From the NCBI GenBank assembly GCA_021825655.1, contig JAKAGU010000005.1, positions 12,400-76,399 on the forward strand: DNA of 64,000 nucleotides. The letters are read 5' to 3'. Both the position numbers and the translations under genes were made by a program. Positions 1 to 64,000 of this stretch are shown one piece after another. Under the pieces are notes generated by a model. That model saw nothing but the letters and a program-made list of their open reading frames with translations, was not told where the DNA came from and did no database searches. The DNA comes from a bacterium. Lineage in GTDB: Bacteria > Patescibacteriota > Doudnabacteria > UBA920. Each line of letters starts with the position of its first letter. Positions within the stretch are counted from its first letter, which is position 1.

Positions 1-1162
1 TACGGTAATCCTGGTTCTGTCCGCGGGCGAGGGGTTCCGCAGCCTGATTAACGCCCAATTGGAAGCGTACGGCACTAATACGCTGTTTGTGGAAACCCGG
101 GTGCCGCCGACCACCAAGAACCGCAACGCCGGAGCGGCCTCGGCCGATACCAGCCGGGCAAATTCTCCAGTGGCGATTACTTCGTTTAAGAACCGCGACC
201 TGCAGGACATTAAGCAAATACCCAATGTAGTGAACGATTACGGCGTGGTGGTCGGACAGAAAGTTGTCAGCTATAAAGACGTGGATAAAAGTGTGATTTT
301 TTACGGCGCTTCGCCGGAACGGTTTGATATTGATAAGGGCACGCTGAAGGCCGGAAGATTTTTTTCCGTGGCCGAAAATACCGGCGCTGACCAGGTGGTA
401 ATACTTGGCAGCACGCTGGCCAGCGACTTGTTCGGCCAGGAGGACCCGGTGGGCAAACTTATCCGGGTAGGGGACTTGAATTTTGAAGTGATCGGTGTTT
501 ACAACCCGCGCGGCGGTTTGGGCGGGGACGAGGATAATACTTTGTATATGCCCCTGTTTACGGCCCAGAAAAAGCTTTTGGGCATCGATTACCTGCTCTT
601 TGCCATTGTGCAGGTGAAAGACACCAAGCTGGCGGACGCCACTGCTGAAGACATCAGGCAAGTGATGAGGCACAATCATGCCATTAAGGATGTGGACAAG
701 GATGATTTTTTGGTGCAGACCCAGGCCGACAGCCTGAACACCTTCAACACTATTTTTAACGGGATTACAATTTTATTGATTGCCATTGCCGCCATTTCCC
801 TGGTGGTGGGCGGCGTGGGGATTATGAATATTATGTACGTGGTGGTGACGGAAAGGACCGCGGAGATTGGTCTAAAAAAAGCGCTGGGCGCAAAAAGCTC
901 GGATGTGCTAAGTGAATTTTTAATTGAGTCTATTTTGGTGACCGTAATCGGCGGGGCCGTGGGCATATTTTTGGGTTCAGTGCTCGGCTGGCTGGTGTCT
1001 TTGGTGGCGACGGCCAGCGGCCTGTCGTGGAAATATACCGTGCCGTTTTACGCCGTTGCGTTAGGTTTCGGGGTTTCGGCTGTAATTGGCATTTTGTTCG
1101 GCGTATTGCCGGCGCGTTCGGCCGCCAAGCTCGACCCGATTGAAGCTTTGAGGTATGAATAA
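1..1162 (+). CDS. ABC transporter permease, MacB/FtsX family; 5' end lies outside the window
   Basis: The reading frame is open from the first base, with no stop before the annotated Met at 59. The C-terminal FtsX-type 4-TM region (GLKKALGA..., LFGVLPARSAAKLDPIEALRYE) is typical of MacB-like permeases. Confidence 0.8.
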   Translation, partial: TVILVLSAGEGFRSLINAQLEAYGTNTLFVETRVPPTTKNRNAGAASADTSRANSPVAITSFKNRDLQDIKQIPNVVNDYGVVVGQKVVSYKDVDKSVIFYGASPERFDIDKGTLKAGRFFSVAENTGADQVVILGSTLASDLFGQEDPVGKLIRVGDLNFEVIGVYNPRGGLGGDEDNTLYMPLFTAQKKLLGIDYLLFAIVQVKDTKLADATAEDIRQVMRHNHAIKDVDKDDFLVQTQADSLNTFNTIFNGITILLIAIAAISLVVGGVGIMNIMYVVVTERTAEIGLKKALGAKSSDVLSEFLIESILVTVIGGAVGIFLGSVLGWLVSLVATASGLSWKYTVPFYAVALGFGVSAVIGILFGVLPARSAAKLDPIEALRYE

Positions 1163-1250
1163 CTTCCCTTACACCCGCTTTGCAAAGCGGGTGTTTTTGT
1201 TTATAAGTTTTTGATATACTGAGTATAGGTGCTAAGGTTTTGAGACAAAA

Positions 1251-2483
1251 ATGAAAAAAATTATTGTGGTGGGGGCGGGGTTTGCCGGCCTGAATGCAAT
1301 TTTGGAATTGGAAAAACGTTTCCGGAAAAATCTGGAGGTTTCTTTGACTTTGGTCGATCGCGAAGACTACCACTTGTTTACACCCAACCTCTATGAAGTG
1401 GCCACGGCCGAAGAAGAGTTTACCAGCGTTGCTCAGGTGAAAAGCAGCGTGGTTTTGCCGCTATCCCAGATTATCGGCCGCAAGCGCATTGTTTTTATAA
1501 AAGGTGAGCTTACGGAACTGGATTCACAGGCGCGCAAACTTAAGGTGGGCATCCGCACCTTAGAGTATGATTATTTAATTTTGGCTTTGGGCGACCGGCC
1601 GGATTTTTCCCGGGTGGAAGGCGCTCAGGAATACGCGCTAACTTTAAGCGGCTTACCCGGCGCTTTGCGAATACGCAACGCGCTGGAGTTTGCGGTGCAG
1701 GCTGCCAGCCATGAAGTACAGAGAGGAACACTGCGTGTCGTGGTCGTGGGCGGCGGGTACGTGGCGGTTAAATTTGCGGGCGAGCTGAAATCTTTTTTGG
1801 ATATTTTATCGTGGAAATACGGCTACCCCAGGGAAAGACTGGAAATAATGATTGCGGAAAGTTCGGATAGATTAGTTACCGGCCTGGGGAAAGACTTCGG
1901 TCGCCAGGTATTAGAGAGGCTTACAGCTTTGGGTGTCAGGACCGAATTCCACCACCATGCAGTAAAATTTGACCACCACTTTGTGGAATTTTTAAACGGG
2001 GAGCGCATGAGCTACGATGTGCTGGTTTGGAGCCTGGGGACCGCTGCTTCCAGTCTGCCTGGCCCCATGGTCTTGCCTAAAACTTTGGCTGGACGACTGG
2101 AAGTGGATGAATATTTAAAGGTGAAGCAGGCGGCCAATATTTTTGCAGCCGGTAATATGGCCCAGGTGCTGGACAGGCACGGCCAGCCGGTGCCCCGAAG
2201 CGCTGCCGTGGCTGCGGAGCAGGGCAGGTACGTGGCGCAGGCCCTGACGTGTTTGATGCAAAACCAAAAACCCCGCGCGTATAGCCTCGGTTTTTACGCC
2301 GTGACCTTGCGCGTGGGCGGCAAATGGGGCGTGCTTCAAACGCGTCGCTGGTTACTGGCAGGCTATTTTGCCTATTGGGCGGATTTATATTTTCATTTCA
2401 GGCATTATTGGCGGCTCCTGGGTTTTGGACCGGCCGTGCGGTACGTTTTTCGGGAAAAAGAAATTTTTAGCCGCAACGATTAA
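1251..2483 (+). CDS. ndh: FAD-dependent pyridine nucleotide-disulfide oxidoreductase, type II NADH dehydrogenase-like
   Basis: N-terminal GxGxxG (IVVGAGFAGL) and a second dinucleotide fold (VVVVGGGYVAVKFAGEL); length and layout fit NDH-2. Confidence 0.7.
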   Translation: MKKIIVVGAGFAGLNAILELEKRFRKNLEVSLTLVDREDYHLFTPNLYEVATAEEEFTSVAQVKSSVVLPLSQIIGRKRIVFIKGELTELDSQARKLKVGIRTLEYDYLILALGDRPDFSRVEGAQEYALTLSGLPGALRIRNALEFAVQAASHEVQRGTLRVVVVGGGYVAVKFAGELKSFLDILSWKYGYPRERLEIMIAESSDRLVTGLGKDFGRQVLERLTALGVRTEFHHHAVKFDHHFVEFLNGERMSYDVLVWSLGTAASSLPGPMVLPKTLAGRLEVDEYLKVKQAANIFAAGNMAQVLDRHGQPVPRSAAVAAEQGRYVAQALTCLMQNQKPRAYSLGFYAVTLRVGGKWGVLQTRRWLLAGYFAYWADLYFHFRHYWRLLGFGPAVRYVFREKEIFSRND

Positions 2484-2497
2484 AAAACCTCGTAGAG

Positions 2498-4717
2498 CTA
2501 CGAGGTTTTTTTCTTATAGGGTTTTTTTGGTTTGGGCGGATTTTCTTTCCAATATTTCAAGGCTTCCTGCAGTTCAGCTTCGCTTTCCGGCTTTTTATTC
2601 ATAATAAAGTTGCAGTCCGGAAAACGATTGCAGGCATAGAAAGTTTTGCCCCGCCCGCGGCTCTTTCGTTCCACCACGTCGCCAACCTGGCAATTGGGGC
2701 ACTTAAAGCCGGTCTTGTTCCAGATTTTGGAGATGCCTTTGCATTTGGGGTAATCGACGCAACCCAGAAAGTAGCCGAAACGGCCCCGCTTTACTTCCAT
2801 TTCCTTGCCGCAGATCGGGCATTTTTCACCCCGGGTTTTTTCCGTCAGCTCTTTGATTTTGGCCGCTTCTTCCGGCAAGGGCTGGGTGGTCTTGCATTCT
2901 GGGTCGGAGCAGGCCAAGAATTTGCCCATGCGGCCGAATTTGATTACCATATTTTTCCCGCAGGTCGGGCAGATTACGTCGGTCATTTCCACCTGTTTTT
3001 CCACGGTGGCTTCTTTTTCCGTCAAATGTTGCTTAAAAGGCCCGTAGAATTCTTTACAGATTTCCGTCCAGCCGATTTTGCCTGCCGCAATGTCGTCCAA
3101 TTCTTCCTCAATGTGTGAGGTAAAGTTAATATCGACAATTTCAGGGAAGTTTTCCACCAACATGTCGTTGACCAGGGTGCCAATTTCAGTCGGCTGGTAT
3201 TTTTTTTCAACTTTTTCCACGTACTCGCGGTCTTGGATGGTGGACAGAGTGGGTGCGTAGGTCGAAGGCCGGCCGACCCCAGCCGCTTCCAGGGCTTTAA
3301 TCAGAGTGGCATCCGTGTAGCGCGCCGGGGGTTCGGTGAAATGTTGCTGCGGGGACAGCTGGTGCAGTTTAAGGTTTTCGCCGTTGTCGAGTTCGGGCAG
3401 GGTGTTTTCATCGTCTTCTTCGCTTTCCTCGTCGCGCCCCTCGGTGTAGGCCCGGATAAAGCCGTCGAATTTTACGGTCTGACCCGTGGCGCGGAAAGTG
3501 TAATTTTTTGCGCTAATGTCTGCCGCAGTCTGTTCTAAAACAGCGGGAGCCATTTGGCAGGCAATGGTGCGCTTCCAAATTAGGTTGTACAGCTTGTACT
3601 GGCCTTTATCCAAAAAGGTTTTTAGGCTTTCAGGCGTCCTGATTACGTCGGTCGGTCGGATGGCTTCATGGGCCTCTTGCGCCCCTTTGGACTTGTTAGT
3701 GTAAAACCGGGGTTTTTCCAGGGCGTAGCGTTCGCCGAATTCCTTTTTCACCACAGCTGCAATCGCAGACAGGGCCGAGGCCGCAAGGTTAAGGCTGTCG
3801 GTTCTCATGTAGGTAATCAAGCCCTGGCTGCCTTCTTCGCCCAAATCCACGCCCTCGTAGAGCTGCTGGGCAATAACCATGGTTTGTTTGGCCGACATGC
3901 CCAGCTTGCGCGCAGCTTCCTGCTGCAGAGTGGAGGTGGTAAAAGGCGGGGCAGGGTTCCGCGTGATTTCTTTTTTGCTGACGTTTGCGACCTGGTAGGC
4001 GGCGCCGGCCAGTTCTTTCAAAACGGTTTGCGCGGCCTGTTCGTTTTTTATTTCCAACTTACCGATGCTTTTGCCGTCTTTTTGGTGCAGCCTTGCCGTA
4101 AAGGTTTTTTTCTCGGCCAGTTTGGACAGTTCGGCTTCAATGCTCCAGTATTCTTCCCGTTTGAAGTTTTGGATTTCACGTTCCCTTTCCACTACCAGGC
4201 GGACCGCCACTGACTGCACGCGCCCAGCGGAAAGGCCGTAACGGATTTTGCGCCACAGGAAGGGGGAGAGTTCGTAGCCGACCAGGCGGTCCAGTACGCG
4301 GCGCGCCTGCTGGGCGTCTACCAGGTTCTGGTCAATGTCGCGCGGGTGTTCCAGGGCTTCGGCAATGGCGCTTTTGGTGATTTCGTGGAAAACTATCCGT
4401 TCCTTGGGTTTTTTTTCCAAACCCAAGGCTTGGATTAAGTGCCAGGAAATGGCTTCTCCCTCGCGATCTTCATCAGTGGCCAACACCACTTTGGGCGCTG
4501 TTTTGGCCAGGTTTTTCAGCTTGGCTACGGTTTCTTTGGCTTTGGCGGGTATTATATAGGTAGGGGTGAAGCCGTTCTCCACATCGATGCTCATTTTGCT
4601 TTTGGGCAAATCGCGCACGTGCCCCATGCTCGCTTCCACCTGAAACGCCCCGCCCAAAAAACGCGAAATGGTTTTCGCTTTGGTGGGAGATTCAACAATG
4701 ATTAAAGGCTTGGACAT
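2498..4717 (-). CDS. topA: DNA topoisomerase I
   Basis: Toprim N-terminus (LIIVESPTKAKTI), active-site region and multiple C-terminal C4 zinc ribbons (CPTCGK..., CPICGK..., CPNCQ...). Confidence 0.95.
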   Translation of the reverse strand: MSKPLIIVESPTKAKTISRFLGGAFQVEASMGHVRDLPKSKMSIDVENGFTPTYIIPAKAKETVAKLKNLAKTAPKVVLATDEDREGEAISWHLIQALGLEKKPKERIVFHEITKSAIAEALEHPRDIDQNLVDAQQARRVLDRLVGYELSPFLWRKIRYGLSAGRVQSVAVRLVVEREREIQNFKREEYWSIEAELSKLAEKKTFTARLHQKDGKSIGKLEIKNEQAAQTVLKELAGAAYQVANVSKKEITRNPAPPFTTSTLQQEAARKLGMSAKQTMVIAQQLYEGVDLGEEGSQGLITYMRTDSLNLAASALSAIAAVVKKEFGERYALEKPRFYTNKSKGAQEAHEAIRPTDVIRTPESLKTFLDKGQYKLYNLIWKRTIACQMAPAVLEQTAADISAKNYTFRATGQTVKFDGFIRAYTEGRDEESEEDDENTLPELDNGENLKLHQLSPQQHFTEPPARYTDATLIKALEAAGVGRPSTYAPTLSTIQDREYVEKVEKKYQPTEIGTLVNDMLVENFPEIVDINFTSHIEEELDDIAAGKIGWTEICKEFYGPFKQHLTEKEATVEKQVEMTDVICPTCGKNMVIKFGRMGKFLACSDPECKTTQPLPEEAAKIKELTEKTRGEKCPICGKEMEVKRGRFGYFLGCVDYPKCKGISKIWNKTGFKCPNCQVGDVVERKSRGRGKTFYACNRFPDCNFIMNKKPESEAELQEALKYWKENPPKPKKPYKKKTS

Positions 4718-4805
4718 TTTTTAAGAAAATTATTTAAAAGGTACGGAATGGATTTTACTGATGAACTCAGCTTCTGTCAAATGCGCCCGAAATTTTTATC
4801 GGACA

Positions 4806-5966
4806 TTAATGTAAAGTTTTTTCAGTCAAACCGATTTTTTTCAAGATCTGTGCGCTCTCTGTTTCGTTGGCAAGTCGAGGGGTTGAGTAGTCGTCGATAA
4901 TGATGGGCAGCAGCTCTATGCTTTGCAGGCTGGCCGCACTTTTTGGCCCCTGCAGCCCAGAATTGTCCGCTGGAGCTTTTTCCAGGTTGATTTTTAAGAT
5001 TAGCCCCTCGCGGGTTTCCTGGCTCCACATCTGGTCAAAAATGAAATTACCCAGAGAGTAAAAAATGTATTTGCCCTGGTATTTTTCCACGCTCTGGACC
5101 CAATGGGGGTGCGCGCCAATCACCATGTCCGCGCCCGCGTCAACGGCCGCATGCGCAAAGATGGTTTGCGCCTGGTTGGGCGTGCGGGTGTATTCGGTAC
5201 CCGCGTGCATGCTGGCCACTATAAAGTCGCAGGAAGGCCTGAGGCTTAAAATGTTGGCCTTTAGATGATCCAAGTCTTCCATGCGGGCAACGAAGTTGTT
5301 TTTGGCCTTGCCGCCATCATTAACAGAGGCATATGATGCGCCAATAAAGCAGGTGGTGATGCCGTCTGTTTTTACTTTGGCCGGTCGCCAGGCATCTGCC
5401 TGGTCTTTGCCTGCGCCAATGTGCTGTATGCCTAAATCGTCCAAGAAGTGCACGGTGGATTCCAGTCCAGTGATACCCTGGTCAAGCGCGTGGTTGTTGG
5501 CTAAATTCAGGACTTTGAATTTAGTTTTAGCCAGCCCGCCCAGCGTGCTGGAGCTGGCCGCAAAAACCAAGCTATTGCCCCCAAAGGTTCCCGGGCCGTC
5601 GACTATGGGCGACTCCAGGTTGCCAAAGGAAAAGTCCGCGCTTTGGAGTGTGTTGCTGATTTGGTAAAAAGGCGCCGCGGGGTCGCCTGCGGCCTTGATT
5701 TTTTCGGCCACATGGCGCGAAAGCATAATGTCGCCCGTGGCTATGAAACTGGCCTGGCGGGGTGCTATTGGGTTTTTGCCCAAAGCCGCCGCCTCGTTAT
5801 AGTATTGGCCGAGGCTTTTATTTGCGGCTGTCGGATTTTTAAAGCTGTATGTTTTTTTAGAGAGGCCCGCGTAGGGGTCGGTATTTCTTTGGAGCAGTCC
5901 CCAGGCCGCAGCCAGGGCAAAAAGCAAACCCAATAAAATTTTCCAGTAGTTTTTCTTTAAGTCCAT
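4806..5966 (-). CDS. CapA/PgsA-family metallophosphatase (poly-gamma-glutamate synthesis-like), N-terminal TM anchor
   Basis: MHAGTEYTRTP...GAHPHWVQ...SLGNFIFDQ motifs of the CapA family; hydrophobic N-terminus. Confidence 0.8.
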   Translation of the reverse strand: MDLKKNYWKILLGLLFALAAAWGLLQRNTDPYAGLSKKTYSFKNPTAANKSLGQYYNEAAALGKNPIAPRQASFIATGDIMLSRHVAEKIKAAGDPAAPFYQISNTLQSADFSFGNLESPIVDGPGTFGGNSLVFAASSSTLGGLAKTKFKVLNLANNHALDQGITGLESTVHFLDDLGIQHIGAGKDQADAWRPAKVKTDGITTCFIGASYASVNDGGKAKNNFVARMEDLDHLKANILSLRPSCDFIVASMHAGTEYTRTPNQAQTIFAHAAVDAGADMVIGAHPHWVQSVEKYQGKYIFYSLGNFIFDQMWSQETREGLILKINLEKAPADNSGLQGPKSAASLQSIELLPIIIDDYSTPRLANETESAQILKKIGLTEKTLH

Positions 5967-5981
5967 AAATGTAAAAAGCTC

Positions 5982-7079
5982 TTAATGGCTGAGTGCGTAT
6001 TGCTGGCCTCCTAAGTTTCTTATTTTGCCTTTCATTTCCAGAAATGTCAAAGCCGAGCTGGTTTCGGCGGGCGACAGGCCGGACAATTTAATCAGTTCGT
6101 CTATCGCCAAAGGTTCCCGCCGCAGGATTTTTAAGAGCTGGATTTCGGTTGGCGAATCTCCAAATAGGCTTTGGTTTTCTGTGCCTATGTTTCGGCTGTC
6201 CAGATTCAGGTCTTCCAGGATATCCCGGGCATCGCTGACTAGCCGGCCTCCCATTTTGATGAGGTTGTTGGGGCCGCGGCTTTCAGGTACGTAAATGGGT
6301 CCGGGCACGGCATACACGGTTCGGTTTTGCTCCAGCGCGTGGCGCGCGGTTATCAGGCTGCCGCTATCCAAATCGCATTCGACTACCAGCGTGCCTACGG
6401 CCAAACCGGATATGATGCGGTTGCGGGAAATGAAATGGTGGCGCAGGCAGGGGGTGGCTGGCGGGTATTCGCTTACAAGCGCGCCGCCCGCAGCCAGAAT
6501 TTCTTCGGCTAAGAGAGCGTGGTTTTGCGGGTATAGGCTTTTTTTATCCAGGCCGCCGCCCAGTACCGCAATGGTGCGGCAGCCCAGTTTGACTGCAGTA
6601 TGGTGGGCCAGCGCGTCTACTCCGTAAGCCAGGCCGGAGACAATAACCACCCCGGCCAGGCACAAGGGTTCGACCAGGGTGGGCGTGACACTGCGGCCGT
6701 AGGTGGTAATTTTGCGCGTGCCGACTACGGCCAGGCAAAGTTCGTCATTTTGTTCCAGCCGGCCTTTGACGTATAACAAAACCGGAAAACGCCCGGTCTC
6801 AAGCAGCAGCTGGGGGTAGGCAAGGTCGCGGTAAGATATTAGGAAAATATTTTCCCCTGCCAACCTTTGGGTTTCCAGTTCCAGCGACACGCTGTTTTTT
6901 AGAGCACTGAATTTTTTTGCCAGTTCCGGCTCAATTCCCGCTGCCACCAGCTCGTTGGTGCTTGCAGTATAAGCCCGGGCAAAAGTTTTAAAATGTTCTC
7001 CAATTTTATAGAGCCTGGCTGGCCCGAACTCCGGCAGCAGATTGAAAGCATGGATGTATAAATTTTCAGGGAAGCCCAT
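5982..7079 (-). CDS. dprA: DNA processing protein DprA (Smf)
   Basis: Rossmann-like DprA core (LAVVGTRKITTYGR...SGLAYGVDALAH...AVLGGGLD) and a C-terminal winged-helix region. Confidence 0.85.
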   Translation of the reverse strand: MGFPENLYIHAFNLLPEFGPARLYKIGEHFKTFARAYTASTNELVAAGIEPELAKKFSALKNSVSLELETQRLAGENIFLISYRDLAYPQLLLETGRFPVLLYVKGRLEQNDELCLAVVGTRKITTYGRSVTPTLVEPLCLAGVVIVSGLAYGVDALAHHTAVKLGCRTIAVLGGGLDKKSLYPQNHALLAEEILAAGGALVSEYPPATPCLRHHFISRNRIISGLAVGTLVVECDLDSGSLITARHALEQNRTVYAVPGPIYVPESRGPNNLIKMGGRLVSDARDILEDLNLDSRNIGTENQSLFGDSPTEIQLLKILRREPLAIDELIKLSGLSPAETSSALTFLEMKGKIRNLGGQQYALSH

Positions 7080-7107
7080 TTTTGCTTAGTTTATGCGCGT
7101 TTTAGCC

Positions 7108-7136
7108 TTGACAAAACCCTCAAAATGGTATATAAT
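7108..7136 (+). promoter_or_regulatory. sigma70-type promoter TTGACA-17-TATAAT
   Basis: Exact consensus -35 and -10 hexamers with a 17-nt spacer, reading into a non-coding interval. Confidence 0.55.
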
Positions 7137-7142
7137 ATTATA

Positions 7143-7343
7143 TCAGTATACGGTCAGAAGGAGTTTTGCTTAGTTTGTTTGTTTCTTGGATCCTACATGC
7201 AAGTAGCTCGAAACAGGTATGATCCCTCCTACTACTTGTTTTGGCATCAAGTAAAGGTTTGTAGGCGTTTGCTTGCGGCCTTTCACTTGCAGGTAGGGTC
7301 CTCTAAACAAACAATAAATCCCGCAGAGCGCGGGATTTTTTTT
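7143..7343 (+). ncRNA. Candidate ~200-nt structured small RNA (6S-like), promoter to terminator with no credible ORF
   Basis: Lies between the consensus promoter and the intrinsic terminator AAATCCCGCAGAGCGCGGGATTTTTTTT. The 5' segment (TTTGTTTGTTTCTTGGATCCTACATGCAAGT) is largely complementary to the 3' segment (ACTTGCAGGTAGGGTCCTCTAAACAAACAA), giving a long imperfect closing helix. Confidence 0.35.
7318..7343. terminator. Bidirectional intrinsic terminator, serving the sRNA candidate on + and pth on -
   Basis: Palindromic GC-rich stem CCCGCAGAGCGCGGG flanked by an A-run and a T-run. Confidence 0.6.
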
Positions 7344-7887
7344 ATACTCCGAGTTTTAAAAATTGGTCAACTTCATTTTTTACTTTGGGCAGCACCTCAG
7401 CGTCCAGCTGTGCCAGTTCCTGGGGAGTAAAGTTCTGCAGGACAAAGGCGTCGGTGGGCGGGTTCTTTTTGTCTATCCGGGTTTCAACCCCGATGCGCAC
7501 CCGGCTGAAGTTTTGGCTGCCCAGGGCGTCAATAATGCTCTGCACGCCATTGTGTCCGGCTGCCGAAGACCCCGTGCCGGTACGCAGCGCGCCAAAGGGC
7601 AAATCCACGTCATCGTGTAGAACCATCAGGTCATGTTCGGTATCCAGTTTGTAGTAGTGGCAGATTTCCGCCACCGCTTCGCCCGAAAGATTCATGTAAG
7701 TCAGGGGCTTGATAAAAAAGATTTTCAGGCTGCCGAAATGCAGTTCGCAGATTTGGGCTTGGAACCTGGACTGGCAGGCCAGGGGGTGGATGCCTTTTAA
7801 GAAAAAATCCACAGCCAAAAATCCGGCGTTGTGCCGCGTTTTTTGGTATTTGATTTCGGGATTGCCCAAGCCGACAACGAATTTCAT
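7342..7887 (-). CDS. pth: peptidyl-tRNA hydrolase
   Basis: MKFVVGLGNPEIKYQKTRHNAGF, the canonical Pth N-terminus. Confidence 0.9.
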   Translation of the reverse strand: MKFVVGLGNPEIKYQKTRHNAGFLAVDFFLKGIHPLACQSRFQAQICELHFGSLKIFFIKPLTYMNLSGEAVAEICHYYKLDTEHDLMVLHDDVDLPFGALRTGTGSSAAGHNGVQSIIDALGSQNFSRVRIGVETRIDKKNPPTDAFVLQNFTPQELAQLDAEVLPKVKNEVDQFLKLGV

Positions 7888-7969
7888 AGCTATTTTGATT
7901 ATAACACGTTAAAAGAAAAAACAAAGTAATCAAAAAACCCAGGGCGGCCTGGGTTTTTGCAAAAACGTT

Positions 7970-9316
7970 TTATGAATTGGTGAGGGCTTTATCTTTTTTC
8001 AGGAGTTTCAGCAAAATGGGCGTACCCCAGAAACCCAGCTCTTTGACCATTGAGTTTTCCAAAAATTTTCTGAACTGCATGGAAATGGCCGCGGGGTGGT
8101 TGACCAGCATTTGGAAGGTGGGCGGGTTGGTGTCGACCTGGTGCAGGGAAAAAACCTTGGGCCGTTTTTGGTCGCGCAAAAGCTTTGGCGGGTTGGTTTT
8201 AAGTTTTTTTGACAGGTATTCTGCCAGCACCTGGCTGTCAATTTGCTTGTTCCGCGCTTCGTAAATAGGTTTAACGGCTGCCAGGGCTTCGGGCAGGCCC
8301 TGGCCGTTCTTGGCGGAGACAAAAAATGCCGGACACATCCAAAGAAACGGGAAAAAACGGCTGACATAATCCCGCAGCATGTCTTCTTTGCCGTGGTAGA
8401 TGTCGAATTTGTTGGCGAGAATCACGCAGCCTTTTTCCATGGCAAAAATTTCCTGGGCCACGCGCTGGTCCTGCTTGGTCACTTCCTCGGTTGCGTCGAT
8501 GACAAAAAAACACACATCGCTGCGGCGGATGGCCTTGAAGGTTTGGAACCCGGAGAACAGGTCGGGTTTGGATTGCCGGTGCTCTTTCTTTTTTAGTCCG
8601 GCGGTATCGATAAAAGTGTAGGCCGTGCCGTCGATTTCCATTTGAGAATCTATGGCCGTGCGGGTGGTGCCGGGAATAGGGGAGACCACTACGCGTTCTT
8701 GTTTGAGGATGGCGTTAAATAGGCTAGACTTGCCCACGTTGGGTTTGCCGACAATGGATACGGCAATCCTGCTTGCGTGGGTGGAATCTTCGGTTGGTGT
8801 TTCGCGTTTGTGGGCCAGGGTCGTGGCCAGGTGGTCAAGCAGGTCGCCGATGCCCCGGCCGGTGATTGCGGAAACCGCAAAAGCGTTTTTAATGCCCAGC
8901 CGGGCGAAGGCCGCCAGGCTTTCTTCCAATTTTTTGGGCGAATCCACCTTGTTAACGGCCAAGGCCACGGGGATTTTTAGGCTGCGGAATTTTTTTATGA
9001 CTTTCGGGTCCAGTGCGGCGGCAGGCTCCTTGCTGTCCACCAGCAACACTGCCATGTCGGCTTCCGCCAGTGCAAATTCGATTTGTCTTTGAATGGAGGC
9101 TTCCAGTTCGTCGCGGTTCTGGAAAGCCAGACCCGCAGTGTCGACCAGGGTAAAATTGCGGCCGCCCCAGCTGATGTCCAAATATTGCCGGTCTCGGGTG
9201 GTGCCCGCCAGCTCCGAAGTTACAGCCAAAGGTTTGCCGGCGATTTTGTTTAACAACGTGGATTTGCCCGCATTGGGCGGGCCAACAATGGCAATAATAG
9301 GTAGAGTGTCTTTCAT
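7970..9316 (-). CDS. der: ribosome-associated GTPase Der/EngA
   Basis: Two tandem GTPase domains (GPPNAGKSTL and GKPNVGKSSL P-loops) plus a C-terminal KH-like domain. Confidence 0.9.
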   Translation of the reverse strand: MKDTLPIIAIVGPPNAGKSTLLNKIAGKPLAVTSELAGTTRDRQYLDISWGGRNFTLVDTAGLAFQNRDELEASIQRQIEFALAEADMAVLLVDSKEPAAALDPKVIKKFRSLKIPVALAVNKVDSPKKLEESLAAFARLGIKNAFAVSAITGRGIGDLLDHLATTLAHKRETPTEDSTHASRIAVSIVGKPNVGKSSLFNAILKQERVVVSPIPGTTRTAIDSQMEIDGTAYTFIDTAGLKKKEHRQSKPDLFSGFQTFKAIRRSDVCFFVIDATEEVTKQDQRVAQEIFAMEKGCVILANKFDIYHGKEDMLRDYVSRFFPFLWMCPAFFVSAKNGQGLPEALAAVKPIYEARNKQIDSQVLAEYLSKKLKTNPPKLLRDQKRPKVFSLHQVDTNPPTFQMLVNHPAAISMQFRKFLENSMVKELGFWGTPILLKLLKKDKALTNS

Positions 9317-9361
9317 GCGCGGTTTGGTTGAATATTCAGGTTAAAATATCAGGCGGCACTG

Positions 9362-10816
9362 TTAATTTTTCTGGCCCAGCAGCACCACCAGGTCGACTTT
9401 GTCTTTGTCGATTTTTATGCCGGGCGGCGGAGTGGTGACTTCCACGGCGTGCAGTTCGTTTTTTATAAATTCCGTGGTGGCGGGTTTGGGGTTGACCTGG
9501 TAGACCAGGTTTTCGGTTAGGGGCCCCTGGCTGTAGCCAACTTCCCAAACCGTCAGCCCCGCGCCTTTCAGCGTTTTAAAAACTTGGTTGTATTCGGTCT
9601 TGTCGCCTGTGCTGGTGCCAAGCCAGACCACGCTGCCTTCTTCTTTCAGCCGGCCCACGGTAAAACTGTTTTTAAAGTAATTTTGAATATCGCTTTCTGT
9701 TTTGCCCGGACAGGCGACCAGCACCCAGGCGCCGGTGCCCTCCATAATTTTTGGGCAAATCAGCCCGGTTTCTTCGTCCAGCGATGAACTGAGGAACTTC
9801 TGGATATTTTTTTCTTTCATCAGGCTGTAGAGGCGGAAAATTTCCCCGGGGTTGATGTTGGTGTGGAAGTGGTCGGCGAACGTGTTAAGCAGACTGTTGA
9901 TTTTACCTGAATCGGTTATGAGATTGAGGCTAAAGGCTTTGGTTTTGAAAGCTGAAATTACCTTTTGCTGCCGGAGGCTGCGGGCAAAATCCGAACCTTC
10001 ACCGTTGTTGCCGTGGCGGGAGCGGGCGAACTCCAAGGCAGTTTTGCCGTCCAAATGGGCCGGGCCTTGCTTAAAGGTAATAGGCGGCAGGTAGCCAATG
10101 CCTGAATCGGGGAACTGGGCGTCGGTAAAGGTGCGGTCCACGTTGACATCCACCCCGCCTAAGAGATCGATGGCTTTTTCAAATCCGGTGAAATCTATCA
10201 CGGCAAAATAAGGCAGTTTCAGTCCGGTCACTTTTTCCGTAGTTTGGGTCGCCCACTGGCCGGCTTCGTTGTAATCTTTGTGCAGGTTGTAGCCTTCTGC
10301 AAAGGCGGCGTTGATTTTCCGGTAGCCGAGATTATTAGGCAGTTCCACCAGGTAGTCGCGGGGCAGGGAGGTGAGCGTGGCTTCGCCGATGTCAGGCCGG
10401 ATTTGGGCGACAATCATGGTGTCGGTCAGGTAAGGACCGTCGTGGCCTTCGCCGCCAATACCCAACAGCAGGATGTTAATCTGGCCCAGGTCTTCGCCTA
10501 CCAGGGTGGTACCCCCGAAAGTGCCCCGGATGGCGAATTGGATTTTTTGCAGAAAGGAATACTTTTGGCCCACAAAGATTTTATCGGAAAGGTTCATGGC
10601 CTTGCTGACCACCAAGCCGCCTAAAATTAAAATCGCCAGCAGAATCGTGACGAAAAGAGTTTTAAAAACCCGGTGCCGTTTTTTCGGGGCAAGGCTGGGT
10701 TTTAACAGGCTGAGCTCGGGTGTGTTTGCCTGGGGCCGAAAGTCGGGCAGCCCAACCCGGCTGTTAATCTGCGGCGGGGTTGGCTTTTTCGGTTCTAGAG
10801 AGTCGATATTTTTCAT
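9362..10816 (-). CDS. LytR-CpsA-Psr (LCP) family cell-envelope protein, N-terminal TM
   Basis: LCP core (ILLLGIGGEGHDGPYLTDTMIVAQI...SLPRDYLVELPN...GYRKINAAFA) after a TM helix. Confidence 0.8.
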   Translation of the reverse strand: MKNIDSLEPKKPTPPQINSRVGLPDFRPQANTPELSLLKPSLAPKKRHRVFKTLFVTILLAILILGGLVVSKAMNLSDKIFVGQKYSFLQKIQFAIRGTFGGTTLVGEDLGQINILLLGIGGEGHDGPYLTDTMIVAQIRPDIGEATLTSLPRDYLVELPNNLGYRKINAAFAEGYNLHKDYNEAGQWATQTTEKVTGLKLPYFAVIDFTGFEKAIDLLGGVDVNVDRTFTDAQFPDSGIGYLPPITFKQGPAHLDGKTALEFARSRHGNNGEGSDFARSLRQQKVISAFKTKAFSLNLITDSGKINSLLNTFADHFHTNINPGEIFRLYSLMKEKNIQKFLSSSLDEETGLICPKIMEGTGAWVLVACPGKTESDIQNYFKNSFTVGRLKEEGSVVWLGTSTGDKTEYNQVFKTLKGAGLTVWEVGYSQGPLTENLVYQVNPKPATTEFIKNELHAVEVTTPPPGIKIDKDKVDLVVLLGQKN

Positions 10817-10875
10817 AAGTTTGCCCAGGTATTATAACCGAATTTGCGCCATAAGTTAAGCCGCCTGTTTTTCTC

Positions 10876-10904
10876 TTGCATTGCCGCCTCAAATCGTGTA
10901 TATT
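10876..10904 (+). promoter_or_regulatory. Putative promoter TTGCAT-17-TATATT upstream of the tRNA-Val leader
   Basis: Near-consensus hexamers with a 17-nt spacer, about 115 nt upstream of the tRNA. Confidence 0.45.
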
Positions 10905-11019
10905 TTACCCAGCATGCGGCGAATGCCGCGCAAAACAGGCGGTAAACCGCAAACCAAGAAGGTTTGTCCTGCTGCATCTTTTGGACAATTAGCTCAGGCT
11001 TACCCTGTTGCAAATGCCT

Positions 11020-11096
11020 GGACAATTAGCTCAGCTGGTTAGAGCGCGCCGTTCACATCGGCGAGGTCACTGGTTCGAATCCAGTATTGTCCACCA
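11020..11096 (+). tRNA. tRNA-Val (anticodon CAC), encoded CCA
   Basis: Cloverleaf: acceptor GGACAAT/ATTGTCC, anticodon stem CGCCG/CGGCG with loop TTCACAT, T-arm GGTTCGAATCC, 3' ACCA. Confidence 0.9.
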
Positions 11097-11189
11097 TTTG
11101 CAACAGGGTGAAGTTAGAGCCCGCCGCCTTTTCTTGACTCTGCCCGGGAAATCCGTAGAATAATCCTACACAAGACTAAACCGCCATTT

Positions 11190-11792
11190 ATGCCCGAGGA
11201 AACAAACAATCAGGAAAACCAAAATCAGAGCCCTGTCGCATCGTTTGGTTTATTTTTATGGGATTTGGTCAAAATTTTTCTTTTGGCCATGATTATTATC
11301 CTGCCGGTCAGGACTTTTTTAGCTGAACCGTTTATGGTTTCCGGCTCTTCCATGATCCCGAATTTCCATGACAAGGACTATTTAATTGTGGACCGCCTGT
11401 CTTACCGGATACATAATCCCCAAAGAGGCGATGTGATTGTGCTTAAGTTTCCCAAAGACACGACCCAATACTTTATTAAGCGTATAATCGGCCTTCCGGG
11501 CGAAACTGTAATTTGCGAACAGGGCCGGGTGGCGGTGGAGGCGTCTGGAGAAGCCGCGCCGCAAATACTGGCTGAAACCTACCTGCCCAGCACCGCACTC
11601 ACCCAAAACTGCAAACCCAAGCAGGTTTTAGGCAGTGACGAGTATTTCGTGCTTGGCGACAACCGCATGGCCAGCAGCGATTCCCGGGTCTGGGGGATTC
11701 TACCCAAAGATGATATTGTCGGCCGGGTTTGGCTCCGAATTTTTCCTTTCCATGACTTTGGGTTTATGGCGACACCGAGTTACGCCCAGTAG
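11190..11792 (+). CDS. lepB: signal peptidase I
   Basis: N-terminal TM, catalytic Ser region (VSGSSMIPNF), KRIIGLPGE and GDNRMASSDSR boxes. Confidence 0.85.
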   Translation: MPEETNNQENQNQSPVASFGLFLWDLVKIFLLAMIIILPVRTFLAEPFMVSGSSMIPNFHDKDYLIVDRLSYRIHNPQRGDVIVLKFPKDTTQYFIKRIIGLPGETVICEQGRVAVEASGEAAPQILAETYLPSTALTQNCKPKQVLGSDEYFVLGDNRMASSDSRVWGILPKDDIVGRVWLRIFPFHDFGFMATPSYAQ

Positions 11793-11840
11793 CCTTCAGC
11801 GCTTTCTTTTTTAGTCTAAGCATTCAGCTTTTCCATTACC

Positions 11841-13136
11841 ATGGGTCGTCCAAAAAAGAACCCGACCGCCTCAGGCGGTTATGTGTCCAAAAAAATCCAG
11901 AGCCTGCCGGGCTCTACGGATATTATTACCTCCGCCGATGCGCTGTGGGATATTTTGCTGAAGCGTTTGTCCAGGACCGCCCGGGCGTACGGCTTTAACC
12001 GGGTGGAATCGCCGCTTTTGGAAGAGTCGCGCCTGTTTGAAAGCGCGGGCGCTTTTAACCCCGGGCAGGCAGTGGCCATTTCGGACCAAGCTTATGGCCG
12101 GCCGGTTGTGCTCCGGCCCGCGTTGTTGCCGTCAGTGCTCCGCGCCTATGTCCAGCAAAAAATTTACGAAACTTCTCCTGTCAGCAAATGGTGGTACAGC
12201 GGCTTTACCGTAGCCCAGAAAGAAAAAAGCCAGGCCGCATCGGATTTTAATTTTGGTTTTGAGGTGTTCGGCACGTTTACCCACTTAACCGAAGCCCAGC
12301 TGATTTCCGGCGTCTGGGAGCTGTTCCAGTCTTTGGGGCTCAAGGATTTGGCTTTGGAAATCAACAGTATCGGGGAAGAGGCTTGCCAGCGGGTTTACGA
12401 AGAGGCCTTGGCCGGATACCTGAGCGGCAAAAAATATGAGCTGTGCGACGCCTGCAGCGAGCACTTGAAAGGCAGGGTGTTGAACGTGTTGCGCTGTGAA
12501 AATTTGGACTGCCAGGCTTTGACAGCCGAAGCCCCGACCATTTTGGACTATTTGGATCCGAAAAGCCATAAGCATTTTACCAACATCCTCGAAGCTTTGG
12601 ATGAAATGGGGATTCCTTACCAGCTTAACCACCTGTACAGCGGACCCGAGGGCCACAGCCGCACTAATTTTGTGATAAAGCAAAAAACCAAAACAGGCAG
12701 CCTGGTGCTGGGCGAAGGCGGTTACCATGACGGCGTAATTCAGAACATTTGCGGGAAAAATTTTTGTTCTTTTGGTTTTTACGGCAGCCTGCAGAAAGTT
12801 TACGACCTGCTGACGGCCAGCCGGGTGACGGTTTCCCGCGAGCAGTCCAGCGAAGTTTTTCTGGTGCCTTTGGGCGAACTGGCTTCCAAAAAGGCCCTGC
12901 GGCTGTTCAGGGATTTGATCAGCAGCAAAATTTCTGTTTACGACCATTTTGGCGACGCGGGTGTAAAGAACCAGCTCAAAGCGGCCCAAACCTTCAAAGC
13001 CCCCATTGCCTTGATTATGGGGCAGAAGGAAGCTATGGATGAAATGGTGATTTTGAGGGATGTAAAATCCGGCATGCAGGAAGTTATTTCTTATGATAAA
13101 ATAGTGGAAGAAGTGAAAAAGCGCCTAGGCAAGTAA
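11841..13136 (+). CDS. histidyl-tRNA synthetase-like class II aaRS paralog with apparently degenerate catalytic motifs
   Basis: HisRS-like architecture: catalytic core, insertion domain (EINSIGEEACQ) and a C-terminal anticodon-binding domain. Conserved motifs read LRPALLPSV instead of LRPEGTA, there is no Arg-rich motif 2, and motif 3 reads GGYHDG instead of GGRYDG. Confidence 0.6.
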   Translation: MGRPKKNPTASGGYVSKKIQSLPGSTDIITSADALWDILLKRLSRTARAYGFNRVESPLLEESRLFESAGAFNPGQAVAISDQAYGRPVVLRPALLPSVLRAYVQQKIYETSPVSKWWYSGFTVAQKEKSQAASDFNFGFEVFGTFTHLTEAQLISGVWELFQSLGLKDLALEINSIGEEACQRVYEEALAGYLSGKKYELCDACSEHLKGRVLNVLRCENLDCQALTAEAPTILDYLDPKSHKHFTNILEALDEMGIPYQLNHLYSGPEGHSRTNFVIKQKTKTGSLVLGEGGYHDGVIQNICGKNFCSFGFYGSLQKVYDLLTASRVTVSREQSSEVFLVPLGELASKKALRLFRDLISSKISVYDHFGDAGVKNQLKAAQTFKAPIALIMGQKEAMDEMVILRDVKSGMQEVISYDKIVEEVKKRLGK

Positions 13137-13150
13137 TTAACGGAACAAAT

Positions 13151-13486
13151 ATGGAAGATTGCGTATTTTGCAGCATCGTCAATAAAACTTTGGAAAAGGA
13201 ATTGCTTTACGAAGACGACAAGGTGGTTGTTTTCAAAGACATCCTGCCTAAAGCGCCCGTGCATTTGCTCATTGTCAGCAAGGACCATATTGTATCCATT
13301 AACCACATTGCGGACACGCAGGAGAATTTGGCCGGGCATATGGTTAACGTAGCCAGAAAAATGGCTTTAAAGTACGGGGTTTACGAAAGCGGTTACCGGC
13401 TTATTTTTAATGTGGGCCGGGACGGCGGCCAGGTTATTCCCCATCTGCATCTGCATTTGCTCGGTGGTAAAACCTTGGAAGCCTAA
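13151..13486 (+). CDS. HIT-family nucleotide hydrolase
   Basis: Histidine-triad HLHLHLLGG near the C-terminus. Confidence 0.85.
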   Translation: MEDCVFCSIVNKTLEKELLYEDDKVVVFKDILPKAPVHLLIVSKDHIVSINHIADTQENLAGHMVNVARKMALKYGVYESGYRLIFNVGRDGGQVIPHLHLHLLGGKTLEA

Positions 13487-13664
13487 AATGAGAAAATTGC
13501 CGCCCCGCTGTTTAAAGCGGGGCGGTTTTTTATGCCTTCGGGGCAGGGTGTTGCCAGCTTTATCATTCGGGCTGGCAGCCTTTTCGGCTTAGGTTTGACC
13601 AAAGCCCAAAATTTCTGTATAGTATTGGTATCTGTTAACGAGAAAGGAGAGTGAGTTTTTCAAC

Positions 13665-13898
13665 ATGGTAGAAGTCAAACGCAAAGATAATGAATCATTT
13701 GAGAGTTTGCTGAGGCGTTTCAACCGCAAAATCCAACAGAGCGGCGTGCTTATTCGCGCCCGCAAAACTCGTTTTTTTGAATCTCCCAAGTCCCGCAATT
13801 TGCAAAAAGTTGCCGCCAGAAGGCGCTCGCAAATCCGCAGCGAAAAGGAAGAACAGAAAAAAATGATGCGCCCGGTCAAGAAATTCGGCCGCAGATAA
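13665..13898 (+). CDS. rpsU: 30S ribosomal protein S21
   Basis: MVEVKRKDNESFESLLRRFNRK... basic 77-aa protein matching S21. Confidence 0.9.
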   Translation: MVEVKRKDNESFESLLRRFNRKIQQSGVLIRARKTRFFESPKSRNLQKVAARRRSQIRSEKEEQKKMMRPVKKFGRR

Positions 13899-13979
13899 AT
13901 ATGACTCATGACAGATAACTTATTCTCTTAAAGAGGGGATATAAGTTATCCAATTATTAGTCATAATTCGGAAATAAAA

Positions 13980-14420
13980 ATGCTTTCGCTATCACAAATT
14001 GAAACAGACCTGGTGGCGGCTATCAAATCCAAGCAGCAGGCGCTGGTAGAGACCCTGCGGGGGCTTAAAACACGCATCCAAAACGAGCAGATTGCCAAAA
14101 TGAAGGAATTGGCTGAGGCTGATATTGTGGCTTTGGTAAAGTCGGAGGTGAAAAGGCGCAAAGAAGCTGCGGAAACTTACGTTTCCGGCGGCCGGGCTGA
14201 ATTGGCGGAAAAAGAGCTGATGGAAGCCGGGTTTTTGGAAAAATATTTGCCGCCCCAGATGAGCGAGTCCCAGATTGCGGAAATGGCGGAAAAAATTATT
14301 GCGGAAAAAGGTTTTACGGCTGCGGATTTTGGCAAGGCCATGGGGCAGCTTAAGGCCCAGGCCGGACAGAACGCGGACGGTTCCTTGCTTGCCAAGGTCC
14401 TAAAAGAGCAACTAAAGTAA
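13980..14420 (+). CDS. GatB/YqeY-domain protein
   Basis: Typical YqeY helical domain; rpsU-yqeY linkage is common. Confidence 0.8.
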   Translation: MLSLSQIETDLVAAIKSKQQALVETLRGLKTRIQNEQIAKMKELAEADIVALVKSEVKRRKEAAETYVSGGRAELAEKELMEAGFLEKYLPPQMSESQIAEMAEKIIAEKGFTAADFGKAMGQLKAQAGQNADGSLLAKVLKEQLK

Positions 14421-14440
14421 TTTCAGCTAGGTTATTTTTC

Positions 14441-15691
14441 ATGCCAAAAGAACACTACATTGTCGGTTTGGACGTAGGCACTTATGCGGTGCGGGCGGTC
14501 CAGGCCAAATATAACCCTGAAAAAAATGAATTCAGCGTAATTGGCGCCTCGGAAGTGGAGTCCCGCGGCGTGCGGCGCGGCGTCATCGTGGACATAGAAG
14601 AAGCCGTTTCTTGCATTTCCAAAACTTTGGAGCGCTTGGAGCGCATGACGGGCGTGCCCGTGTCCGCGGCTAACGTTTCGGTTTCCGGCGGGCACGTGTC
14701 CGCTTTGCAGTCCCACGGCGTGATTGCGGTTTCCCGGGCTGACGGCGAAATTTCAGAGGCCGATGTGGTGCGCTGCATTGACGCCAGCCAGGCCATCTCC
14801 ATCCCGCAGAACCGCGAGGTGCTCCACGTCTTTCCCAAGACTTTCACTTTGGACGGCCAGACCGGCATCCGCGACCCGCTTGGCATGAGCGGCATCCGTC
14901 TGGAAGTGGACAGCGTGATTGTCCAGGCCGGTTTGCCTTTTGTAAAAAATCTGACCAAAGCGGTCATGCAGGCGGGTTTGGAGATTGAAGACCTGGTTCT
15001 GGCGCCCTTAGGCGCCAGCGAAGCCGTGCTTTCCAAGCGCCAGAAAGATTTGGGAGTGTGCCTGGTGGATTTGGGTGCGGGTACGACCAGTATGGCCGTA
15101 TTTGAAGAAAGCGACCTTGTCCATACCGTGGTTTTGCCAGTGGGCAGCCAGCATATTACCAACGATATTGCCATTGGCCTCCGGTGCAGCATCGAGACCG
15201 CGGAGCGCGTGAAATTGGATTATGGCCATTCGGACCCGAAAGCTATTGCCCGGGACGAGGAGATAGATTTGTCCAAAATAGACCCAGGCGAAGAGCAGAA
15301 CACGACGCGCAATTACGTGGTCGAAATCATTGAAGCCCGCTTGGAAGAAATTTTTAACATGGTGAATGCGGAATTGAAAAAAATTTCCCGCGACGGCAAA
15401 CTGCCGGCCGGTATTGTGCTGACAGGCGGGGGAGCTAACTTGCCGGGCGTAGCGGATTTTGCCAAGAAGCATTTGCGTTTGCCAGTGACTATCGGCAAGC
15501 TCCAGAACATTTCAACCATTATTGACCGGGTGCAGGATCCGAGCTTTGCCACGGTTTCCGGTCTGGCCCTGTGGGGCGAAGAGTTTGGGCATGGCGGGGG
15601 CGGCGATTCCTTGTCCTCGGTCCTGAATAAATTTTTAAAACACCCCAAAGCGGAAAAGGTGAAGAGTTGGTTTAAATCTTTCCTGCCCTAG
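14441..15691 (+). CDS. ftsA: cell division protein FtsA
   Basis: Actin-fold ATPase (IVGLDVGTYAVRAV..., DLGAGTTSMAVF..., VLTGGGANLPGV) with a C-terminal amphipathic tail. Confidence 0.9.
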   Translation: MPKEHYIVGLDVGTYAVRAVQAKYNPEKNEFSVIGASEVESRGVRRGVIVDIEEAVSCISKTLERLERMTGVPVSAANVSVSGGHVSALQSHGVIAVSRADGEISEADVVRCIDASQAISIPQNREVLHVFPKTFTLDGQTGIRDPLGMSGIRLEVDSVIVQAGLPFVKNLTKAVMQAGLEIEDLVLAPLGASEAVLSKRQKDLGVCLVDLGAGTTSMAVFEESDLVHTVVLPVGSQHITNDIAIGLRCSIETAERVKLDYGHSDPKAIARDEEIDLSKIDPGEEQNTTRNYVVEIIEARLEEIFNMVNAELKKISRDGKLPAGIVLTGGGANLPGVADFAKKHLRLPVTIGKLQNISTIIDRVQDPSFATVSGLALWGEEFGHGGGGDSLSSVLNKFLKHPKAEKVKSWFKSFLP

Positions 15692-15703
15692 TAAATTAAA
15701 GTT

Positions 15704-15733
15704 AAAAAAACCCTCAATTTGAGGGTTTTTTTA
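15704..15733. terminator. intrinsic terminator after ftsA
   Basis: AAAAAAACCCTCAAATTTGAGGGTTTTTTTAAT hairpin with a T-run. Confidence 0.65.
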
Positions 15734-15806
15734 ATGCCATACCGCCCGAATTATAAGTAGTTATGTGAAAACTTGTTTTAAATAAGGGTAAAATTAGGCA
15801 GGACTA

Positions 15807-15835
15807 TTGACAATTGGCCATTTTTTTGCTATAAT
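15807..15835 (+). promoter_or_regulatory. consensus sigma70 promoter TTGACA-17-TATAAT for the GC-rich gene downstream
   Basis: Perfect hexamers with a 17-nt spacer; the ~260-nt leader contains hairpins (AGGTGTCCT...AGGACACCT; CAGAGGTCCTCTG plus a T-run). Confidence 0.6.
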
Positions 15836-15911
15836 AGTGGGTCAAAATTATCAGTGTATTTATGCCGGTAATTTTGGCCAATTGTACCTTTTTATTCCGT
15901 AGGAGGAATAA

Positions 15912-16040
15912 GTGCTACTTAATTTAGAGGTGTCCTTTGCGACAAGCAGGCGATTTTTCGTCTTTTTGTGGCAGAGGACACCTACGTGTGTTCCGAAGCC
16001 GCGCAGAGGTCCTCTGGCGATTTTTTCTGGGAGCGTTTAA
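15912..16040 (+). CDS. possible 42-aa leader peptide/uORF (GTG start) in the 5' leader
   Basis: Strong AGGAGG Shine-Dalgarno 5 nt upstream of GTG; the ORF spans both leader hairpins. It is below the ORF-track length cutoff. Confidence 0.25.
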   Translation: MLLNLEVSFATSRRFFVFLWQRTPTCVPKPRRGPLAIFSGSV

Positions 16041-16095
16041 CAGCGTTTCCAAAACCGGAATGTAGTTTAGACACAGACTCCATGGAGATGATTCG

Positions 16096-17400
16096 ATGAA
16101 ACGATTGACCCTGATGTTCGCCTTCGTGCTGGCGCTGGCCATCACGTTTTCTCACTCGGCTCTCGCGCAGTTTGGCGGAGCCGAAAACCCGGGGATCCAG
16201 GCCCAGGCAGATGCGGCACAGGCGAAAGCCGATGCCGCGGCTGCCAAGAAGCAGGCCGACGATCTCAAGAAAGAAGTGGACACGCTCAAGAAGGGCGGCG
16301 GCCTCACATCCGACAACACGTGGATGTGGTGGTTGCTGCTGCTGATTCCGATCGGTCTCGGGGCATGGTGGTTCTTTTTCCGTAATCGTGGAGAGGGGCA
16401 ACCGCCTATCGTTCCCGAACCGGCTGCGCCTGCGGAACCCGAGAATCCGAACCCGCCCGCTCCCGACAACGGTGGTGGCGAACCCCCGGCTCCTCCGGCG
16501 CCCGCACCGCAACCCGAACCGGCTGCGCCTGCGGAACCCGAGAATCCGAACCCGCCCGCTCCCGCTCCTAACCGCAACCCGAACCCGGCACCCATTCTGG
16601 ACGACGCAGCCAAAAGCAGGCTGAGGCAGACACTTCCGGTGATTGCTTTCGTGTTGCTTTTCAGTGGTCTCGCTTCTTCCGTCCGCGCCGCGAACTGCTT
16701 CAACACCGCGGCCCCGGTCGGCGGCGCCTCTCCGGTGCCGATCGCTATTGTGAAGGAATCCAACACCCTTCGCTGCAACAACTCCAGCCCTCTCACCGTG
16801 TTTGACGAGAGCGGCCGGGCAGTTGCCACGGGGACGCGGACTATCACCTTCACTCCCACAACCTCCGGCCGTTACCATATCCGCGCAGGCAGGGTCACCA
16901 TCAGTCCGCTGGTGGTCACGGACCGCTACGGCGCGTTCCTGATCAACGGCTCTGTGGATCTGTCCCGCGGTTCGGTCTCTTCGGCTGACGCCACGGCGCG
17001 CACTCAGGCCAAGCAGGCTGATGTCAAGGCCAACGCGGCAATGAGCCGGGTGACCACTACCGAGAAGTCGGTGGGGACGCTCAGTGACCAGATCAAGGCC
17101 ATCGCCGCCGCGCACGACCGACTGGAGGAGCGCGTCTCCGCTCTGGAAAGCCGGCCGGCCCCCCGGGTCGACCTGGCTCCTTTGGAGCAGCGCGTGGCCA
17201 CGCTCGAAGCCGAGCTGGCGCGAGTGAAGGCCACGGCCAACACTGCGCTCAGTACCGCGCAACAGGCAGATGCCAAGGCTACCGATGCCAACACCCGGTA
17301 TGAAGAGATGGGCCTTGCCCGGTTTAAGACCGGCCTGTTCCGTTCCAAAACCGTGGTTGAGGCCGTCGAAGACGCCAAAGCCAAAGCCAGCAAACAGTAG
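16096..17400 (+). CDS. secreted/membrane protein with a signal peptide, TM helix, proline-rich tandem repeats and C-terminal coiled coil; GC-rich
   Basis: Signal peptide MKRLTLMFAFVLALAITFSHSALA, TM WMWWLLLLIPIGLGAWWFFF, duplicated EPAAPAEPENPNPPAP module, Ala/Glu/Arg-rich heptad C-terminus. The region 15982-17496 is visibly GC-rich (about 60-65% by eye) against ~45-50% flanks. Confidence 0.7.
   Translation: MKRLTLMFAFVLALAITFSHSALAQFGGAENPGIQAQADAAQAKADAAAAKKQADDLKKEVDTLKKGGGLTSDNTWMWWLLLLIPIGLGAWWFFFRNRGEGQPPIVPEPAAPAEPENPNPPAPDNGGGEPPAPPAPAPQPEPAAPAEPENPNPPAPAPNRNPNPAPILDDAAKSRLRQTLPVIAFVLLFSGLASSVRAANCFNTAAPVGGASPVPIAIVKESNTLRCNNSSPLTVFDESGRAVATGTRTITFTPTTSGRYHIRAGRVTISPLVVTDRYGAFLINGSVDLSRGSVSSADATARTQAKQADVKANAAMSRVTTTEKSVGTLSDQIKAIAAAHDRLEERVSALESRPAPRVDLAPLEQRVATLEAELARVKATANTALSTAQQADAKATDANTRYEEMGLARFKTGLFRSKTVVEAVEDAKAKASKQ
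16417..16564 (+). repeat. Two identical 49-nt direct repeats (16417-16465 and 16516-16564), period 99 nt, in frame
   Basis: GAACCGGCTGCGCCTGCGGAACCCGAGAATCCGAACCCGCCCGCTCCCG occurs twice and encodes the duplicated Pro-rich module. Confidence 0.8.
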
Positions 17401-17522
17401 CACTACAATCGCCGTTCCCCGCACGCCTGTAAAAAGGCCGGCGGGGGACACACACTCGAAAAAAGGGCCGGCCTCACAGCTTGCCCTTTTTTCCATGCCT
17501 GTTTTTTATTTTGGTCAACCGA

Positions 17523-17536
17523 GTCACATATGTGAC
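17523..17536. promoter_or_regulatory. perfect 14-bp palindrome GTCACATATGTGAC upstream of the small-protein/giant-protein operon
   Basis: Exact inverted repeat about 75 nt upstream of an extended -10 element (TGCTATAAT at ~17608-17616). Confidence 0.35.
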
Positions 17537-17658
17537 AAAAGTGCTGATTTTAATTGGATTTTGGCAGGCAAAAGAAGTGAGTTGTTTTTTTAAAAATGAA
17601 CCGTTTATGCTATAATTAATTTAAATTAAGCCAAAAATTAAGCATTGGAAACAAAAAT

Positions 17659-17982
17659 ATGAACCCTTCATTAACCTCCGCACAATATGTTGAAGATTTT
17701 TTGCAGGCGTTGTTAACCGAAGCTGGTATGGACACGGTTTCGGCTGAAGTCAAAGAACAGATGCTGACGGACTTAAGGGCCCGTTTGCAGGACCGGCTGT
17801 TCGGTACCATTGTTATGAATTTGAGCGACGGCAAGCTTACCGAATTCCGCGAATTGGTGGACAACGGCGGCTCGCAGGACGAGTTGGAAAAATTTGTGGA
17901 TGCCAATGTACCCAATTCGGCTGAAGTGTTTGCCCAGGCCATGATGACTTTTCGTAGCGATTATTTAGGCTTACAGGAATAA
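17659..17982 (+). CDS. small acidic helical protein (107 aa), first gene of the giant-protein operon
   Basis: D/E-rich, no TM; lies 26 nt upstream of the giant ORF. Confidence 0.6.
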   Translation: MNPSLTSAQYVEDFLQALLTEAGMDTVSAEVKEQMLTDLRARLQDRLFGTIVMNLSDGKLTEFRELVDNGGSQDELEKFVDANVPNSAEVFAQAMMTFRSDYLGLQE

Positions 17983-18008
17983 GCCTTTTTATTTTACCCA
18001 AATTAACT

Positions 18009-21000
18009 TTGCCCACTATGCCAGAAGGAGAAAATAGGGTTATTTTATCTTCCGATCTTGAGCCTAAGCCCAGCCGCGAACAACGCCAGGGGCAAGAGGG
18101 GAAAGAACAGCAAAAAGAAAAACTGAAAACGCGGGAATACTTGGACCGGGCGGTTTTGGAATTGAAAAATTTGCTAAAAGATTTGCCCCGAGACTCCAAA
18201 GAAGGCAAGCGCGCAGAGCATACCCTTAGGGCGGTGGAGTGGGCTTTGGGTAATTTGGGGAAAAATGGCGCGGGTGAAGGCAAGTACCGCCTGGAAATGA
18301 AAGACCACGAAGGCAAACCGGCCAAGTGGCCGGAGGGCAGTCCAGCAGTGCAGGACGAAGGCGTGCCCGTGGATGAGTTGATTGATTTGCTGAAAGGCCG
18401 CGCCCAAGAGCTGAATACTGAAGTCAGAAAAAAGGACAGCGTCAAAAAGAAAAAGCAAGCAATGGATGCACTGTGGGAGCGGTATAATTTGGCGCACGAG
18501 GTGGATTTAAAAGACCAGACGCACGATAAGGCCTGGGTGTATAGCCAGTGGGAGCAAGCCAAAAAGGCCTATGAGGCCGCCCAGGAAGCCTATGAATTGG
18601 GGTATGATGCAAAAGGCAAAGAGCTGGACGAACTGGCCGGGGAGCTTTACAAGCGGAGCGAAACTCACTTTCAGGCGCATTTCAGCCATGAGCTGCCTTT
18701 AAGCAAGGAAGAGTCCGACAAGCAGAATGTGCGTACTACCCATGAGGCGTATTTAATTCACCATGACTACCGCAAAACAAAAAACAAAGATCAGGATTAT
18801 CAGGCGGCCATGGATGCCATGGGCAAAAGAAGGGAACTGATTTTGGAAGAAAAGAAAGAGACTGAGATAATCCAGGGGCCGACGGGTCCGACTGAGGGTC
18901 CTGTGCAAGGCCCCACAGAAGGCCCCACAGAATTTATTAAAGGCCCAGAGCGCGTGGCTATTGTTAATGCCGAAGCGCAGGTAGAGCTTTTGGCCCGTAA
19001 GCGCGCCAACGAGAGGCTGACGGAAATGTTCAATGGCGCCGGACGGCTTAAAAAAATGTGGTATCGCGCCTGGGAAGAAGGCTACCGCCAGCAGCTGATT
19101 GACGAAGAGCGCAAGAAAATTTTAGGCGAAGGCAACAAAGCCAACTGGCTAAAGCGCAAACTGTTCGGGGCAAAGGAGTTTGATGCCACGGGCAAGAAAA
19201 ATTTGTTTGCCGGTACGGCTTCGGAAGGCGAAAATAAAACCGAGCTAACGGCTTTGGCTGAGCGGTTTTCCAAAGGCTACATTAAAGAATCGGAAGGCGA
19301 ACAGAAAGAGCAGCTGCAAGACCCCGAATTCAACAGCCAGCTCAATGACTTGGTTTTTAAATATGTGGAAGGCGGACTGTCGGACGAAGAATTTGAGAAG
19401 CAGAAAGATGAGATGATTGCGGCTATCGGTAAAAAATATCCGGAGAGTTTTGCGGCCGGCAAATTGACAGCGGACAATTTTTTGGAGGCGGCGCGGGAGT
19501 TTAAGAAAATCCACGAGCATTCCAAAAAGCTGGCCCGGGTGGATATCAATCTGGGCATAGATTTGGGCAATGCCAAGCAGGCCATCAAAACCCAGGCTAA
19601 CCTAAAATGGACGGACAGGATGATTGCCAAGCTCCAGAAATACCCCGGCATTGGCCATGTGTTTACTCCGGGCAGCGTAGGGTTTGGGGTTTCCGTGGGT
19701 GGCTATTTATTTAAAAAACCTTTGTATTTTGTGGGCGGCGCGGCGGGCGCGGGCGGCATCTTAGGCGGCATGCGGCGCAATTTTGAGCAGAAGCGCGATT
19801 TGGAAATGCACCGCATTGAAGCGGCCATGGGCAATAAGATTGCGGACTATGGACCGGCAGCCAAGCGCCGCCAGGAAATGGAAAAATATGTGCATGAAAT
19901 GAAAAATGCCTCCGAAGTGAGCGCGGAATTGGCCAGTTTGCGCGCGGCTTTCGAAGCCGGGCCCAGCCCTGAAAATGCGGCGGCTTTAACCAAGCTTTTG
20001 GCGGAAACGGAAGCGCGTATGTCGCTTTCCGAAGAACGGCAGCGGGATTTGATTTCTTTTGACGGCGAAACTACGCTGGAGCGCGGCCGGCTGTTTTTGC
20101 TAAAAGAACTCGCCGAGGCCAAAGTAAAGCTGGGTAATAAGGGCTTTGATTCCAATATTGCCGGCAGCCAGGACTATAAAGATTTTATGGCTTCTTTGGG
20201 CGGCAATATGGACAAATTGGAAAAAAGCGAAAAGTACAAGCGCTGGAAAGAAAACACGAAAGCCGCAGCCGTGGGCGCAGTTACCGGATTGGTGGTGGGC
20301 GGCTTGGCCCAGCAGGGGGCAGCGGAAATCGGCGACCGTGTTTCCTGGCTTTCCTGGCTGCGGCCGGGAGGCCGGGCTACGGGCATGGAGCGGCTTTATC
20401 ACTTTGTTAAAGGCGATTTGCCGACCGCGCCTTCGGGTGCGGGTTTGGCTGAAGTGGTGGGGATTGCCGGCGCGCACGGCACTGTTAAGATTGACGGCTC
20501 CACTGAGCTGGTCCAAAATCGGTCAACCGGCTTATGGAATCTGGTGGATAAGGCCGACCATACCAAAATTTTGGCGGAAATGGATATAGATCCCGCATCA
20601 GGACAGCTTACGCCCCGGCCGGGGAGCTTTGACCATAACCTTATTGATTTTTCTTCCCGCACCGCGGGCGGCGGGCACCGGAGCGTGGCCGAATGGATGC
20701 AGGACAGCCGCGCCGGCTTGCCGAAGGGGGCAAATATGGAGCATTTGCATACGGAGATGTTTTACGACAACGACACCCCGGCGCCAAAGTTTGATTTCAA
20801 CGAACTTCGGTTTTACATGCACGCAGATCCTCACGGCAACATTACCATGGATGCGGGCAAGATCCGGGAATACCTGGAAGAGAATTTTTCCCAAGTGTCG
20901 GGTTCCAGGCATGGCGAGCGGGCGTTGGATATTGTCAGTGCCTTTAAAAGCGGGGAGATAAAAATTGCCATCGCACCTGACCCGGACCATCCGGGAGAAA

Positions 21001-22694
21001 TGTTCACTTTCCAGCCAAATGCCGCAACGGGTGAATATGTGCTGCCTGCAGGCAGTGAAGTTGCCAAAATGTTCGGTGTGGACGGCTCGGGCAATGTTAC
21101 CTATAAAGGCAACGGCTTTATGGGCATGATAGAAAACCCCAAAGGCAGTGCCGTTGCCCGCTGGATAAACAGTATCCGTGGCAACGGCGAAGCCATTGAA
21201 ACAGGTCCGGGCCAGCGCGTGATTAATGAGATTACCAGGAAGTATCCGCGCGAATGGTGGATGCCCTGGATTGGCATTTTCAGGCGCAAGGCTCTGGAGC
21301 AAAAGCAGAAAAAAGAATTGGGCGGCGAACAGAAGGGGAAGGGCTCGCCTGGCCAGGAAGGCGAAGGCCACGGCAATGAAAAGCCGATTATTGTGGATAC
21401 GGAAGGCAAAAAAATTGAACCAAAGTTTATCTACTTTGAGGAAGAGGAAGAAACCGAGGAAGCGATAAAGAAAAAGCTGCTGGGTAAAAAGTTTAAACAG
21501 AAGGTGGCTGTGGATACGCGCGGCCAGAAAATTACCAATGACCGCAAAGATTACGGCAAAGACTACCCGCAGAAGTTTCCGTTTAAGGACGAAAAGCAAA
21601 TGGCCGATTATCTGGTCAACGTGCTCAAGGGGACGGGCAAATTTTTTGCCCGGGCAGAAGATTTGGATGCGCTGAAAAAATTGGACCAGGCTGGCAAGGT
21701 GAAGTTTTTGGAGGAGCGGATTAAAAAAGCCCGCACGACCGGCCTGGAGCTGCGCGACGGAGTCATTAAGCCGGAGGCGGCCCAGGAGCTGACCAGTTTC
21801 GTGCTGAACCGGGTCAATGAAGAGTTTGCCAAGTACGGGCAGGCGGGCCGGAGCGAAATGCCGGATGCCAGCAAAGTGCATATTGTCAGCATTTACGAGT
21901 TCCAGGCCCAGGCCGAATTGGGCGGCCGGGACGCTTTGGGCCTGTGTTTTACCCAAAACGGCGAAATTTTCATCAATTATGAGCTAATAAAAGAGGCGGC
22001 GGCCAACAGCGACGAATTTGTCCGTGAATTAAAGCGCACAATTGCCCACGAAGTGGTCCATGGGGGCGCGGCGGCCAACTATTGGGCGTTTGAACAGGAG
22101 GCCGACGGCAGCGACGGGGTGTTTGTGCAGAGGCGCACGGGTTTAAAAATGGTCCGCAGGGAAAACGCTTCCACCGACCTGGTCCGTGAGCGCGGCCGTG
22201 CGCTGAACGAAGCGGTTACTGAAACCCTGGCTAAGGATATTACCGACAGGATATACAAAGACGAAGGCGCCAAACAGGTTACTTACCGCAGCGAGCCGTA
22301 CCAAGATGAACGCAATGTGCTGAAGCTCATGCAGGAAAAATTCCATATTCCGTTTACGGCCTTTGCGGAAGCCGTAGTCAACCGCAAAGCCTTAAAAAAT
22401 TTGGCAGAACTTCTGGACGGCAAGAGCCAGGAAGGTAACAAGGTGGAGCGGCCTCAGTTTATGTCTTTGCTTATGTCGATTATGGATTACGAGCACAACG
22501 AGCATCACTTCGATTACGCCAAGACCAAGCAGCTTATTCAGGGGGCTAAGGGCCTGCAGATAACCCCGGAGATGAAATTGGCTTTCCCGGCATCGCTTTT
22601 GGACCGCGCCGGCAACATCAAAGCCAGTCTGGTTGAGCAGTACGACTTGGTAGACATGGATGCAGTAAGAAAACTCCGTCCCAAAGCCGCCTAA
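18009..22694 (+). CDS. giant protein (1561 aa): charged N-terminus, two glycine-zipper hydrophobic segments, C-terminal HExxH zincin-like motif
   Basis: K/E-rich low-complexity N-terminus with GPTEGP repeats. Gly-zipper stretches GSVGFGVSVGGYLFKKPLYFVGGAAGAGGILGG (~19670-19770) and AAAVGAVTGLVVGGLAQQGAAEIG (~20266-20335). HEVVH at 22047-22061 in the context TIAHEVVHGGAAANYWAFEQE. No signal peptide. Confidence 0.8.
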   Translation: MPTMPEGENRVILSSDLEPKPSREQRQGQEGKEQQKEKLKTREYLDRAVLELKNLLKDLPRDSKEGKRAEHTLRAVEWALGNLGKNGAGEGKYRLEMKDHEGKPAKWPEGSPAVQDEGVPVDELIDLLKGRAQELNTEVRKKDSVKKKKQAMDALWERYNLAHEVDLKDQTHDKAWVYSQWEQAKKAYEAAQEAYELGYDAKGKELDELAGELYKRSETHFQAHFSHELPLSKEESDKQNVRTTHEAYLIHHDYRKTKNKDQDYQAAMDAMGKRRELILEEKKETEIIQGPTGPTEGPVQGPTEGPTEFIKGPERVAIVNAEAQVELLARKRANERLTEMFNGAGRLKKMWYRAWEEGYRQQLIDEERKKILGEGNKANWLKRKLFGAKEFDATGKKNLFAGTASEGENKTELTALAERFSKGYIKESEGEQKEQLQDPEFNSQLNDLVFKYVEGGLSDEEFEKQKDEMIAAIGKKYPESFAAGKLTADNFLEAAREFKKIHEHSKKLARVDINLGIDLGNAKQAIKTQANLKWTDRMIAKLQKYPGIGHVFTPGSVGFGVSVGGYLFKKPLYFVGGAAGAGGILGGMRRNFEQKRDLEMHRIEAAMGNKIADYGPAAKRRQEMEKYVHEMKNASEVSAELASLRAAFEAGPSPENAAALTKLLAETEARMSLSEERQRDLISFDGETTLERGRLFLLKELAEAKVKLGNKGFDSNIAGSQDYKDFMASLGGNMDKLEKSEKYKRWKENTKAAAVGAVTGLVVGGLAQQGAAEIGDRVSWLSWLRPGGRATGMERLYHFVKGDLPTAPSGAGLAEVVGIAGAHGTVKIDGSTELVQNRSTGLWNLVDKADHTKILAEMDIDPASGQLTPRPGSFDHNLIDFSSRTAGGGHRSVAEWMQDSRAGLPKGANMEHLHTEMFYDNDTPAPKFDFNELRFYMHADPHGNITMDAGKIREYLEENFSQVSGSRHGERALDIVSAFKSGEIKIAIAPDPDHPGEMFTFQPNAATGEYVLPAGSEVAKMFGVDGSGNVTYKGNGFMGMIENPKGSAVARWINSIRGNGEAIETGPGQRVINEITRKYPREWWMPWIGIFRRKALEQKQKKELGGEQKGKGSPGQEGEGHGNEKPIIVDTEGKKIEPKFIYFEEEEETEEAIKKKLLGKKFKQKVAVDTRGQKITNDRKDYGKDYPQKFPFKDEKQMADYLVNVLKGTGKFFARAEDLDALKKLDQAGKVKFLEERIKKARTTGLELRDGVIKPEAAQELTSFVLNRVNEEFAKYGQAGRSEMPDASKVHIVSIYEFQAQAELGGRDALGLCFTQNGEIFINYELIKEAAANSDEFVRELKRTIAHEVVHGGAAANYWAFEQEADGSDGVFVQRRTGLKMVRRENASTDLVRERGRALNEAVTETLAKDITDRIYKDEGAKQVTYRSEPYQDERNVLKLMQEKFHIPFTAFAEAVVNRKALKNLAELLDGKSQEGNKVERPQFMSLLMSIMDYEHNEHHFDYAKTKQLIQGAKGLQITPEMKLAFPASLLDRAGNIKASLVEQYDLVDMDAVRKLRPKAA

Positions 22695-22800
22695 GCGAGC
22701 TGTGAGTTTAAATAAACCCCGCCCCCGGAGGCGGGGTTTTTGCTTATTTTAAAAGCGTTATGCTATAATTCAGTCAGCTTCTTTGATAAGCGATATTTTT

Positions 22801-22829
22801 TTGCAAAAACCGGTTACATAGTTTATAAT
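22801..22829 (+). promoter_or_regulatory. promoter TTGCAA-17-TATAAT ending 6 nt before the ftsZ start codon (ATG 7 nt past the -10), implying a leaderless ftsZ mRNA
   Basis: Hexamers and spacing read directly; ATG at 22836 with no room for an SD. Confidence 0.5.
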
Positions 22830-22835
22830 CTAGCC

Positions 22836-24053
22836 ATGAAAAAAGCTAAATTTATGGAAGTAAAGCCCAAAATTGAAAGTTTTGCGAGGATCAAGGTTTT
22901 AGGCATCGGAGGGTCGGGGACGAATGCGGTTAACCGCATGACCGAGCTGGGAGTAAGGGGGGTGGAGTTCATTGCCATCAACACGGACGCACAGGCGCTG
23001 CATAACAACAAGGCAGACCGCAAGGTCCACATCGGCAAAACCATTACTAAGGGTTTGGGCAGTGGCATGAATCCGGAGCTGGGCAGGCAGGCGGCCGAAG
23101 AAAGCGTGGAAGAGTTGGAAGAGGTGATTGATAATTCTGACATGGTATTTTTGACTTGCGGCTTGGGCGGCGGTACGGGCACGGGCGCAGCGCCGATTGT
23201 GGCTGAGCTTGCCAAAAACAAAGGCATCCTGACCGTAGCTGTAGTTACCAAACCGTTTACATTTGAAGGCAGCAAGCGCAAAGAAGTGGCGGAGATGGGC
23301 TATGACAACCTGAAAGACAAAGTGGATGCCATAATCTCCATCCACAACGACAGGATTTTACAGATTATCGACAAAAAGACTTCCTTGGTGGAAGCTTTCA
23401 AAACAGTGGATGAGGTGTTGCGCCAGGGCATTTCGGGAATTTCGGATTTGATTACTACGCACGGGATTGTGAACGCAGACTTTGCGGACGTAAAAAGCAT
23501 TATGCAGGACGCCGGCACTGCGCTTATGGGCATTGGCCATGCTTCCGGCGAAAACCGGGCGGCTGAAGCTGCCAAGTTGGCCATTAATTCGCCTTTGCTG
23601 GAGCTGACCATTGATGGTGCCAAAGGCGTGCTGTTAAACATCACCGGCGGTTCCTCCTTGGGCATGTTTGAAATCGACGAAGCCGCCAAGGTTATTACCA
23701 AGAGTATTGACCCTGATGCCAAGGTGAAGTTTGGCGCGGTTATTGACGAGGAGATGGGTGAAGAAGTGAGGATTACCGTGATTGCGACGGGTTTTGACGA
23801 GGGCAATAAGCGGCCCACTCCCCTGACCATGTCTTTCGGCGAAGAAACAAAGAAGCCGGTTATGGCGGAACCCCGCCAGCAGCCGGCTCACCAGCCTATG
23901 GAAGTCAGGAAGCCTTTGTTCAACCCCAAACCTATTCAGCCCGTACAGCCGGTCCAGCCCGTACAGCCAATACAGCCCATTGAGAGCAAGCCGGCCCAAA
24001 GCGAAGAAGATGAGTTGGAGATACCTGCTTTCATTAGAAAGAAAATGAAATAA
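22836..24053 (+). CDS. ftsZ: cell division protein FtsZ
   Basis: Tubulin signature GGGTGTG, T7 loop, QP-rich linker and C-terminal FtsA-binding peptide (EDELEIPAFIRKKMK). Start placed at 22836 (MKKAKFMEV) rather than track start 22740 because of the promoter. Confidence 0.92.
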   Translation: MKKAKFMEVKPKIESFARIKVLGIGGSGTNAVNRMTELGVRGVEFIAINTDAQALHNNKADRKVHIGKTITKGLGSGMNPELGRQAAEESVEELEEVIDNSDMVFLTCGLGGGTGTGAAPIVAELAKNKGILTVAVVTKPFTFEGSKRKEVAEMGYDNLKDKVDAIISIHNDRILQIIDKKTSLVEAFKTVDEVLRQGISGISDLITTHGIVNADFADVKSIMQDAGTALMGIGHASGENRAAEAAKLAINSPLLELTIDGAKGVLLNITGGSSLGMFEIDEAAKVITKSIDPDAKVKFGAVIDEEMGEEVRITVIATGFDEGNKRPTPLTMSFGEETKKPVMAEPRQQPAHQPMEVRKPLFNPKPIQPVQPVQPVQPIQPIESKPAQSEEDELEIPAFIRKKMK

Positions 24054-24062
24054 AGTCAAAAT

Positions 24063-24095
24063 AAAAAATCCCCCGCTAGCGGGGGATTTTTTATT
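24063..24095. terminator. intrinsic terminator after ftsZ
   Basis: AAAAAATCCCCCGCTAGCGGGGGATTTTTTATT. Confidence 0.65.
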
Positions 24096-24161
24096 GCCCT
24101 TGAAATCGACCGCTGTCTGTGGTAAGCTGGTGAGTCGTCATCCTAAAAGGGGGATTGCTAA

Positions 24162-24671
24162 ATGGGCGGCCGATGGAGAAGCCAAAGGATAAAGTTAAAC
24201 GCACAACAGAAGCGCGAGCAGAGCCTCGCAGAAATTTTGAAAGGAGTAGAAGACCGCAGGGGAAAGAACAGCGCGCTGTATTTTTTACTGAGCGGCAGTA
24301 CGCAGTCCATGGCCGGCTTCAGCGCACAGCAGATCCGCCGGCATACGCGAGACAGCCTGCGGGTCGTTCGCCGTTCAAATTTCCGCGTAGCAGACTCGGA
24401 CATATGGCACGCGCTTGCTTCCAATATCCACGCGCTAGAAGGCCCGGAAGAGGCCCGTGTGCTGGCACAGGAACTCAGCGTTGACCGCCAACTGGTGAAC
24501 TTCGCAGTTCGGGAGACGCTAAGGCGCTGCGAAAATAGCCATAGGCTGACGCCGCAGCTCCTGGAAAAAATAAACGCTTTACGGGCTTACGTTTCGCTGC
24601 CGGCACTGTTGTGGGAGGACAGGCGCATTGCCGAAGCCCGCGCTTACGCAGAGAAAGTGGGAGCTTTGTAA
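24162..24671 (+). CDS. hypothetical protein (169 aa), GC-rich
   Basis: GGGGGA SD 8 nt upstream, followed by a hairpin terminator (CCTTACCAACATTGGGGGAGTGTTGGTAAGG plus T-run); no recognisable domain. Confidence 0.5.
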   Translation: MGGRWRSQRIKLNAQQKREQSLAEILKGVEDRRGKNSALYFLLSGSTQSMAGFSAQQIRRHTRDSLRVVRRSNFRVADSDIWHALASNIHALEGPEEARVLAQELSVDRQLVNFAVRETLRRCENSHRLTPQLLEKINALRAYVSLPALLWEDRRIAEARAYAEKVGAL

Positions 24672-25005
24672 ACCGAATCCTTACCAACATTGGGGGAGTG
24701 TTGGTAAGGATTTTTGTTGCTTGCAATTTTTTTTTATTTGTGCTATAATACATTTAATAGTGCTAGAACTGCAGAGGAAACAAAAACACAACTGAATAGG
24801 GTTAAAAAGAATTTTTTTCGTGGCATTTCAAAGGTCGTCCCGCATAAAATATCTAGAGGCGGGGAAGTGCCTGGCATTTAGAAACCAAAATTTGTGCTTG
24901 TTGGCTCTGTCAATTGGAGAGCGAATAAGCCCGTCCTGGCTTAGTGTCAGGAAAAACAAAAATCCTTGCCGGACAAAATTTTCGGCAAGCCAAAACAAAA
25001 AATAT

Positions 25006-25437
25006 ATGAATCAAGTTTTAACCCGGGAAACGCCGGGTAAAGTGTTTAGCTTACTGGGTGTGGCGCTTTTTTCGCTCGCATTTCTGTTTACCGTCTCTTC
25101 GACTGACGCCAGTTTTGCGGGAACGAAAGCCCAGGTTTATAATCCGTTTTCCACGGAGAACGTGGTGGCGGTTATTGACCAGGCCGCCGCATCCTACAGC
25201 CAGTTCCTTAGCGCCAACTTTATCCAGCCGTTGATGGCGGATTACAGCGTGTATGGAGAAAATCTCGCCTTTGCTTTTAAGGAAAGCGGGATGGCTTACG
25301 CGTTCGGCGTGGAAGGTTTAATGGATAAGACGCAAGCCGCGCCTGCGGAGGGGCAGGTGGCCGGTGCGCATATCGTCAATCCGGAATACCGGCAAGAGGG
25401 TATGAGCTCGGTCTATTCCATGATTTTAAGCCGATAG
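25006..25437 (+). CDS. hypothetical secreted/membrane-anchored protein (143 aa)
   Basis: Internal Met followed by a signal/TM segment (KVFSLLGVALFSLAFLFTV); terminator CCCCGGTTGTGCCCCCGGGG plus T-run downstream. Confidence 0.5.
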   Translation: MNQVLTRETPGKVFSLLGVALFSLAFLFTVSSTDASFAGTKAQVYNPFSTENVVAVIDQAAASYSQFLSANFIQPLMADYSVYGENLAFAFKESGMAYAFGVEGLMDKTQAAPAEGQVAGAHIVNPEYRQEGMSSVYSMILSR

Positions 25438-25594
25438 AAAACAGGAAAGATAAAAATAGATTTTTAAATCCCCGGTTGTGCCCCCGGGGATTTTTGTTTG
25501 CCAAGCCTGTCGGTTTTGAGTATACTGTGAGCACGCAAAAGCTGTGATTCATCACGGCTTTTTTGTACCCAAATTTCCTGAAGGAGGCAGTATA

Positions 25595-26938
25595 GTGCAA
25601 GCACGTTACACCCTTGAACCCATGCAGCGTTTGTGGGGCGACCCGCAAACCAAATTCCAGTTCTGGCTGAAGGTGGAACTCGCCATGCTGAGGGCGAGAC
25701 AGCTTTCCGGCCAGATTACTGAAGACGCTTATAACGCCATCGCGGCCAACGCCAAAATTGACGTGGCCCGCATCGACCAACTCGAAGCCGAGTACCGCCA
25801 CGACATGATTGCTTTTGTCGTAGCTGTGCAGGAGTCCCTGACCGCCGCCGGAGCTGGACAATACAAGGAAGAGCTGCACAAGCTGCTGACTTCCTATGAT
25901 ACCGAAGATCCAGCTATGATTTTGATGCTCCGTCGCGCAGTGGAGCTGGTTCTCACCGAATTGGAGCTGCTTTCCGACGCGCTGTGCGTCAAAGCCTACG
26001 AGCACCGCGAAACGCTGATGATTGCCCGCACGCACGGGCAGTTCGCCGAACCCACTACTTTCGGGCAAGTCCTGCTGGTCCATTACTACGAAATCGATCG
26101 TAGCCTGGGCCGGCTGCGCCACTTGCTTGAAACCGAACTCGCCGAAGGCAAAATGTCCGGAGCTGTCGGTTCCTATGCCGGACTTGATCCGAAGCTGGAA
26201 GCGGCTGCGCTTAAAGAACTGGGCCTCAAGCCGGCCAAGGCCGAAACCCAAATTCTGCAACGCGATCGCCACGCTACGGTTCTGAACACGCTGGCGGTGG
26301 CCGCTGGCAGCATTGAACGCCTGGCCAGGACTTTCTGGGAAATGATGCGTTCAGACACCCAAGAGCTCCAGGAGCCCCGCGGCGCAAAACAGCGCGGCTC
26401 CTCGGCCATGGCCCACAAGCGCAATCCGATTCTCACGGAGCAGCTCATGGGTTTGCCGCGCCTCCTGCGCGGCTATGCCCATGCAGCCATGGAAAACATC
26501 GCTACGCCGGAGGGAAGGGATATTTCCCAGTCCAGCGTGGAACGGCACATCTTCCCCGACGCGACCAGCTTGCTCCATTACATGGCCGCCCGGGCGACTG
26601 CCTTGGTGGCCAGGCTGGTCGTATATCCGGAACGGATGGCTTACAACCTCAACACTGCCTCCCGGGGCGTTTGGGCCAGCCAGCTGGTCCGCACTGCTCT
26701 CATGGAGGCGGGGGTGGACTACAACGCAGCTTACGACTACCTGCAGCAGGCCTCTTTCCGGACCGACCTGACCCTTAAGCAAGCGGTTTCCGAGATGCCG
26801 CTGTCCAGGGTTGACCCGCAAACCGCCCTGTCTGTTCTGGGGCAGGAGAGGCTCGACCAGTGTTTTGACGCCTGGGCCTATGTTCAACCCGGCATCAAAC
26901 ACCTGTTTAGTGGCTGGCTGAAGCCGGAAGTCGCCTAA
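25595..26938 (+). CDS. purB: adenylosuccinate lyase
   Basis: Fumarate-lyase signature SSAMAHKRNPI, PurB N-terminus (RYTLEPMQRLW); GTG start 7 nt after a GGAGG SD; GC-rich relative to flanks. Confidence 0.85.
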   Translation: MQARYTLEPMQRLWGDPQTKFQFWLKVELAMLRARQLSGQITEDAYNAIAANAKIDVARIDQLEAEYRHDMIAFVVAVQESLTAAGAGQYKEELHKLLTSYDTEDPAMILMLRRAVELVLTELELLSDALCVKAYEHRETLMIARTHGQFAEPTTFGQVLLVHYYEIDRSLGRLRHLLETELAEGKMSGAVGSYAGLDPKLEAAALKELGLKPAKAETQILQRDRHATVLNTLAVAAGSIERLARTFWEMMRSDTQELQEPRGAKQRGSSAMAHKRNPILTEQLMGLPRLLRGYAHAAMENIATPEGRDISQSSVERHIFPDATSLLHYMAARATALVARLVVYPERMAYNLNTASRGVWASQLVRTALMEAGVDYNAAYDYLQQASFRTDLTLKQAVSEMPLSRVDPQTALSVLGQERLDQCFDAWAYVQPGIKHLFSGWLKPEVA

Positions 26939-27101
26939 ACCGAAGGCGCGCAGATTTTAGGAGGAAATCTGCGCGCCTTTTCGTTTGACAAAAAAATCCC
27001 GCGCGCGTTAAAAAAGTTAAATTTTTTTATTTTGTGGATATCATATGCCCCCATTCCGTGGTTTGGGCAAAAACCCCAGGTTTTTGGGAATTTTGACCAA
27101 G

Positions 27102-27147
27102 CACTATATGTAGTATTATGATAAGTAAGGTAATCACTAGATATAGT
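27102..27147 (+). promoter_or_regulatory. two tandem NrdR-box-like palindromes (CACTATATGTAGT at 27102-27114; CACTAGATATAGT at 27135-27147) overlapping the nrdR promoter
   Basis: Two ACTA-N-TAGT-type imperfect palindromes spaced 33 nt, directly upstream of nrdR-nrdJ. Confidence 0.5.
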
Positions 27148-27164
27148 ATTATAAGGAAACAAAA

Positions 27165-27611
27165 ATGAGATGCCCGAATTGCCAGGATGAGGACACCAAG
27201 GTCCTAGACAGCCGCCCCGTGGAAGACGGCAGTGCTATCAGGCGGCGGCGGGAATGCGAAAAATGCGGTTTTCGCTTCAGTACTTACGAAGAAATGGAAA
27301 TTTTGGACTTGTATGTTTTAAAGAAGGACGGCCGTAAGGAATTATATAGTAGGGAGAAGCTGGAGAAGGGAATTAGGCGGGCTTTTGAGAAACGGCCCCA
27401 TACCGATGATACTTTGAGAAAACTGGTTTCCGGCACAGAGCAGGAGATTTACAAGAAAGCCAAGGACAGCGTTATTAAGAGCACGGAGATTGGGGAGGCC
27501 TTGATGAAGCGGGTAAAGAAAGTCGATAAAATTGCCTATATCCGTTTTGCCTCCGTTTACCGTTGCTTTGAAGACGTGGACGAGTTCAAGGAAGAGCTAA
27601 AAAAACTTTAA
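27165..27611 (+). CDS. nrdR: transcriptional repressor NrdR
   Basis: N-terminal zinc ribbon (CPNCQ...CEKCG) and ATP-cone. Confidence 0.9.
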   Translation: MRCPNCQDEDTKVLDSRPVEDGSAIRRRRECEKCGFRFSTYEEMEILDLYVLKKDGRKELYSREKLEKGIRRAFEKRPHTDDTLRKLVSGTEQEIYKKAKDSVIKSTEIGEALMKRVKKVDKIAYIRFASVYRCFEDVDEFKEELKKL

Positions 27612-27686
27612 ACATTTTACTTTAAAAAAATTAACTAATCTGTCCGGCTTATTACGAGATTCCAAAAGGAGAGTTGGAACATCAAC

Positions 27687-30365
27687 ATGGCGGACGCGCA
27701 AACAAGCCATATGCAAACCAAAGAAAACCTGCAAGCCAGAAACAAAAACGCCCTGTCCGAATTAGGCGAGAAAATTTTTCTTGACCGCTACGCGGTGAAA
27801 GACGTAAGAAGAGCGACTTTGAACGTGGGCGACACAGTTATTGTCATGGTTAACGCCAAGACCGGTCAAAGGGAAATCGGCGTGATTGAAAGTTTGGATC
27901 AGGAGCACCGCGAAGCCATGGTCCGTTTGCGCGACGGCCAATTGGAGAAGCGGGCGTTCGAACACATGGACAAGCCTTTGGAGACCGTGCCCGAGCAGAT
28001 GTTTGAACGCGTGGCCAAGCATATGGCGAGCGTGGAGAAAACCCCGGAGAAGGTGCGGGAGTGGGAACAAAAATTTTATCAACTTATGGATGATTGGAAG
28101 TACACGCCGGGCGGAAGAATTTATTCCGGCGCGGGCTCCAGTAACCTGTCGTTCTACAACTGCTTCGTAATTCCCAGCCCGCATGACAGCCGGGGAGGGA
28201 TTTTTGAGACTTTGCGGCAGATGGCGGAAATTATGTCGCGCGGCGGCGGCGTGGGCATCAACGTTTCTTCCCTGCGCCCGCGCTACAGCTATGTTAAAGG
28301 CGTAAACGGAAGGTCTTCCGGCGCAGTGTCCTGGGCTTCGCTTTATAGTTTTGTGACCGGCCTGATTGAACAGGGTGGTTCAAGGCGCGGCGCGCTGATG
28401 TTAATTTTAAATGTCTGGCACCCGGATATTTTAGACTTCATTAATGCCAAGCGCGAGGCGGGCAAGATTACCAATGCCAACATTTCCGTAGGCATTACTG
28501 ACGATTTTATGCAGGCGGTGAAGGACGACGCTTCCTGGGATTTGGTTTTTCCGGACAACCATGACCCGCTGTATGAAGAACACTGGGACGGCAACATGCG
28601 CAAGTGGCAAAGTTTGGGCGGCAAGGTGATTAAATACAAGACCGTGCGTGCGGCTGATATTTGGACGCAGATTATTGAGTCTGCCCATGCTTCGGCCGAG
28701 CCGGGGGTGTACTTTATCGATCGAGCCGAGCATTTTTCCAATTCCTGGTATTTTTCCGCTTTGCCCTGCACCAACCCCTGTGGCGAACAGCCCTTGCCGG
28801 CCTGGGGCGTATGCAACTTGGGCCATGTCAATTTAGCCAAGCATATCAACAAGGAGACTGCGGAGGTAATGTGGAACGAACTGAAGTCTTCGGTCCAGTA
28901 TGCTGTGCGCTTCCAGGATAACGTAATTGATGCCACGCCGTATTTCTTTAAAGAGAATGAAGCTCAGCAGATGTCCGAACGGCGCATTGGCTTGGGCACC
29001 ATCGGCCTGGCTGAGATGCTTATTTACAAAGGCCTGCGCTACGGCAGCCCAGAGGCCGTGGAATTCATCGACAAGCTTTACCAGTTTATTTCCGTAACCG
29101 CTTACGAGACCAGCATTGAACTGGCGCGCGAAAAAGGCTCTTTCCCGAAATTCGATGCGGAAAAATATCTCCAGTCCGGCTTTATGAAGCAGATGCCGGA
29201 ATACATCCGCGATCTGGTCAGGCGCTACGGTATTCGCAATGTAACCATCCTGACCCAAGCGCCTACCGGCAGCGTGGGTACCATGGTGGGCACATCTACG
29301 GGCATTGAGCCGTTCTTCTCCTGGACCTATTTCAGAAAGAGCCGCATCGGCGTACACCAGGAAAAAATGCAAATCGCCCAGGACTGGCTGGATAAGCACC
29401 CCGGGCAGGATTTGCCAGCCTACTTTGCCACGGCCATGGACCTTATGCCCGAAGAGCACGTGCGCGTGCAGGCCGCCGTCCAAAAATGGACGGACAGCGC
29501 TATTTCCAAAACCGTAAATGCCCCGGCTGATTACACCGTGGAGCAAACCAAACAATTGTACACTTTGATGTTTGACTTGGGCTGCAAGGGCGGCACTATC
29601 TACCGCGACGGCTCGCGTGACGAACAGGTGCTGGCCACTGACCACAAAAAGCTGGGCAAGGAAGCCTCCAAGGAAGCGGAAAAACTGGTGCAGAAAATGG
29701 AAGGCGCGCCTGTGAGCGCCAAGCCCCAGGAAGTGCTGTCCACCTCCGGCGACAACATGCAGATTAAGATTGCGCCCCGCCAGCGCCCGGACATGATGCA
29801 GGGGATAACCTACCGCATGGACACGGCTTACGGAAAATTGTATGTGACAATCAACGAGGACGAGCAGGGTCCGTTTGAAGTCTTTGCCCAGATGGGCAAG
29901 TCCGGCGGCTTTTTCTCCGCGCAGACCGAAGCCATTACCCGGCTCATTTCTCTGGCTTTGCGTTCCAATGTGGCCATTGAAGAAGTTATCGATCAGTTAA
30001 AAGGCATCCGCGGCCCGGATGTCAGCTTCTCCGAACAGGGCATGGTGTTTTCTTTGCCCGACGCGGTGGCCAAAGTTTTGGAAAAGCATATTAAGCGCAG
30101 AGACAAACAGCTTGCCTTGGATTTACCTGCCGCTACCGATGCCCCGAACATTGCCGAAACTTTGGTGAAGGAAGAAGTCAAACAGCTGGTGGCGGAAAGC
30201 AACTCCCGTTTGGCCACCCAGGTTATTGCCCAAACGCAGAAAAAGCAGAAGATTTCTATTGCCAATTTGGGCAATGCGCCGGTGTGCCCCTCCTGCGCCA
30301 GCATGCTGGTCTTTGCCGAAGGCTGCATGAAGTGCGATTCCTGCGGCTACTCCAAATGCGGCTAA
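27687..30365 (+). CDS. nrdJ: class II (adenosylcobalamin-dependent) ribonucleotide reductase
   Basis: Active-site region NPCGEQPLPAWGVCNLGHVNLAKH, 10-stranded-barrel layout, C-terminal Cys-rich tail CPSCASMLVF...CMKCDSCG. Confidence 0.9.
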   Translation: MADAQTSHMQTKENLQARNKNALSELGEKIFLDRYAVKDVRRATLNVGDTVIVMVNAKTGQREIGVIESLDQEHREAMVRLRDGQLEKRAFEHMDKPLETVPEQMFERVAKHMASVEKTPEKVREWEQKFYQLMDDWKYTPGGRIYSGAGSSNLSFYNCFVIPSPHDSRGGIFETLRQMAEIMSRGGGVGINVSSLRPRYSYVKGVNGRSSGAVSWASLYSFVTGLIEQGGSRRGALMLILNVWHPDILDFINAKREAGKITNANISVGITDDFMQAVKDDASWDLVFPDNHDPLYEEHWDGNMRKWQSLGGKVIKYKTVRAADIWTQIIESAHASAEPGVYFIDRAEHFSNSWYFSALPCTNPCGEQPLPAWGVCNLGHVNLAKHINKETAEVMWNELKSSVQYAVRFQDNVIDATPYFFKENEAQQMSERRIGLGTIGLAEMLIYKGLRYGSPEAVEFIDKLYQFISVTAYETSIELAREKGSFPKFDAEKYLQSGFMKQMPEYIRDLVRRYGIRNVTILTQAPTGSVGTMVGTSTGIEPFFSWTYFRKSRIGVHQEKMQIAQDWLDKHPGQDLPAYFATAMDLMPEEHVRVQAAVQKWTDSAISKTVNAPADYTVEQTKQLYTLMFDLGCKGGTIYRDGSRDEQVLATDHKKLGKEASKEAEKLVQKMEGAPVSAKPQEVLSTSGDNMQIKIAPRQRPDMMQGITYRMDTAYGKLYVTINEDEQGPFEVFAQMGKSGGFFSAQTEAITRLISLALRSNVAIEEVIDQLKGIRGPDVSFSEQGMVFSLPDAVAKVLEKHIKRRDKQLALDLPAATDAPNIAETLVKEEVKQLVAESNSRLATQVIAQTQKKQKISIANLGNAPVCPSCASMLVFAEGCMKCDSCGYSKCG

Positions 30366-30419
30366 TTGAAGCAGAAATTTAAGATTTGATGGGCGGCGGG
30401 CAACCGCCGCCCAAAAAAT

Positions 30420-31046
30420 ATGAGCACAAAACAAAAAATTAAAATGCCTACGGAGTTTTCTGCCGAGCCCAAGGGCCTGGTGATTGCCTATATCGGCGCG
30501 GGCAAGGGCAAGACTACGGCGGCCATGGGTATGGCAGCGCGCGCGGCTGGCGCGGGCATGGATGTGTTTGTCTTGCAGTTTGTGAAGGCAAAAAAGGAAA
30601 CGGGCAATAATAAGGAAAAAGGCGAGTGGCCGCTGTCTTCGGAGATTGATTTTTTTAACGCCGTCAGCTACCCGTCCAGTATTGGCAGCATAGAGAACCA
30701 GCAGATGGGCCTGGGCTTTGTGGGGATTTTGGGCGACGAGAAAGCCCGGCAGGAGCATGTGCGGGAAGCTCTACAGGGTTTGGAGCGCGCGCGGGAGCTG
30801 ATGCTTTCCGGCCGCTACCAGCTCCTGGTGCTGGATGAGCTAATTTCCGCCCTGGAGGTTAAACTGATTGAAGAGCGGGACATTGTGGACCTCATCAAAC
30901 TTAAGCCCAAGGACATGCATCTTGTCTTGACCGGGCACAACAAATACCCTAAAATTTTAGCATTGTGCGATTTGGTGACGGAGATGAAAATGATTAAGCA
31001 CCCGTACTACAAGGGCATTTTGGCCCAGCGGGGGATTGACTACTGA
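30420..31046 (+). CDS. btuR: cob(I)alamin adenosyltransferase, CobA/CobO/BtuR type
   Basis: P-loop GAGKGKTTAAMG and C-terminal HPYYKGI motif of the CobA family. Confidence 0.85.
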   Translation: MSTKQKIKMPTEFSAEPKGLVIAYIGAGKGKTTAAMGMAARAAGAGMDVFVLQFVKAKKETGNNKEKGEWPLSSEIDFFNAVSYPSSIGSIENQQMGLGFVGILGDEKARQEHVREALQGLERARELMLSGRYQLLVLDELISALEVKLIEERDIVDLIKLKPKDMHLVLTGHNKYPKILALCDLVTEMKMIKHPYYKGILAQRGIDY

Positions 31047-31049
31047 CAT

Positions 31050-31574
31050 ATGAAAAAAAAGTTTTTATACGCAGCGCTATTGGTGTCCTTGCTGGCTGCA
31101 GGCTGCAACAAAAAAGCGGAAGCGCCACAGCCCGCGCCTGAAGCGAGCCCCCCGGTCCAAAAGCAGGCGCAGAAGCCTGCGGGCCAAACCCAGACCGTAC
31201 AGAACGCGGGTAGGCCGGACTATCATCCGAATCCCCCCCAGCCCGGCGCGGTTCAGCCGCAGCTTGCGGGGCTGACAGTCTACCAAACCGTCCAGGGGTC
31301 CAACCTTAACAGCCCCAGCTACCAGGTGGCGGAAAACACAACAGCCTTGGCCTTTTTAAAAGTCAGCCATAAGGTGGTAACCAAAGATTACGGCAGTTTG
31401 GGGGAGATGGTCACGAGCATAGACGGCATTGCTCCGCGGCTGGACCAGTTTTGGGCCTTTTATGTGAACGGCAAATTGGCCAATCTGGGCGCGGGCAGCT
31501 ATACTTTAAAAAATAACGACAAGCTGGAGTGGAAGCTTAATAGCGTAAATTCTTATCAACCTAACAGCCAATAA
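31050..31574 (+). CDS. lipoprotein with a DUF4430-like domain (putative B12-binding)
   Basis: Lipobox LLAAGC; C-terminal domain resembles DUF4430, which accompanies cobalamin uptake systems. Confidence 0.6.
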   Translation: MKKKFLYAALLVSLLAAGCNKKAEAPQPAPEASPPVQKQAQKPAGQTQTVQNAGRPDYHPNPPQPGAVQPQLAGLTVYQTVQGSNLNSPSYQVAENTTALAFLKVSHKVVTKDYGSLGEMVTSIDGIAPRLDQFWAFYVNGKLANLGAGSYTLKNNDKLEWKLNSVNSYQPNSQ

Positions 31575-31577
31575 ACC

Positions 31578-32090
31578 ATGATTGTATATTTGCTTATAAT
31601 TGCCATTGCCGCAGTCTCCCGCTTTGTTCCCCACATACCGAATTTCGCGCCCATCACCGCGCTGGCGATTTTCAGCGCCGTGTACCTGCCCAAAAAACAG
31701 GCGATTGTCATACCTTTGGCCGCGCGTTTTGTTTCCGATTTGTTCATTGGGTTTTTTGCCTGGCCACTGATGCTGGCCGTTTATGCCTCCCATCTTTTGG
31801 GGGTATTGTTCGGTCTTTGGATAAAGCGCGACAGCCAGAACCGCTGGCTGAAAATTTTTGCTTCCTCGCTCGGCGCTTCCTTGTTGTTTTTTGCCATTAC
31901 TAATTTTGCTTTTTTGTACGCGCAGTACCCGCACAACCTGTCCGGTATAATTCAGGCCTACGAGGCCGGGCTGCCTTTCCTGCGAGGTACGGTTTTGGGC
32001 GACCTTACATACAGCACAGCCCTGTTCGGGGCTTATGGTCTGGTTACCAGCCTTGCGGCCAGCCGGCAGTTAGTAAAAAAACCTCTCTAA
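31578..32090 (+). CDS. ECF-transporter substrate-capture (S) component, possibly cobalamin-specific
   Basis: About 170 aa with 5-6 TM helices typical of ECF S-components; specificity is inferred from the adjacent B12 genes. Confidence 0.5.
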   Translation: MIVYLLIIAIAAVSRFVPHIPNFAPITALAIFSAVYLPKKQAIVIPLAARFVSDLFIGFFAWPLMLAVYASHLLGVLFGLWIKRDSQNRWLKIFASSLGASLLFFAITNFAFLYAQYPHNLSGIIQAYEAGLPFLRGTVLGDLTYSTALFGAYGLVTSLAASRQLVKKPL

Positions 32091-32107
32091 AGTAGAGGTT
32101 TTATTTT

Positions 32108-33016
32108 ATGAATCCGGAAAATAAAAATTACGGCCAGGAGCGCCAGAAACCCGGGGAGTATGGGGAGCAGGCCAGGGACTATCCGCTTCATTTAAAAAAA
32201 ATTCACGATGAGATGGAAAGGGATTTGAAATTCAATCCCGAAGCTTTCGGCTACGGTCCGGTGTTCCACCTTAAAACTTCCAAAGGCATGGAAGTTCAGG
32301 TAAAAACGTTCCATTTTGACAAGCAAAACTCCAGTATCAGGCCTATTCCGGGAGATTACCAAAAGTACCGGCGGAGCTATTTGGTTGCCACCGATGCGCA
32401 GGGCGTCATTCTGGGCAACCGCATGATGCGCACTTATTATTACGGGGCCGATCACCCCGGATCAAGAATTGAAACGAGCGGGGAGATTACCACCCGGTAC
32501 CGGGGCTTGGGCTTGTCCGCGGCCATTGATTTGGCCAACCGGGAACTTTTACAAGATGAAGTTGACCATGTTGGCGGGACTTTGAGGTGGGGGATAATCA
32601 ACGGCAACAGGATGGATTTATCCAAATTAAAAAAACCCAAGTCCAAGGTTCCGGGGTTAGTTGAGGCGCCGGCAGGGTTCGCCCCTACGGACAGCGATGT
32701 CAGGGAAAAGGAGGCCGAGCAGGATAGGTGGCAGAATTTATACGGGCCAATGGGAAAATTGGGTGCTTACAGTTCAACCAGCCCGGATGAAGACGATTTT
32801 GAGATTGTATTGGCCGCGCGACGTGTTCCTCAAAATTTAGACAGGGCCAGCGACGTATGGCTGGAGCGGGATTTGGGCGAAACCATAGAAGAGCCTAAGA
32901 TAAAAAATCTTATGCTGGAGAGAGATGGAATCGCGCAGGCGGCCCGGGCGGACAAACTAGAAGAGTTTAAGCGTTTGAGTAAGCAAATGCAGGAGATTTT
33001 GGAAAATGCCGGGTGA
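32108..33016 (+). CDS. hypothetical protein (302 aa)
   Basis: ORF with unremarkable codon usage; no recognisable motif. Confidence 0.5.
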   Translation: MNPENKNYGQERQKPGEYGEQARDYPLHLKKIHDEMERDLKFNPEAFGYGPVFHLKTSKGMEVQVKTFHFDKQNSSIRPIPGDYQKYRRSYLVATDAQGVILGNRMMRTYYYGADHPGSRIETSGEITTRYRGLGLSAAIDLANRELLQDEVDHVGGTLRWGIINGNRMDLSKLKKPKSKVPGLVEAPAGFAPTDSDVREKEAEQDRWQNLYGPMGKLGAYSSTSPDEDDFEIVLAARRVPQNLDRASDVWLERDLGETIEEPKIKNLMLERDGIAQAARADKLEEFKRLSKQMQEILENAG

Positions 33017-33452
33017 CCTCAGTTTAAAAAAAGGCCAGGATTATATCGGAGTTACGGCCGTGTATTTTTGCCATGATGGGCAAGGCAGTTTTGTGATGGC
33101 CAAGCGGTCGAAAAACGCGCGCGATGAGCATGGCCGGTGGGACATTGGGGCCGGGGGCGTAGAGTTTGGCGATTCAGTGGAGAATACGCTGAAGAAAGAA
33201 ATTATGGAAGAGTACTGCACCGATGTTTTGGGGTTTGAATTTTTGGGCTTCCGCGACGTACACCGGGAGGAGGCCGGCCGGCCGACGCACTGGATCGCGC
33301 TGGACTTTAAGGTTTTGGTCGACCGGAAGAAGGTAAAAATCGGCGAGCCGCATAAGTTTGATGAATTGAAATGGTTCAGGCTTGCTGACCTGCCCGCAAA
33401 CCTGCATTCACAACTGCCTTATTTTTTGGAAAAGTACAAAGAGAGGCTATGA
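33006..33452 (+). CDS. NUDIX hydrolase
   Basis: Nudix box GGVEFGDSVENTLKKEIMEE. Confidence 0.8.
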   Translation: MPGDLSLKKGQDYIGVTAVYFCHDGQGSFVMAKRSKNARDEHGRWDIGAGGVEFGDSVENTLKKEIMEEYCTDVLGFEFLGFRDVHREEAGRPTHWIALDFKVLVDRKKVKIGEPHKFDELKWFRLADLPANLHSQLPYFLEKYKERL

Positions 33453-33667
33453 GAGTAACAGTTTTTGTCCACCCTAATTCCCGAAAGCCGCGCGTGGAAA
33501 CCGATTTGCTGGGGGATTTACATGTGCACGTTAATGCGCCGCCCTTGGAGGGGCGGGCCAATCAGGCCACGGCCATGGCTCTCGCCGAATATTTTAAAGT
33601 AGCCAAGTCGAGGGTTGTATTGGTGCGCGGCGCCAAAGCCAAACAAAAAACTTTTGAAATAAGTTAA
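33449..33667 (+). CDS. DUF167 (YggU) family protein
   Basis: Characteristic 72-aa YggU fold sequence; overlaps the preceding stop codon. Confidence 0.75.
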   Translation: MRVTVFVHPNSRKPRVETDLLGDLHVHVNAPPLEGRANQATAMALAEYFKVAKSRVVLVRGAKAKQKTFEIS

Positions 33668-33671
33668 GGGT

Positions 33672-35093
33672 ATGACCAAGAGCAGAATTTTTATTGCCGT
33701 CTGCGCCAGTTTTGCCGCAGGCGTGTTTTTGTCATCCTGGCTGAAAGTTGACGCGCATGCCACGGCTTTGTTGCTGGGCCTTTCCATAATGGCCTTGTCT
33801 TTGGGACTTGTAAGCCGGCGCCCGCTGGTTTTTTTGCCCCCTCTGCTGCTTTTTGCGGGCAGCTTGGGGGTGTTAAGGCTGCAGTGGTCGCTCATGGAAA
33901 ATGAATATGCAAATTTGCTTGACGCTAAGCAGGATTTGGACGGGCTGATTGTGGAGGATCCGGACATCAGGCAAGACCGCCAGCTGCTTACTTTTCAGCC
34001 CGAGGGCTTTGGGCAAAGAATCCTTATTACCACCAGCAAAGCCCAGGAATATTTTTATGGCGACAAGCTGGTGGTGACGGGGAAGCCCAGGGAGCCAAAG
34101 GCTTATGAGGATTTTGACTACCAAAAATATTTGGAACGCTACGAAGTCTATGCGATTATGAGCTATCCGAAAATTTTGGTTACCAGGACCGGACAGGGCA
34201 ATTGGGTAAAGTTCCAGCTGCTAAAACTGAAGCAGGCATTGGTAAAAGATTTATCGGAGAAATTTGCCGAACCTCACGCCAGTTTGCTTCTGGGTATTTT
34301 GATAGGCGCGAAAAAAACCTTGCCTCAAGACTTGGTTGCCAAATTTCAGGCCACCGGGCTGAGCCATATTGTGGCCGTGTCCGGCTATAATATCACTATC
34401 CTCGCTTCGTTTTTGGGCCTGGCCGCCTACCTGCTGGGGCGCCGGGCGAGTTTTTGGTTTTCGCTTTTGGCCATATTTGCCTTTGCGGTAATTGCCGGCT
34501 GGTCGGCTTCCGTGGTACGCGCGGCAATTATGGGGGCTGTGCTGCTGGTCGGCTTTTGGAGCGGCCGGCCGTATTCGGCCGGGCCCGGCATCTGTTTGGC
34601 GGCAGCCGTGATGGTAGCCTTTAACCCCCGCGTGTTGTACTGGGATGCGGGGTTTCAATTGTCTTTTTTGGCCACGTTCGGCATTGTTTATGCCTTGCCG
34701 GTTTTGGAAAAGTTTTTCCGTTTGGAAGCCGGCGCTGCGGGGCTTAAAGCGGCTGCCCTGTCTTCCCTGGCGGCCATCTTGGCTACGCTGCCCTTGAGCC
34801 TGTTGCATTTTGGCCAGCTGCCGGTTTATGCGCTTTTGGCCAATATTCTTGTTTTGCCTGCTGTGCCCTATGCCATGCTGTTTGGGTTTTTGGCCCTTGT
34901 TCCTTTTTTTGGCCCGGGTTTTGGCTTTGTAGCCAAGCTGATTTTGGATTATATGCTGGCGATTATTGGCTGGGTAGCCTCCTGGCCGGGCGCAGTCTGG
35001 AAGGTGAGCGTGGCGCCCGCAGCGGTTTTTGCTGTTTATTTGGTCCTGCTGGCCGTATTTTTTTGGGGACTGAGAAAAAGCCGCCCGGGTTGA
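33672..35093 (+). CDS. comEC: ComEC/Rec2-family DNA internalisation channel (competence domain only)
   Basis: Polytopic membrane protein with the competence motif FQATGLSHIVAVSGYNITIL. Confidence 0.8.
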   Translation: MTKSRIFIAVCASFAAGVFLSSWLKVDAHATALLLGLSIMALSLGLVSRRPLVFLPPLLLFAGSLGVLRLQWSLMENEYANLLDAKQDLDGLIVEDPDIRQDRQLLTFQPEGFGQRILITTSKAQEYFYGDKLVVTGKPREPKAYEDFDYQKYLERYEVYAIMSYPKILVTRTGQGNWVKFQLLKLKQALVKDLSEKFAEPHASLLLGILIGAKKTLPQDLVAKFQATGLSHIVAVSGYNITILASFLGLAAYLLGRRASFWFSLLAIFAFAVIAGWSASVVRAAIMGAVLLVGFWSGRPYSAGPGICLAAAVMVAFNPRVLYWDAGFQLSFLATFGIVYALPVLEKFFRLEAGAAGLKAAALSSLAAILATLPLSLLHFGQLPVYALLANILVLPAVPYAMLFGFLALVPFFGPGFGFVAKLILDYMLAIIGWVASWPGAVWKVSVAPAAVFAVYLVLLAVFFWGLRKSRPG

Positions 35094-35156
35094 AACTCGG
35101 CACGGGTTTATGGTAAACTGCTATAGCTATGTTCAAGTATTAATTCTGCGTAAAAA

Positions 35157-35870
35157 ATGACAAATAAAACCCTGTATATTTTAATTGCTTTAATTTTACT
35201 ATTAGCCGCCGGTCTGTTTGCGTACCGCTTTTATTCTCCAGCTGAAAAAACGGAGCAGCTGTCGCAAAGCGAATCGCCGTCAGAGCCCAAAGAACCCGTG
35301 CCTACAAGCACTCAACCCACTATGCAACCAACCCAACCCCAAACCCCAACTTCTTCCCCAACAGCGGCCAAGCCCTGCCCAGAGCAGAAAGTCTGTGCGG
35401 AAATCAGCGTAAAGAATTTCGGAGTAATGAAGCTGGAGCTTGATCCGGTGGCCGCCCCAAAAACCGTGGCCAATTTTGTGAAGCTGGCTAACGAAGGTTT
35501 TTATAACGGCCTGACTTTCCACCGCATTGCCAAGGATTTTGTAATCCAGGGCGGCGACCCGAAAGGGGACGGTACGGGCGGTCCGGGCTATACTGTGCCG
35601 GCGGAAATAAAACTGCTGCACAAAAAAGGCGCAATTGCCATGGCCCGCCTGGGCGACCAGGTTAATCCGAAACGCGACTCCAGCGGCAGCCAGTTCTATA
35701 TCGCCTTGAACGATTTGCCCCAGCTGGACGGCCAGTACACGGTGTTTGGTTACGTGGTGCAGGGTATGGATGTGGCGGAAAAAATCGGTCAGGTGCCAAT
35801 TGATTCGCCTTATGGCGACGGCGCGCCCAAGGAAAAGGTGGTTATTGAAAGCATTAAAATTTTAAAATAG
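35157..35870 (+). CDS. cyclophilin-type peptidyl-prolyl isomerase with an N-terminal TM and Pro/Thr-rich linker
   Basis: [15 protein letters not shown]...GTGGPGY cyclophilin core. Confidence 0.85.
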
Positions 35871-35891
35871 GCATTAATTTTTAGGAAAACC

Positions 35892-36494
35892 ATGACGGAG
35901 ATTCATAAGACAATCAAACAGGAAAAAACTTTAGTATTGGTTAAGCCCGACGGCGTGAAGCGCGGCCTGGTCGGCGAGGTGGTCCACCGCATTGAGAAGC
36001 GCGGTTTGAAAGTGGTAGCCATGAAAATGGTCCAGGTTGGCCGCGAGCATTTGGAAAACCATTTTCCCAAAAGCGAAGAGTGGGTTGAGCGTTTGGGCAA
36101 CAAGACTTTGAAAACTTTTACCGAATACCAGATTGACCCGGTGGAAGCCCAGGGCACGGCCGATCCCAAAGAACTCGGCAAAATGGTCAAGGAAAGCCTG
36201 TTTGAATACCTCCAGTCCGGCCCCGTGGTGGCCATGGTTATAGAAGGCATTCACGCCATAGACATGGTCAGGAAGCTGGCGGGCAACACTTTGCCGGTGT
36301 TTGCGGAAATGGGCACGATTCGGGGCGACTACTCCGTGGACAGCCCGTCTGTCGCCAACGTGGAGCGCCGCGCCATCCACAACATTATGCATGCCTCGGA
36401 GACCAAGGAAGAGGCCGGCAATGAAATTAATCTGTGGTTTAAGCCCGATGAGATTCACGATTATAAACGCGCTGAAGAAGATATTATGTTCTAA
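35892..36494 (+). CDS. ndk: nucleoside diphosphate kinase (long variant)
   Basis: LVLVKPDGVKRGLVGEVV and the catalytic His region NIMHASE. Confidence 0.85.
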   Translation: MTEIHKTIKQEKTLVLVKPDGVKRGLVGEVVHRIEKRGLKVVAMKMVQVGREHLENHFPKSEEWVERLGNKTLKTFTEYQIDPVEAQGTADPKELGKMVKESLFEYLQSGPVVAMVIEGIHAIDMVRKLAGNTLPVFAEMGTIRGDYSVDSPSVANVERRAIHNIMHASETKEEAGNEINLWFKPDEIHDYKRAEEDIMF

Positions 36495-36551
36495 AAAACT
36501 CCCGCCCCAAAAGGCGGGTTTTTTTAAACCCCAAATGAAAGGAGGGCAGAT

Positions 36552-36764
36552 ATGCCCAAGGTCAGGGCAGTTGTGGTGAGAAGCGCGGAAGCAGGGCTGG
36601 GTTTTGCCGAAAAACACGGCTACCCCATCCTCGTTAAGTCAGCATTTTCGCTTCAGTGGTCGGCGACAGCCGAAGACTCCGGCGAACTGGTCCGCTTGGT
36701 GGAGGAAGGCCTGAGGCTTTCTCCCATCGGCGAAGTGTCGGTGGAAAAGGCCCAAGTGGCCTGA
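36552..36764 (+). pseudogene. possible remnant of an ATP-grasp enzyme gene (70-aa ORF)
   Basis: VRSAEAGLGFAEKHGYPILVKS resembles the ATP-grasp segment (xxEEAxxFAEKIGYPVxIKA) but lacks the Gly-rich loop; enclosed by two terminators. Confidence 0.25.
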
Positions 36765-36829
36765 GCAAAAAAGCCGCCGGCAGTTGTCCGGCGGCTCAAC
36801 TCTTTTTTGTTTTTTAGTTCAAAGACGGA

Positions 36830-38329
36830 TTATTTTTTTCTGAAAAACCGGGGCAGGGTAAAGTTCATTTCCTTAACCCTCTGTATGAGGCCGCGGTTTT
36901 CCTGGTTTAGGTGGGCGCGGATTTTGCTTTTGGCATTGTTGGTCCTGGCGTATTCCAGCCATTTGGGGGAGACCTTGACCGGGTTTTTACTCTTGATGAT
37001 TTCTATAACGTCTTCTTTGTCCAGTTCGTCGTAGATGCTGGCCATTTTGCCGTTAATGCGCGCACCCATCATGTGCATGGCCAAATCCGAGTGGACGCTG
37101 AAAGCAAAATCAATTACCGTGGCGCCGGAGGGCAGGTCTTTAATGTCGCCTTTGGGCGTGTAGACGAAGATGCGATTTTTGAAAAAGTCGATTTTCAGGT
37201 TTTCCAAAAAATCTTCGGGGTTGGGCGTGTTTTCCTGCCAGGCGCGGAGTTCCTTGAGCCACGGCGCTTGCAGGCTGCGCGTAAAAGCGTGATTTTTGCC
37301 TTCTTCATTGTAAAACCAGTGGGCGGCTACGCCGCGTTCCGCCTCTTCGTGCATGAGGTCGGTGCGGATTTGGATCTCAAAAGTTTTGCCGCCTTTGCCG
37401 ATAACCGTGGTGTGGATGCTCTGGTAGCCGTTGGGCTTGGGGGTGGCGATATAGTCCTTAATCCGGCCGGGCACGGGCTGAAAATGTTTGTGGATGGCGC
37501 CTAAAGCCGCGTAACAGTCGCCTGTAGATTTGGTGATGACCCGCAGCGCAATAATATCGTGAATTTTGGAAATATCCCCGTCGTACTTCTTCAGCTTGTG
37601 GTAAAAGGAATACAGGCGCTTCACCCGGCCGGAGACCTCTATGAATTTAATCCCTTCAATTTTTAGGGTGTGGATCAGGGATTTTTGCATTTCTTTGATG
37701 CTTTCTTCGCGCTCAGCCATTTCCTGGTTAAGCAGTTTTTCGGTTTCCGCGTATTCTTTGGGGTGCACGATTTGGAAAGACAGGTTTTCCAGCTCGTCCT
37801 TCCAGGAGCCGATGCCCAGGCGCGCGGCAATGGGCGCGTACACCTCCAGGGTTTCGGAAGCCACTTTAAGCTGTTTGTCCTTGGGTATGTGGTGGATTGT
37901 CCGCATGTTGTGGATGCGGTCGGCGATTTTAATCAGAATGACGCGCACGTCCTCACTGGTGGCAAAAAACAGTTTGCGCAGGTTCTCCACGTAAAATTTG
38001 TCTTTGCTGTCGCGAAAGCGCACATGTCCCAGTTTGGTCACGCCGTCCACCAGCCGGGCGATGTCTTCCCCGAATTCCGCGCGGATTTTTTCCAAAGGCG
38101 TGCCTGTGTCCTCGTGGACATCGTGCAGCAGGGTGGCGGCCAGGGTGGCGGTGTCGGGGAAAATTTGGCCAAGGATAATAGCCGCGCCCCGCGGATGGAC
38201 AATGTAGTCTTCGCCGTTTTTCCTTTTTTGTCCGGCGTGGGCCTTGGTCGCAAAATCCAGCGCTTTATGCAAAAGCGCTGTTTCGCCGGGCTTGAAGTTG
38301 TGGGGGATGGCTTTGAGAAATTCCGTCAT
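36830..38329 (-). CDS. bifunctional (p)ppGpp synthetase/hydrolase, short RelA/SpoT homologue (HD + synthetase + TGS, no ACT)
   Basis: HD motif (HDVHEDTG), synthetase domain and TGS segment; 499 aa. Confidence 0.85.
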   Translation of the reverse strand: MTEFLKAIPHNFKPGETALLHKALDFATKAHAGQKRKNGEDYIVHPRGAAIILGQIFPDTATLAATLLHDVHEDTGTPLEKIRAEFGEDIARLVDGVTKLGHVRFRDSKDKFYVENLRKLFFATSEDVRVILIKIADRIHNMRTIHHIPKDKQLKVASETLEVYAPIAARLGIGSWKDELENLSFQIVHPKEYAETEKLLNQEMAEREESIKEMQKSLIHTLKIEGIKFIEVSGRVKRLYSFYHKLKKYDGDISKIHDIIALRVITKSTGDCYAALGAIHKHFQPVPGRIKDYIATPKPNGYQSIHTTVIGKGGKTFEIQIRTDLMHEEAERGVAAHWFYNEEGKNHAFTRSLQAPWLKELRAWQENTPNPEDFLENLKIDFFKNRIFVYTPKGDIKDLPSGATVIDFAFSVHSDLAMHMMGARINGKMASIYDELDKEDVIEIIKSKNPVKVSPKWLEYARTNNAKSKIRAHLNQENRGLIQRVKEMNFTLPRFFRKK

Positions 38330-38412
38330 ATCAGGCTAATTATACCATTATTTGTTGGCAGATAGAATATAAATTATACTCAATATATAACATATTTATT
38401 TCCTGTATCGTT

Positions 38413-39339
38413 ATGCCAGAATTACCCGAAGTGGAAACCGTCGCCCGTGAGCTGGGCCGCAAGCTTAAGGGCCGGAAGATTGTTTCCGTGGAAGTGCGCG
38501 CGCCGAAAATTATCAGCATCGGTCCGGCCACGCTGCCGCCCGTCCGCGCCGCCAGCCCCGCTGCGGTCGCGCGTTTTAAAAAAATTGCCGTGGGGCAAAA
38601 GTTTGTTTCCGTCCGCCGCCGCGCCAAATTGCTGATTTTCGATTTATCCGGCCCTTGGACCATGCTGGTGCATTTGAAAATGACCGGCCAGTTCATTTTT
38701 GAGGATGTGCGTTTAAGAAAAATGACCGGGGGAAAATACCGGCTGCTGAACAAAGCGGCGGCGCCCAAGCTGCAGCTGCCGGCCAGGCACACTCATGTGG
38801 TTTTTCGTTTTAGTGACAAGAGCGCCTTGTATTTTAATGACGTGAGGAAATTCGGGTATTTGAAACTGGTCCATGACAATGAACTGGGCCAGGTCCGGGA
38901 ATTTTCGGAATACGGTCCGGAGCCGCTGGATAAAAAGTTTACGCTGCAGGTGTTTGTCGACCGGGTAAGCGCGCGGCCGAAAGCCAAAATCAAACAAGTG
39001 TTAATGGACAACAAGGTGGTGGTGGGGATTGGCAATATTTACAGCGATGAAATACTTTTTCACGCCGGGGTCCGGCCAGCCAGAGAAGTTGCCAAATTAT
39101 CCGCCCAAGAGCTGGCAAAAATTTATAGGCACATCCGGCCCATACTACAGAAAGCCATCCAGGCCAAAGGTTCCAGCGTAGGGGATTTCGTGCGCACAGA
39201 CGGCAGCTGGGGGCGCATGGGCAAGTTCCATTATGTTTATGGCCGGAAAGGGCAAAAGTGTAAAAAGTGCGGCAGTATAATCCAGGCCATAAAGCTGGGC
39301 GGCCGGACCGGCTCGTTTTGCCCCCAATGCCAGGCGTAA
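38413..39339 (+). CDS. mutM: formamidopyrimidine-DNA glycosylase
   Basis: N-terminal PELPEVE catalytic Pro/Glu; C-terminal zinc finger CKKCG...CPQCQ. Confidence 0.85.
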   Translation: MPELPEVETVARELGRKLKGRKIVSVEVRAPKIISIGPATLPPVRAASPAAVARFKKIAVGQKFVSVRRRAKLLIFDLSGPWTMLVHLKMTGQFIFEDVRLRKMTGGKYRLLNKAAAPKLQLPARHTHVVFRFSDKSALYFNDVRKFGYLKLVHDNELGQVREFSEYGPEPLDKKFTLQVFVDRVSARPKAKIKQVLMDNKVVVGIGNIYSDEILFHAGVRPAREVAKLSAQELAKIYRHIRPILQKAIQAKGSSVGDFVRTDGSWGRMGKFHYVYGRKGQKCKKCGSIIQAIKLGGRTGSFCPQCQA

Positions 39340-39379
39340 AACCCGGCCGTGTTACAATTAAACAAGAAAGGAAAGACTT

Positions 39380-39592
39380 ATGGACAACCTAAATCCGCCG
39401 GCTCCCAAGAGCCAAGACCAAATTTTACAGGAGATTCTGGAAAATACGCACAAGACCAAAAGGTACATGCAATGGCAGCTGTATATTACCGTGGCCTTGG
39501 TGGTAATTCCGCTCATTGCCATGATTGCGATTTTGCCCATGGTGTTAAGCAGCCTGGGCAGCGTCTATGGCACGGGCGGACTGCTCCAGTAA
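39380..39592 (+). CDS. small membrane protein (70 aa)
   Basis: Single TM (YITVALVVIPLIAMIAILPMVL); tightly packed between fpg and the Nudix gene. Confidence 0.4.
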   Translation: MDNLNPPAPKSQDQILQEILENTHKTKRYMQWQLYITVALVVIPLIAMIAILPMVLSSLGSVYGTGGLLQ

Positions 39593-39595
39593 ATT

Positions 39596-40063
39596 ATGCC
39601 GCATATCAACGAAAAACTAGATTTTACCGCCACGGTTTTCATTGTCCATGACAATAAGGTTTTGCTGCGCATGCACGACAAATACAATGTCTGGCTGGGC
39701 GTGGGCGGGCACATTGAGCCTGGTGAGGACCCAATTGAGGCGCTTTATCGGGAAGTGAAAGAGGAGTGCGGATTGGAATTTGAGCTGGCCGGGAGGCGCC
39801 CGCAGAATTTTTCCGCAGAGTCGGAGGATTTGCCCGTACCCGCTTTTATCAATCGGCACCATACCGGACCCGGCCACGAACATGTTGACATGCTGTATGT
39901 GGCCAGGGCTAAAACCCTTACCATCCAGCCCGGCCCGGAGGAAAAGCAGGTTGAGTTCAGGTGGTTTGCCCGGGAGGAGCTGGAAAATTCGGAGTTAACC
40001 ATAAACGATCACACCCGCTATTATGCGGCGGAAGCGATTAAGCTCGCTTTGGTTAAAGATTAA
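39596..40063 (+). CDS. NUDIX hydrolase
   Basis: Nudix box GGHIEPGEDPIEALYREVKEECGL. Confidence 0.8.
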   Translation: MPHINEKLDFTATVFIVHDNKVLLRMHDKYNVWLGVGGHIEPGEDPIEALYREVKEECGLEFELAGRRPQNFSAESEDLPVPAFINRHHTGPGHEHVDMLYVARAKTLTIQPGPEEKQVEFRWFAREELENSELTINDHTRYYAAEAIKLALVKD

Positions 40064-40075
40064 ATAACAAAATTT

Positions 40076-40420
40076 ATGACTGACGAAAAATGGGAACAGC
40101 TGGTGCAGGCCGCAAAAAACCATTTTGAGGATGTGTCCATAAAGTCGGAAGCGCTGCTTAGGGATACGCCCGAGGGACAGCAAACGGAAGGCACCCAGGA
40201 TGTGTTGGAATTCGAAAAGCAGGGCGGGCGTTTCCGGCTGGTGCGCGAAAACCGGCCCGCGGTATTGGAAAAAAAACAGTACTTTTCCCACCGCATGGGC
40301 GATACCGCCCGCACGGAATATAAATTGTCGGACACGGAATTTTCCCACAAGCTGAAAGTCTACAAAGAGGTGGGGTACGATGACTGGGAAGAAGTGACTT
40401 TGGATAAGTTAGGCTTGTAA
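40076..40420 (+). CDS. hypothetical protein (114 aa)
   Basis: ORF only. Confidence 0.45.
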   Translation: MTDEKWEQLVQAAKNHFEDVSIKSEALLRDTPEGQQTEGTQDVLEFEKQGGRFRLVRENRPAVLEKKQYFSHRMGDTARTEYKLSDTEFSHKLKVYKEVGYDDWEEVTLDKLGL

Positions 40421-40427
40421 AAGCAAA

Positions 40428-41345
40428 ATGCTTTCAGACCGGATTTTGGAAACTTTGCGGTTTTTTGACCTGCAGGATTACCCCCTGACGCTTTTGGAAA
40501 TTTGCACCTATTTGTTGCCGGAGAAAGAAAACCTGGCCGGATTATTAGATGCGCAGCACGAATTCCGCGGTGCGGCGCCTGTTGCTGGGGCCGCGTCGGT
40601 GCCGGCGCTGGCTATTGCGGAGTGTTTGAGCGGCGAACTGGCCGAGAGAACGGAGTGTCACCGCGGGTTTTATTGTTTAAAGGGACGCGGAGGGATTATC
40701 CGGCAGCGCTTGCTTAATTATTTGCACGGCATGTTTCGGGAAAAGCGCGTTGCCCGGTTTGCCCGCGGCCTGAAATGGATACCCTTTGTCCGGGGCGTGG
40801 GCCTGGCCGGTAGCCAGGTTTTGGGCCAGCAGAAAGACACTTCCGATATTGATTTGTTTATTATCACTGATGAAAACCGCATGTGGCTGGCCCGTACCTT
40901 GGTTACTGCCTATTTCCAGATATTGGGGCTCAGGCGCCACGGGACAAAGGTAAAAAACCGTTTTTGCCTTAACCACTATGTCGCGGGGGATAAGGAGCTC
41001 ACCAAACTGCGCAATTTGTACACGGCGCTGGAATACGCCAAGCTGCGCCCCTTGGCGGGCGCCCGGGCCGTGGCCGCATTCCAGAAAAAAAATCAGGCCT
41101 GGATTTCAGGTTTTTACCCCAATTGGCAGGCGCCAACGGCCCAGGCGCCTGCTGCTTCGCCAGTCCAGGTGTTTTTGGAAAAACTTTTTCAGGGCAAATT
41201 CGGCGCGTGGCTGGAAGCCCGGCTCAAAGCCTGGCAGCTGCCGAAAATCCGCACGGAAAAATACATCCTCGTGGCTGACGACGAGCTGTCGTTTCATCCT
41301 GACAGCAAGCAGGAGTTTTTACTTAAGCGGTTTTTCGAAAATTAG
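40428..41345 (+). CDS. nucleotidyltransferase-fold protein (Pol-beta superfamily)
   Basis: GS...DIDLFIITD motif (hG[GS]x9-13DhD). Confidence 0.5.
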   Translation: MLSDRILETLRFFDLQDYPLTLLEICTYLLPEKENLAGLLDAQHEFRGAAPVAGAASVPALAIAECLSGELAERTECHRGFYCLKGRGGIIRQRLLNYLHGMFREKRVARFARGLKWIPFVRGVGLAGSQVLGQQKDTSDIDLFIITDENRMWLARTLVTAYFQILGLRRHGTKVKNRFCLNHYVAGDKELTKLRNLYTALEYAKLRPLAGARAVAAFQKKNQAWISGFYPNWQAPTAQAPAASPVQVFLEKLFQGKFGAWLEARLKAWQLPKIRTEKYILVADDELSFHPDSKQEFLLKRFFEN

Positions 41346-42065
41346 GGCCAAAAGCAAGGGGTAGCGGAAAAGCTGGTAGGCAAGGTCAAAGTCCGGGCTG
41401 TCGGTCCCGGATTTTATTTCGATCAGGCTTTTTTGCTCCAGACCTGCGCCGTTTGCGGCCCGGGCGTAGTCCGCGAGCGTGTAATAGAAAGAGGGGATTT
41501 TAATCCGGCCAAACTCGCGCTGGATTTTTTGTCCCGAAGGCCAGACCTGGGGGCTAATCTTCAGCTTTGGCTTTTGCCGCAAAAGCCAGCCTAATACACC
41601 CCGCTTCCAGACGGCTTTTGGGAAAGTCAGGTCCGGATTGGGTACGGTAATAATCAGCCGGCCTAAAGGTTTAAGCGTTCGGGCCACGTTTTGGAAAGCC
41701 GAGTTTAGATTTTCAATATCCGGAGCGGCCATGTTCAAAACAACGCAATCAAAGCTGTCCGTTGCAAACGGCAGGGGCTGCATAACATCCGCAATTTCCA
41801 GGCGCGCATTTGGCGCGATTTTTTTGGCCAGAGCCAGCAGGGCGGGGGAGGCGTCAAAGCCGGCCAGTTTTTGGTAATCCGGACGCAGCAGGGCCAAAAG
41901 CCAGCCCGAACCGCACGCCGCGTCTAAAACCGCAGCCTGGGGGTTTGGGGGCAGGAGGGGCCTTAGGGTTTGATACAGGAATTTTTGCTGCAGCCGGCCG
42001 TTGTGCGAGGCCAGAAAACGGAGGTAGTTGCGGACAAATTTTTCCTCTTGATATCCCGGGTTCAT
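41319..42065 (-). CDS. class I SAM-dependent methyltransferase
   Basis: Motif I VLDAACGSGWLL; post-I acidic residue (GFDAS). Confidence 0.75.
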   Translation of the reverse strand: MNPGYQEEKFVRNYLRFLASHNGRLQQKFLYQTLRPLLPPNPQAAVLDAACGSGWLLALLRPDYQKLAGFDASPALLALAKKIAPNARLEIADVMQPLPFATDSFDCVVLNMAAPDIENLNSAFQNVARTLKPLGRLIITVPNPDLTFPKAVWKRGVLGWLLRQKPKLKISPQVWPSGQKIQREFGRIKIPSFYYTLADYARAANGAGLEQKSLIEIKSGTDSPDFDLAYQLFRYPLLLALIFEKPLK

Positions 42066-42101
42066 GGTGGTATTATACCACCCAGGCGTAAAAACCGGGT
42101 A

Positions 42102-42128
42102 TTATCACTCAGCTTGACAGAGTGATAA
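42102..42128. promoter_or_regulatory. CIRCE-like HrcA operator TTATCACTC-N9-GAGTGATAA, overlapping a TTGACA-16-TATAAT promoter
   Basis: Perfect 9-bp inverted repeat with a 9-nt spacer (one G-to-T change from the TTAGCACTC consensus). TTGACA at 42114-42119, TATAAT at 42136-42141, groES ATG at 42200. Confidence 0.7.
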
Positions 42129-42199
42129 AATCGGTTATAATTAAACGGTAGTAATTAATTTTGCCTCCAAAAAGCAGGGGCAAGCGAAAGAGAAACCAT

Positions 42200-42505
42200 A
42201 TGAAAATCAAACCTCTCGGCGACCGGATTTTGGTGAAGCAGTTGTCCAGCGAAGAAGTGACCAAAAGCGGCATTGTGCTGCCCGAAACCGCAGACAAGGA
42301 AAAAAAGGCCCAGGGCACGATTGTAGCCTTAGGCAATGGCGAAGAGCTAAAAACTTTGGGGCTCAAAGTGGGTGACGTGGTGGTTTTTGGCAAGTACGCG
42401 GGCGATGAAGTGGAGATGGAAGAAGACGGCAAAAAACATGAATACAAAGTTTTATATGTCGGCAAGGTTAAAGACGAGTCCGATATTTTGGCAATTGTTG
42501 AATAA
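42200..42505 (+). CDS. groES: co-chaperonin GroES
   Basis: MKIKPLGDRILVK...; start taken at the internal Met consistent with the promoter/CIRCE position. Confidence 0.9.
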   Translation: MKIKPLGDRILVKQLSSEEVTKSGIVLPETADKEKKAQGTIVALGNGEELKTLGLKVGDVVVFGKYAGDEVEMEEDGKKHEYKVLYVGKVKDESDILAIVE

Positions 42506-42520
42506 GTAACCAAATAATAA

Positions 42521-44197
<1,677 letters not shown>

Positions 44198-44292
44198 AAA
44201 GTCTGAAATAGGAAATTTTAGACCCCTGCAAAAGCAGGGGTCTTATTTTTTGGCTTATTTAAGACCAAAGTCTTCAAATATAAGCAAAAGCC

Positions 44293-44321
44293 TTGACAAA
44301 CTGTCAATTTTAGTGTACAAT
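44293..44321 (+). promoter_or_regulatory. promoter TTGACA-17-TACAAT with ~520 nt before the first convincing ORF
   Basis: Read directly; it precedes a structured non-coding stretch and then five small ORFs. Confidence 0.5.
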
Positions 44322-44849
44322 TGCCAGTTACGATCTAAAAGTCGTACTTAACAATTTCATATAGATATCTGTCTGTTTTTAACAGGAGAGCACACGGATA
44401 TCGCCCTCACGCCAATCTTCACCAGGCATGATTTAGAGACGAGCGAATTTTTACATAGAGTCATCTGCTATACAGACTTGTTGAGGATTGGTGTGGGGGA
44501 CTTACATGCTCCTGATTTCGCTAATACCGGATTGGGGGCGCGATAAAGCCGTGGCACAAGAACGATTTTACTTTGGTTCTCCTGTCCACGGTTTTTTGTT
44601 TTTTCAAACCGGGGGAATATCGTGTTTTATTCCAAGTTTGGTTATAATTCCTTTTGGCAGCGTGGGCCTTTGGAGGGCAAATAATATTTGGCATCTGCTA
44701 CGATGCTTAGGCCTGTTTCTCAAAGACCCACATTGGCGGAAGGAATTTTTTTGTCCGGAACGCTGTTGCGCTTTTTAAGAGCCCAGCAGCCTTCCGGGCA
44801 GACTGCCGCACTTGTGCGGCAAATCCATTCTGTCTTTGAAGGAGGGGGT

Positions 44850-45170
44850 ATGAGAAAGTCCAAAACGATGTTGGTGTGCCAGTTGGCTTTCGCGCTCCTG
44901 ATTTTAGGGACTGCCGGCAAGATGCTCTGGCAGTTCAAACAGTACACAGTCGTGATGATGGTCGGCGGGCCGGAGAAGTTTAACCGGCTTCAGGCCGATG
45001 CCAATCGCCATGCACAGCAGTTCATCATTGAGCACGGCGGCAGCGCCTTGCTCGAATGGAATGGGCTCGGTAACAACGAACCCACCGTGTACGTGCTTTT
45101 GCACTTGCACGAAGGTTACACCGTCCATCCGGACGGCCGGGTGGAAAAGAACGGAGAGGAGAAACCCTAG
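44850..45170 (+). CDS. small membrane/secreted protein (106 aa)
   Basis: GGAGGGGG SD; N-terminal hydrophobic segment MLVCQLAFALLILGTAG; GC-rich. Confidence 0.45.
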   Translation: MRKSKTMLVCQLAFALLILGTAGKMLWQFKQYTVVMMVGGPEKFNRLQADANRHAQQFIIEHGGSALLEWNGLGNNEPTVYVLLHLHEGYTVHPDGRVEKNGEEKP

Positions 45171-45344
45171 ATGGAGGAAATCGTGAGTGACCTGTTCAAG
45201 GAGTTGGCAGCGTGCTGCCAGTTCAAGTGGCGGGGAATGAACCCCGAGTACAAGTTGGTCTGGAAGATCGTCGGCGCGGCATTCGCGCTGCTGGTCTTTG
45301 CGGCCGCTGTTTCGGGCCTGGCCCTGCTCGTGGGGCCGAGGTAG
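45171..45344 (+). CDS. small membrane protein (57 aa)
   Basis: ATG immediately after the previous stop (TAGATG); C-terminal TM IVGAAFALLVFAAAVSGLALLV. Confidence 0.35.
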   Translation: MEEIVSDLFKELAACCQFKWRGMNPEYKLVWKIVGAAFALLVFAAAVSGLALLVGPR

Positions 45345-45453
45345 CCAACAACATGGACAAACAGAGGGGGCGGGGTAGCTAACCAGCTTATTTCCGCCCA
45401 TCTCCAAACTTGCCAAGTATTCTTGGGAATAGTTGCCAGGTTTGGGGAGAAAT

Positions 45454-45717
45454 ATGTTTAACAAAATGATGATGGCGACTCTCGTCGTCTTGGTGCTTGG
45501 CGGTTTTGCCGTCGAAATCTGCTGGGCCAAGAATTTGGTCAAACAGACACTGAGAGACGAAGAGCTGATGCAGGCGTTCCGAGCGTTCGGGCGCTTTCTG
45601 ATGACCCCATTCCGGTCCCTGGGTACGGCCCTGGACCAACAGTTCAACACGCTAGTCGACACGGCGCAAACCGTGCTCTGGCCGAAAAAACGAGAGGAGG
45701 GGAAAGAAAAGTGGTAA
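45454..45717 (+). CDS. small membrane/secreted protein (87 aa)
   Basis: GGGGAGA SD; TM MMMATLVVLVLGGFAV. Confidence 0.4.
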   Translation: MFNKMMMATLVVLVLGGFAVEICWAKNLVKQTLRDEELMQAFRAFGRFLMTPFRSLGTALDQQFNTLVDTAQTVLWPKKREEGKEKW

Positions 45718-45857
45718 AGGAAAAGCTCCTTTGGCCATTTATGATGGCGGCAGGGTTTGTTCTCCTTGCCATCATCCTTGCGTCGCTTTGGCGCAAGAAT
45801 CTGGAAGACCGGCTCAATGACCCAACCCGCCCGCCTGGGCAGTGGTTGTACCGCTGA
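45711..45857 (+). CDS. small membrane protein (48 aa, GTG start overlapping the previous stop)
   Basis: GAGGAGG SD 10 nt upstream; TM FMMAAGFVLLAIILASLW. Confidence 0.3.
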   Translation: MVKEKLLWPFMMAAGFVLLAIILASLWRKNLEDRLNDPTRPPGQWLYR

Positions 45858-45867
45858 GGGAGCAGGC

Positions 45868-46014
45868 ATGGATAAGCTGCTCATTGCAAACGCCGTATTT
45901 TTCTCGGCGCTCGGCCTGTTTTTCCTTCATGACTTGCTGTTCGGCAAACCCATCGACCGGTCTGACCGGTCCGACAAGTCCAACCGACAGCATCGGCGCG
46001 GGCGCGGTGGATAG
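45868..46014 (+). CDS. small membrane protein (48 aa)
   Basis: GAGGGAG SD; TM AVFFSALGLFFL. Confidence 0.35.
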   Translation: MDKLLIANAVFFSALGLFFLHDLLFGKPIDRSDRSDKSNRQHRRGRGG

Positions 46015-46246
46015 ACAACAGTCTTTCCAAAGCGCCCCCAACCCCCTTTAAGCCTGTTTCTTATCCGTTGGCGATTCGCTAACTTTCGCAAATATCCCAA
46101 AAGGATAAATGCCAAGGCCAGCGTCCTGTTATCGCCAGCGGGTAAGAGCCAGTCTTACCGCTTTACAAGTTTTTTAATCGGGCATAATATGCAGTCAAGT
46201 TTGGTACCCACCAAACTATTCCATGTCCTAGGAGGACAATTAACAC

Positions 46247-46486
46247 ATGAAGAACCAGGAGCTTTGGGCTCAGGGTATACAAGACGGGTTCAACAACCTC
46301 GTGGATCACGAGAACCAGAACCCGCTGTATTGGCGGGGAGTAACAGAAGGTGATCGTCGCTATCACCAGTGGCTGGCGGAAGGACGCTTCACCGAGCAGG
46401 AGACGTTCGTCGACGCACTCCAGCACGTCCAGGAGGACTACCACAATCCGGTCGGGATGCCGCTGCTGAGCGCGTTCGCAATTTAA
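46247..46486 (+). CDS. small hypothetical protein (79 aa)
   Basis: AGGAGG SD; soluble, Trp/His-rich. Confidence 0.45.
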   Translation: MKNQELWAQGIQDGFNNLVDHENQNPLYWRGVTEGDRRYHQWLAEGRFTEQETFVDALQHVQEDYHNPVGMPLLSAFAI

Positions 46487-46670
46487 ACCGCCCGCAGAGG
46501 CGGCGAACACACCAGACGGTATTATAAAATCCTCCCCCATTGCCCAAAGCCGAGAAGCTGTAAGCCTACAAAGGCAGGAGCGCCCGCTTCCTGCCTTTTC
46601 TTTTGACAAAATTTGTCATTTTTAGTATACTTTAGCTACTTTTATTATCTTTAAAAGGAAATTTACTTTC

Positions 46671-46841
46671 ATGGGCGTTCCCAAAAAGCACAAGACCCGT
46701 AGCGGCCGCAACCAGAGGCGCAGCCATTTGTCCCTTAAGCCGAAGAGCTTTGCCACCTGCAAAAACTGCGGCGAACCGGTTATGCCTCACTATCCGTGCA
46801 AAAACTGCGGCTATTACAAAGGCAGAAAAGTAACCAAGTAA
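46671..46841 (+). CDS. rpmF: 50S ribosomal protein L32
   Basis: MGVPKKHKTRSGRNQRRSH...CKNCG...CKNCGYYKG zinc-ribbon L32; below the ORF-track length cutoff. Confidence 0.85.
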   Translation: MGVPKKHKTRSGRNQRRSHLSLKPKSFATCKNCGEPVMPHYPCKNCGYYKGRKVTK

Positions 46842-46879
46842 GCTTGGTTATTTTTTTATCGTTAAGCTGAACAAATTTT

Positions 46880-47320
46880 ATGGCATCAAGGCATCTTGCC
46901 CGCACCGTGGCCATGCAATCCCTGTTTGAGTGGGATTTTAACGGTCGCAAGGAAGAACTTAAAAAAATTATTGCCACCAACCTGGGCGAGTTCGCTTCGG
47001 ATATTAAGGAGCCGGAGTTCGTGTACGGTTTGGCCGAAGGCGTGGCGGAAAATCTGCCCGCCATTGACCTGGTGATTGCCAAAACCGCACCCGACTGGCC
47101 GGTAGACCAGATACCCGACGTGGACCGCAGCGTTTTGCGTCTAGGGATTTACGAACTGCAGTTTCAAAAACAGGCTCCGCCCAAAGTGGTTATCAACGAA
47201 GCGGTGGAGCTGGCCAAAACCTTCGGGGGCGAGCAGAGCGGCAAGTTTGTGAACGGCGTGCTTGGCACGCTTTACAAGCAGATGCAGGCCGCCGGCGAAA
47301 TTACCGAAGAAAAAAAATAA
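46880..47320 (+). CDS. nusB: transcription antitermination factor NusB
   Basis: [18 protein letters not shown]-terminal helix typical of NusB; terminator AACACTCCTTAAGAGGAGTGTT plus T-run follows. Confidence 0.8.
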
Positions 47321-47361
47321 TTTTTTAACACTCCTTAAGAGGAGTGTTTTTTTAAAATTTT

Positions 47362-47385
47362 GGTTCGAACATCGTTCCATAGGGA
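47362..47385 (+). repeat. left copy of a 24-bp direct repeat GGTTCGAACATCGTTCCATAGGGA
   Basis: 22 of 24 positions identical to the 48840-48863 copy; together they bracket the AT-rich gene. Confidence 0.8.
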
Positions 47386-47491
47386 CTGCTATGACTTTTA
47401 AACCATCCGAAAAGGTGTTTTTTTTATTAATTGACTTTAAATAAAGGGGGTTTTAAACTTAAAGTGGTGTTCATATTTAAAAATAATAAAA

Positions 47492-48787
47492 ATGGCTGAA
47501 GATTATAACGCAGATTTAATTACCCAACTTTTTCTTACTGACGACGTGGAAAAAGCTAAAGAAATTTCAGACGAAATGGTAGGCATAGGGAATCTAATTT
47601 TTCCTCGAATAATATACGAGGCATACAAAAAATTTAAAAACACGTCTAGCTCCCACTATTTTATCTCAGATCTTGCGGGATTTAGGTCACCTGAAGTAGC
47701 AGAAATTATGAAAGAAATAGCCCATGAGGCTACAAAATCTGCTGATTTTGAATTTACACTCGACTACCTGGCAGACATTGAATACTTCGATCCTACTATA
47801 ATCGAAAAAGCTAGCACCTTACTTAAGGACAAGCTATTCCTAAAAGGAACAGATGAGTATGACGTGGAAGCGTGCTTGGCGTATTTAAAAAAATCAAAAA
47901 ATGGCATAAAAGATTTAGAACCCGTATTACAAGCATGCTTTGAAAATGAGGGTCTTGCATACTCCCTAAGAACTAAGGTTCTTCGAGATCTCTTGGTCTC
48001 GAATAAACAACTCATTAACTATTACTACGAAAATTACGATAAAATAAAAAACAAAAAGGCCGAAATAATTTTTGCTGAAGAAATTTCTACATGGCAGGGA
48101 GGGATAATACCAGAACTTCATAAAAAGATTTTAAAAAACGGCTCTAGAAGGGCACAAGAAATCATAGAAGAAGCACAGACAAAAAGAACCAAAACAAAAG
48201 ATCAAGCCGAAAAAAAAGAACAAGAAAAGATAAAAGGTACATACGAAACAGCAGATATTGTTTCCGGCATTGCTGCATTAAGGACAAAGGTTAACAGGAT
48301 CAGCTCGGCTGATAAAAGGTTTGGCTTTCCTTTCTTTGCACAATCGGAAGAATTTTATGAACAAAATAAACCCGCTCAAAATAAAGCCTCTTTAGTGGGT
48401 TATTGTATGGTTCTACGAGAGTTCCTGCAAAAATTTGATGAAGCTATAAAAGATTCCGTGATCCCAGTAGACAAAGCAAAGCAATTTTTACCTGAAATAC
48501 AGGACTGGGGTGGAAGTATTAATAAATTTCACTATCTACTTTTGGATAAAGGTGTAACTGTAGATAAAGGAATTTTCGGTTTAAGAAATATAAATAGACT
48601 TGTTACAAAACTTGCACACCCAAACGAAACACTAGGGGAAGAATTTATTAATTTGTTGACTGAAGAAAAATTATTGGATATGTATACAAAAGACAACTGG
48701 TCACTGTTGCATAGAGAAATATTACTACGATATGAAAAAGTATTAGAAAAATTAATCGCAGCTCTTTCGGAGGGAAGTACTGGCTAA
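47492..48787 (+). CDS. hypothetical helical protein (431 aa) in an AT-rich island
   Basis: Long ORF with K/E/I-rich, AT-biased codon usage (about 35% GC by eye) unlike its neighbours; no motif recognised. Confidence 0.6.
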   Translation: MAEDYNADLITQLFLTDDVEKAKEISDEMVGIGNLIFPRIIYEAYKKFKNTSSSHYFISDLAGFRSPEVAEIMKEIAHEATKSADFEFTLDYLADIEYFDPTIIEKASTLLKDKLFLKGTDEYDVEACLAYLKKSKNGIKDLEPVLQACFENEGLAYSLRTKVLRDLLVSNKQLINYYYENYDKIKNKKAEIIFAEEISTWQGGIIPELHKKILKNGSRRAQEIIEEAQTKRTKTKDQAEKKEQEKIKGTYETADIVSGIAALRTKVNRISSADKRFGFPFFAQSEEFYEQNKPAQNKASLVGYCMVLREFLQKFDEAIKDSVIPVDKAKQFLPEIQDWGGSINKFHYLLLDKGVTVDKGIFGLRNINRLVTKLAHPNETLGEEFINLLTEEKLLDMYTKDNWSLLHREILLRYEKVLEKLIAALSEGSTG

Positions 48788-48839
48788 TATTAGTTACAGT
48801 TCCAATTTAGTCAAAAAAGGCTGACGTTTTCTCAACTTC

Positions 48840-48863
48840 GGTTTGAACATCGTTTCATAGGGA
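48840..48863 (+). repeat. right copy of the 24-bp direct repeat GGTTTGAACATCGTTTCATAGGGA
   Basis: See the left copy. Confidence 0.8.
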
Positions 48864-49102
48864 ATATCTGAAATAAATTATATTATTTGATTGTAGGAAC
48901 GATAGGAAAGCAGAAAATACCTAGTTTTGGCTTTCGCCTGCGGGTTTTTTCTCTTCTGGCTATACAAGTTTTTACCCCGGAACCCAAGCCCTGGACAACC
49001 GGCATAAAATTCCTCTAATTTGTAGTTGATTTATTGGAATAGTGCTATAATATGTAGGCATTTGACCCAAGATAATTAACCCATAAAAGGAGACCTACGC
49101 AT

Positions 49103-49396
49103 ATGAACAAGCTGCAATTTACGGAACAATTGGCGGCCAAATTGGGCATTACCGTCAGCGAAGCCGAAAGGTATTTGAACACCTTTATCCAAATGGTTTA
49201 CGATGTGCTTAGAAACGGTGATAAAGTAAACATTTCAGGCTTTGGCCAGTTCAGCGTATCCCATCGCGCTCCCAGAATCGGTGTTAACCCCCGGAACCCT
49301 ACCCAGAAGATTACCATTCCGGAATTGAATACGCCGAAGTTCAAGGCTGGCGAGGCTTTCAAGGAAGCGGTGAAGCTGAGAAGCCCCCAGGGTTAG
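49103..49396 (+). CDS. hupB: DNA-binding protein HU
   Basis: HU/IHF fold with beta-arm (GFGQFSVSHRAPRIGVNPRNPTQKITIP); extended -10 TGCTATAAT upstream. Confidence 0.9.
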   Translation: MNKLQFTEQLAAKLGITVSEAERYLNTFIQMVYDVLRNGDKVNISGFGQFSVSHRAPRIGVNPRNPTQKITIPELNTPKFKAGEAFKEAVKLRSPQG

Positions 49397-49487
49397 GAAT
49401 TTTTATTAATTTTAGTCAGAGCGAAAACCCCCGGAAAGGGGGTTTTATTTTTTCTTTGAAAATGTTATAATCAGCACACGAAAAAAT

Positions 49488-49562
49488 GCGGGTATCGTAT
49501 AATGGTTATTATCTCAGTTTTCCAAACTGATGATGCGGGTTCGATTCCCGCTACCCGCTCCA
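49488..49562 (+). tRNA. tRNA-Gly (anticodon UCC)
   Basis: Acceptor GCGGGTA/TACCCGC, anticodon stem TCAGT/ACTGA with loop TTTCCAA, T-arm GGTTCGATTCC, CCA encoded. Confidence 0.9.
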
Positions 49563-49572
49563 AGGCAATCCT

Positions 49573-50091
49573 ATGAATTATTTTCTTTTATCAATAGCTA
49601 TTGTGGCAGGCTATTTTTTTATTGTCTTTGTTCTGCTCCGTTTGGTCGCCCCGTATATGGGGTTCAGGCCGTACCCTTTGCCTGTTGAGATTCCAGGGGA
49701 AATGAAAAGCGCAATCTTGAATTTGGAAAACCAAACCCAAGACCAGAATTCATATTTGGAAGCTGTTTATAGATTTGTTTTGGGTCGCTGGGAGCACAGC
49801 CGACTGAAAGCCGGGCTGTTGTTGCCCAAGCTGTTTAAAAAAGATTTAACAGAAATTTGGCACACCAAAGGCTTTGTCTATTGCACCAGCATAAATTTTA
49901 TTGTTTACGTGCTTTTGGCTAAGAGTAAATATTTTACCGCTCAAGATGTTAAGATCAGGCATGTTTTTTTAAACTTCGTACCACACCAATACTTACAGGT
50001 TAGGATTGGGGAAAAATGGGTTGACGTTGACCCTGCTGGGGCGGGCATAAGAAACCAGCCTTTGGGTACGCATGCTAGTTTTTTTGGCTAA
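49573..50091 (+). CDS. membrane protein with a transglutaminase-like (Cys-His-Asp) core
   Basis: N-terminal TM; candidate triad GFVYCTSINF...HQYLQVRIGEKWVDVDPAG resembling papain-like transglutaminase folds. Confidence 0.5.
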   Translation: MNYFLLSIAIVAGYFFIVFVLLRLVAPYMGFRPYPLPVEIPGEMKSAILNLENQTQDQNSYLEAVYRFVLGRWEHSRLKAGLLLPKLFKKDLTEIWHTKGFVYCTSINFIVYVLLAKSKYFTAQDVKIRHVFLNFVPHQYLQVRIGEKWVDVDPAGAGIRNQPLGTHASFFG

Positions 50092-50152
50092 TTACCGCTA
50101 ATGGGTAAATTGACAAAAAACCATACCCAGTGTAAGCTAGTTTTAATTAAAT

Positions 50153-50290
50153 ATGTGCATATCAAGAGAGCAGTTAGGGAACTAGCCCGATGACCTGCCG
50201 GCAACCTGTCCTTTTATGGATAAGGTGCCACCTCTAGCCCTTCACAGGGAAAGATAATTTTTATACCCGTGAAGAACGGGATTTTTTATT
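50153..50290 (+). promoter_or_regulatory. SAM-I (S-box) riboswitch with an intrinsic terminator, leader of metK
   Basis: ATCAAGAGAGCAG..AGGGAACTAGCCCGATGACCTGCCGGCAACC...GGTGCCA matches conserved S-box positions; the expression-platform terminator is CCCGTGAAGAACGGG plus TTTTTTATT. Confidence 0.8.
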
Positions 50291-50305
50291 AAGAAAGGAA
50301 AAATT

Positions 50306-51499
50306 ATGAAAAAACTGTTTTCTTCCGAGTCCGTGACCGAAGGCCATCCGGATAAAATGGCTGACCAGATTAGCGATGCCGTGTTGGACGCTATTTTAAA
50401 AGCCGATCCCCGCGGCCGCGTGGCTGTGGAAACATTGCTGACCAACGGCGTGTGCGTTGTGGCGGGCGAAGTCACCACCAAGACCTACGTGGATATTCCC
50501 AAGGTGGCGCGCGAGGTCATTAAGGATATTGGCTACACCAATGCGGAGTACGGCTTCCAGTGGGAAACCTCCGGTTTGCTTGTGGCCATTAAGGAACAGT
50601 CTTCCGATATTGCCATGGGCGTGGATGCGTTCGTTAAAGGCAAGAGCGGGGGCGTGATAAAAGAGGATTTGGAAAAAATCGGCGCGGGCGACCAGGGGCT
50701 GATGTTCGGCCTGGCTACGGATGAAACCAAAGAGTACATGCCCTTGCCGATTGTGCTGGCGCATAAATTAACCCAGCGCCTGGCTTATGTGAGAAAACAC
50801 GGTATTGTAAAAGGGCTCCGTCCGGACGGCAAAAGCCAGGTGACCGTGGAGTACAACGGCGACAAGGCCAAGCGCGTGCACACGGTGCTAATTGCGGCCC
50901 AGCATGATCCGGATGTGGACAGCGAGAAACTGAAAAGCGAGATTATCAAACAGGTGATAAAAAAAGTCATTCCCACTAAGCTTTTGGACAAGCATACCCG
51001 GATCTTAGTTAACTCCACGGGCCGCTTTGTGATTGGCGGGCCGCAGGGCGATACGGGGCTGACCGGCCGCAAGATTATTGTGGACACTTATGGCGGCATG
51101 GGCCGGCACGGCGGCGGCTGTTTTTCCGGCAAGGACCCCTCCAAGGTGGACAGGTCGGGCTCTTACATGGCGCGCTATGTGGCCAAAAATTTAGTGGCTG
51201 CGGGTTTGGCCAAAAAACTGGAAGTCCAGGTGGCTTATGCCATTGGGGTGCCTGAGCCTTTGAGTGTGCGCGTGGACACTTTTGGCACGGGCAAAATTCC
51301 CGATGATACCATTGCGGGCATTGTTGGGAAGGTTTTTGATTTGCGGCCGGGCATGATTATTAAGCAGTTAAATTTGCGGCGGCCGATTTACCGCCAGGTA
51401 GCGGCTTATGGCCACTTTGGCCGCAATGACTTAAAGTTGCCCTGGGAAAAACTGGATAAAGTTAAAGAAATCAAAAAACTGGCCAAATTAAGGAAATAA
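50306..51499 (+). CDS. metK: S-adenosylmethionine synthetase
   Basis: [25 protein letters not shown] and GGGAFSGKDP-type motifs. Confidence 0.95.
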
Positions 51500-51546
51500 C
51501 CAGGAACAAAAGGGTCTTGCCAAAAGCAAGGCCTTTTTAATAGTTT

Positions 51547-51909
51547 GTGGTAAAATTAACTCACAGAGATTTATTATCAAGTAATCAATTCTATATGAAA
51601 TCATCAGGTGAACATCGGTATTCCGAGCATGTCCATAAGGCAGGAGAGGCTTTTGATAGCCTGCAGGAAGCCGAAGCCAAGCAAAAAGAGCTGGAGGCCG
51701 AGCTTAGAGCGGCCACGCAGAAAAGGCTGCATACCCAAGACCAGGCAAGTTTGGATGAATTAAGCAGGGACATAGCCAGGCTGAATGACCAAATACTTTT
51801 TTTTGAGGGCGAAAAGGCCCGGCTGGCGGCCGAAGTGGGGGAGCATACCGATAAGCATTTGAAAGGTGAGGAGTTGCTGGAGCATACCGAAACCAAACAC
51901 ATAAACTAA
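51547..51909 (+). CDS. hypothetical coiled-coil protein (true start possibly the Met at 51595)
   Basis: ORF only; heptad-like EAEAKQKELEAELRAA. Confidence 0.45.
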   Translation: MVKLTHRDLLSSNQFYMKSSGEHRYSEHVHKAGEAFDSLQEAEAKQKELEAELRAATQKRLHTQDQASLDELSRDIARLNDQILFFEGEKARLAAEVGEHTDKHLKGEELLEHTETKHIN

Positions 51910-51915
51910 GTTTGT

Positions 51916-53763
51916 ATGAAAAATAATTTAGAACAGCTTGCCAAGCTGGTGCGTTACCATATTTTAACCTCTACCACGGCCGCAGGCAGCGGCCACCCGA
52001 CTTCGTCCTTGTCCGCAGCGGATGTCATGACCGGGCTGTTTTTTGGCGGTTATTACCGTTTTGACTTAAGCCAGCCGGACAATCCGGCCAATGACCGGCT
52101 GATTTTTTCCAAAGGCCACGCCAGCCCCTTGTTCTATTCACTGTATGCGGCTGCCGACAAAATCAGCAGCGAGGAAATGCTGACCTTGCGCCAGTTTGGT
52201 TCGCGTTTGGAAGGCCATCCAACCCTGGAATTTCCCTATACGGAAGTGCCGACCGGTTCTTTGGGCCAGGGCCTGTCCGTGGGCGTGGGCGAGGCGCTGA
52301 ATGCCAAGCTCGACAAATTGCCCGGCCGGGTGTTTGTGCTTTTGGGCGATTCGGAAATGGCCGAAGGCAGCGTGTGGGAAGCCATGCAGCTGGCTGCCCA
52401 CTATAAATTGGACAATTTGTTGGCTGTGATTGATGTAAACCGTTTGGGCCAAAGGGGCGAGACCATGCAGGGCCATAATTTGGAAGATTTTAAACGCAAA
52501 GGCGAGGCTTTTGGCTGGCAAACGGAAAGCATTGACGGACACAATCTGGGAGAAATTGACGCTGTTTATAAAAAATTATTGTCAGAACAGAACGGCCTGC
52601 CTAAGCTGGTGGTGGCTAAAACTTTAAAAGGCAAAGGCGTGTCTTTTCTGGAAGACCAGGACAACTGGCACGGCAAAGCTTTAAAACAGGAAGAATTGGC
52701 AAAAGCTTTGCAGGAGCTGGGCGAAGTGGATAAAACTTTGGTAGGCGAAGTTCAGTTGCCCGAACAGGCTGCAAAACCCGCGCCATTGCCCGGGAATTCG
52801 TCCGTTAAGCTCACTGCTTATCCCCAGGATAAAACTGTGGCCACGCGCAAGGCTTATGGCAATGCGCTGGTGAATTTGGCCGCAGCCTATCCCAACTTGG
52901 TGGTGCTGGATGCGGAAACCAGCAATTCCACTTATGCGGCGGACATTAAAAAGAATTATCCGGAAAAATTTATAGAGTGCTACATTGCGGAGCAGAACAT
53001 GGCCGGCATGGCCTTGGGTTTTTCCCGCCGCGGCAAACTGCCGTTCGTGTCCACTTTTGCCGCATTTTTGTCCCGCGCGTTTGACCAGATCCGCATGTCG
53101 CAGTACGCGGCCGGCAACATTAAGTTTTGCGGCTCGCACGCCGGGGTTTCTATCGGCGAGGACGGCAGCAGCCAAATGGGCCTGGAGGAGCTGTCTATGT
53201 TCCGGTCTGTGTCCGGCAGCGTGGTGCTGTACCCGTCGGACGCGGTGTCCGCGGAAAAGCTGGTGTGGGAGGCGGCGCGCCACCAGGGGAACGTCTACAT
53301 CCAGACCACGCGCAAGGAAACCCCCATTTTATACGCCGCAGAGGAAGATTTTCCCATTGGCGGCTCCAAAACCTTAAAATTTTCGGCCCACGACCAGGCA
53401 ACGGTAATTGGTGCGGGCGTGACTTTGCACGAAGCTTTGGCAGCGTATGAAGAGTTGCAAAAGGAGAATATCGATATTCGCGTGGTGGATTTGTACTCCA
53501 TTAAGCCGCTCGACGTGGATATGCTGAAGAAAGCCGCTGCGGAAACCGGGAAGATTTTGACCGTGGAGGACAACCACCACGAGGGCGGTTTGGCGGAAGC
53601 CGTACTTTACGGCTTAAACGAACTGGCCGGCAGCAGCGCGAAATTTAAAGCGCTTTCAGTGAAAAAAACGCCGCATAGCGGCAAGCCGGACGAACTTTTG
53701 GCCTATGAAGAAATAAACGCCGCGGCCATTGTTAAAGCAGTAAAAGCTTTAGTCCATGGATAG
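51916..53763 (+). CDS. tkt: transketolase
   Basis: ThDP-binding GSGHPTSSLSAADV and GDSEMAEGSVWEA motifs. Confidence 0.9.
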   Translation: MKNNLEQLAKLVRYHILTSTTAAGSGHPTSSLSAADVMTGLFFGGYYRFDLSQPDNPANDRLIFSKGHASPLFYSLYAAADKISSEEMLTLRQFGSRLEGHPTLEFPYTEVPTGSLGQGLSVGVGEALNAKLDKLPGRVFVLLGDSEMAEGSVWEAMQLAAHYKLDNLLAVIDVNRLGQRGETMQGHNLEDFKRKGEAFGWQTESIDGHNLGEIDAVYKKLLSEQNGLPKLVVAKTLKGKGVSFLEDQDNWHGKALKQEELAKALQELGEVDKTLVGEVQLPEQAAKPAPLPGNSSVKLTAYPQDKTVATRKAYGNALVNLAAAYPNLVVLDAETSNSTYAADIKKNYPEKFIECYIAEQNMAGMALGFSRRGKLPFVSTFAAFLSRAFDQIRMSQYAAGNIKFCGSHAGVSIGEDGSSQMGLEELSMFRSVSGSVVLYPSDAVSAEKLVWEAARHQGNVYIQTTRKETPILYAAEEDFPIGGSKTLKFSAHDQATVIGAGVTLHEALAAYEELQKENIDIRVVDLYSIKPLDVDMLKKAAAETGKILTVEDNHHEGGLAEAVLYGLNELAGSSAKFKALSVKKTPHSGKPDELLAYEEINAAAIVKAVKALVHG

Positions 53764-54700
53764 GAATTTGGCTTTGGAATTTGTTCGCGTAACCGAGGCC
53801 GCGGCTATTGCCTCGGCCCGCTGGATTGGCAAAGGCGACAAGCACAGGGCCGATGGCGCGGCCGTAAAGGAGATGCGCGCCCGGTTTAACCAAATGGACT
53901 TTAAAGGGCAGGTGGTGATTGGCGAGGGTGCCAAAGATGAAGCCCCGGAATTATACGTAGGCGAACGCGTGGGCAAGGGCAAGAGTCCGGTTTTGGATTT
54001 GGCGGTTGACCCTTTGGAATGCACGGACAGCGTGGCCTTTGGGCGCTACAACGCCATGTCGGTCATCGTGGCGGGCGCGAAAAACAGCTTGCTTTCCGCA
54101 CCGGACGTGTATATGGAAAAATTGGCCGCCGGGCCCAGGGCCGCCAAAAGCATCAAGTTTGGCGCGCCCGTCAAGCAGAATCTGCAAAAGGCCGCCCGCG
54201 CTTTGGGGAAAAAAGTCAGTGAGATGACCGTGGTGATTTTGGACCGTGAACGGCATCAGGAGTTAATCCAGCAGGTGCGCCGGGCCGGCGCGCGCGTCCG
54301 TTTAATTACGGATGGGGATGTGGCCGGGGCGATTGCGCCCAGCCTGCCGGAGAGCGGCATTGACCTGCTTATGGGCATTGGCGCTTCGGCCGAGGCCGTG
54401 CTGGCGGCGGCTGCGGTTAAAACCCTGGGCGGACAGATATTTTGCCGCTTTTCCCCGCACAAGGAAAAACATGTTAAGCTGATTAAGCAGGCAGGCCTAA
54501 ATTTAAGCAAGGTTTACAGCGCCGCTGATTTGGCCAAAGGCAAAATTTTGACCTTTACAGCCACAGGAGTCATAGATGGGCCGCTATTGGCCGGAGTCAG
54601 GTTTTCCGATCATACGATTTTGACCCATTCCGTGGTAATCCGCGGCCAGTCCGGCACAGTCAGATATATTTCTACGCAACATCATTTAAAGTACAAATAA
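53756..54700 (+). CDS. glpX: fructose-1,6-bisphosphatase class II
   Basis: GlpX N-terminus (LALEFVRVTEAAAIASARWIGKGDK) and metal-binding regions; overlaps the tkt stop by 8 nt. Confidence 0.9.
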   Translation: MDRNLALEFVRVTEAAAIASARWIGKGDKHRADGAAVKEMRARFNQMDFKGQVVIGEGAKDEAPELYVGERVGKGKSPVLDLAVDPLECTDSVAFGRYNAMSVIVAGAKNSLLSAPDVYMEKLAAGPRAAKSIKFGAPVKQNLQKAARALGKKVSEMTVVILDRERHQELIQQVRRAGARVRLITDGDVAGAIAPSLPESGIDLLMGIGASAEAVLAAAAVKTLGGQIFCRFSPHKEKHVKLIKQAGLNLSKVYSAADLAKGKILTFTATGVIDGPLLAGVRFSDHTILTHSVVIRGQSGTVRYISTQHHLKYK

Positions 54701-54703
54701 AAC

Positions 54704-55621
54704 ATGCCAAAACGGGATTTAGGCTACATTCAGCCGCTATATGTGCTGGCTTTCGACCATCGCGCCAGCTTTGTAAAAAATATGCTCGGGGTTACCGGCC
54801 AGCCGGATATGGACCAGGTTAAGCAAGTGGTGGATTTTAAAAATGTGATTTTTGAAGGCTTTAAGCGCGGCGTGGAATTGGGTGTGCCTAAGGCTCAGGC
54901 TGCGGTGCTGTGTGATGAACAGTTCGGCGATGCGGTCTTGCGCGGCGCGCGCGCTGCCGGTTTTGTGTTTGCCGCCTGCACGGAAAAAAGCGGACAAAAA
55001 GAGTTTGATTTTGAATACGGCGCCGACTTTGGCGTGCACCTTACGGAATACGCGCCGACTTTTGCCAAGGCCCTGGTGCGCTATAACCCCAAGGACGACA
55101 AGGACATGAACCGCCGCCAGTTGGAAAAGTTGAAAATTTTGAGCGAATACTGCCACGCCAACAACCTGAAGTTTTTAATCGAACCGCTGGTAGCCGCCCT
55201 GCCTGAACAGCTGGAAAAAGTGGGCGGAGACCAGGGCAGGTATGATTTGGAAATCCGGCCCAAGCTTATGGTGGAAATGGTCAAACAGATGCAGGAGGGC
55301 GGCGTGGAGCCCGACGTGTGGAAAATAGAAGGCTTGGAAGACACCGCGGAGTACGAAGCCGTGGTAAAACAGGCCCGGTCAGGCGGCCGCGACCAGGTGA
55401 GCGCAGTAATTTTAGGCCGGGGCGCCAGCCAGAGCCAGGTGGAAAAGTGGCTCAAGGCCGCCAGCCGCGCCGAAGGCGTGGTGGGCTTTGCCATTGGCCG
55501 GAGCATTTTCCACGAGGCGCTGATGAAGTACAAAACCGCAGAGCTTACCCGCGAGGAAGCCGTGGAAAAAATCGCCAACAAGTACCTGCATTTTTATCAA
55601 ATTTATACGCAAAACAATTAA
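54704..55621 (+). CDS. class I aldolase, LacD/DUF2090 family (probable fructose/tagatose-1,6-bisphosphate aldolase)
   Basis: LAFDHRASF (cf. LacD LAFDQRGA), LKFLIEPL (Schiff-base Lys region) and FAIGRSIF segments. Confidence 0.6.
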   Translation: MPKRDLGYIQPLYVLAFDHRASFVKNMLGVTGQPDMDQVKQVVDFKNVIFEGFKRGVELGVPKAQAAVLCDEQFGDAVLRGARAAGFVFAACTEKSGQKEFDFEYGADFGVHLTEYAPTFAKALVRYNPKDDKDMNRRQLEKLKILSEYCHANNLKFLIEPLVAALPEQLEKVGGDQGRYDLEIRPKLMVEMVKQMQEGGVEPDVWKIEGLEDTAEYEAVVKQARSGGRDQVSAVILGRGASQSQVEKWLKAASRAEGVVGFAIGRSIFHEALMKYKTAELTREEAVEKIANKYLHFYQIYTQNN

Positions 55622-55631
55622 ATACAATTAA

Positions 55632-56408
55632 ATGGAAGCATTTATGGTTACCAAGGGAAAAAATCCAAACCACCACGACGGGCACGAGGTTGTATGCTTT
55701 ACCTCCCAGGGCAGGGAAATCTGCATCCCGGTGTCCCAGCTGGAACATATTTTTAAAAAAGGCAAAACCCGCGAAGTTTCGACCTGGACTATATTTAAGA
55801 TTATGGCCGAGTTTATTGCGGGTTTTGAGTTTTTAAAGCGCTACAAGAAAGCGGTCAGTATTATGGGCAGCGCGCGCGTGGGCCTGCAAAACGGGGTGTA
55901 CCAGGAAGCAACGGATTTGGCCAGCAAGCTGTCTAAGGCCGGTTTTGCGGTGATTACCGGCGGCGGTCCGGGTATAATGGAAGCCGGCAACAAGGGCGCG
56001 TTCGAAGCGGGCGGCCGGAGCGTGGGCATTAACATCAAGCTGCCGTTTGAGCAGCGCACCAACGCCTATGTTAAAGAGTCGGAAAGTTTTAGCTTCTTTT
56101 TTACCCGCAAGGTCATGCTGGAAACCGCTTCCAGCGTTTACATTTTTTTCCCCGGCGGGTTCGGCACCTTGGATGAACTGTTTGAAATGATTACCTTGAT
56201 CCAGACCAAAAAAATCCGCCCCGTGCCGATTATCCTGGTCAACCGGGAGTTCTGGCAGCCGCTGCTTGAGTGGATCAAGGCTTATATTTATGAAAAAAAT
56301 AAAGCCATCGACAAAGCGGATATGGAAATATACCATTTGGTGAACAATGCCGATGAGGCCTACAAGCTGATTAAGGAACTTTCCAAGAATAAGAATTTAT
56401 TCAACTAG
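55632..56408 (+). CDS. LOG-family (TIGR00730) nucleotide phosphoribohydrolase
   Basis: GGGPGIMEA and PGGFGTLDELFE motifs. Confidence 0.8.
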   Translation: MEAFMVTKGKNPNHHDGHEVVCFTSQGREICIPVSQLEHIFKKGKTREVSTWTIFKIMAEFIAGFEFLKRYKKAVSIMGSARVGLQNGVYQEATDLASKLSKAGFAVITGGGPGIMEAGNKGAFEAGGRSVGINIKLPFEQRTNAYVKESESFSFFFTRKVMLETASSVYIFFPGGFGTLDELFEMITLIQTKKIRPVPIILVNREFWQPLLEWIKAYIYEKNKAIDKADMEIYHLVNNADEAYKLIKELSKNKNLFN

Positions 56409-56411
56409 CCT

Positions 56412-56852
56412 ATGTCCGCAAAACGGCCGGGCGGGGAAGGGGAGCCCGACAACATCGATTTCGTCCTGGAGCAGATAAAAATTGATACTGAAAAGGCGCG
56501 GATTATGCCCACCCCGGAGCAGTTTCAGGACCTGGCGCAAAAAGTAAGGGATTTATCCTTGGGCAGGGGGTTTGCCAAAGCCTCGGCGTGGGAAAAGTAC
56601 TCCGCGGATTTAAGTGTTATTTTGGAAATGCTGCCCAAGCCGGCTTCCGTGGAAATCAATGCCAAGTACAAAGAAATTCAGGCCCGGAAATATTACCAGA
56701 GAGCCATATGGGATGAATTTTTTGAGTATGTGTTGTTGTATTTCCACGACCAGGCGGCCAAAAATTATCCAACGCCGGAGGAAAAAGGATTTTGGGAAGC
56801 GTGTTTTGGCAAGTATTTAGAAATGGCTCTTAAGTATAAGGAGATAATGTAA
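56412..56852 (+). CDS. hypothetical protein (146 aa)
   Basis: ORF only. Confidence 0.45.
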   Translation: MSAKRPGGEGEPDNIDFVLEQIKIDTEKARIMPTPEQFQDLAQKVRDLSLGRGFAKASAWEKYSADLSVILEMLPKPASVEINAKYKEIQARKYYQRAIWDEFFEYVLLYFHDQAAKNYPTPEEKGFWEACFGKYLEMALKYKEIM

Positions 56853-57682
56853 TGTCTACAAAACTTTTTTTGGATTCGGGCGACCCCAAGGAAACCCGCG
56901 CCGCGCTGGAGCTGCTTGGCCACATAGACGGCCAGACCACCAACCCGTCTTTAATCGCCAAAAATCCGGAAGCCGCGGGTAAAAAATTCAGCGAGGCTGA
57001 AATTTACGCTTTTTATAAAGGCGTGGTCAGCGAAATTTCCGGACTGCTCAAGCCTGAGGCCTCGGTCTCCATTGAAGTTTATGCCGATGCCCAGACCACG
57101 GCCGAAGCCATGCTAAAACAGGCCCGCGAATTCAACGCCTGGATACCCAATGCGCACATTAAGCTGCCCACCACGGCCGAAGGTTTAAAAGCCGCGGAGG
57201 TGCTGGTAGGGGAAGGTGTTCGCGTAAATATGACTTTGGTTTTTTCCCAAAACCAGGCCGCGGCCGTGTACGCGGCCACCCAGGGCGCAAAAAAAGGCGA
57301 CGTCTTTCTGTCGCCCTTCATTGGCCGGTTGGACGACCGGGGAGAAAACGGCCTGGATTTGATTAAAAACATTATGGAAATGTACAAGGCCGGGGACGGC
57401 CACGTGGAAGTTTTGTCCGCTTCGGTGCGGAACCTCCAGCACTTTGTGAAATGCCTGGAATATGGCAGCGATATTATTACCGCGCCTTTAAAAGCCTTTA
57501 AAGAATGGGTGGATGCCGGCCGGCCGGAAAGCCTTGCCCTGCCGGAAAACCAGAATTTAAAGCCTATTGCCTATGAAAATGTAGCTTTATCTAAGCCTTA
57601 TGCAGAATACGATATCCGGCACGAGTTAACCGACAAAGGCCTGGCAAAGTTTGCCCAGGATTGGAACAATTTAATCGCTTAA
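56852..57682 (+). CDS. tal: transaldolase (short, F6P-aldolase-like subfamily)
   Basis: LDSGDPKE...TTNPSLI and the catalytic Lys region IKLPTT. Confidence 0.9.
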   Translation: MSTKLFLDSGDPKETRAALELLGHIDGQTTNPSLIAKNPEAAGKKFSEAEIYAFYKGVVSEISGLLKPEASVSIEVYADAQTTAEAMLKQAREFNAWIPNAHIKLPTTAEGLKAAEVLVGEGVRVNMTLVFSQNQAAAVYAATQGAKKGDVFLSPFIGRLDDRGENGLDLIKNIMEMYKAGDGHVEVLSASVRNLQHFVKCLEYGSDIITAPLKAFKEWVDAGRPESLALPENQNLKPIAYENVALSKPYAEYDIRHELTDKGLAKFAQDWNNLIA

Positions 57683-57686
57683 CCTC

Positions 57687-57959
57687 ATGAGCCGGGAACA
57701 AGGCGGGGAGTTTGAAAAGAATTTTGACGAATTGGATTTGCACGGCATGTCCCTCAGGGAAGCGGAGCATGCCGTGGAGTTGTTTTTATTCTCGCTGCAC
57801 AAATCCGGAACCGGCTCGGGCAAAATTGTTACGGGCAGGGGGTCGGGCGTGCTGTATAACGGCATAAAAAGGTATCTGGAGAAACATGATTTGGTTAGGA
57901 AGGTTTTTGATCCGCCTGACAGTACGGGCGCAGCCTTTCTGGTTGAATTGGAAAATTAA
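57687..57959 (+). CDS. Smr-domain protein
   Basis: LDLHGMSLREA...IVTGRGSG Smr signature. Confidence 0.75.
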   Translation: MSREQGGEFEKNFDELDLHGMSLREAEHAVELFLFSLHKSGTGSGKIVTGRGSGVLYNGIKRYLEKHDLVRKVFDPPDSTGAAFLVELEN

Positions 57960-58135
57960 AAAATCCACCTTAAGGTGGATTTTTTAATGGTCGGACTGCT
58001 GGAAACCCTCTTCGCTCCGACTCGTAAGCCTAGGGTGCTACACTCAAAAGCTCCAAATAGTCGCTTTTTTCTCGCACCCTTCGATTCCCTCACTATTAAC
58101 CAAAAGAGAGTATCGAAAAGTTCGACACTCTCTTT

Positions 58136-58209
58136 TGGTCGGGCTGCTGGGAATCGAACCCAGTCTACCTGCTCCCAAAGCAGGCGTACTACCGGTATAC
58201 TACAGCCCG
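58136..58209 (-). tRNA. tRNA-Pro (anticodon UGG)
   Basis: Reverse complement folds as acceptor CGGGCTG/CAGCCCG, anticodon stem CCTGC/GCAGG with loop TTTGGGA, T-arm GGTTCGATTCC, ACCA. Confidence 0.85.
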
Positions 58210-58276
58210 AGGTCCAGAGGATATTTTACCATTAGTCTTTGGATTTAACAATTCTGTATAAATAAGACAAGCTTGC

Positions 58277-58305
58277 TTGACGCGAGGTGAAAAGTGTTTT
58301 ATAAT
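58277..58305 (+). promoter_or_regulatory. promoter TTGACG-17-TATAAT about 850 nt upstream of the large surface-protein gene
   Basis: Read directly; no ORF between it and 59152. A second weaker -10 TATAAT lies at ~58606. Confidence 0.5.
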
Positions 58306-59151
58306 GCGGGAAGTTATGACTACTTTTTTGGAAGTGTTAGAGAGTTTTAAAAATTTGGAAACTGGGTCCCAGAAGACCGGAAAATACCTACAATTTAAGG
58401 TTTTGGCTTATTTAAGCTGAAAATTGTGGTTGTTTTCCGGCTTTTTGATTTTTTGGAAATTTGCCGGGAAATCTGTTTTTAAGGTGTAACAAACCCCAAA
58501 AACTAACGTCTATACATGTGTAAGTCCCAATTTTAGCCTCTGGTAAAGGTTAAAATAGGGAAAATGCCTAAAAACTGCTTATTTTTAGGCAAACAGCCTC
58601 CTATAATGGGGGGTGAATCTCTAGAAGTCTTGAAACAAAAACTCTTAAATTCAAGGCTATTTTATATATTTCGCTTATATATGCGAAACATATAACAGAA
58701 ACAAATGCGTTTTTATCCCAAAATGTTACTAAATGGCTCGAAAATGCATACAACATAGGGTTGAAAACGTATAACTTAGGTAACAAGCTTGGAAAAGTGC
58801 CTTTTTTACAGCAAAGGTACTTTTCCGGGCTGGTAACCCTGGTTAAATCCCTTCGGGTAAATTTAACTGGGCAAGTACGGTCCGGAAAATAATTTATTGG
58901 GCGCTTGCAGACGGCAAGCTGCCCTGGTCCCCGAAAAGCCTGTCTTTTTAGGGGGCGGTCGATCTTCGCGGCGCATAGTCGTCCGTGAACTAACCCAATA
59001 CATCTCGTCTTGCTACGAGTTTTAAGGCGATCTCTAGAGCGCTTTCAAGCAAACGGCCAGGCAGATGTAAAACCCAATTAATATTCTCTGAAAACCAGTT
59101 GATTGTCTCAATTGAATAATCAACCCTTCAGAGAGAGGATAAAACTCTAAA

Positions 59152-62100
59152 ATGCAAACTTCTGTCGCAAAGAAAATCTTTGCTGTAGGGGTAGCTGCTT
59201 CTACCGTTTTGATGTCCTTGGCTCCGTTCGCGGCTCAGGCTGCGTCCCACGCCGAAGGCACCAACGTTAAAGCTTCCGATGGTACGGTTTCCATGATCAT
59301 CGGTGGCCAGCGCCGCCCTTACACTTCCGCCGGTGCATTCCTTTCCTACGGCTTCAACTCCTGGAGCTCGGTTGTGGATGCTAACGCGGACGATTTGGCC
59401 CTTCCGGTCGGATCTTTCATCCCTCCGCAGGACGGCAAAATCATCTGCTCCGACCGCGGAGCTGACAAAGGCACCTGCTACCTGATTACCGGTGGCCAGA
59501 AAGCCGGCTTTACCAGCGCGGCTGTCTTTACGGGCCTTGGCTTTAGCTTCGCTCGCTCTCAAATGGGCGACGTGTCCTGGATGACCTCCACGACAAACAT
59601 TGACAACACCACCGCGGCTCACCGCGCTGGCGTGCTTGTCAACAACAACGGTACTGTCTACTTGGTCGGTGCTACCGGCCTTTTGGGCATTCCCGACATT
59701 GCTACCTTCAACAGCTGGGGTTACAGCTTCTCCGATGTCGTTGTGGCTAACGCCGCCGACAAGGCGATGTCCCAGACCGGCGTGATGGCTGCTCGCACTG
59801 CGGGCCAGCTTTCCCCGACTGCCTTGACCGGTTCCGGTTCTGGCAGCGGCAGCGGTAGCGTGGTTTCCGGCAATGTCAGCGCCATGTTGGCTTCTGACAC
59901 CCCGGCTGCCAATACTGTCATCACTACTCCGGTAGCCTCTCCTCAGCCCGCCGGTCAGTCTGTTGCGGATTTGGCTCATTTCGCCTTCTCCGGTTCCGGC
60001 ACAGTTACCCAAGTTGTCTTGAACAGAATCGGCATTTCTGCTGACACTGTCTTGAGCAACGTGTACCTGTACGTGAACAACAACAAGGTTACCGATGCGG
60101 CCAGTTTCTCCAACGGCGTGTTGACTTTCAACAACCCGGCTGGCATCTTTACCGTCAGCGGCAACACCGTTGTTTCGGTAAGGGCTGATATTGCTGGTGG
60201 TGTTGGCTCCGGCCAGACCATTGGTGTGCAGTTGTCTTCCTATACGGTTGCCAACGGTACCCCGGCAACTGTTTCCCTTTCTGGTAATCTCATGACCGTG
60301 GCTTCTGTTTCTGACATGGCTACTTTCACCTTGACCGCTGTTCCGACCCCGTCGGCCACCGGCAATGTGACTGCTGGCACTATGAACCAGAGCCTGTGGT
60401 CCGGCAACTTCAACGTGGGTACCCGCAAGGTCAACCTGAAGTATGTGGCCTTCAAACAGGTCGGCTCCGTGCCGGTTGGTTCTTTGCAGAACATGAAATT
60501 GTACGTGGCCGGTTCCCCGGTTGGCTCTCCTGTAGCCACCCTGGACTCCACCAACAACGTAGTGTTTGATATGTCCGGTTCCCCGGTGACTTTGAACACC
60601 GGTTCCCAGACCATTGAACTCCGCGGTGATGTAATTAAGGGTTCTTCCTTTAACTACACCTTCCGCATCCAGACGTCTTCTGACATTGTTGCGGTTGACA
60701 CCAACTATGGCGTTAACCTTCCTGTAGCCTTGAGCGGCGGTGCGGTTTTGCCCGCTACCACGGCTGCCCAAACCATTTCCCAGGGTTCTACTTCCACCCA
60801 GCAGGATGCTTCTTTCACGCAGACTCAGGTGGTCAAGAATTCCTCTAACGTGACTTTGGGCCAGTGGACCATGAAGGCTTACGGCGAAGATGTCAAAGTC
60901 CAGACCATGAATGTCGTGGTCAACTACTTTGACTCCACCGGCGCTGCCACTACCACGACTGCTACCGAAGGCTTTAACAACCTCGGTATCTACGTGAACG
61001 GCGGTATGGTTGGTTCCTCTCAGACCACTGTGGCTCAGACTGGCACCACCCACACTAAGACCTATGGTACGACCAACTTGTTCACCATCCCGGCCGGTAC
61101 TACCGTGACTATCGCGGTTAAGGGCGACATGGCTTTGGACTCCGGCACGAAAGTGGCTTCTGTCCGGGCTGACATTGTTACCCCGGCCAACTCCATGCAG
61201 GGTGTGACTTCTTACCAGACCTTCCCGACTAACCCGGCCACCTTCCAGGGTGTGTCCCAGTCTGTGGTCACTTCCAGCATTACCTTGGCTAAGAATGGTT
61301 CTTTGGCCAACGGTACTCTTAGCACCAATGTGGCTAAGCAGAAGATTGGTTCTTACACTGTCCAGGCTTCCAGCGCTGACGGCGTGAGAGTTTCCAGCCT
61401 GACTGTGGCCATTTCCGGTACTTTGGGCACCACCAACCTGGCTAACCTGTACATCCAGACCCCGTCTGGCTCTGCTACTCCGGTTAACCCGCAGCCTTCC
61501 AACAACTTCTCCGTTGACTTCACGGTTGCGGCCAACCAGGCTGCCACGGTTGATGTCTACGCTGACGTTACCAATGCCACCGGCACTGTGACCACCACCC
61601 TTTTGGGTACGGGCACGGGCACGGTCAGCGGCCAGACTGTTTACTTAAACTCCACCGGTTTGTCCGGCGGCGCTGCGGTAACCGGCCAGACCATGACTTC
61701 CGGCACTGGCACTATTACCAACCCGCCGACTTTGAACACCGGTTCTTCTCCGGTGGCCCAGTTCGTGGTTGGCTCTACCAGCAGCACCAACCAGCCGTTG
61801 GCGACTTACACCTTTGTGTCTAGCAGTGGTGCGTCGACCATCACTGAGTTGCACTTCACCGTTTCCGGCACCAACACCCCGACTGACACCCCGATTACGA
61901 AAGTATACGTGGGCGGCCAGTCCGGCAACGTGCTGAACAACGGTACCACCGAGACGGTTACTGTGACCGGTTTGAACATTTCTGTGCCGAACAGCACAGC
62001 AGGTTTGAACGTGCCGGTTACGGTTGACTTTGCTCCGGTCAGCTCCACGGGCGGCGTTGCGTCCGGTAAGACTGCCTATTTGACCTTGACTTATGTCAAG

Positions 62101-62664
62101 TACACTTCCGGTGGTGTTACCACGACCTTCAGCCCGAGTGTTGCTTCCCCGACCATGACCTTGGTTGCGTCTAAGCCCACTGTGGCCGCGACTCAGCCGA
62201 CCAACAAGTTGGCTGTTGCCAACATCGAAGCTATTGACGTAGCTGTTACGGCTGACGCCAATGGCGACATTACGCTCAACAGCATTCCGTTGACCATTGG
62301 TTTGAGCGGCGCGCAGGCGAGCTCCACCTCGACCAGCAACATTCTTGTTTACAGGTCTACTGACCTGACCACCAACATTGCCACTTCCAACACTGCGTTG
62401 GGCGCGGTTACTGGCGGTACCAGCACTGTTACCTTGGACAACACCAAGACCAGAATTACTGCTGGCCAGACTTTGAATTTGAAGGTCTTCGTCACGTTGA
62501 CCCAGGTGACCTCTGCCACTTCCGGCAGCGACTCCATGGCGACCAACATGGCGACTGGTTCCGGCTTTAGCTGGACCGACACTGCTGGCGGCGGCTCTGC
62601 CACCACCGGCACTTCGCTCATCTCCGGCTACCCGAGCACCTTCACCTCTATTGTTACCAACTAA
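59152..62664 (+). CDS. large secreted Thr/Ser/Gly/Ala/Val-rich surface protein (1170 aa), candidate S-layer protein
   Basis: Signal peptide MQTSVAKKIFAVGVAASTVLMSLAPFAAQA; three N-terminal ~40-aa repeats (..AGAFLSYGFNSWSSVVDANADD.., ..AAVFTGLGFSFARSQMGDVSW.., ..IATFNSWGYSFSDVVVANAAD..); a long beta-rich, low-charge, nearly Cys-free body. Confidence 0.75.
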   Translation: MQTSVAKKIFAVGVAASTVLMSLAPFAAQAASHAEGTNVKASDGTVSMIIGGQRRPYTSAGAFLSYGFNSWSSVVDANADDLALPVGSFIPPQDGKIICSDRGADKGTCYLITGGQKAGFTSAAVFTGLGFSFARSQMGDVSWMTSTTNIDNTTAAHRAGVLVNNNGTVYLVGATGLLGIPDIATFNSWGYSFSDVVVANAADKAMSQTGVMAARTAGQLSPTALTGSGSGSGSGSVVSGNVSAMLASDTPAANTVITTPVASPQPAGQSVADLAHFAFSGSGTVTQVVLNRIGISADTVLSNVYLYVNNNKVTDAASFSNGVLTFNNPAGIFTVSGNTVVSVRADIAGGVGSGQTIGVQLSSYTVANGTPATVSLSGNLMTVASVSDMATFTLTAVPTPSATGNVTAGTMNQSLWSGNFNVGTRKVNLKYVAFKQVGSVPVGSLQNMKLYVAGSPVGSPVATLDSTNNVVFDMSGSPVTLNTGSQTIELRGDVIKGSSFNYTFRIQTSSDIVAVDTNYGVNLPVALSGGAVLPATTAAQTISQGSTSTQQDASFTQTQVVKNSSNVTLGQWTMKAYGEDVKVQTMNVVVNYFDSTGAATTTTATEGFNNLGIYVNGGMVGSSQTTVAQTGTTHTKTYGTTNLFTIPAGTTVTIAVKGDMALDSGTKVASVRADIVTPANSMQGVTSYQTFPTNPATFQGVSQSVVTSSITLAKNGSLANGTLSTNVAKQKIGSYTVQASSADGVRVSSLTVAISGTLGTTNLANLYIQTPSGSATPVNPQPSNNFSVDFTVAANQAATVDVYADVTNATGTVTTTLLGTGTGTVSGQTVYLNSTGLSGGAAVTGQTMTSGTGTITNPPTLNTGSSPVAQFVVGSTSSTNQPLATYTFVSSSGASTITELHFTVSGTNTPTDTPITKVYVGGQSGNVLNNGTTETVTVTGLNISVPNSTAGLNVPVTVDFAPVSSTGGVASGKTAYLTLTYVKYTSGGVTTTFSPSVASPTMTLVASKPTVAATQPTNKLAVANIEAIDVAVTADANGDITLNSIPLTIGLSGAQASSTSTSNILVYRSTDLTTNIATSNTALGAVTGGTSTVTLDNTKTRITAGQTLNLKVFVTLTQVTSATSGSDSMATNMATGSGFSWTDTAGGGSATTGTSLISGYPSTFTSIVTN

Positions 62665-62892
62665 CAATTGGGTATAGTGCTTAGGCCTGTCCTAAGATGC
62701 GTTGGCTGAAACGTTAAATCAGCACAAACTCCTCCGCCCCCCAAAGGGCGGGGGAGTTTTGTTTAGGCTTGAAAAAACCTGTAAAATATGCTAAAATATA
62801 TGGGTAATTTAAGAAATCAGAAACGGCTCAAATCTTATTTGACGGGGTAAACATTTGACGGGGCAAACTTAGAATTAATTGAAAATAATTAG

Positions 62893-64000
62893 ATGAAAGC
62901 GTTTTTTTCCAAACATAAGAAAAAGTTGATTTGGCTGGGCATAATTGTCGTGGTGGTCGGCTTTTTTGTTATCCGCAGTCGCAAAACCGACACTTCCGGC
63001 ACCCAGACTGATACGGTAAAAAAACAGGATTTAAAACAAACGGTTTTGGCTACCGGCCAGGTGACCAGCGAGACTGATTTGTCTTTGAGTTTTAAGACTT
63101 CTGGCGTGGTAGGCCGGGTGCCGGTGAAAGTGGGGGACAAGGTAAAGGCCGGCAGCATTTTGGCCAGTTTGCAGGCCAACGACGTGGCCGCACAGGTAAC
63201 CCAAGCCCGGGGTGCGCTAGCCCAAGCCCAGGCGAATTACCAGAAAGTTTTAAACGGCGCTTCCAATGAAGATGTGGCTGTGGCCCAGGTGACTTTGGAT
63301 AATGCCAAGACTAATTTGGTGACTACAACCCAGCAGCAGCAGGTGGCCGTAGACAACGCCTACAAGGCGCTGATGAATTCCGGCCTGGCTGCCATTCCCG
63401 GCACGGGCAATACAGGCAGTGTGACAGCCACCATTACCGGTACTTATACGGGCAAGGATCAGGGTTTGTATAAAGTAAATATTATTGCCACAGGCGATGG
63501 GTTTAAATACCAGTATTCGGGCCTGGAAACCGGCGGCGGCAATGTGGACGTTACGCCCCAGCCTTTGGGCACTAAAGGGTTATATATCCAATTTTCCAGC
63601 ACCAGCGTGCCGACCAATAACACTTGGACTGTGAGCCTGCCTAATACCCAGGCAACAGCTTACGTGACCAATTACAATGCCTACCAGGCGGCTTTGCAGG
63701 CGCAGAGTGTGGCCATTAGCCAGGCGCAGGCCAGCGTAGACGCTGCCCAGGCCGCTTTGGACTTAAAGCGGGCCAAGGCCCGGCCAGCGGATTTGGACGC
63801 TGCCCAGGCCGCAATTTTGACGGCACAGGGCCAGGTGCAGGCCGCGCAGGCGAGCTTGGACAATACGGTTATTGTTGCGCCTTCGGACGGCACTGTTACT
63901 TCGGTGGATGTTAAAGTCGGCGAGCTGGCCACTGCTTTAAAGGAAGCAATTATTTTGCAGGACGTGAGCAACCTGCATGTGGAAGCCAATATTTCCGAGG
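62893..64000 (+). CDS. HlyD-family periplasmic adaptor (membrane fusion protein); 3' end lies outside the window
   Basis: N-terminal TM, biotinyl/lipoyl-like and coiled-coil hairpins (VGRVPVKVGDKVKAGSILASL...; NYQKVL...ASNEDVAVAQVTLDNAKTNL; ...IVAPSDGTVTSVDVKVGE). The frame is open to the window end and is absent from the ORF track because no stop falls within the window. Confidence 0.75.
   Translation, partial: MKAFFSKHKKKLIWLGIIVVVVGFFVIRSRKTDTSGTQTDTVKKQDLKQTVLATGQVTSETDLSLSFKTSGVVGRVPVKVGDKVKAGSILASLQANDVAAQVTQARGALAQAQANYQKVLNGASNEDVAVAQVTLDNAKTNLVTTTQQQQVAVDNAYKALMNSGLAAIPGTGNTGSVTATITGTYTGKDQGLYKVNIIATGDGFKYQYSGLETGGGNVDVTPQPLGTKGLYIQFSSTSVPTNNTWTVSLPNTQATAYVTNYNAYQAALQAQSVAISQAQASVDAAQAALDLKRAKARPADLDAAQAAILTAQGQVQAAQASLDNTVIVAPSDGTVTSVDVKVGELATALKEAIILQDVSNLHVEANISE

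Follow-up and report, generated by a model that had tools for sequence, protein, structure and literature searches.

A giant two-gene locus of a Doudnabacteria genome: a family core of about 700 residues with differing tails, here a zincin-like one

The giant open reading frame analysed here is a real, conserved gene, and by profile comparison its product belongs to a large unnamed family, so far seen in Patescibacteria/CPR, whose members share a core of about 700 residues and carry different domains behind it. In the present protein this tail looks, from its sequence, like a working zinc protease. The reading we prefer, held at roughly even odds, is a scaffold-tethered zinc metallopeptidase that probably faces the cell's own cytoplasm. 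The stretch analysed, called the window below, comprises 64,000 nt of contig JAKAGU010000005.1 (UBA920/Doudnabacteria). What was an anonymous giant ORF is now a defined object, namely a family of about 1000 clusters with an obligate small partner, a conserved core and a slot filled by different enzymes depending on the lineage. The zincin variant offers the easiest experimental entry to it, its catalytic residues being predictable, mutable and assayable. No published description of the giant family was found in our literature search. A large part of bacterial diversity belongs to the CPR/Patescibacteria, and the majority of the protein families characteristic of them are without known function (PMC6744442).

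Gene model, partner gene and locus

On re-reading the ORFs of the window, the open frame 18009-22694 (forward strand) was found as the initial annotation had given it, but its length of 1561 aa was not kept: all homologues begin with MPE or MSE in the alignment, so the true start is ATG 18018 and the protein has 1558 aa (Table 1). Orthologues, full-length or partial, number 12, with identities of 34-100%. The N-terminus, MPEGENRVILSSDLEPKPSREQRQ, has no hydrophobic stretch on inspection and is not signal-peptide-like, which agrees with the prior prediction that a signal peptide is lacking. Lys and Glu together account for 25-29% of residues 1-500, so the description of this region as K/E-rich stands, but low complexity is confined to the Pro-rich linker and the rest aligns well. 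The GPTEGP tandem repeats reported previously are indeed present, but as 2.2 copies of a 12-nt unit within this variable linker, their length and sequence differing among homologues, and they were discarded as a noteworthy feature. In the profile search, most of the wider family's members have about 135 residues ahead of the start of the core match.

Table 1. Features of the giant gene, its partner and the flanking intervals; residues are numbered from ATG 18018 and positions are those of the window
Feature	Residues	Positions	Strand	Remark
Promoter-like site TTTAAA-16-TATAAT with TG		17589..17616	+	upstream of DUF5663 ORF; consensus scan, 10/12 matches
Partner gene, 107-aa acidic protein, Pfam DUF5663		17659..17982	+	PF18908, E 4e-10
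Weak hairpin (7 bp, 3 GC) and T-run over DUF5663 stop codon		17967..17995	+	
Giant gene		18018..22694	+	1558 codons and stop; ATG 18018
K/E-rich N-terminal extension, subfamily-specific	1-286	18018..18875	+	alignment, composition
Pro-rich low-complexity linker GPTGPTEGPVQGPTEGPTE	287-309	18876..18944	+	length varies between homologues
Conserved pre-hairpin region	310-545	18945..19652	+	family core starts near residue 405
Two glycine-zipper apolar segments joined by KKP, putative helical hairpin	547-585	19656..19772	+	
Charged segment with conserved R, D, E, H; assumed helical or coiled-coil	586-747	19773..20258	+	
Third glycine-zipper segment AxxxGxxxGxxxG	748-769	20259..20324	+	alignment, motif scan
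Beta-rich domain, family-wide invariant motifs DNDT..NEL and GS.HG	800-1077	20415..21248	+	
WWMPWIGIFRRKALE, conserved P..R.PLE motif closing the family core	1080-1094	21255..21299	+	
K/E/G-rich variable linker	1095-1160	21300..21497	+	alignment
Linear motif VDTRGQK..DRKD..YP.KFPF	1163-1190	21504..21587	+	alignment
Zincin-like catalytic domain	1191-1415	21588..22262	+	
HEVVH, putative zinc ligands and catalytic base	H1344, E1345, H1348	22047..22061	+	invariant
NEAVTE, putative third zinc ligand	E1398	22206..22223	+	invariant
C-terminal helical subdomain ending in invariant Ala-Ala, then stop	1416-1558	22263..22694	+	
Strong intrinsic-terminator-like hairpin (10 bp, 7 GC) and T-run, giant gene/ftsZ interval		22714..22749	+	

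The stop codon of the small gene lies 35 nt before the giant gene start on the same strand. This ORF (17659-17982) had been put forward as a possible conserved partner, and that proposal was borne out: a DUF5663 protein of 100-107 aa adjoins the giant gene in every locus whose flank is covered, its gene immediately preceding the giant gene in at least 15 independent loci and immediately following it in two code-25 loci. The partners are acidic throughout (pI 4.2 here, 4.2-4.7 across them) and share a conserved C-terminal F-(R/K)-x-x-Y-(L/I)-G in the alignment. Pfam ascribes no function to DUF5663 (PF18908), and a literature search found no published mention of DUF5663 or of its constant pairing with the giant family; the pairing is thus the first genomic context for this Pfam entry.

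The promoter-like site upstream of the DUF5663 ORF suggests that the two genes have a promoter of their own, and the weak hairpin between them is a possible partial terminator or attenuator. At the other end, ftsZ probably starts at ATG 22836, with a promoter-like site ahead of it (22800-22829). An operon with ftsZ was rejected on account of the strong terminator at 22714-22739 and because adjacency to ftsA/ftsZ is clade-specific. While ftsA, ftsZ and RNR genes form the neighbourhood here, a ribosomal operon with SecY, IF-2, or sigma-70 is found elsewhere, and the gene downstream of the giant gene varies by locus (ftsZ, DPBB_1, UvrD, TIG, CorA).

Shared core, differing tails and glycine-zipper segments

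Among 1.84e9 representatives searched by HMM, 980 matched at E<=1e-3, of which 408 reached E<=1e-30; the family size of about 980 is counted in clusters at 50% identity. It was this exhaustive search that exposed the family, word-indexed searches started from the zincin alignment and from the core alignment having added one and four proteins, respectively. Most matches span profile positions 1 to about 700 only, and the members are 1000-1900 aa long. Residues ~405-1094 of the present protein match a core profile from distant members at E 2e-212, a profile of ten rows that includes the window sequence itself; with the window core alone as phmmer query, distant members were found at E 1e-33 to 1e-42. 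The core consists of the pre-hairpin region, the glycine-zipper pair, the charged segment, the third glycine-zipper segment, the beta-rich domain and the P..R.PLE end.

Iterative clustering of the tails that follow the core showed 78 of 141 to be GT2-like, 10 GT9-type and 16 zincin, the remaining 37 being left unassigned. By sequence, therefore, the zincin-tailed protein is a minority variant and the GT2-like tail is the commonest. Pfam recognises GT2, GT9, Pkinase, Peptidase_C2 and DUF362 among the tails; behind the GT2-like tail some members have a kinase, calpain-like or DUF362 domain, and weak HopA1-like modules also occur. It is solely between deep branches that the tails change; inside the zincin subfamily the core and the zincin domain diverge together, identities falling from 100% to 34%.

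The initial annotation had taken the Gly-rich stretches for glycine-zipper elements of membrane-insertion or pore-forming type. The spacing is real and conserved: in the motif scan [GAS]xxxGxxx[GAS] begins at residues 553, 575, 576, 749 and 753, the alignments keep the pair at 547-585 across about 150 family members, and G753, G757 and G761 of the third segment are invariant among homologues. The membrane part of the claim did not fare as well. On an additive translocon-type scale, a crude one that we applied to these segments and to controls, the two segments of 547-585 score +8.1 and +8.6 and residues 748-769 score +7.0, whereas in the same window true TM helices score -2.9 to +0.6 and FtsZ, GroEL and RNR +5.7 to +7.3. 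The Gly-rich segments are thus far too polar for canonical transmembrane helices, and with such soluble-like values membrane insertion or pore formation stays conjectural. Family-wide, the apolar segments have a median of +3.7 with none below 0, and several relatives (+0.7 to +3) approach the TM range. The family consensus of the third segment includes Lys and ends in Q-E, which makes a membrane span unlikely there. No Pfam glycine-zipper membrane family matched the giant protein. GxxxGxxxG packing motifs are known as the transmembrane glycine zippers of membrane channels and toxins; the three apolar segments have the (G/A/S)xxxGxxxG spacing in common with these, but lie well below the hydrophobicity of TM helices of the same genome. 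A membrane protein of three or four passes whose beta domain is extracellular was also considered and rejected, the third segment and a WWMPWIGIF stretch being too short or polar.

The zincin-like domain

HExxH occurs once in the giant protein, at 1344-1348, and is invariant in homologues. The motif had been proposed before as H1347/E1348/H1351; its residues are present as proposed, but with the start moved to ATG 18018 they are renumbered H1344/E1345/H1348. The downstream glutamates then suggested as ligands (FEQE) were ruled out as they are not conserved. What is conserved instead is E1398 within ERGRxLNEAxTE, invariant in the homologue alignment, and this residue is most likely the third metal ligand to judge by conservation; E1402 falls where the gluzincin NExxSD-type motif has an acidic residue. 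Both HExxH and NEAxxE are kept in 24 of 26 domain homologues, and the two exceptions (P0016 and P0017) have each lost the one together with the other. The presumed catalytic residues persist in homologues of as little as 26-34% identity and despite a change of genetic code, the domain being conserved in UGA-recoded lineages too.

An AF2 model of the domain combines helices and a small beta-sheet with the HExxH helix, a loop of 40 residues at low confidence and the NEAxxE helix. The two motifs lie after the sheet on separate long helices (172-191 for HEVVH and 235-256 for NEAxxE, in model numbering), and the loop between them carries an invariant NYW and RRxG. This predicted layout agrees with a zincin-like domain as first proposed, and HExxH is kept in the orthologues, so that, as far as the predicted layout shows, this part of the proposal passed the check set for it. 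In front of the domain, R1168, G1169, Q1170, D1178, Y1183 and P1184 of the linear motif are invariant among homologues, and the VDTRGQK region is modelled as disordered (pLDDT <50). A code-25 homologue has the motif too.

The remark that the protein fits no annotated family agrees with our searches. Pfam and NCBIfam gave no match at E<=0.01 and hence no curated peptidase family, and at E<=10 only single-member chance-level matches to SprT-like and Peptidase_M1 appeared. Sequence searches of the PDB with the whole protein and with the C-terminal, core and partner profiles matched nothing, a Foldseek search of the zincin model against the PDB gave no match at E<1, and the PADLOC anti-phage defence models matched neither the giant protein nor the DUF5663 partner. 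The domain resembles thermolysin in keeping HExxH and NEAxxE under strict conservation, but it has no sequence-family match to the gluzincins (MEROPS clan MA(E): thermolysin M4, M1 aminopeptidases, M13 neprilysin-like). These have about 20 residues from the second His to the Glu, whereas there are 50 here, the insert carrying the NYW and RRxG; also, the present domain carries an additional helical subdomain at its C-terminus, closed by Ala-Ala, and follows a scaffold of 1150 residues. A putative hydrolase of Chloroflexus aurantiacus (PDB 3cmn) and YbeY (7y7o, 1xm5) show 8-18% identity, and Foldseek recovered neither. The metal site of YbeY, an RNase, consists of three histidines, in contrast to the HExxH and Glu pattern found here.

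Where the domain would act

In the preferred reading, the zincin domain would be an active gluzincin-type peptidase in which H1344, H1348 and E1398 bind zinc and E1345 serves as catalytic base. It would be held on the flexible K/E/G linker of about 65 residues, with the core localising it, perhaps with DUF5663 as chaperone or adaptor, and it would probably sit at the cell's own membrane, on the cytoplasmic face, by way of the glycine-zipper pair. We favour this side because there is no signal peptide, because the third apolar segment is unlikely to span a membrane, and because the GT2, GT9 and Ser/Thr kinase sister modules need nucleotide-activated co-substrates, which occur only in a cytoplasm. 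This argument on sidedness would fit delivery into another cell's cytoplasm equally well. Action at the cell's own membrane, if true, would suggest a CPR-specific role in envelope biogenesis or protein processing.

Delivery into another cell belongs to a reading we regard as possible though doubtful, in which DUF5663 and the giant protein form an undescribed CPR-wide two-component platform with interchangeable enzymes. In its boldest form the acidic partner, as secretion chaperone or adaptor, would keep the zipper pair soluble for export, the pair would act as an unusual, weakly hydrophobic targeting element that inserts post-translationally in the host membrane, and the zincin would act in or on the host as a protease directed at it. 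A small acidic partner encoded beside its client is the arrangement of chaperone-effector pairs, and the present locus resembles it by analogy. The intermediate hydrophobicity of the apolar segments family-wide, the kinase, calpain-like and weak HopA1-like tails, and a VirD4/TraG-like ATPase gene that immediately precedes DUF5663 at two syntenic loci also fit export, as does the view of CPR bacteria as episymbionts (PMC6744442); were export true, the family would be a candidate host-interaction system. Yet no secretion-system gene was found among the scanned ORFs of the 64-kb window, inheritance is vertical and syntenic amid housekeeping genes, and the majority tail is a GT2-like enzyme of biosynthetic type. 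The likeness to polymorphic toxins noted in the initial annotation bears on the same question. Zincin-like peptidase toxins exist in polymorphic toxin systems, reportedly the subject of Zhang and colleagues in 2012. The resemblance lies solely in a conserved N-terminal and central region followed, past a boundary motif, by alternative C-terminal enzymes across the wider family. In the giant protein we found neither a signal peptide nor a recognisable trafficking domain, no conserved immunity-like ORF lies downstream, where the neighbours depend on the locus, and close relatives show no cassette-like variation of the tail; with core-genome synteny and a glycosyltransferase-like dominant tail in addition, the polymorphic-toxin reading is weak.

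That the protein is soluble in the cytoplasm, its zipper segments being tightly packed helices buried inside a globular or filamentous scaffold and a membrane playing no part, is unlikely in our estimate: the scores of the three segments equal those of soluble FtsZ, GroEL and RNR, and the absence of a match to the Pfam zipper families fits as well, but paired uncharged A/G/S/V-rich stretches of 17-20 residues with basic flanks are kept in the roughly 150 aligned members, and the segments of several relatives come near the TM range. The position between ftsA and ftsZ would suit a protease acting on the divisome, by processing or regulating FtsZ, FtsA or some other component. We think this quite improbable, given the terminator and separate promoter-like site before ftsZ, the four zincin-subfamily loci (L004, L005, L009 and L020) that have no ftsZ within reach, the unrelated neighbourhoods of the wider family, and MATCAP being one among about 50 equally weak zincin matches. 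Least credible is a catalytically dead pseudo-peptidase retained purely as a binding module; the degenerate domains of P0016 and P0017 show that such versions arise in relatives, but the window protein and 23 other homologues strictly keep all presumed catalytic residues.

Core and tails of the protein family

When residues 405-1558 of the giant protein were used as an HMM in an exhaustive search, 980 cluster representatives matched at E<=1e-3, 408 of them at E<=1e-30; most are 1000-1900 aa long and lack HExxH. The matches are mostly confined to profile positions 1 to ~700 (residues ~405-1094 of the window protein), a core in which a pre-hairpin region, two apolar segments, a charged segment, a third apolar segment and a beta-rich domain follow one another, and which closes with a conserved P..(I/V)P..R.PLE motif (WWMPWIGIFRRKALE in the window protein). 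A median of 441 residues lies beyond the core, and Pfam matches in these tails are to GT2, GT9, Ser/Thr kinase, calpain-like, DUF362 and, weakly, HopA1 domains. On iterative clustering of 141 tails, 78 had a GT2-like domain directly after the core, 10 were of GT9 type, 16 carried the zincin and 37 were unassigned. The kinase, calpain-like and DUF362 modules share their tail with a GT2-like domain (members P0087, P0074 and P0041, respectively); in P0041, DUF362 (1351-1553) is C-terminal to GT2 (912-984) in Pfam coordinates. The two-gene module and the core are conserved and the C-terminal enzymes are interchangeable, the window protein being a minority variant with a peptidase where a glycosyltransferase usually sits. 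Named sources of the family include Candidatus Magasanikbacteria and 'glycosyltransferase [bacterium]'; the window organism belongs to Patescibacteria (CPR), and its related contigs carry the label Candidatus Doudnabacteria or 'Patescibacteria group'. It may be noted that 106 CPR-enriched families, mostly unannotated, were reported by Méheust et al. 2019 (PMC6744442). Neither the core family nor its pairing with DUF5663 was found described in the literature searched, and new here is a divergent zincin borne on an undescribed CPR scaffold.

Two related genes (L010 9911-14959, L011 9962-15004) have the N-terminal extension and zincin domain in common with the window protein (E ~1e-99), while the core profile has no match in their middle region, which holds analogous, more hydrophobic Gly-rich segments; the core seems replaced or diverged beyond recognition with both ends retained. 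Also, on five contigs of GC 0.34-0.38 (L012 and L013, labelled 'Candidatus Peribacteria', and the unlabelled metagenome contigs L024-L026) a zincin-bearing giant protein is encoded only when UGA counts as a sense codon; in L012 the gene contains 22 in-frame TGA codons, and table 25 gives an open frame of 1567 codons. For these MAGs, the taxon label or the genetic code assumed must be wrong.

The giant protein and its zincin-like domain

The giant frame is real and open (Table), and its most likely start, ATG 18018, gives 1558 residues, because all relatives begin with MPE or MSE. Residues are counted from this Met, so that H1347 of the initial annotation is H1344. A word-indexed search gave only 12 relatives (identity 34-100%), mostly full-length at ~1470-1720 aa. 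The N-terminus is hydrophilic with no stretch resembling a signal peptide, as had been stated. The N-terminal third had also been described as K/E-rich and low-complexity with GPTEGP tandem repeats; K+E is indeed 25-29% in residues 1-500, but this part aligns well across homologues and is therefore not simply low-complexity. True repetition is confined to a Pro-rich linker (residues 287-309), freely variable from homologue to homologue, in which the GPTEGP repeat amounts to 2.2 copies of a 12-nt unit.

HExxH occurs once (1344-1348), and in the alignment of the 12 relatives H1344, E1345, H1348, N1354, Y1355, W1356, R1372, R1373, G1375, E1391, R1392, G1393, R1394, L1396, E1398, A1399, E1402 and a terminal Ala are among the invariant positions. 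The motif proposed initially thus stands, but the FEQE glutamates offered with it as downstream candidates are not conserved. In gluzincins the third zinc ligand is the Glu of an N-E-x-x-S-D helix (NEAISD in thermolysin), which is mirrored by NEAVTE in the giant protein; the domain would work like a gluzincin but differs in having no sequence-family membership and in an unusual 50-residue insert. An AF2 model of residues 1160-1558, built on the same alignment (mean pLDDT 74.7, pTM 0.73), has helices and a small beta-sheet, with HExxH on a long helix, NEAVTE on a second one, a helical C-terminal subdomain, and a loop of 40 residues, modelled at low confidence, in which the invariant NYW and RRxG lie. 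The HExxH and NEAxxE site is strictly conserved in a putative zincin-like fold, and we infer that the three putative metal ligands converge in space. Both HExxH and (N/T/D)E(A/G)xxE are kept in 24 of the 26 domain homologues, UGA-recoded lineages of 26-34% identity included, and in the remaining two (P0016, P0017), apparent pseudo-enzymes, the domain scaffold is kept while HExxH (AEALL, FSTET) and the NEA glutamate are both gone. The motifs of a single metal site would be expected to be kept or lost together, and the motif evidence is strong. Foldseek gave no PDB match to the model at E<1, and the domain has no match among the Pfam, NCBIfam and PDB sequence families even at E=10, in line with the earlier remark that no annotated family was recognised; these empty searches point to a very divergent zincin outside any curated family.

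Just N-terminal to the domain, VDTRGQK..DRKD..YP.KFPF is conserved and disordered; a docking, inhibitory or processing site is speculation. An (almost) invariant Ala-Ala closes the zincin-subfamily proteins, and some nine wider-family members with other tails likewise end in AA, an ending that recalls C-terminal tags for degradation or recognition.

Glycine-rich segments and site of action

Residues 547-585 contain two apolar segments with KKP between them and residues 748-769 a third, both regions with (G/A/S)xxxGxxxG spacing; the glycines of all three, G753, G757 and G761 among them, are invariant in the 12 relatives. On an additive translocon-type scale (19-residue windows, a crude in-house implementation) the three best segments of the giant protein scored +7.0, +8.1 and +8.6, against -2.9 to +0.6 for true TM helices in the window (FtsX, LytR, ComEC, signal peptidase, the upstream TM protein) and +5.7 to +7.3 for the soluble FtsZ, GroEL and RNR. 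Some relatives are more hydrophobic, with +2.2 to +3.0, and the best segment per protein in the wider family has a median of +3.7 with none below 0. Also, the third segment has a Lys inside and Q-E at its end in the family consensus, and the WWMPWIGIF stretch is only ~10 residues long. These are thus conserved glycine-zipper segments and not canonical transmembrane helices, although membrane association, e.g. as a shallow or re-entrant hairpin, is possible. Hydrophobicity scoring and family alignments gave no evidence of pore formation, so that of the membrane/pore segments initially proposed only the Gly-rich stretches and their spacing hold.

The tail would be an active zinc peptidase, tethered through a flexible K/E/G linker (residues 1095-1160) and positioned by the core together with DUF5663. 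We favour the cytoplasmic side of the cell itself as the site of action, because there is no signal peptide, two segments at most could cross a membrane, and the sister modules (GT2, GT9, kinase) depend on nucleotide-activated co-substrates. The main rival, action inside another cell, also fits, since the same argument applies equally there. An export or host-membrane platform is unlikely; no secretion-system genes occur among the scanned ORFs of the 64-kb window. The likeness to polymorphic toxins or effectors is superficial, as trafficking domain, immunity gene and tail variation among close relatives are all absent. Overall, the feature first annotated is real and its interpretation partly supported.

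Gene neighbourhood

The window is ordinary core chromosome, its scanned genes including topoisomerase I, DprA, Der GTPase, signal peptidase, HisRS, FtsA, FtsZ, adenylosuccinate lyase, ribonucleotide reductase, ComEC, RelA/SpoT, GroEL, MetK and transketolase.

Table. Coordinates of features in the window
Feature	Position	Strand	Remark
ftsA	14441-15691		first in local order
504-aa ORF	15982-17496		antisense, probably spurious
Signal-peptide/TM/Pro-rich protein	16096-17400	+	between ftsA and DUF5663
Promoter-like site	17589-17616		precedes DUF5663 ORF
DUF5663 protein, 107 aa	17659-17982		then giant gene, then ftsZ
Weak hairpin, T-run			overlaps DUF5663 stop codon
Giant open frame	18009-22694	+	
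Terminal Ala-Ala	22686-22691		residues 1557-1558
Strong terminator-like hairpin	22714-22739		10 bp, 7 GC, T-run; 3' of giant gene
Listed ftsZ ORF	from TTG 22740		begins within terminator region
Promoter-like -10 box	ends 22829		~7 nt before ftsZ ATG
ftsZ, likely start	ATG 22836		conserved FtsZ protein begins; right after promoter-like site
Low-GC stretch	46000-50000		
431-aa ORF	47492-48787		no Pfam match
1170-aa ORF	59152-62664	+	no Pfam match
Antisense ORFs	59128-61053, 61645-62667	-	cover 1170-aa ORF almost fully
Negative GC skew	59128-62667		

The suggestion that the small upstream ORF is a conserved partner was fully borne out: in the window and in L001, L003, L004, L005, L007, L009, L010, L011, L014-L018, L020 and L021, the giant gene directly follows the gene for a DUF5663 homologue, 1-45 nt separating the two; in the code-25 loci L012 and L013 the homologue is encoded directly downstream of the giant gene. 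The partners are 100-107 aa long with pI 4.2-4.7 and a conserved C-terminal F-(R/K)-x-x-Y-(L/I)-G; no relative was found in the PDB and no mention of DUF5663 in the literature searched. With a promoter-like site before the pair, a terminator-like hairpin after it and a separate promoter-like site for ftsZ, the two genes look like their own unit and not part of an ftsZ operon; the ftsZ transcript may have little or no leader.

In the window, L001, L003, L010 and L011 the pair is flanked by ftsA on its upstream side and ftsZ on its downstream side, and ftsZ is directly 3' of the giant gene in L023, a short contig that ends before the upstream side. But this pattern is absent from L004, L005, L009 and L020 of the zincin subfamily and from the wider family, where the pair adjoins the ribosomal operon and SecY, IF-2, sigma-70 or CorA; given also the terminator before ftsZ, a dedicated cell-division role is unlikely.

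In the syntenic L015 (5106-7640) and L016 (5111-7648), just past the ribosomal operon and SecY, an 845-aa VirD4/TraG-like ATPase (DUF8128 + T4SS-DNA_transf) is directly 5' of the pair and may link it to a coupling-protein-type export step, a lead and not a pattern. In the Doudnabacteria MAG JBBREH010000016 (L001, 2772-9511), AbiEii-family and DUF6922 genes were acquired between ftsA and DUF5663, a toxin-antitoxin-like insertion, so the ftsA-ftsZ interval tolerates insertions. The gene that follows ftsA in the window is kept at the same position in L001, L003 and L007; its product combines a signal peptide with a single strong TM helix (MWWLLLLIPIGLGAWWFFF), a spacer rich in Pro and an Ala-rich C-terminal region which, judged by eye, resembles a coiled coil. 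Elsewhere in the window, GC falls from ~0.52 to 0.38-0.45 across roughly 4 kb around the 431-aa ORF, which may mark a horizontally acquired island, and the 1170-aa ORF, if it lies on the coding strand, may encode a second large orphan protein.

What the first reader, a model, noticed from the sequence alone, without database searches (positions are those of the whole stretch)
44293..46486. GC-rich operon of five overlapping small membrane-protein ORFs behind a 520-nt leader
A TTGACA-17-TACAAT promoter (44293-44321) is followed by ~520 nt with many short hairpins and no convincing ORF. Then come five 48-106-aa ORFs (44850-46014), each with a strong SD (GGAGGGGG, GAGGAGG, GAGGGAG, ...) and each containing one hydrophobic helix. 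Two start at or overlap the previous stop (TAGATG, GTGGTAA), a sign of translational coupling. A sixth 79-aa soluble ORF follows. The block is GC-rich relative to groEL and rpmF, and most of its ORFs fall below standard annotation length cutoffs. Candidate functions are a small-protein membrane complex, holin/bacteriocin-immunity-like modules or type-I-toxin-like peptides. The leader could hold a riboswitch or sRNA.
Basis: partly seen in the sequence, partly recalled or inferred. Interest (0 to 1): 0.55.

Follow-up and report, generated by a model that had tools for sequence, protein, structure and literature searches.

The report
Conserved structured RNA leading small-membrane-protein operon
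Between groEL and rpmF of an uncultured Patescibacteria (CPR) genome lie a previously undescribed, very strongly conserved structured RNA and, behind it, a real operon of fast-evolving single-pass membrane proteins; this gives a new RNA family and a candidate attenuation switch to test in a poorly understood bacterial group.

Summary
A near-consensus promoter (44293-44321) is followed by ~520 nt without a conserved reading frame. Then come five SD-led, partly overlapping single-helix ORFs, a sixth soluble ORF and a terminator (46570-46598).

The ORFs look real. All six are intact in two related species, and substitutions against the closer one favour third codon positions (dN/dS 0.12-0.44). 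They diverge so fast that homologues are barely detectable outside the genus.

The main result is the "leader". It is more conserved than groEL: 98-100% against ~92% in one species, and 94-100% in its conserved domains against 75% in another. It belongs to RNA families with no Rfam match.
- RNA1 has a promoter, hairpins, an invariant core hairpin and an intrinsic terminator. It occurs once per locus in 79 Patescibacteria loci, always between groEL and rpmF.
- RNA2 is a 100-nt hairpin found in about 40 loci.
- Smaller motifs are an SD-sequestering hairpin before ORF3 and a rod after ORF5.

Covariation supports RNA1 and RNA2.

Long-form RNA1 carries ACAGGAGAG, which is complementary to the terminator's 3' strand. 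This pair co-occurs with RNA2 and the small-ORF island. I infer a default-off attenuator that also yields an sRNA; the effector is unknown.

Holin, type I toxin, bacteriocin-immunity and mobile-element readings find no support.

The parts
44293..44321 (+). Sigma-70-type promoter of RNA1 (TTGACA-17-TACAAT)
   Evidence: 11/12 match. The promoter is conserved at the same place in 14 full-length homologues.
44328..44604 (+). RNA1, long form (~280 nt). It runs H1 hairpin 44329-44346, an A/U-rich single strand, H2 44364-44402, the long helix H3 44404-44499, the core hairpin and terminator T1.
   Evidence: MFE -100.5 kcal/mol, z = -6.7. It is 98-100% identical to L013, where groEL has dS 0.36. RNAalifold on 14 homologues gives 44 pairs, 20 of them with compensatory changes. 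No Rfam match.
44382..44390 (+). Conserved ACAGGAGAG motif in H2, the proposed 5' strand of the antiterminator (P1)
   Evidence: Complementary to 44577-44585. The two motifs co-occur in 28 loci, occur alone in 13 and are both absent in 34 (OR 22.7). On A2 91.6% of cells pair, against 38-61% for slid controls, but there is no compensatory change.
44504..44543 (+). Invariant core hairpin of RNA1 (CAUGCUCCUGAUUUCG-loop-CCGGAUUGGGGGCGC)
   Evidence: One copy per locus in 79 loci. Pairing is 96.9% against at most 55% for slid controls; across the core hairpin and the T1 base stem, 9 pairs change on both sides against 3.2 +/- 1.2 in shuffles, 0/500. Conserved G.U pairs show the RNA is on the + strand.
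44545..44604 (+). Intrinsic terminator T1: a long hairpin and U-run, with the A-tract pairing to the U-tract. It contains UUCUCCUGU at 44577-44585.
   Evidence: Hairpin -22.5 kcal/mol. A conserved base stem and U-run are present in most of the 29 aligned homologues.
44646..44754 (+). RNA2: a 102-nt hairpin with conserved internal loops (GUGGGCC...AGGAGGGCAAA...GACCCAC), followed by U7
   Evidence: 34 pairs, 20 with compensatory changes; covariation 0.478 against 0.221, 0/500. The covariance model hits about 40 loci on the RNA1 strand at 44-126 bits, against about 21-44 bits on the antisense strand.
44750..44821 (+). Hairpins H8 (44750-44802) and H9 (44804-44821) just upstream of the ORF1 SD
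   Evidence: Fold. H9 shows compensatory changes in L013 (GCCGC/GCGGC to GCCGU/ACGGC) and in species C.
44850..45170 (+). ORF1, 106 aa: N-terminal membrane anchor, then a helix and a four-stranded sheet
   Evidence: dN/dS 0.12, with 25 of 43 substitutions at third positions. Homologues are P0002 (88%), P0005 (about 45-49%) and proteins in L016, L031 and L137. AF2 mean pLDDT 75, with no significant PDB fold match.
45171..45344 (+). ORF2, 57 aa, C-terminal transmembrane helix; its start abuts the ORF1 stop (TAGATG)
   Evidence: dN/dS 0.37. Intact in L013, L131 and species C.
45368..45448 (+). RNA3: a GC-rich hairpin followed by a hairpin that sequesters the ORF3 SD (CUCCAAACUUGCCA.../...UUGCCAGGUUUGGGGAG)
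   Evidence: -42.5 kcal/mol, z = -5.2. Homologous copies lie before small ORFs in L131, L137 (two), L138 (two), L031 and L126.
45454..45717 (+). ORF3, 87 aa, N-terminal transmembrane helix or signal-like sequence
   Evidence: dN/dS 0.18. Homologues in L013, L131 and L030, with a syntenic 84-aa ORF in species C.
45711..45857 (+). ORF4, 48 aa, one transmembrane helix; its GTG start overlaps the ORF3 stop (GTGGTAA)
   Evidence: Frame kept in L013, L131 and species C despite ~44% aa identity.
45868..46014 (+). ORF5, 48 aa, one transmembrane helix and a basic tail ending in RRGRGG
   Evidence: dN/dS 0.28 in the true frame (row 'ORF5 f+2'). Intact in L013 and species C, with a homologue in L021. Not called in public annotation.
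46058..46148 (+). RNA4: a conserved rod-like hairpin after ORF5 (CCGUUGGCGAU...AUCGCCAGCGG)
   Evidence: -42.4 kcal/mol, z = -6.4. Identity is 96-98% to L013 and 86% to species C. Homologues in L131, L034, L137 and L024 show compensatory changes in the outer stem, read by eye.
46162..46190 (+). Weak promoter-like site before ORF6 (TTTACA-17-TAATAT)
   Evidence: 9/12 match. Conserved in L013 but not in species C.
46247..46486 (+). ORF6, 79 aa, soluble; a variable accessory gene
   Evidence: dN/dS 0.21. The only other homologues are P0003 and P0004. Species C has a different 64-aa ORF in its place.
46570..46598 (+). Intrinsic terminator that closes the block, just before the separate rpmF promoter (46603-46631)
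   Evidence: z = -3.3.

Best explanation
The block is one transcription unit specific to a Patescibacteria clade.

A strong promoter drives RNA1, a highly structured RNA of a family not previously described. By default transcription stops at the intrinsic terminator T1, giving a ~280-nt sRNA. The core hairpin of this sRNA is the universally conserved, probably factor-bound element.

In the long form present here, RNA1 also acts as an attenuating leader. The motif ACAGGAGAG (44382-44390) can pair with UUCUCCUGU (44577-44585) in the 3' strand of T1. That pairing closes a three-way junction around H3 and the core hairpin and prevents the terminator from forming.

Read-through then transcribes RNA2, a conserved 5'-UTR hairpin, and ORF1-ORF5. 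These encode five rapidly evolving single-pass membrane proteins. ORF1 and ORF2 are translationally coupled, as are ORF3 and ORF4, and ORF3 is further gated by an SD-sequestering hairpin (RNA3).

Shown: the parts, their conservation, the structures, and the coding status of the ORFs.
Inferred: the switch, that it is off by default, the unknown effector, and the envelope or host-interface role of the proteins.
For: RNA conservation exceeds that of coding sequence.
- Against L013 the leader is 98-100% identical. groEL is ~92% identical, with dS 0.36.
- Against species C, H3 is 99%, the core hairpin 100% and RNA2 94% identical. groEL is 75%, nusB 81% and the ORFs 48-60%.

Structure is supported by covariation.

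Distribution and context.
- RNA1 occurs once per locus in 79 loci, always between groEL and rpmF on the same strand.
- In L034, RNA2 begins about 12 nt after the T1 U-run, which leaves no room for a promoter.
- The covarying outer stem of RNA2 abuts the only TATAAT in that stretch. RNA2 must therefore be transcribed by read-through of T1.

The proposed switch.
- The ACAGGAGA and CUCCUGU motifs co-occur (28 both, 7 and 6 alone, 34 neither; OR 22.7, p = 1e-8).
- Loci with this motif pair also have RNA2 and an island of 0.7-7.4 kb (27 loci). The 24 loci with neither include all 12 in which the core lies under 330 nt from rpmF.
- The terminator conformer is -100.5 kcal/mol and the forced antiterminator -86.6 kcal/mol.

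The ORFs are coding: frames are intact in L013 and species C, dN/dS against L013 is 0.12-0.44, and substitutions favour third positions only in the proposed frames. Small hydrophobic ORFs are strongly biased to the + strand across the clade.
Against: - The antiterminator pairing shows no compensatory change, because both strands are conserved. The co-occurrence statistic is not corrected for phylogeny.
- The antiterminator conformer is 14 kcal/mol less stable, and no effector is known.
- Short-form RNA1 has its own terminator, and rpmF has a separate promoter downstream of it. The core hairpin therefore has a function that does not depend on the operon.
- No expression data are available.
- An unrecognised promoter between T1 and RNA2 cannot be ruled out in this window (H6 region, 44607-44643).
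- The proteins have no family assignment.
Confidence: 0.5

Rival explanations
1. RNA1 is only a stand-alone, trans-acting or RNP-forming sRNA gene that sits next to rpmF. The small-ORF island is an independent variable insertion downstream, with its own unrecognised promoter. The ACAGGAGAG/UUCUCCUGU complementarity would then be a tertiary or pseudoknot contact of the mature RNA, not a switch.
For: - Short forms of about 110-150 nt, with their own promoter and terminator, exist without any island. A separate rpmF promoter follows them.
- The stems of the core hairpin are invariant in sequence while its loop varies. That pattern is typical of factor recognition rather than a ligand pocket.
- The terminator conformer is the ground state.
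Against: - The outer stem of RNA2 must be transcribed from upstream, and in L034 it starts about 12 nt after T1.
- The long-form motif pair, RNA2 and the island are inherited together: 27 loci have both the motif pair and RNA2, 24 have neither and 4 are mixed.
Confidence: 0.27
2. RNA1 is a Nus-factor (NusB/NusE, boxA-type) element tied to the downstream rpmF-nusB operon. It would act either in autoregulation of nusB or as a processive-antitermination site (H1 as boxB, CUUAACAAUUU as boxA) that lets RNA polymerase pass T1 and the RNA2 U-run.
For: - RNA1 is always upstream of rpmF-nusB on the same strand.
- A hairpin followed by an A/U-rich conserved single strand sits at a fixed position after the -10 element.
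- L116, L119 and L025 carry perfect matches to YTCTTTAANA (CTCTTTAAAA, TTCTTTAAAA).
- A putative boxA upstream of ribH-nusB in Pseudomonas suggests nusB autoregulation, and Nus-factor autoregulation is described as widespread (PMC5725501).
Against: - In this window the best boxA match has 3 mismatches, no better than shuffles.
- Across 32 long forms the mean is 2.0 mismatches against 2.6 in shuffles.
- Terminators and a separate promoter lie between RNA1 and rpmF.
- The rrn boxA of this clade is unknown.
Confidence: 0.1
3. The ORFs are toxic or lytic small peptides: type I toxins with RNA antitoxins, holin-like proteins or bacteriocin-immunity proteins. Alternatively they are cargo of a mobile element or prophage remnant.
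For: The products are small hydrophobic peptides of 48-57 aa. Structured RNAs are dense around them. Gene content turns over quickly between related genomes.
Against: - The locus is at a fixed syntenic position in 79 loci, and no integrase, lysin or transposase family was matched.
- PHROGs and PADLOC give no hits.
- Viral, phage and plasmid collections give no match.
- The only antisense promoter-like site is a weak 9/12 match. The structures are sense-specific: RNA2 scores 126 bits on the sense strand and 23.5 on the antisense strand.
- Five coupled cistrons under purifying selection do not resemble type I loci.
Confidence: 0.06
4. The small ORFs are chance open frames inside a long non-coding RNA.
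For: No protein family hit was found. The region is full of conserved RNA structure. A 326-aa antisense ORF shows that long chance ORFs do occur here.
Against: - All six frames, starts and stops are kept in L013 and five of them in species C, despite 40-55% nucleotide divergence and indels.
- Third-position excess and low dN/dS appear only in the proposed frames.
- The antisense ORF is broken in L013.
- The ORF1 family is detectable across the clade.
Confidence: 0.03

Closest known systems
Terminator/antiterminator leaders (riboswitch expression platforms such as the pbuE adenine ON switch; protein-dependent attenuators such as PyrR or the L4-S10 leader)
   Same: The layout is the same: promoter, structured 5' domain, intrinsic terminator, then genes. 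A conserved 5' segment is complementary to one strand of the terminator. The proposed P1 helix would close a three-way junction. The terminator fold is the ground state.
   Different: There is no match to any Rfam family. The stems are conserved in sequence rather than only in structure, and no ligand or protein partner is known. The pairing lacks compensatory support. The same RNA also exists in a short form with no regulated operon behind it.
Dual-function leader/sRNA elements (terminated riboswitch transcripts that act in trans, such as the SAM riboswitch-derived SreA, or the SAM-I/sRNA of Desulfovibrio in bioRxiv 10.1101/803072)
   Same: A strongly transcribed leader whose terminated product would be an abundant, stable small RNA, while read-through expresses the downstream genes.
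   Different: No target or effector has been identified, and the trans activity is purely inferred.
rrn/lambda-type boxB-boxA Nus antitermination sites and boxA-mediated Nus-factor autoregulation (PMC5725501)
   Same: A hairpin followed by a U/A-rich single strand (CUUUAAAA, UUAACAA) close to the transcription start, upstream of an operon that contains nusB.
   Different: The consensus match is weak in this window (3 mismatches). Intrinsic terminators and a second promoter intervene before rpmF-nusB.
SD-sequestering translational operators and RNA thermometers (ROSE, fourU)
   Same: RNA3 pairs the ORF3 SD (GGGGAG) with an upstream CUCCAAAC segment in an imperfect helix rich in G.U pairs. It recurs before several small ORFs.
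   Different: The sequence family is different, the helix is longer, and it is preceded by a GC-rich hairpin. Temperature response has not been tested.
Clusters of small single-pass membrane proteins (for example accessory subunits of envelope complexes) and type I toxins
   Same: The products are 48-106 aa with one hydrophobic helix, strong SDs and overlapping stop and start codons.
   Different: There is no homology to any described family. Five cistrons are arranged in tandem, under purifying but fast evolution, with only a weak antisense promoter-like match (9/12).

Membership tests
Any Rfam 15 family (riboswitches, leaders, sRNAs, tmRNA, RNase P, SRP, 6S) | A covariance-model match at or near the gathering score | tested here: not met
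   Nothing above noise in 40000-50000 (E<=1), 44280-44870 (E<=10) or 45330-46260 (E<=10). ARAGORN finds no tmRNA.
Intrinsic (Rho-independent) terminator | A stable G+C-containing hairpin followed directly by a U-run | tested here: met
   T1 at 44545-44604 is -22.5 kcal/mol and is followed by UUUUUUGUUUUUU. It is present in most of 29 aligned homologues. The block-end terminator 46570-46598 is also found.
Transcription-attenuation leader / riboswitch-like switch | A conserved structured domain supported by covariation | tested here: met
   for RNA1; for RNA2.
Transcription-attenuation leader / riboswitch-like switch | Mutually exclusive terminator and antiterminator pairings | tested here: inconclusive
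   An 8-9-bp complementarity is conserved (91.6% paired against 38-61% slid) and its two halves co-occur (OR 22.7). There are no compensatory changes, and the alternative fold is 14 kcal/mol weaker.
Transcription-attenuation leader / riboswitch-like switch | Consistent association with one class of downstream genes | tested here: met
   All 27 loci with both the motif pair and RNA2 have an island (core to rpmF 744-7447 nt). The first ORF after RNA2 is a small single-TM protein in many loci.
Transcription-attenuation leader / riboswitch-like switch | An identified ligand or protein effector | not testable with these tools
   This needs in-line probing, pull-downs or genetics.
boxA / Nus-factor site | A match to the boxA consensus (GYTCTTTAANA, or the clade's own rrn boxA) in single-stranded RNA near the 5' end | tested here: inconclusive
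   The window's best match has 3 mismatches, which 97% of shuffles equal or beat. Three relatives match YTCTTTAANA perfectly. The mean is 2.0 against 2.6 mismatches. The clade's rrn boxA is not available.
Type I toxin-antitoxin | A small hydrophobic toxin plus an overlapping or divergent antisense RNA with its own promoter | tested here: not met
   Small hydrophobic ORFs are present. The only antisense promoter-like site is 9/12, inside ORF1. The RNA structures are sense-specific. The five cistrons are coupled and under purifying selection.
Holin / phage lysis cassette | Homology to holin families, or an adjacent endolysin or spanin in a phage context | tested here: not met
   No PHROGs hit. 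There is no lysin among the neighbouring genes and no viral or phage match.
Ribosomal-protein (L32) autoregulatory leader | The element lies in the 5' UTR of the regulated r-protein mRNA | tested here: not met
   A terminator and a separate rpmF promoter lie between RNA1 and rpmF, both here and in the minimal loci. No L32 leader is among the ribosomal leader candidates described in PMC7247131. rRNA mimicry could not be tested.
MITE / dispersed repeat (considered for RNA2) | Many copies at unrelated genomic sites, with strand-neutral inverted repeats | tested here: not met
   One copy in the 64-kb window. It is always downstream of RNA1. The sense strand scores 44-126 bits and the antisense strand about 21-44 bits. 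L037 alone has five same-strand copies inside its island.

The most novel reading that the evidence does not exclude
RNA1 is the first member of a new class of CPR-specific regulatory RNA. Its invariant hairpin would bind a conserved cellular factor or ligand. In its long form it would work as a three-way-junction ON-switch that opens a hypervariable operon of small envelope proteins, possibly used at the interface between these episymbiotic bacteria and their hosts. RNA2, RNA3 and RNA4 would be further new cis-regulatory families of the same regulon.
Probability: 0.3. Interest if true: 0.8.

Novelty: new variant of a known kind. Interest (0 to 1): 0.62.

Why it matters
Patescibacteria (CPR) make up a large share of bacterial diversity, yet almost nothing is known about their regulatory RNAs or their many small hypothetical membrane proteins.

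This locus provides:
- A very strongly conserved RNA: its H3 helix and core hairpin are 99-100% identical between species whose groEL differs by 25%. It has covariation-supported structure, no Rfam match and a fixed genomic address.
- A concrete switch hypothesis that can be tested by mutation.
- A set of small proteins that are truly coding but diverge so quickly that homology searches miss them.

The locus is a ready entry point for metatranscriptome mining, in vitro termination assays and ligand or protein fishing. It also shows that the non-coding part of a "small ORF" finding can be the more constrained and more informative part.

Tried and rejected
1. Within-species variation. Twelve contigs carrying ORF1 or ORF6 are 100% identical to the window, so they are no use for selection tests.

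2. The antisense 326-aa ORF (44904-45884). It is broken in L013, has dN/dS 0.67 and no family hit, so it is an artefact.

3. A coding reading of the leader (the 96-aa ORF starting MLLIS...). The peptide recurs in relatives only because the nucleotides are conserved. Hairpin lengths of 31, 32 and 33 nt break the frame.

4. A DNA palindrome or recombination site for the core hairpin. This is rejected because the G.U pairs are invariant and strand-specific.

5. Base-pairing between the RNA1 3' arm (UUGGGGGCGC, 44532-44541) and GCGCCCCCAA at 46032-46041. The target is present only in the window and L013, and absent from the other 77 loci.

6. tmRNA, RNase P, SRP or 6S identity. There are no ARAGORN or Rfam matches and, from my own knowledge of these RNAs, none of their signature motifs is visible.

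7. boxA. The match is weak or inconclusive.

9. Literature. Searches found no described L32 leader in this group and no description of this RNA.
Full report
**Origin and layout**

The window is contig JAKBZI010000001.1 of assembly GCA_021840085.1. By the titles of the related records it is a Patescibacteria (CPR) MAG related to Doudnabacteria-like genomes. The finding lies between groEL (42524-44197) and rpmF (46671-46841).

The unit is delimited as follows:
- The groEL terminator at 44220-44243.
- A promoter at 44293-44321 with an 11/12 match.
- A terminator at 46570-46598.
- A separate rpmF promoter at 46603-46631.

**Checking the observation**

The six ORFs, their SDs and the two junctions (TAGATG; GTGGTAA) are as described. 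ORF5 starts at 45868.

GC enrichment is slight. Public gene calls already contain ORF1-4 and ORF6. The leader is built from long hairpins, not short ones; its two halves fold at -100.5 and -104.6 kcal/mol, with z = -6.7 and -6.6.

**Are the ORFs genes?**

Identical contigs gave no variation. A search of 5.8 billion proteins found one relative of ORF1, P0002 at 88% identity. Its contig, L013, is syntenic.

All six ORFs are intact in L013. dN/dS values against L013 are:

| ORF | dN/dS |
|---|---|
| ORF1 | 0.12 |
| ORF2 | 0.37 |
| ORF3 | 0.18 |
| ORF4 | 0.44 |
| ORF5 | 0.28 |
| ORF6 | 0.21 |

Third-position excess appears only in the proposed frames. For comparison, groEL has dN/dS 0.018 and dS 0.36. 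The 326-aa antisense ORF is broken in L013.

A third species (L145 plus L144, found through P0005) keeps ORF1-5 in order, at only about 45% amino-acid identity for ORF1. It has a different sixth ORF. Across relatives, small hydrophobic ORFs with an SD are almost exclusive to the + strand, 42 against 1.

No library assigns any of the six to a family: Pfam, PHROGs, NCBIfam and PADLOC all give nothing. ORF1 models as a membrane anchor, a helix and a four-stranded sheet (pLDDT 75), with no significant PDB match. Its C-terminus weakly resembles tectonin-like blade repeats.

**The leader is the most constrained part**

| Segment | Identity to L013 | Identity to species C |
|---|---|---|
| groEL | ~92% | 75% |
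| nusB | not summarised | 81% |
| Leader 44361-44760 | 98-100% | see rows below |
| RNA1 H3 | within leader | 99% |
| RNA1 core hairpin | within leader | 100% |
| RNA2 | within leader | 94% |
| 45961-46160 (RNA4 region) | 96-98% | 86% (RNA4 core) |
| ORFs | 58-95% per 100-nt window | 48-60% |

Sources are for L013 and for species C. Rfam finds nothing in any of these regions.

**Distribution of RNA1**

Fetching loci around NusB from one genome per GTDB species gave 80 Patescibacteria loci. The leader has homologues in at least 29 of them. These include every locus where groEL lies upstream of rpmF-nusB in the fetched DNA.

An exact pattern for the core hairpin found 50 more metagenome loci and none in viral contigs. 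In all of them the context is the same: groEL upstream and rpmF-nusB downstream on the same strand, wherever the contig reaches those genes. There is one copy per locus. A covariance model found no copy in 53 more distant Patescibacteria loci.

**Structure of RNA1 and RNA2**

For the core hairpin and the base stem of T1, 96.9% of cells pair, against at most 55% in slid controls. Nine pairs change on both sides, against 3.2 +/- 1.2 in shuffles (0/500). Invariant G.U pairs place the RNA on the + strand. The full-length alignment gives 44 pairs, 20 of them compensatory, mostly in H3.

RNA2 (44646-44747) has 34 pairs, 20 compensatory, and a covariation score of 0.478 against 0.221 (0/500). Its model hits about 40 loci, always downstream of RNA1. 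The sense strand scores far above the antisense strand.

**Two further motifs**

RNA3 lies before ORF3. It sequesters the SD and recurs before small ORFs in five other loci. RNA4 is a rod-like hairpin after ORF5, with four homologous loci and, by eye, compensatory changes in its outer stem.

**Two forms of RNA1**

In minimal loci such as L046, L019 and L097, a ~110-150-nt RNA has its own promoter and terminator. It is followed by a separate rpmF promoter, with no ORFs in between. RNA1 is therefore a gene in its own right.

The long form adds H1, H2 and H3. Its H2 carries ACAGGAGAG, which is complementary to UUCUCCUGU in the 3' strand of the upper stem of T1.

- The two motifs co-occur: 28 loci have both, 13 have one and 34 have neither (OR 22.7).
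- Loci with this pair also have RNA2 and an island (27 loci, core to rpmF 744-7447 nt).
- The 24 loci with neither feature include all 12 in which the core lies under 330 nt from rpmF.
- The pairing is kept in 91.6% of cells but without compensatory change.
- It is 14 kcal/mol weaker than the terminator fold.

RNA2 must be made by read-through of T1. Its covarying outer stem starts at the only TATAAT in that stretch, and in L034 it begins about 12 nt after the U-run.

**Mechanism proposed**

Termination at T1 is the default and gives an sRNA. An unknown effector stabilises the ACAGGAGAG/UUCUCCUGU helix, which closes a three-way junction around H3 and the core hairpin. RNA polymerase then continues through RNA2 into ORF1-5. 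Translation is coupled for ORF1 with ORF2 and for ORF3 with ORF4, and RNA3 gates ORF3. ORF6 is a variable accessory gene with a weak promoter of its own.

The parts, their conservation and their structures are shown. The switch, its default-off state, the effector and the envelope role of the proteins are inferred.

**Rivals and rejected ideas**

- A pure sRNA beside an independent island.
- A Nus/boxA element. The boxA match is inconclusive (PMC5725501).
- Toxin, holin or mobile-element readings. There are no phage or plasmid matches.
- Non-coding ORFs.

A 10-nt complementarity between RNA1 and RNA4 is confined to this genus. Literature searches found no description of this RNA.

Noticed in passing
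window 50156-50260 (+): A SAM-I riboswitch (Rfam RF00162, 55.3 bits against a gathering score of 44.4) lies just upstream of the S-adenosylmethionine synthetase gene. This is an ordinary arrangement, and it shows that standard riboswitches in this genome are detectable.
   Followed up: no
window 47492-48787 (+): A 431-aa ORF of only 30-37% GC sits in a ~50% GC genome, directly after nusB. It has no Pfam or PADLOC family. Species C has a 744-aa LTD-domain protein in the same slot (L144 2910-5144). This looks like a second variable, probably acquired, slot.
   Followed up: partly
window 44904-45884 (-): A 326-aa antisense ORF spans ORF1-5. It is broken into pieces in L013 and has dN/dS 0.67, so it is a chance ORF.
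   Followed up: yes
L013 9450-9510 (inserted after window 44357): A 61-nt insertion with apparent hairpin potential interrupts RNA1 between H1 and H2 in the sister species. The rest of the RNA is ~99% identical. This marks a site in the RNA that tolerates expansion.
   Followed up: no
L037 2484-5229: One relative has five same-strand copies of the RNA2 hairpin within a 9.7-kb stretch upstream of rpmF. This suggests that RNA2 can be duplicated as a module in front of successive cassettes.
   Followed up: partly
window 44532-44541 and 46032-46041: There is a perfect 10-nt complementarity between the invariant 3' arm of the RNA1 core hairpin and RNA4. It is present only in the window and L013, and absent from the other 77 loci.
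   Followed up: yes
window 45030-45150 (ORF1 residues ~62-100): The ORF1 ectodomain matches a ~35-aa repeat (W.ELDNNPAT...LYQLH..GRIW) found 5-12 times in large tectonin-like or propeller proteins. ORF1 carries only a single unit.
   Followed up: partly
L027 429, L034 883, L017 ~5780, L056 ~4900, L049 ~7900 (between groEL and RNA1): Several relatives carry an extra, poorly conserved helical ORF of 74-303 aa between groEL and the RNA1 promoter. The window has only 95 nt there.
   Followed up: no
record titles of L016, L021, L053, L067 and others: Many MAG records that carry this Patescibacteria-type locus are titled 'uncultured Candidatus Saccharibacteria' or 'Gammaproteobacteria'. The taxonomic labels of these third-party assemblies look unreliable.
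   Followed up: no

Follow-up and report, generated by a model that had tools for sequence, protein, structure and literature searches.

An AT-rich gene of apparent foreign origin in place of a surface-protein gene at the nusB–hupB gap of a patescibacterial genome

A single AT-rich gene in a bacterium of the lineage Doudnabacteria (Patescibacteriota) lies between two near-identical 24-bp direct repeats, within a window of 64,000 nucleotides (the whole stretch of DNA analysed). A preliminary description, made from the sequence alone, read this arrangement as the signature of a site-specific insertion by att-core duplication or of cassette capture. Two questions are thereby raised: whether the gene is a newcomer at this site, and whether the repeats record the event that brought it there.

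Replacement of a surface-protein gene between nusB and hupB

The gene (47492–48787, forward strand, defined by ORF translation) encodes a protein of 431 amino acids, here called X431. Its reading frame has a GC content of 0.35 against 0.51 in its surroundings and a GC3 of 0.287 against 0.61–0.68 in eleven host genes, and it falls within the lowest-GC kilobase of the window. A promoter-like site (TTGACT-17-TAAACT, 47431–47459, forward strand), assigned by consensus match only, is located 33 nt upstream of the start codon. Another 431-aa ORF of the window (11841–13136) was considered as a paralogue and is unrelated. Pfam matches identify the left host gene as nusB (46880–47320, forward strand; NusB family), with synteny in 80 relatives, and the right host gene as hupB (49103–49396, forward strand), of the HU family. 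Both the compositional contrast and the identity of the neighbours had been described correctly.

The gene order around the locus, rpmF-nusB-[variable]-hupB-p172-metK, is conserved. In sister strains, which encode an identical hupB protein, the gene preceding hupB specifies an LTD-domain surface protein (rpmF-nusB-LTD-hupB). More distant relatives have hupB directly after nusB or an LTD gene between the two; hupB is also present in about 35 of the 80 nusB-relative loci, and the gap there is either empty or LTD-bearing. None of the 80 carries X431 in this gap. Judged from these sequences, gene content varies in the nusB–hupB gap, which makes it a hot spot within this Patescibacteria lineage.

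BLAST break points (taken against L113–L116 together with L013, L014, L016, L018 and L019), junction alignments and the GC profile delimit an AT-rich segment of 1,557 bp that is imported and specific to this strain (47359–48915, unstranded). On its left, the intrinsic terminator hairpin of nusB (47327–47348, forward strand) is the last host sequence common to the sister strains, with homology ending at 47358. For locus L113, a single contig with the order rpmF-nusB-LTD-hupB, homology to the window stops at 47358 and restarts at 48916, and five contigs encoding an identical HU protein, with an LTD gene upstream, align to the window only from 48918 onward. Both junctions are placed to within a few bases, and alignment to the sister loci puts the body of their LTD gene at the position that 47359–48915 occupies in the window. 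On the left junction side, three independent assemblies break at 47351–47369, which could reflect a co-occurring variant that differs exactly there. The last 52 bp of the segment (48864–48915, unstranded) have no counterpart in the sister strains. As read from the sequence, this tail holds GGAACGAT, an inverted copy of ATCGTTCC in the left repeat.

Beyond the right junction, 92 bp are left of the LTD gene, all from its 3′ end (48916–49007, forward strand, from alignment to sister strains). This remnant keeps the last 29 LTD codons, is preceded by stop codons and encodes YLVLAFACGFFLFWLYKFLPRNPSPGQPA*, which is one residue off the C terminus found in sister strain L014; no trace of a relocated LTD gene was found elsewhere in the 64-kb window. 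Because the LTD gene present in the sisters has been replaced here, and because X431 is found at this site in none of the 80 relatives, the conclusion that X431 was acquired horizontally and recently at a variable hot spot is well supported.

Two 24-bp direct repeats inside the imported DNA

The left repeat, GGTTCGAACATCGTTCCATAGGGA (47362–47385, forward strand), starts 3 bp inside the left junction. The right repeat, GGTTTGAACATCGTTTCATAGGGA (48840–48863, forward strand), begins 52 nt past the X431 stop codon, and a further 52 bp separate its end from the right junction. The two agree at 22 of 24 positions, both mismatches being C/T, exactly as the preliminary description had it. Their similarity reaches at most 30 nt (26 of 30 matching) and goes no further even when gaps are allowed. 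These are the only copies in the 64 kb at three or fewer mismatches on either strand, with 0 expected from 100 shuffles, and the ungapped flank-versus-flank score is 18 against a shuffle maximum of 13. Chance is ruled out as their source by these shuffle comparisons, and an assembly artefact is excluded since six assemblies of this strain, made independently, all contain the two copies. The left copy contains an imperfect palindrome, TCGAAC-ATC-GTTCCA. Both repeats lie inside the strain-specific imported DNA.

Several simple identities for the 24-mer were set aside. As an RNA element or terminator it has no Rfam match, and its hairpin potential, calculated with flanks, is no better than that of shuffled sequences (z = −0.4 and +0.5). 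As a tRNA fragment it offers only a T-loop-like octamer, GGTTCGAA, with no T-stem complement; it does not match tRNA-Gln 3′ ends or any other tRNA 3′ end. A transposon or insertion sequence finds no footing either: there are no inverted repeats at the ends of 47359–48915, X431 matches no transposase family, and both 24-mers are in foreign DNA. Repeats of 24 bp are also longer than typical target duplications. The opposite picture raised in the preliminary description, in which the 24-mer is a common intergenic motif and the gene is conserved in place, does not hold, as the motif is not common in the sequences searched for it (the window, 1.1 Mb of related loci and IMG/VR) and X431 is not conserved at this position.

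The more demanding possibility is that the 24-mers are attL and attR, formed when a circular X431 cassette entered a chromosomal attB through a recombinase supplied in trans by the host Xer system or a distant integrase. Such an event predicts an empty-site junction of the form ...GTGTTTTTTTAAAATTTT + GGTTYGAACATCGTTYCATAGGGA + ATATCTGAAATAAATT..., that is, the nusB terminator, one 24-mer and ATATCTGAAAT...hupB, together with a circle junction of the form ...CGTTTTCTCAACTTC + 24-mer + CTGCTATGACTTTTAAACC.... The repeat is indeed highly non-random and directly oriented, its left copy is 3 bp from the left junction, its short imperfect palindrome resembles a recombinase site, assemblies from three samples break at the left repeat, and the X431 family is tied to integrative elements elsewhere. 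However, no 24-mer (six or fewer mismatches) occurs at the sister loci (L110–L116, L013 and L014) or the 80 nusB-relative loci, a comparison in which no site is a truly empty one from a relative of more than 95% identity, and none was found in 1.1 Mb of related loci at the same threshold. The more distant relatives do have nusB followed directly by hupB, the empty arrangement for which the preliminary description had proposed looking, but no copy of the 24-mer is present there. The right junction lies 52 bp past the right copy, so this route requires an unsampled intermediate ancestor. Comparable flanking repeats or a similar motif were seen at none of the 12 other X431-family loci, and the motif is absent from IMG/VR.

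Nor is a candidate enzyme close by. Gene calls covering about 5 kb to each side of X431 include no recombinase, in agreement with the preliminary description, and tblastn of the whole window for the serine type found no large serine recombinase. An attB core at the relatives' sites, coincidence of repeat and junction on the right side and a nearby integrase, the features of an integrative element with an att core, are thus all missing, and we consider an attL/attR origin of the repeats unlikely. What stood of the earlier interpretation is the insertion itself, supported by the LTD gene in the sisters and its 92-bp remnant. Its reading of the repeats as scars of att-core duplication or cassette capture is not supported, given a 24-mer that is missing from sister sites, copies that are both within the imported DNA and the lack of repeats at all 12 other loci.

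The repeats might instead be cis-acting sites for an operator-binding or nucleoid protein that regulates X431, hupB or both, and not products of recombination. An imperfect palindrome is present in the motif, the left copy precedes the −35-like hexamer of X431 by 46 nt, and the lack of a hairpin or RNA-family signal makes a role at the DNA level likelier than one at the RNA level. Against this, a similar motif is near none of the 12 homologues, there is no second palindromic half-site arrangement, and the right copy, which precedes the promoter region of hupB by about 190 nt, is in DNA that the relatives lack even though their hupB promoter is conserved. A regulatory role of this kind seems improbable.

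The X431 protein and its family

X431 matches no family in Pfam, NCBIfam, PHROGs or PADLOC; with the PADLOC v2 defence HMMs, whose coverage of systems ends in 2023, 0 families were obtained at E values up to 1. Searches with a sequence profile against PDB, with Pfam for each family member, with a further profile against 5.8 billion proteins for annotation and with tblastn against plasmids and phages were likewise empty or returned noise.

The predicted structure is all-helical (pLDDT 88 for the whole protein and 91.5 for its C-terminal domain), in keeping with the earlier account of a helical protein with no recognisable motif. It comprises a HEAT/ARM-like solenoid (residues ~1–216, with thirteen short helices between residues 3 and 216 at pLDDT ~71–96), a long helix (219–273) and a C-terminal helical domain (~275–431). 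Foldseek superposes the N-terminal ~230 residues on alphaRep and on designed ARM proteins, at a probability of 0.99–1.0 and a target TM of 0.5–0.6. The corresponding E values are weak (0.008 or worse) and no Pfam repeat is matched, which places the solenoid with HEAT/ARM proteins at the fold level only. Full-length X431 retrieves only generic HEAT/ARM/TPR solenoids from PDB and BFVD, and for the C-terminal domain (170 residues) PDB contains nothing better than E = 0.6. The remote-homology and structure searches that had been suggested gave a generic HEAT/ARM solenoid for the N-terminal half and no defence match in PADLOC.

Seven residues are conserved across the family: N268, Q291, R309, N344, H376, H407 and Y414. 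A HEPN RNase (four-helix, R-x(4-6)-H) was considered and rejected, as Foldseek matches to HEPN toxins are non-significant (E 0.6–2.3, probability 0.15–0.30). X431 does carry R369-x6-H376, in which H376 is conserved in the family and R369 is not. A tyrosine recombinase or type IB topoisomerase was rejected as well, since the catalytic-domain fold with the R-K-(H)-R-H/W-Y active site was not found in X431. On the strength of the model, X431 would be soluble and would combine a HEAT-like scaffold with a novel helical domain in which an Asn/Gln/Arg/His/His/Tyr set is conserved. Such a protein may have a putative accessory role that benefits the host, for example in exclusion or defence, exerted by partner binding. 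The reading of X431 as defence or accessory cargo is plausible.

The protein belongs to an unannotated family of Patescibacteria. When clustered at 50% identity, the family has about 124 clusters, nearly all of about 430 aa and matched over their full length. No relatives were found in IMG/VR, INPHARED or BFVD. In every locus examined X431 is an AT-rich single-gene islet. Its best database homologue is 57% identical, with the sister genomes included in the database, and family members are mutually 45–57% identical. Deep divergence of this order (45–57%) combined with AT-richness everywhere is a poor fit to simple recent transfer in each locus.

The same combination favours a reversed history for the window, in which X431 is an old resident that owes its AT-richness to gene-level constraint and the LTD gene of the sisters is the newcomer, since AT-richness in every host despite such divergence points to a maintained composition and not to repeated recent transfer. 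However, the 3′ end of the LTD gene is kept in the window as a dead remnant, and the LTD gene must therefore have preceded X431 at the site. The gap across relatives is LTD-bearing or empty, with X431 in 0 of 80, and no X431 homologue exceeds 57% identity although sister genomes are in the database. The reversed history is scarcely credible.

The 13 contexts of X431 share no flanking sequence except tRNA-Gln, and no conserved non-coding flanks are present among the homologues. A tRNA-Gln gene is immediately upstream of X431 in 5 of the 12 other loci (L008, L027, L122, L125 and L127) and a tRNA-Glu gene is in this position in L123; remnants of the tRNA-Gln 3′ end lie just upstream in L122, L027 and L125. 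In one locus, L008, tRNA-Gln and X431 are followed by a gene for a large serine integrase (E = 2.7e-61 to a PHROG integrase), by small ORFs and by 17 nt repeated from the 3′ end of the tRNA, which together form an element of 5.35 kb. Within it, X431 has a GC content of 0.29 against 0.39–0.49 for the rest of the element. Tested as a tRNA-associated island, L008 qualifies by its 17-nt repeat 5.35 kb from the tRNA and the window locus does not. The nearest tRNA in the window is a tRNA-Gly (49488–49562), past hupB and 625 bp further on. The tRNA-Gln linkage could also reflect function and not integration. A search of the literature on mobile elements in Patescibacteria found nothing relevant.

These contexts also bear on whether X431 might be the mobilising enzyme itself, a new recombinase or homing protein of a one-gene element that has the 24-mers as its sites and the tRNA-Gln 3′ flank as its usual target. 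The strong preference of the single-gene islets for tRNA-Gln across 13 unrelated contexts, conserved Arg/His/His/Tyr residues near the C terminus and the lack of another recombinase in most loci are compatible with this idea. Yet neither domain shows a recombinase, nuclease or topoisomerase fold in Foldseek, a HEAT-like scaffold makes up half of the protein, the other loci have no terminal repeats, and the intact L008 element has its own serine integrase. That X431 mobilises its own gene is very unlikely; we give similarly little credence to the wider proposal that the family, far from being passive cargo, drives a minimal mobile unit of one gene or has tRNA-Gln as the target of its action. 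If it were true, a previously unrecognised helical enzyme with the seven conserved residues would send its own gene to the tRNA-Gln 3′ flank, with the window repeats as recombination sites at a secondary target. This would explain the single-gene islets, the many loci with no recombinase and the persistence of AT-richness in every host.

Proposed entry of the unit and comparison with known systems

X431 is best read as moron-like cargo, and the account that we favour, as reasonably probable in its entirety, is that an imported moron-like unit replaced the LTD gene and that the repeats came with the DNA. A self-contained transcription unit, consisting of the promoter-like site and one gene, would have entered recently as 47359–48915 and displaced nearly all of the variable gene for the LTD-domain surface protein. 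In this account the family usually resides in integrative elements at tRNA-Gln, at the end nearest the tRNA. One intact example (L008) encodes a large serine integrase and has 17 nt repeated from the tRNA 3′ end as its boundary; in other loci X431 alone persists beside a tRNA or a tRNA 3′ remnant. The window copy would have landed at a different site, with no recombinase gene found near it, and its likely route was illegitimate or short-homology recombination of incoming DNA as opposed to canonical site-specific integration. The 24-mers most likely arrived inside the imported DNA, as a flanking motif of the donor, itself unsampled, or as the scar of an earlier event there. Alternatively, a Campbell-type crossover may have occurred at ~24–30 bp of homology in an unsampled immediate ancestor. 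The position of the left repeat, 3 bp from the left junction, gives that side an att-like appearance, which counts against the account favoured here.

Morons are accessory cargo of prophages and islands with their own promoter and odd composition, such as bor and lom of lambda. X431 resembles them as a single autonomous transcription unit with a composition unlike that of the host and of the rest of the L008 element, and in lying beside the att end of an integrative element and outlasting the remainder of it. Unlike morons, it has no phage context in IMG/VR, INPHARED or BFVD and no clear terminator after the gene, and the window copy is outside any recognisable element. Islands that target tRNA genes usually encode a tyrosine integrase. 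L008 is alike in its tRNA-Gln, 17-nt tRNA 3′ repeat and integrase, and other loci have tRNA-Gln 3′ remnants, but the L008 integrase is a large serine recombinase. The window copy differs further from such islands in that it is not beside a tRNA, neither of its repeats derives from a tRNA and there is no integrase close by.

One gene between 24-bp repeats with no integrase most resembles the Xer-dependent modules. In these, which include the pdif modules of Acinetobacter plasmids and IMEX elements, sites of ~28 bp enclose a single gene or a few genes with no recombinase of their own, and host enzymes act in trans. Compared by eye, the 24-mer seems to lack the 11-6-11 two-arm architecture of dif and shows only the palindrome TCGAAC-ATC-GTTCCA, with 6-bp arms (5 of 6 paired) and a 3-nt spacer. 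Sites of pdif modules are inverted whereas the 24-mers are direct, and neither a second module nor another copy of the site was found. Integron cassettes are likewise single genes of foreign composition between short repeats with no recombinase of their own. Their attC sites, however, are imperfect inverted repeats that fold as hairpins, and the 24-mer does not fold; the cassettes are usually promoterless, and the X431 unit has a promoter-like site. The X431 locus also differs from integrons in having no IntI and no array, with no integrase found near. At the protein level, the N-terminal part of X431 is like HEAT, ARM and alphaRep proteins with no sequence-family match, and the C-terminal 170 residues have no PDB counterpart.

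Gene flow in the candidate phyla radiation, with its tiny genomes and few recognisable mobile elements, is poorly charted. The locus provides a clean before-and-after view in which the gene for a surface protein was swapped for an imported gene at a conserved nusB–hupB hot spot. It also reveals a well-populated, unannotated family with a confidently predicted structure and a C-terminal domain that has no solved counterpart, and this family is tightly associated with integration sites at tRNA-Gln and with one or more elements that encode a serine integrase. Should its members turn out to act in defence or exclusion, they would constitute a single-gene system specific to these episymbiotic bacteria.

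An AT-rich gene at the nusB–hupB site

The open reading frame called X431 (47492–48787, + strand) encodes 431 amino acids and lies between nusB (46880–47320) and the HU gene hupB (49103–49396), bracketed by two copies of a 24-bp direct repeat (the 24-mer). The AT-rich gene reported in the preliminary description is confirmed, with a GC content of 0.35 against 0.51 in the surroundings and a GC3 of 0.287 against 0.61–0.68 for eleven host genes; the lowest-GC kilobase of the window contains this reading frame. The GC3 deficit therefore reflects foreign composition at synonymous sites and not merely the effect of a K/E-rich protein. A second reading frame of exactly 431 codons, downstream of tRNA-Val (window 11841–13136, +), is unrelated to X431 (BLASTP E = 1).

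Searching for exact matches to the neighbouring L32, NusB and HU proteins recovered sister strains whose flanks match the window at 80–95% nucleotide identity. On one contig (L113) the whole sister order is visible: rpmF, nusB, a gene for a 733-aa LTD-domain surface protein, and hupB. Homology between the window and four sister contigs (L113–L116) continues across the nusB terminator as far as 47358 and restarts at 48916, and five further contigs with an identical HU protein have the LTD gene upstream and align to the window from 48918 only. Window positions 48916–49007 still code YLVLAFACGFFLFWLYKFLPRNPSPGQPA followed by a stop codon. Save for one residue, this peptide is the membrane anchor that ends the LTD protein of sister contig L014, and stop codons precede the remnant. 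The remnant, together with the sister arrangement, indicates that an LTD gene preceded X431 at the site. A 1,557-bp segment (47359–48915) now stands in place of the LTD body, which spans roughly 2.1 kb in L113. Thus, the earlier proposal of a foreign inserted gene is well supported and can be refined to a gene replacement with mapped junctions.

We also compared 80 more distant relatives, both Doudnabacteria-like and other Patescibacteria, whose NusB proteins are 54–69% identical to that of the window. The closer ones retain the order rpmF, nusB, gap, hupB, p172, metK. In some relatives (for example, L033, L049 and L065) nothing lies in the gap, and others (L030–L032, L036, L042, L043 and L053) have an LTD gene there; this varied content marks the site as a hot spot of gene-content variation. 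The LTD protein of the relatives' gap (equivalent to window 47321–49102) has a C-terminal membrane anchor. None of the 80 loci carries an X431 homologue, and X431 is therefore specific to the window strain. No database homologue exceeds 57% identity even though a sister genome (GCA_023473845.1) is included, so we infer that the sister strains, represented by incomplete MAGs, probably lack X431. Farther along the window, a SAM riboswitch (RF00162, 55 bits; 50156–50260, +) lies directly upstream of metK (50306–51499), an ordinary regulatory arrangement.

The X431 protein family

As the preliminary description had noted, X431 has no recognisable motif: it matches nothing in Pfam, NCBIfam, PHROGs or PADLOC. 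A PDB sequence-profile search, Pfam scans of 31 family members, and plasmid and phage records were equally blank. At the level of 90%-identity clusters X431 has 33 homologues, the best 57% identical, and 124 representatives of the 50%-identity clusters match it, 75 of them at E values up to 1e-30. Nearly all of the latter matches are about 425–440 aa long and align end to end with X431, the few named homologues belong to Candidatus Buchananbacteria and Paceibacterota, and a second profile search made no additions. Judged by sequence, these proteins are a real family. Members share only 45–57% identity, yet are AT-rich in every host, a combination at odds with simple recent transfer and with ordinary amelioration alike; it points either to a maintained composition or to heavy undersampling of the donors.

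The AlphaFold2 model of X431 (31-sequence alignment, pLDDT 88) bears out the predicted all-helical protein. Residues 3–216 form a solenoid of thirteen short helices, followed by a 55-residue helix (219–273) and a C-terminal helical domain. Foldseek searches of the PDB with the N-terminal half return only alphaRep, designed-ARM and HEAT proteins (probability up to 1.0, E of 0.008 or worse), and a BFVD fold search returns repeat proteins only. The C-terminal domain, modelled alone with a pLDDT of 91.5 and a pTM of 0.88, finds nothing in the PDB better than E = 0.6, and its resemblances to TetR-like and HEPN-toxin-like bundles are weak and not significant. The expectation of defence cargo drew no PADLOC match.

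Ten polar residues are conserved across 113 full-length members (N6, E28, H55, N268, Q291, R309, N344, H376, H407 and Y414), and the C-terminal clustering of most of them hints at a predicted binding or catalytic site. An R-K-R-H-Y pattern like that of tyrosine recombinases and topoisomerase IB, suggested by the alignment of close homologues, was rejected as a sign of membership, as only H407 and Y414 are conserved family-wide and the fold search returns no such fold.

Another organism from the same sample as the window strain (ERZ27237554) carries a second family member, P0032 (39% identical; contigs L026 and L025, 6001–7269 in the latter). It adjoins an Mrr-like endonuclease that bears a zinc ribbon; upstream lie a large AAA_11/AAA_12 helicase and a DUF2779 protein, and these surroundings look like a defence island.

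Association with tRNA-Gln

Thirteen genomic contexts were compared: the window and L008, L010, L025, L027, L028, L117, L119, L122, L123, L125, L127 and L128. In every locus X431 forms an AT-rich islet matching the extent of the reading frame (gene GC 0.28–0.41 against 0.37–0.58 in the rest of the locus). With X431 masked, a tRNA-Gln gene is the sole sequence common to any two loci; non-coding flanks show no conservation, and flanking direct repeats above chance occur in none of the 12 non-window loci. The tRNA-Gln gene lies directly upstream on the same strand in five of these 12 (L008, L027, L122, L125 and L127; gaps of 43–376 nt), and a tRNA-Glu gene does so in L123. X431 and two homologues (starts at 47492, L008 6001 and L127 5001) have A-rich leaders without a Shine-Dalgarno sequence, while neighbouring hupB carries AAGGAG. 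The distance from tRNA-Gln to the start codon of the homologue is just 43 nt in L127, and the two may be transcribed together.

The linkage may reflect a functional tie between X431 and tRNA-Gln. Most simply, however, it reflects integration-site specificity, because remnants of tRNA 3′ ends and one whole element accompany the genes. Between tRNA-Gln and the homologue, L122 has 18 nt identical to the tRNA 3′ end, and L027 and L125 have degenerate tRNA-Gln 3′ ends. L008 repeats 17 nt of the tRNA-Gln 3′ end 5.35 kb downstream of the tRNA (direct repeat 5793–5809/11143–11159), and this second copy bounds an element comprising X431, four small reading frames and a large serine recombinase in convergent orientation. 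The recombinase has Resolvase, Recombinase and Zn_ribbon_recom domains and matches a PHROG integrase family (E = 2.7e-61). Duplication of a tRNA 3′ end is more typical of tyrosine integrases, whereas this element combines such a repeat with a large serine integrase. An RNase P RNA (RF00010, 151 bits; L008 5242–5642, −) lies immediately upstream of the integration-site tRNA-Gln.

X431 is directly inside the tRNA-proximal end in all tRNA-linked loci. Among the remaining neighbours are an Mrr-like endonuclease in L025, a Bro-N protein in L010 and NYN-domain proteins in both L010 and L028. The evidence best supports reading X431 as moron-like cargo carried by tRNA-Gln-targeting integrative elements in Patescibacteria. 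It tends to be kept while the rest of the element decays, which suggests that X431 benefits its host.

The 24-bp repeats and the route of entry

The left (GGTTCGAACATCGTTCCATAGGGA, 47362–47385) and right (GGTTTGAACATCGTTTCATAGGGA, 48840–48863) 24-mers lie where the preliminary description placed them and agree at 22 of 24 positions, each mismatch being C/T. Their similarity reaches 26/30 at most, a gapped alignment of the two X431 flanks finding none past this, and the ungapped flank-against-flank score is 18 (shuffle maximum 13). Six independently assembled contigs of the window strain carry both copies, so the pair is not an assembly artefact. The window holds only these two (≤3 mismatches, both strands; shuffles expect none), which, with X431 in 0/80 relatives, speaks against a common motif beside a gene conserved at the site. 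No copy was found in L113, in IMG/VR or, at ≤6 mismatches, in 1.1 Mb of fetched loci (sister sites, 80 nusB-relative loci and 12 X431-family loci), and no 24-mer-like motif occurs in those 12.

Rfam gives no match, and the 24-mer with its flanks folds no better than shuffled sequence; these results weigh against a terminator, a known RNA or a hairpin of the attC kind. A tRNA origin was rejected: a T-loop-like octamer (GGTTCGAA) is the sole match and lacks a complementary T-stem, and tRNA-Gln 3′ ends do not match the 24-mer. The repeat contains a short imperfect palindrome (TCGAAC-ATC-GTTCCA), and an inverted 8-mer (GGAACGAT) lies in the 52-bp tail to the right of the right copy; either may be fortuitous.

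The repeats had been read as an att-core duplication, in which case the unoccupied site should hold the core once and each junction should carry a repeat. This signature was seen neither at the window site nor at the sampled sister sites. Both 24-mers fall within strain-specific DNA, the left beginning 3 bp past the left junction and the right stopping 52 bp short of the right one. Comparison with relatives did reveal nusB–hupB sites without X431, some with an empty gap, and none with a 24-mer; no test run supports the duplication. It keeps some room because the immediate ancestor may differ from all sampled sisters. The main alternatives, unlikely even when taken together, are that a circular intermediate crossed over in Campbell fashion at about 24–30 bp of homology, or that site-specific integration proper took place in an ancestor outside the sample. 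Three independent assemblies (contigs L024, L021 and L023) end at 47351–47369, by the left junction and repeat, while others read through. These ends may mark a co-occurring variant, LTD-type or empty, that diverges at the left junction, or equally a coverage drop at the switch from GC to AT.

As the preliminary description had noted, no recombinase gene was found near X431. The copy was probably imported from an unsampled, lower-GC donor and took over the LTD gene position at the hot spot; the incoming DNA would have recombined illegitimately or through short homology. Most simply, the 24-mers would have arrived with it as a donor motif flanking X431, the right-hand junction then forming 52 bp past the second copy.

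The window case belongs to a known kind of event, in which a hot spot gains cargo by horizontal transfer; X431 itself is new and unannotated. The main value of the finding lies in the X431 family and its association with tRNA-Gln, more than in the repeats.
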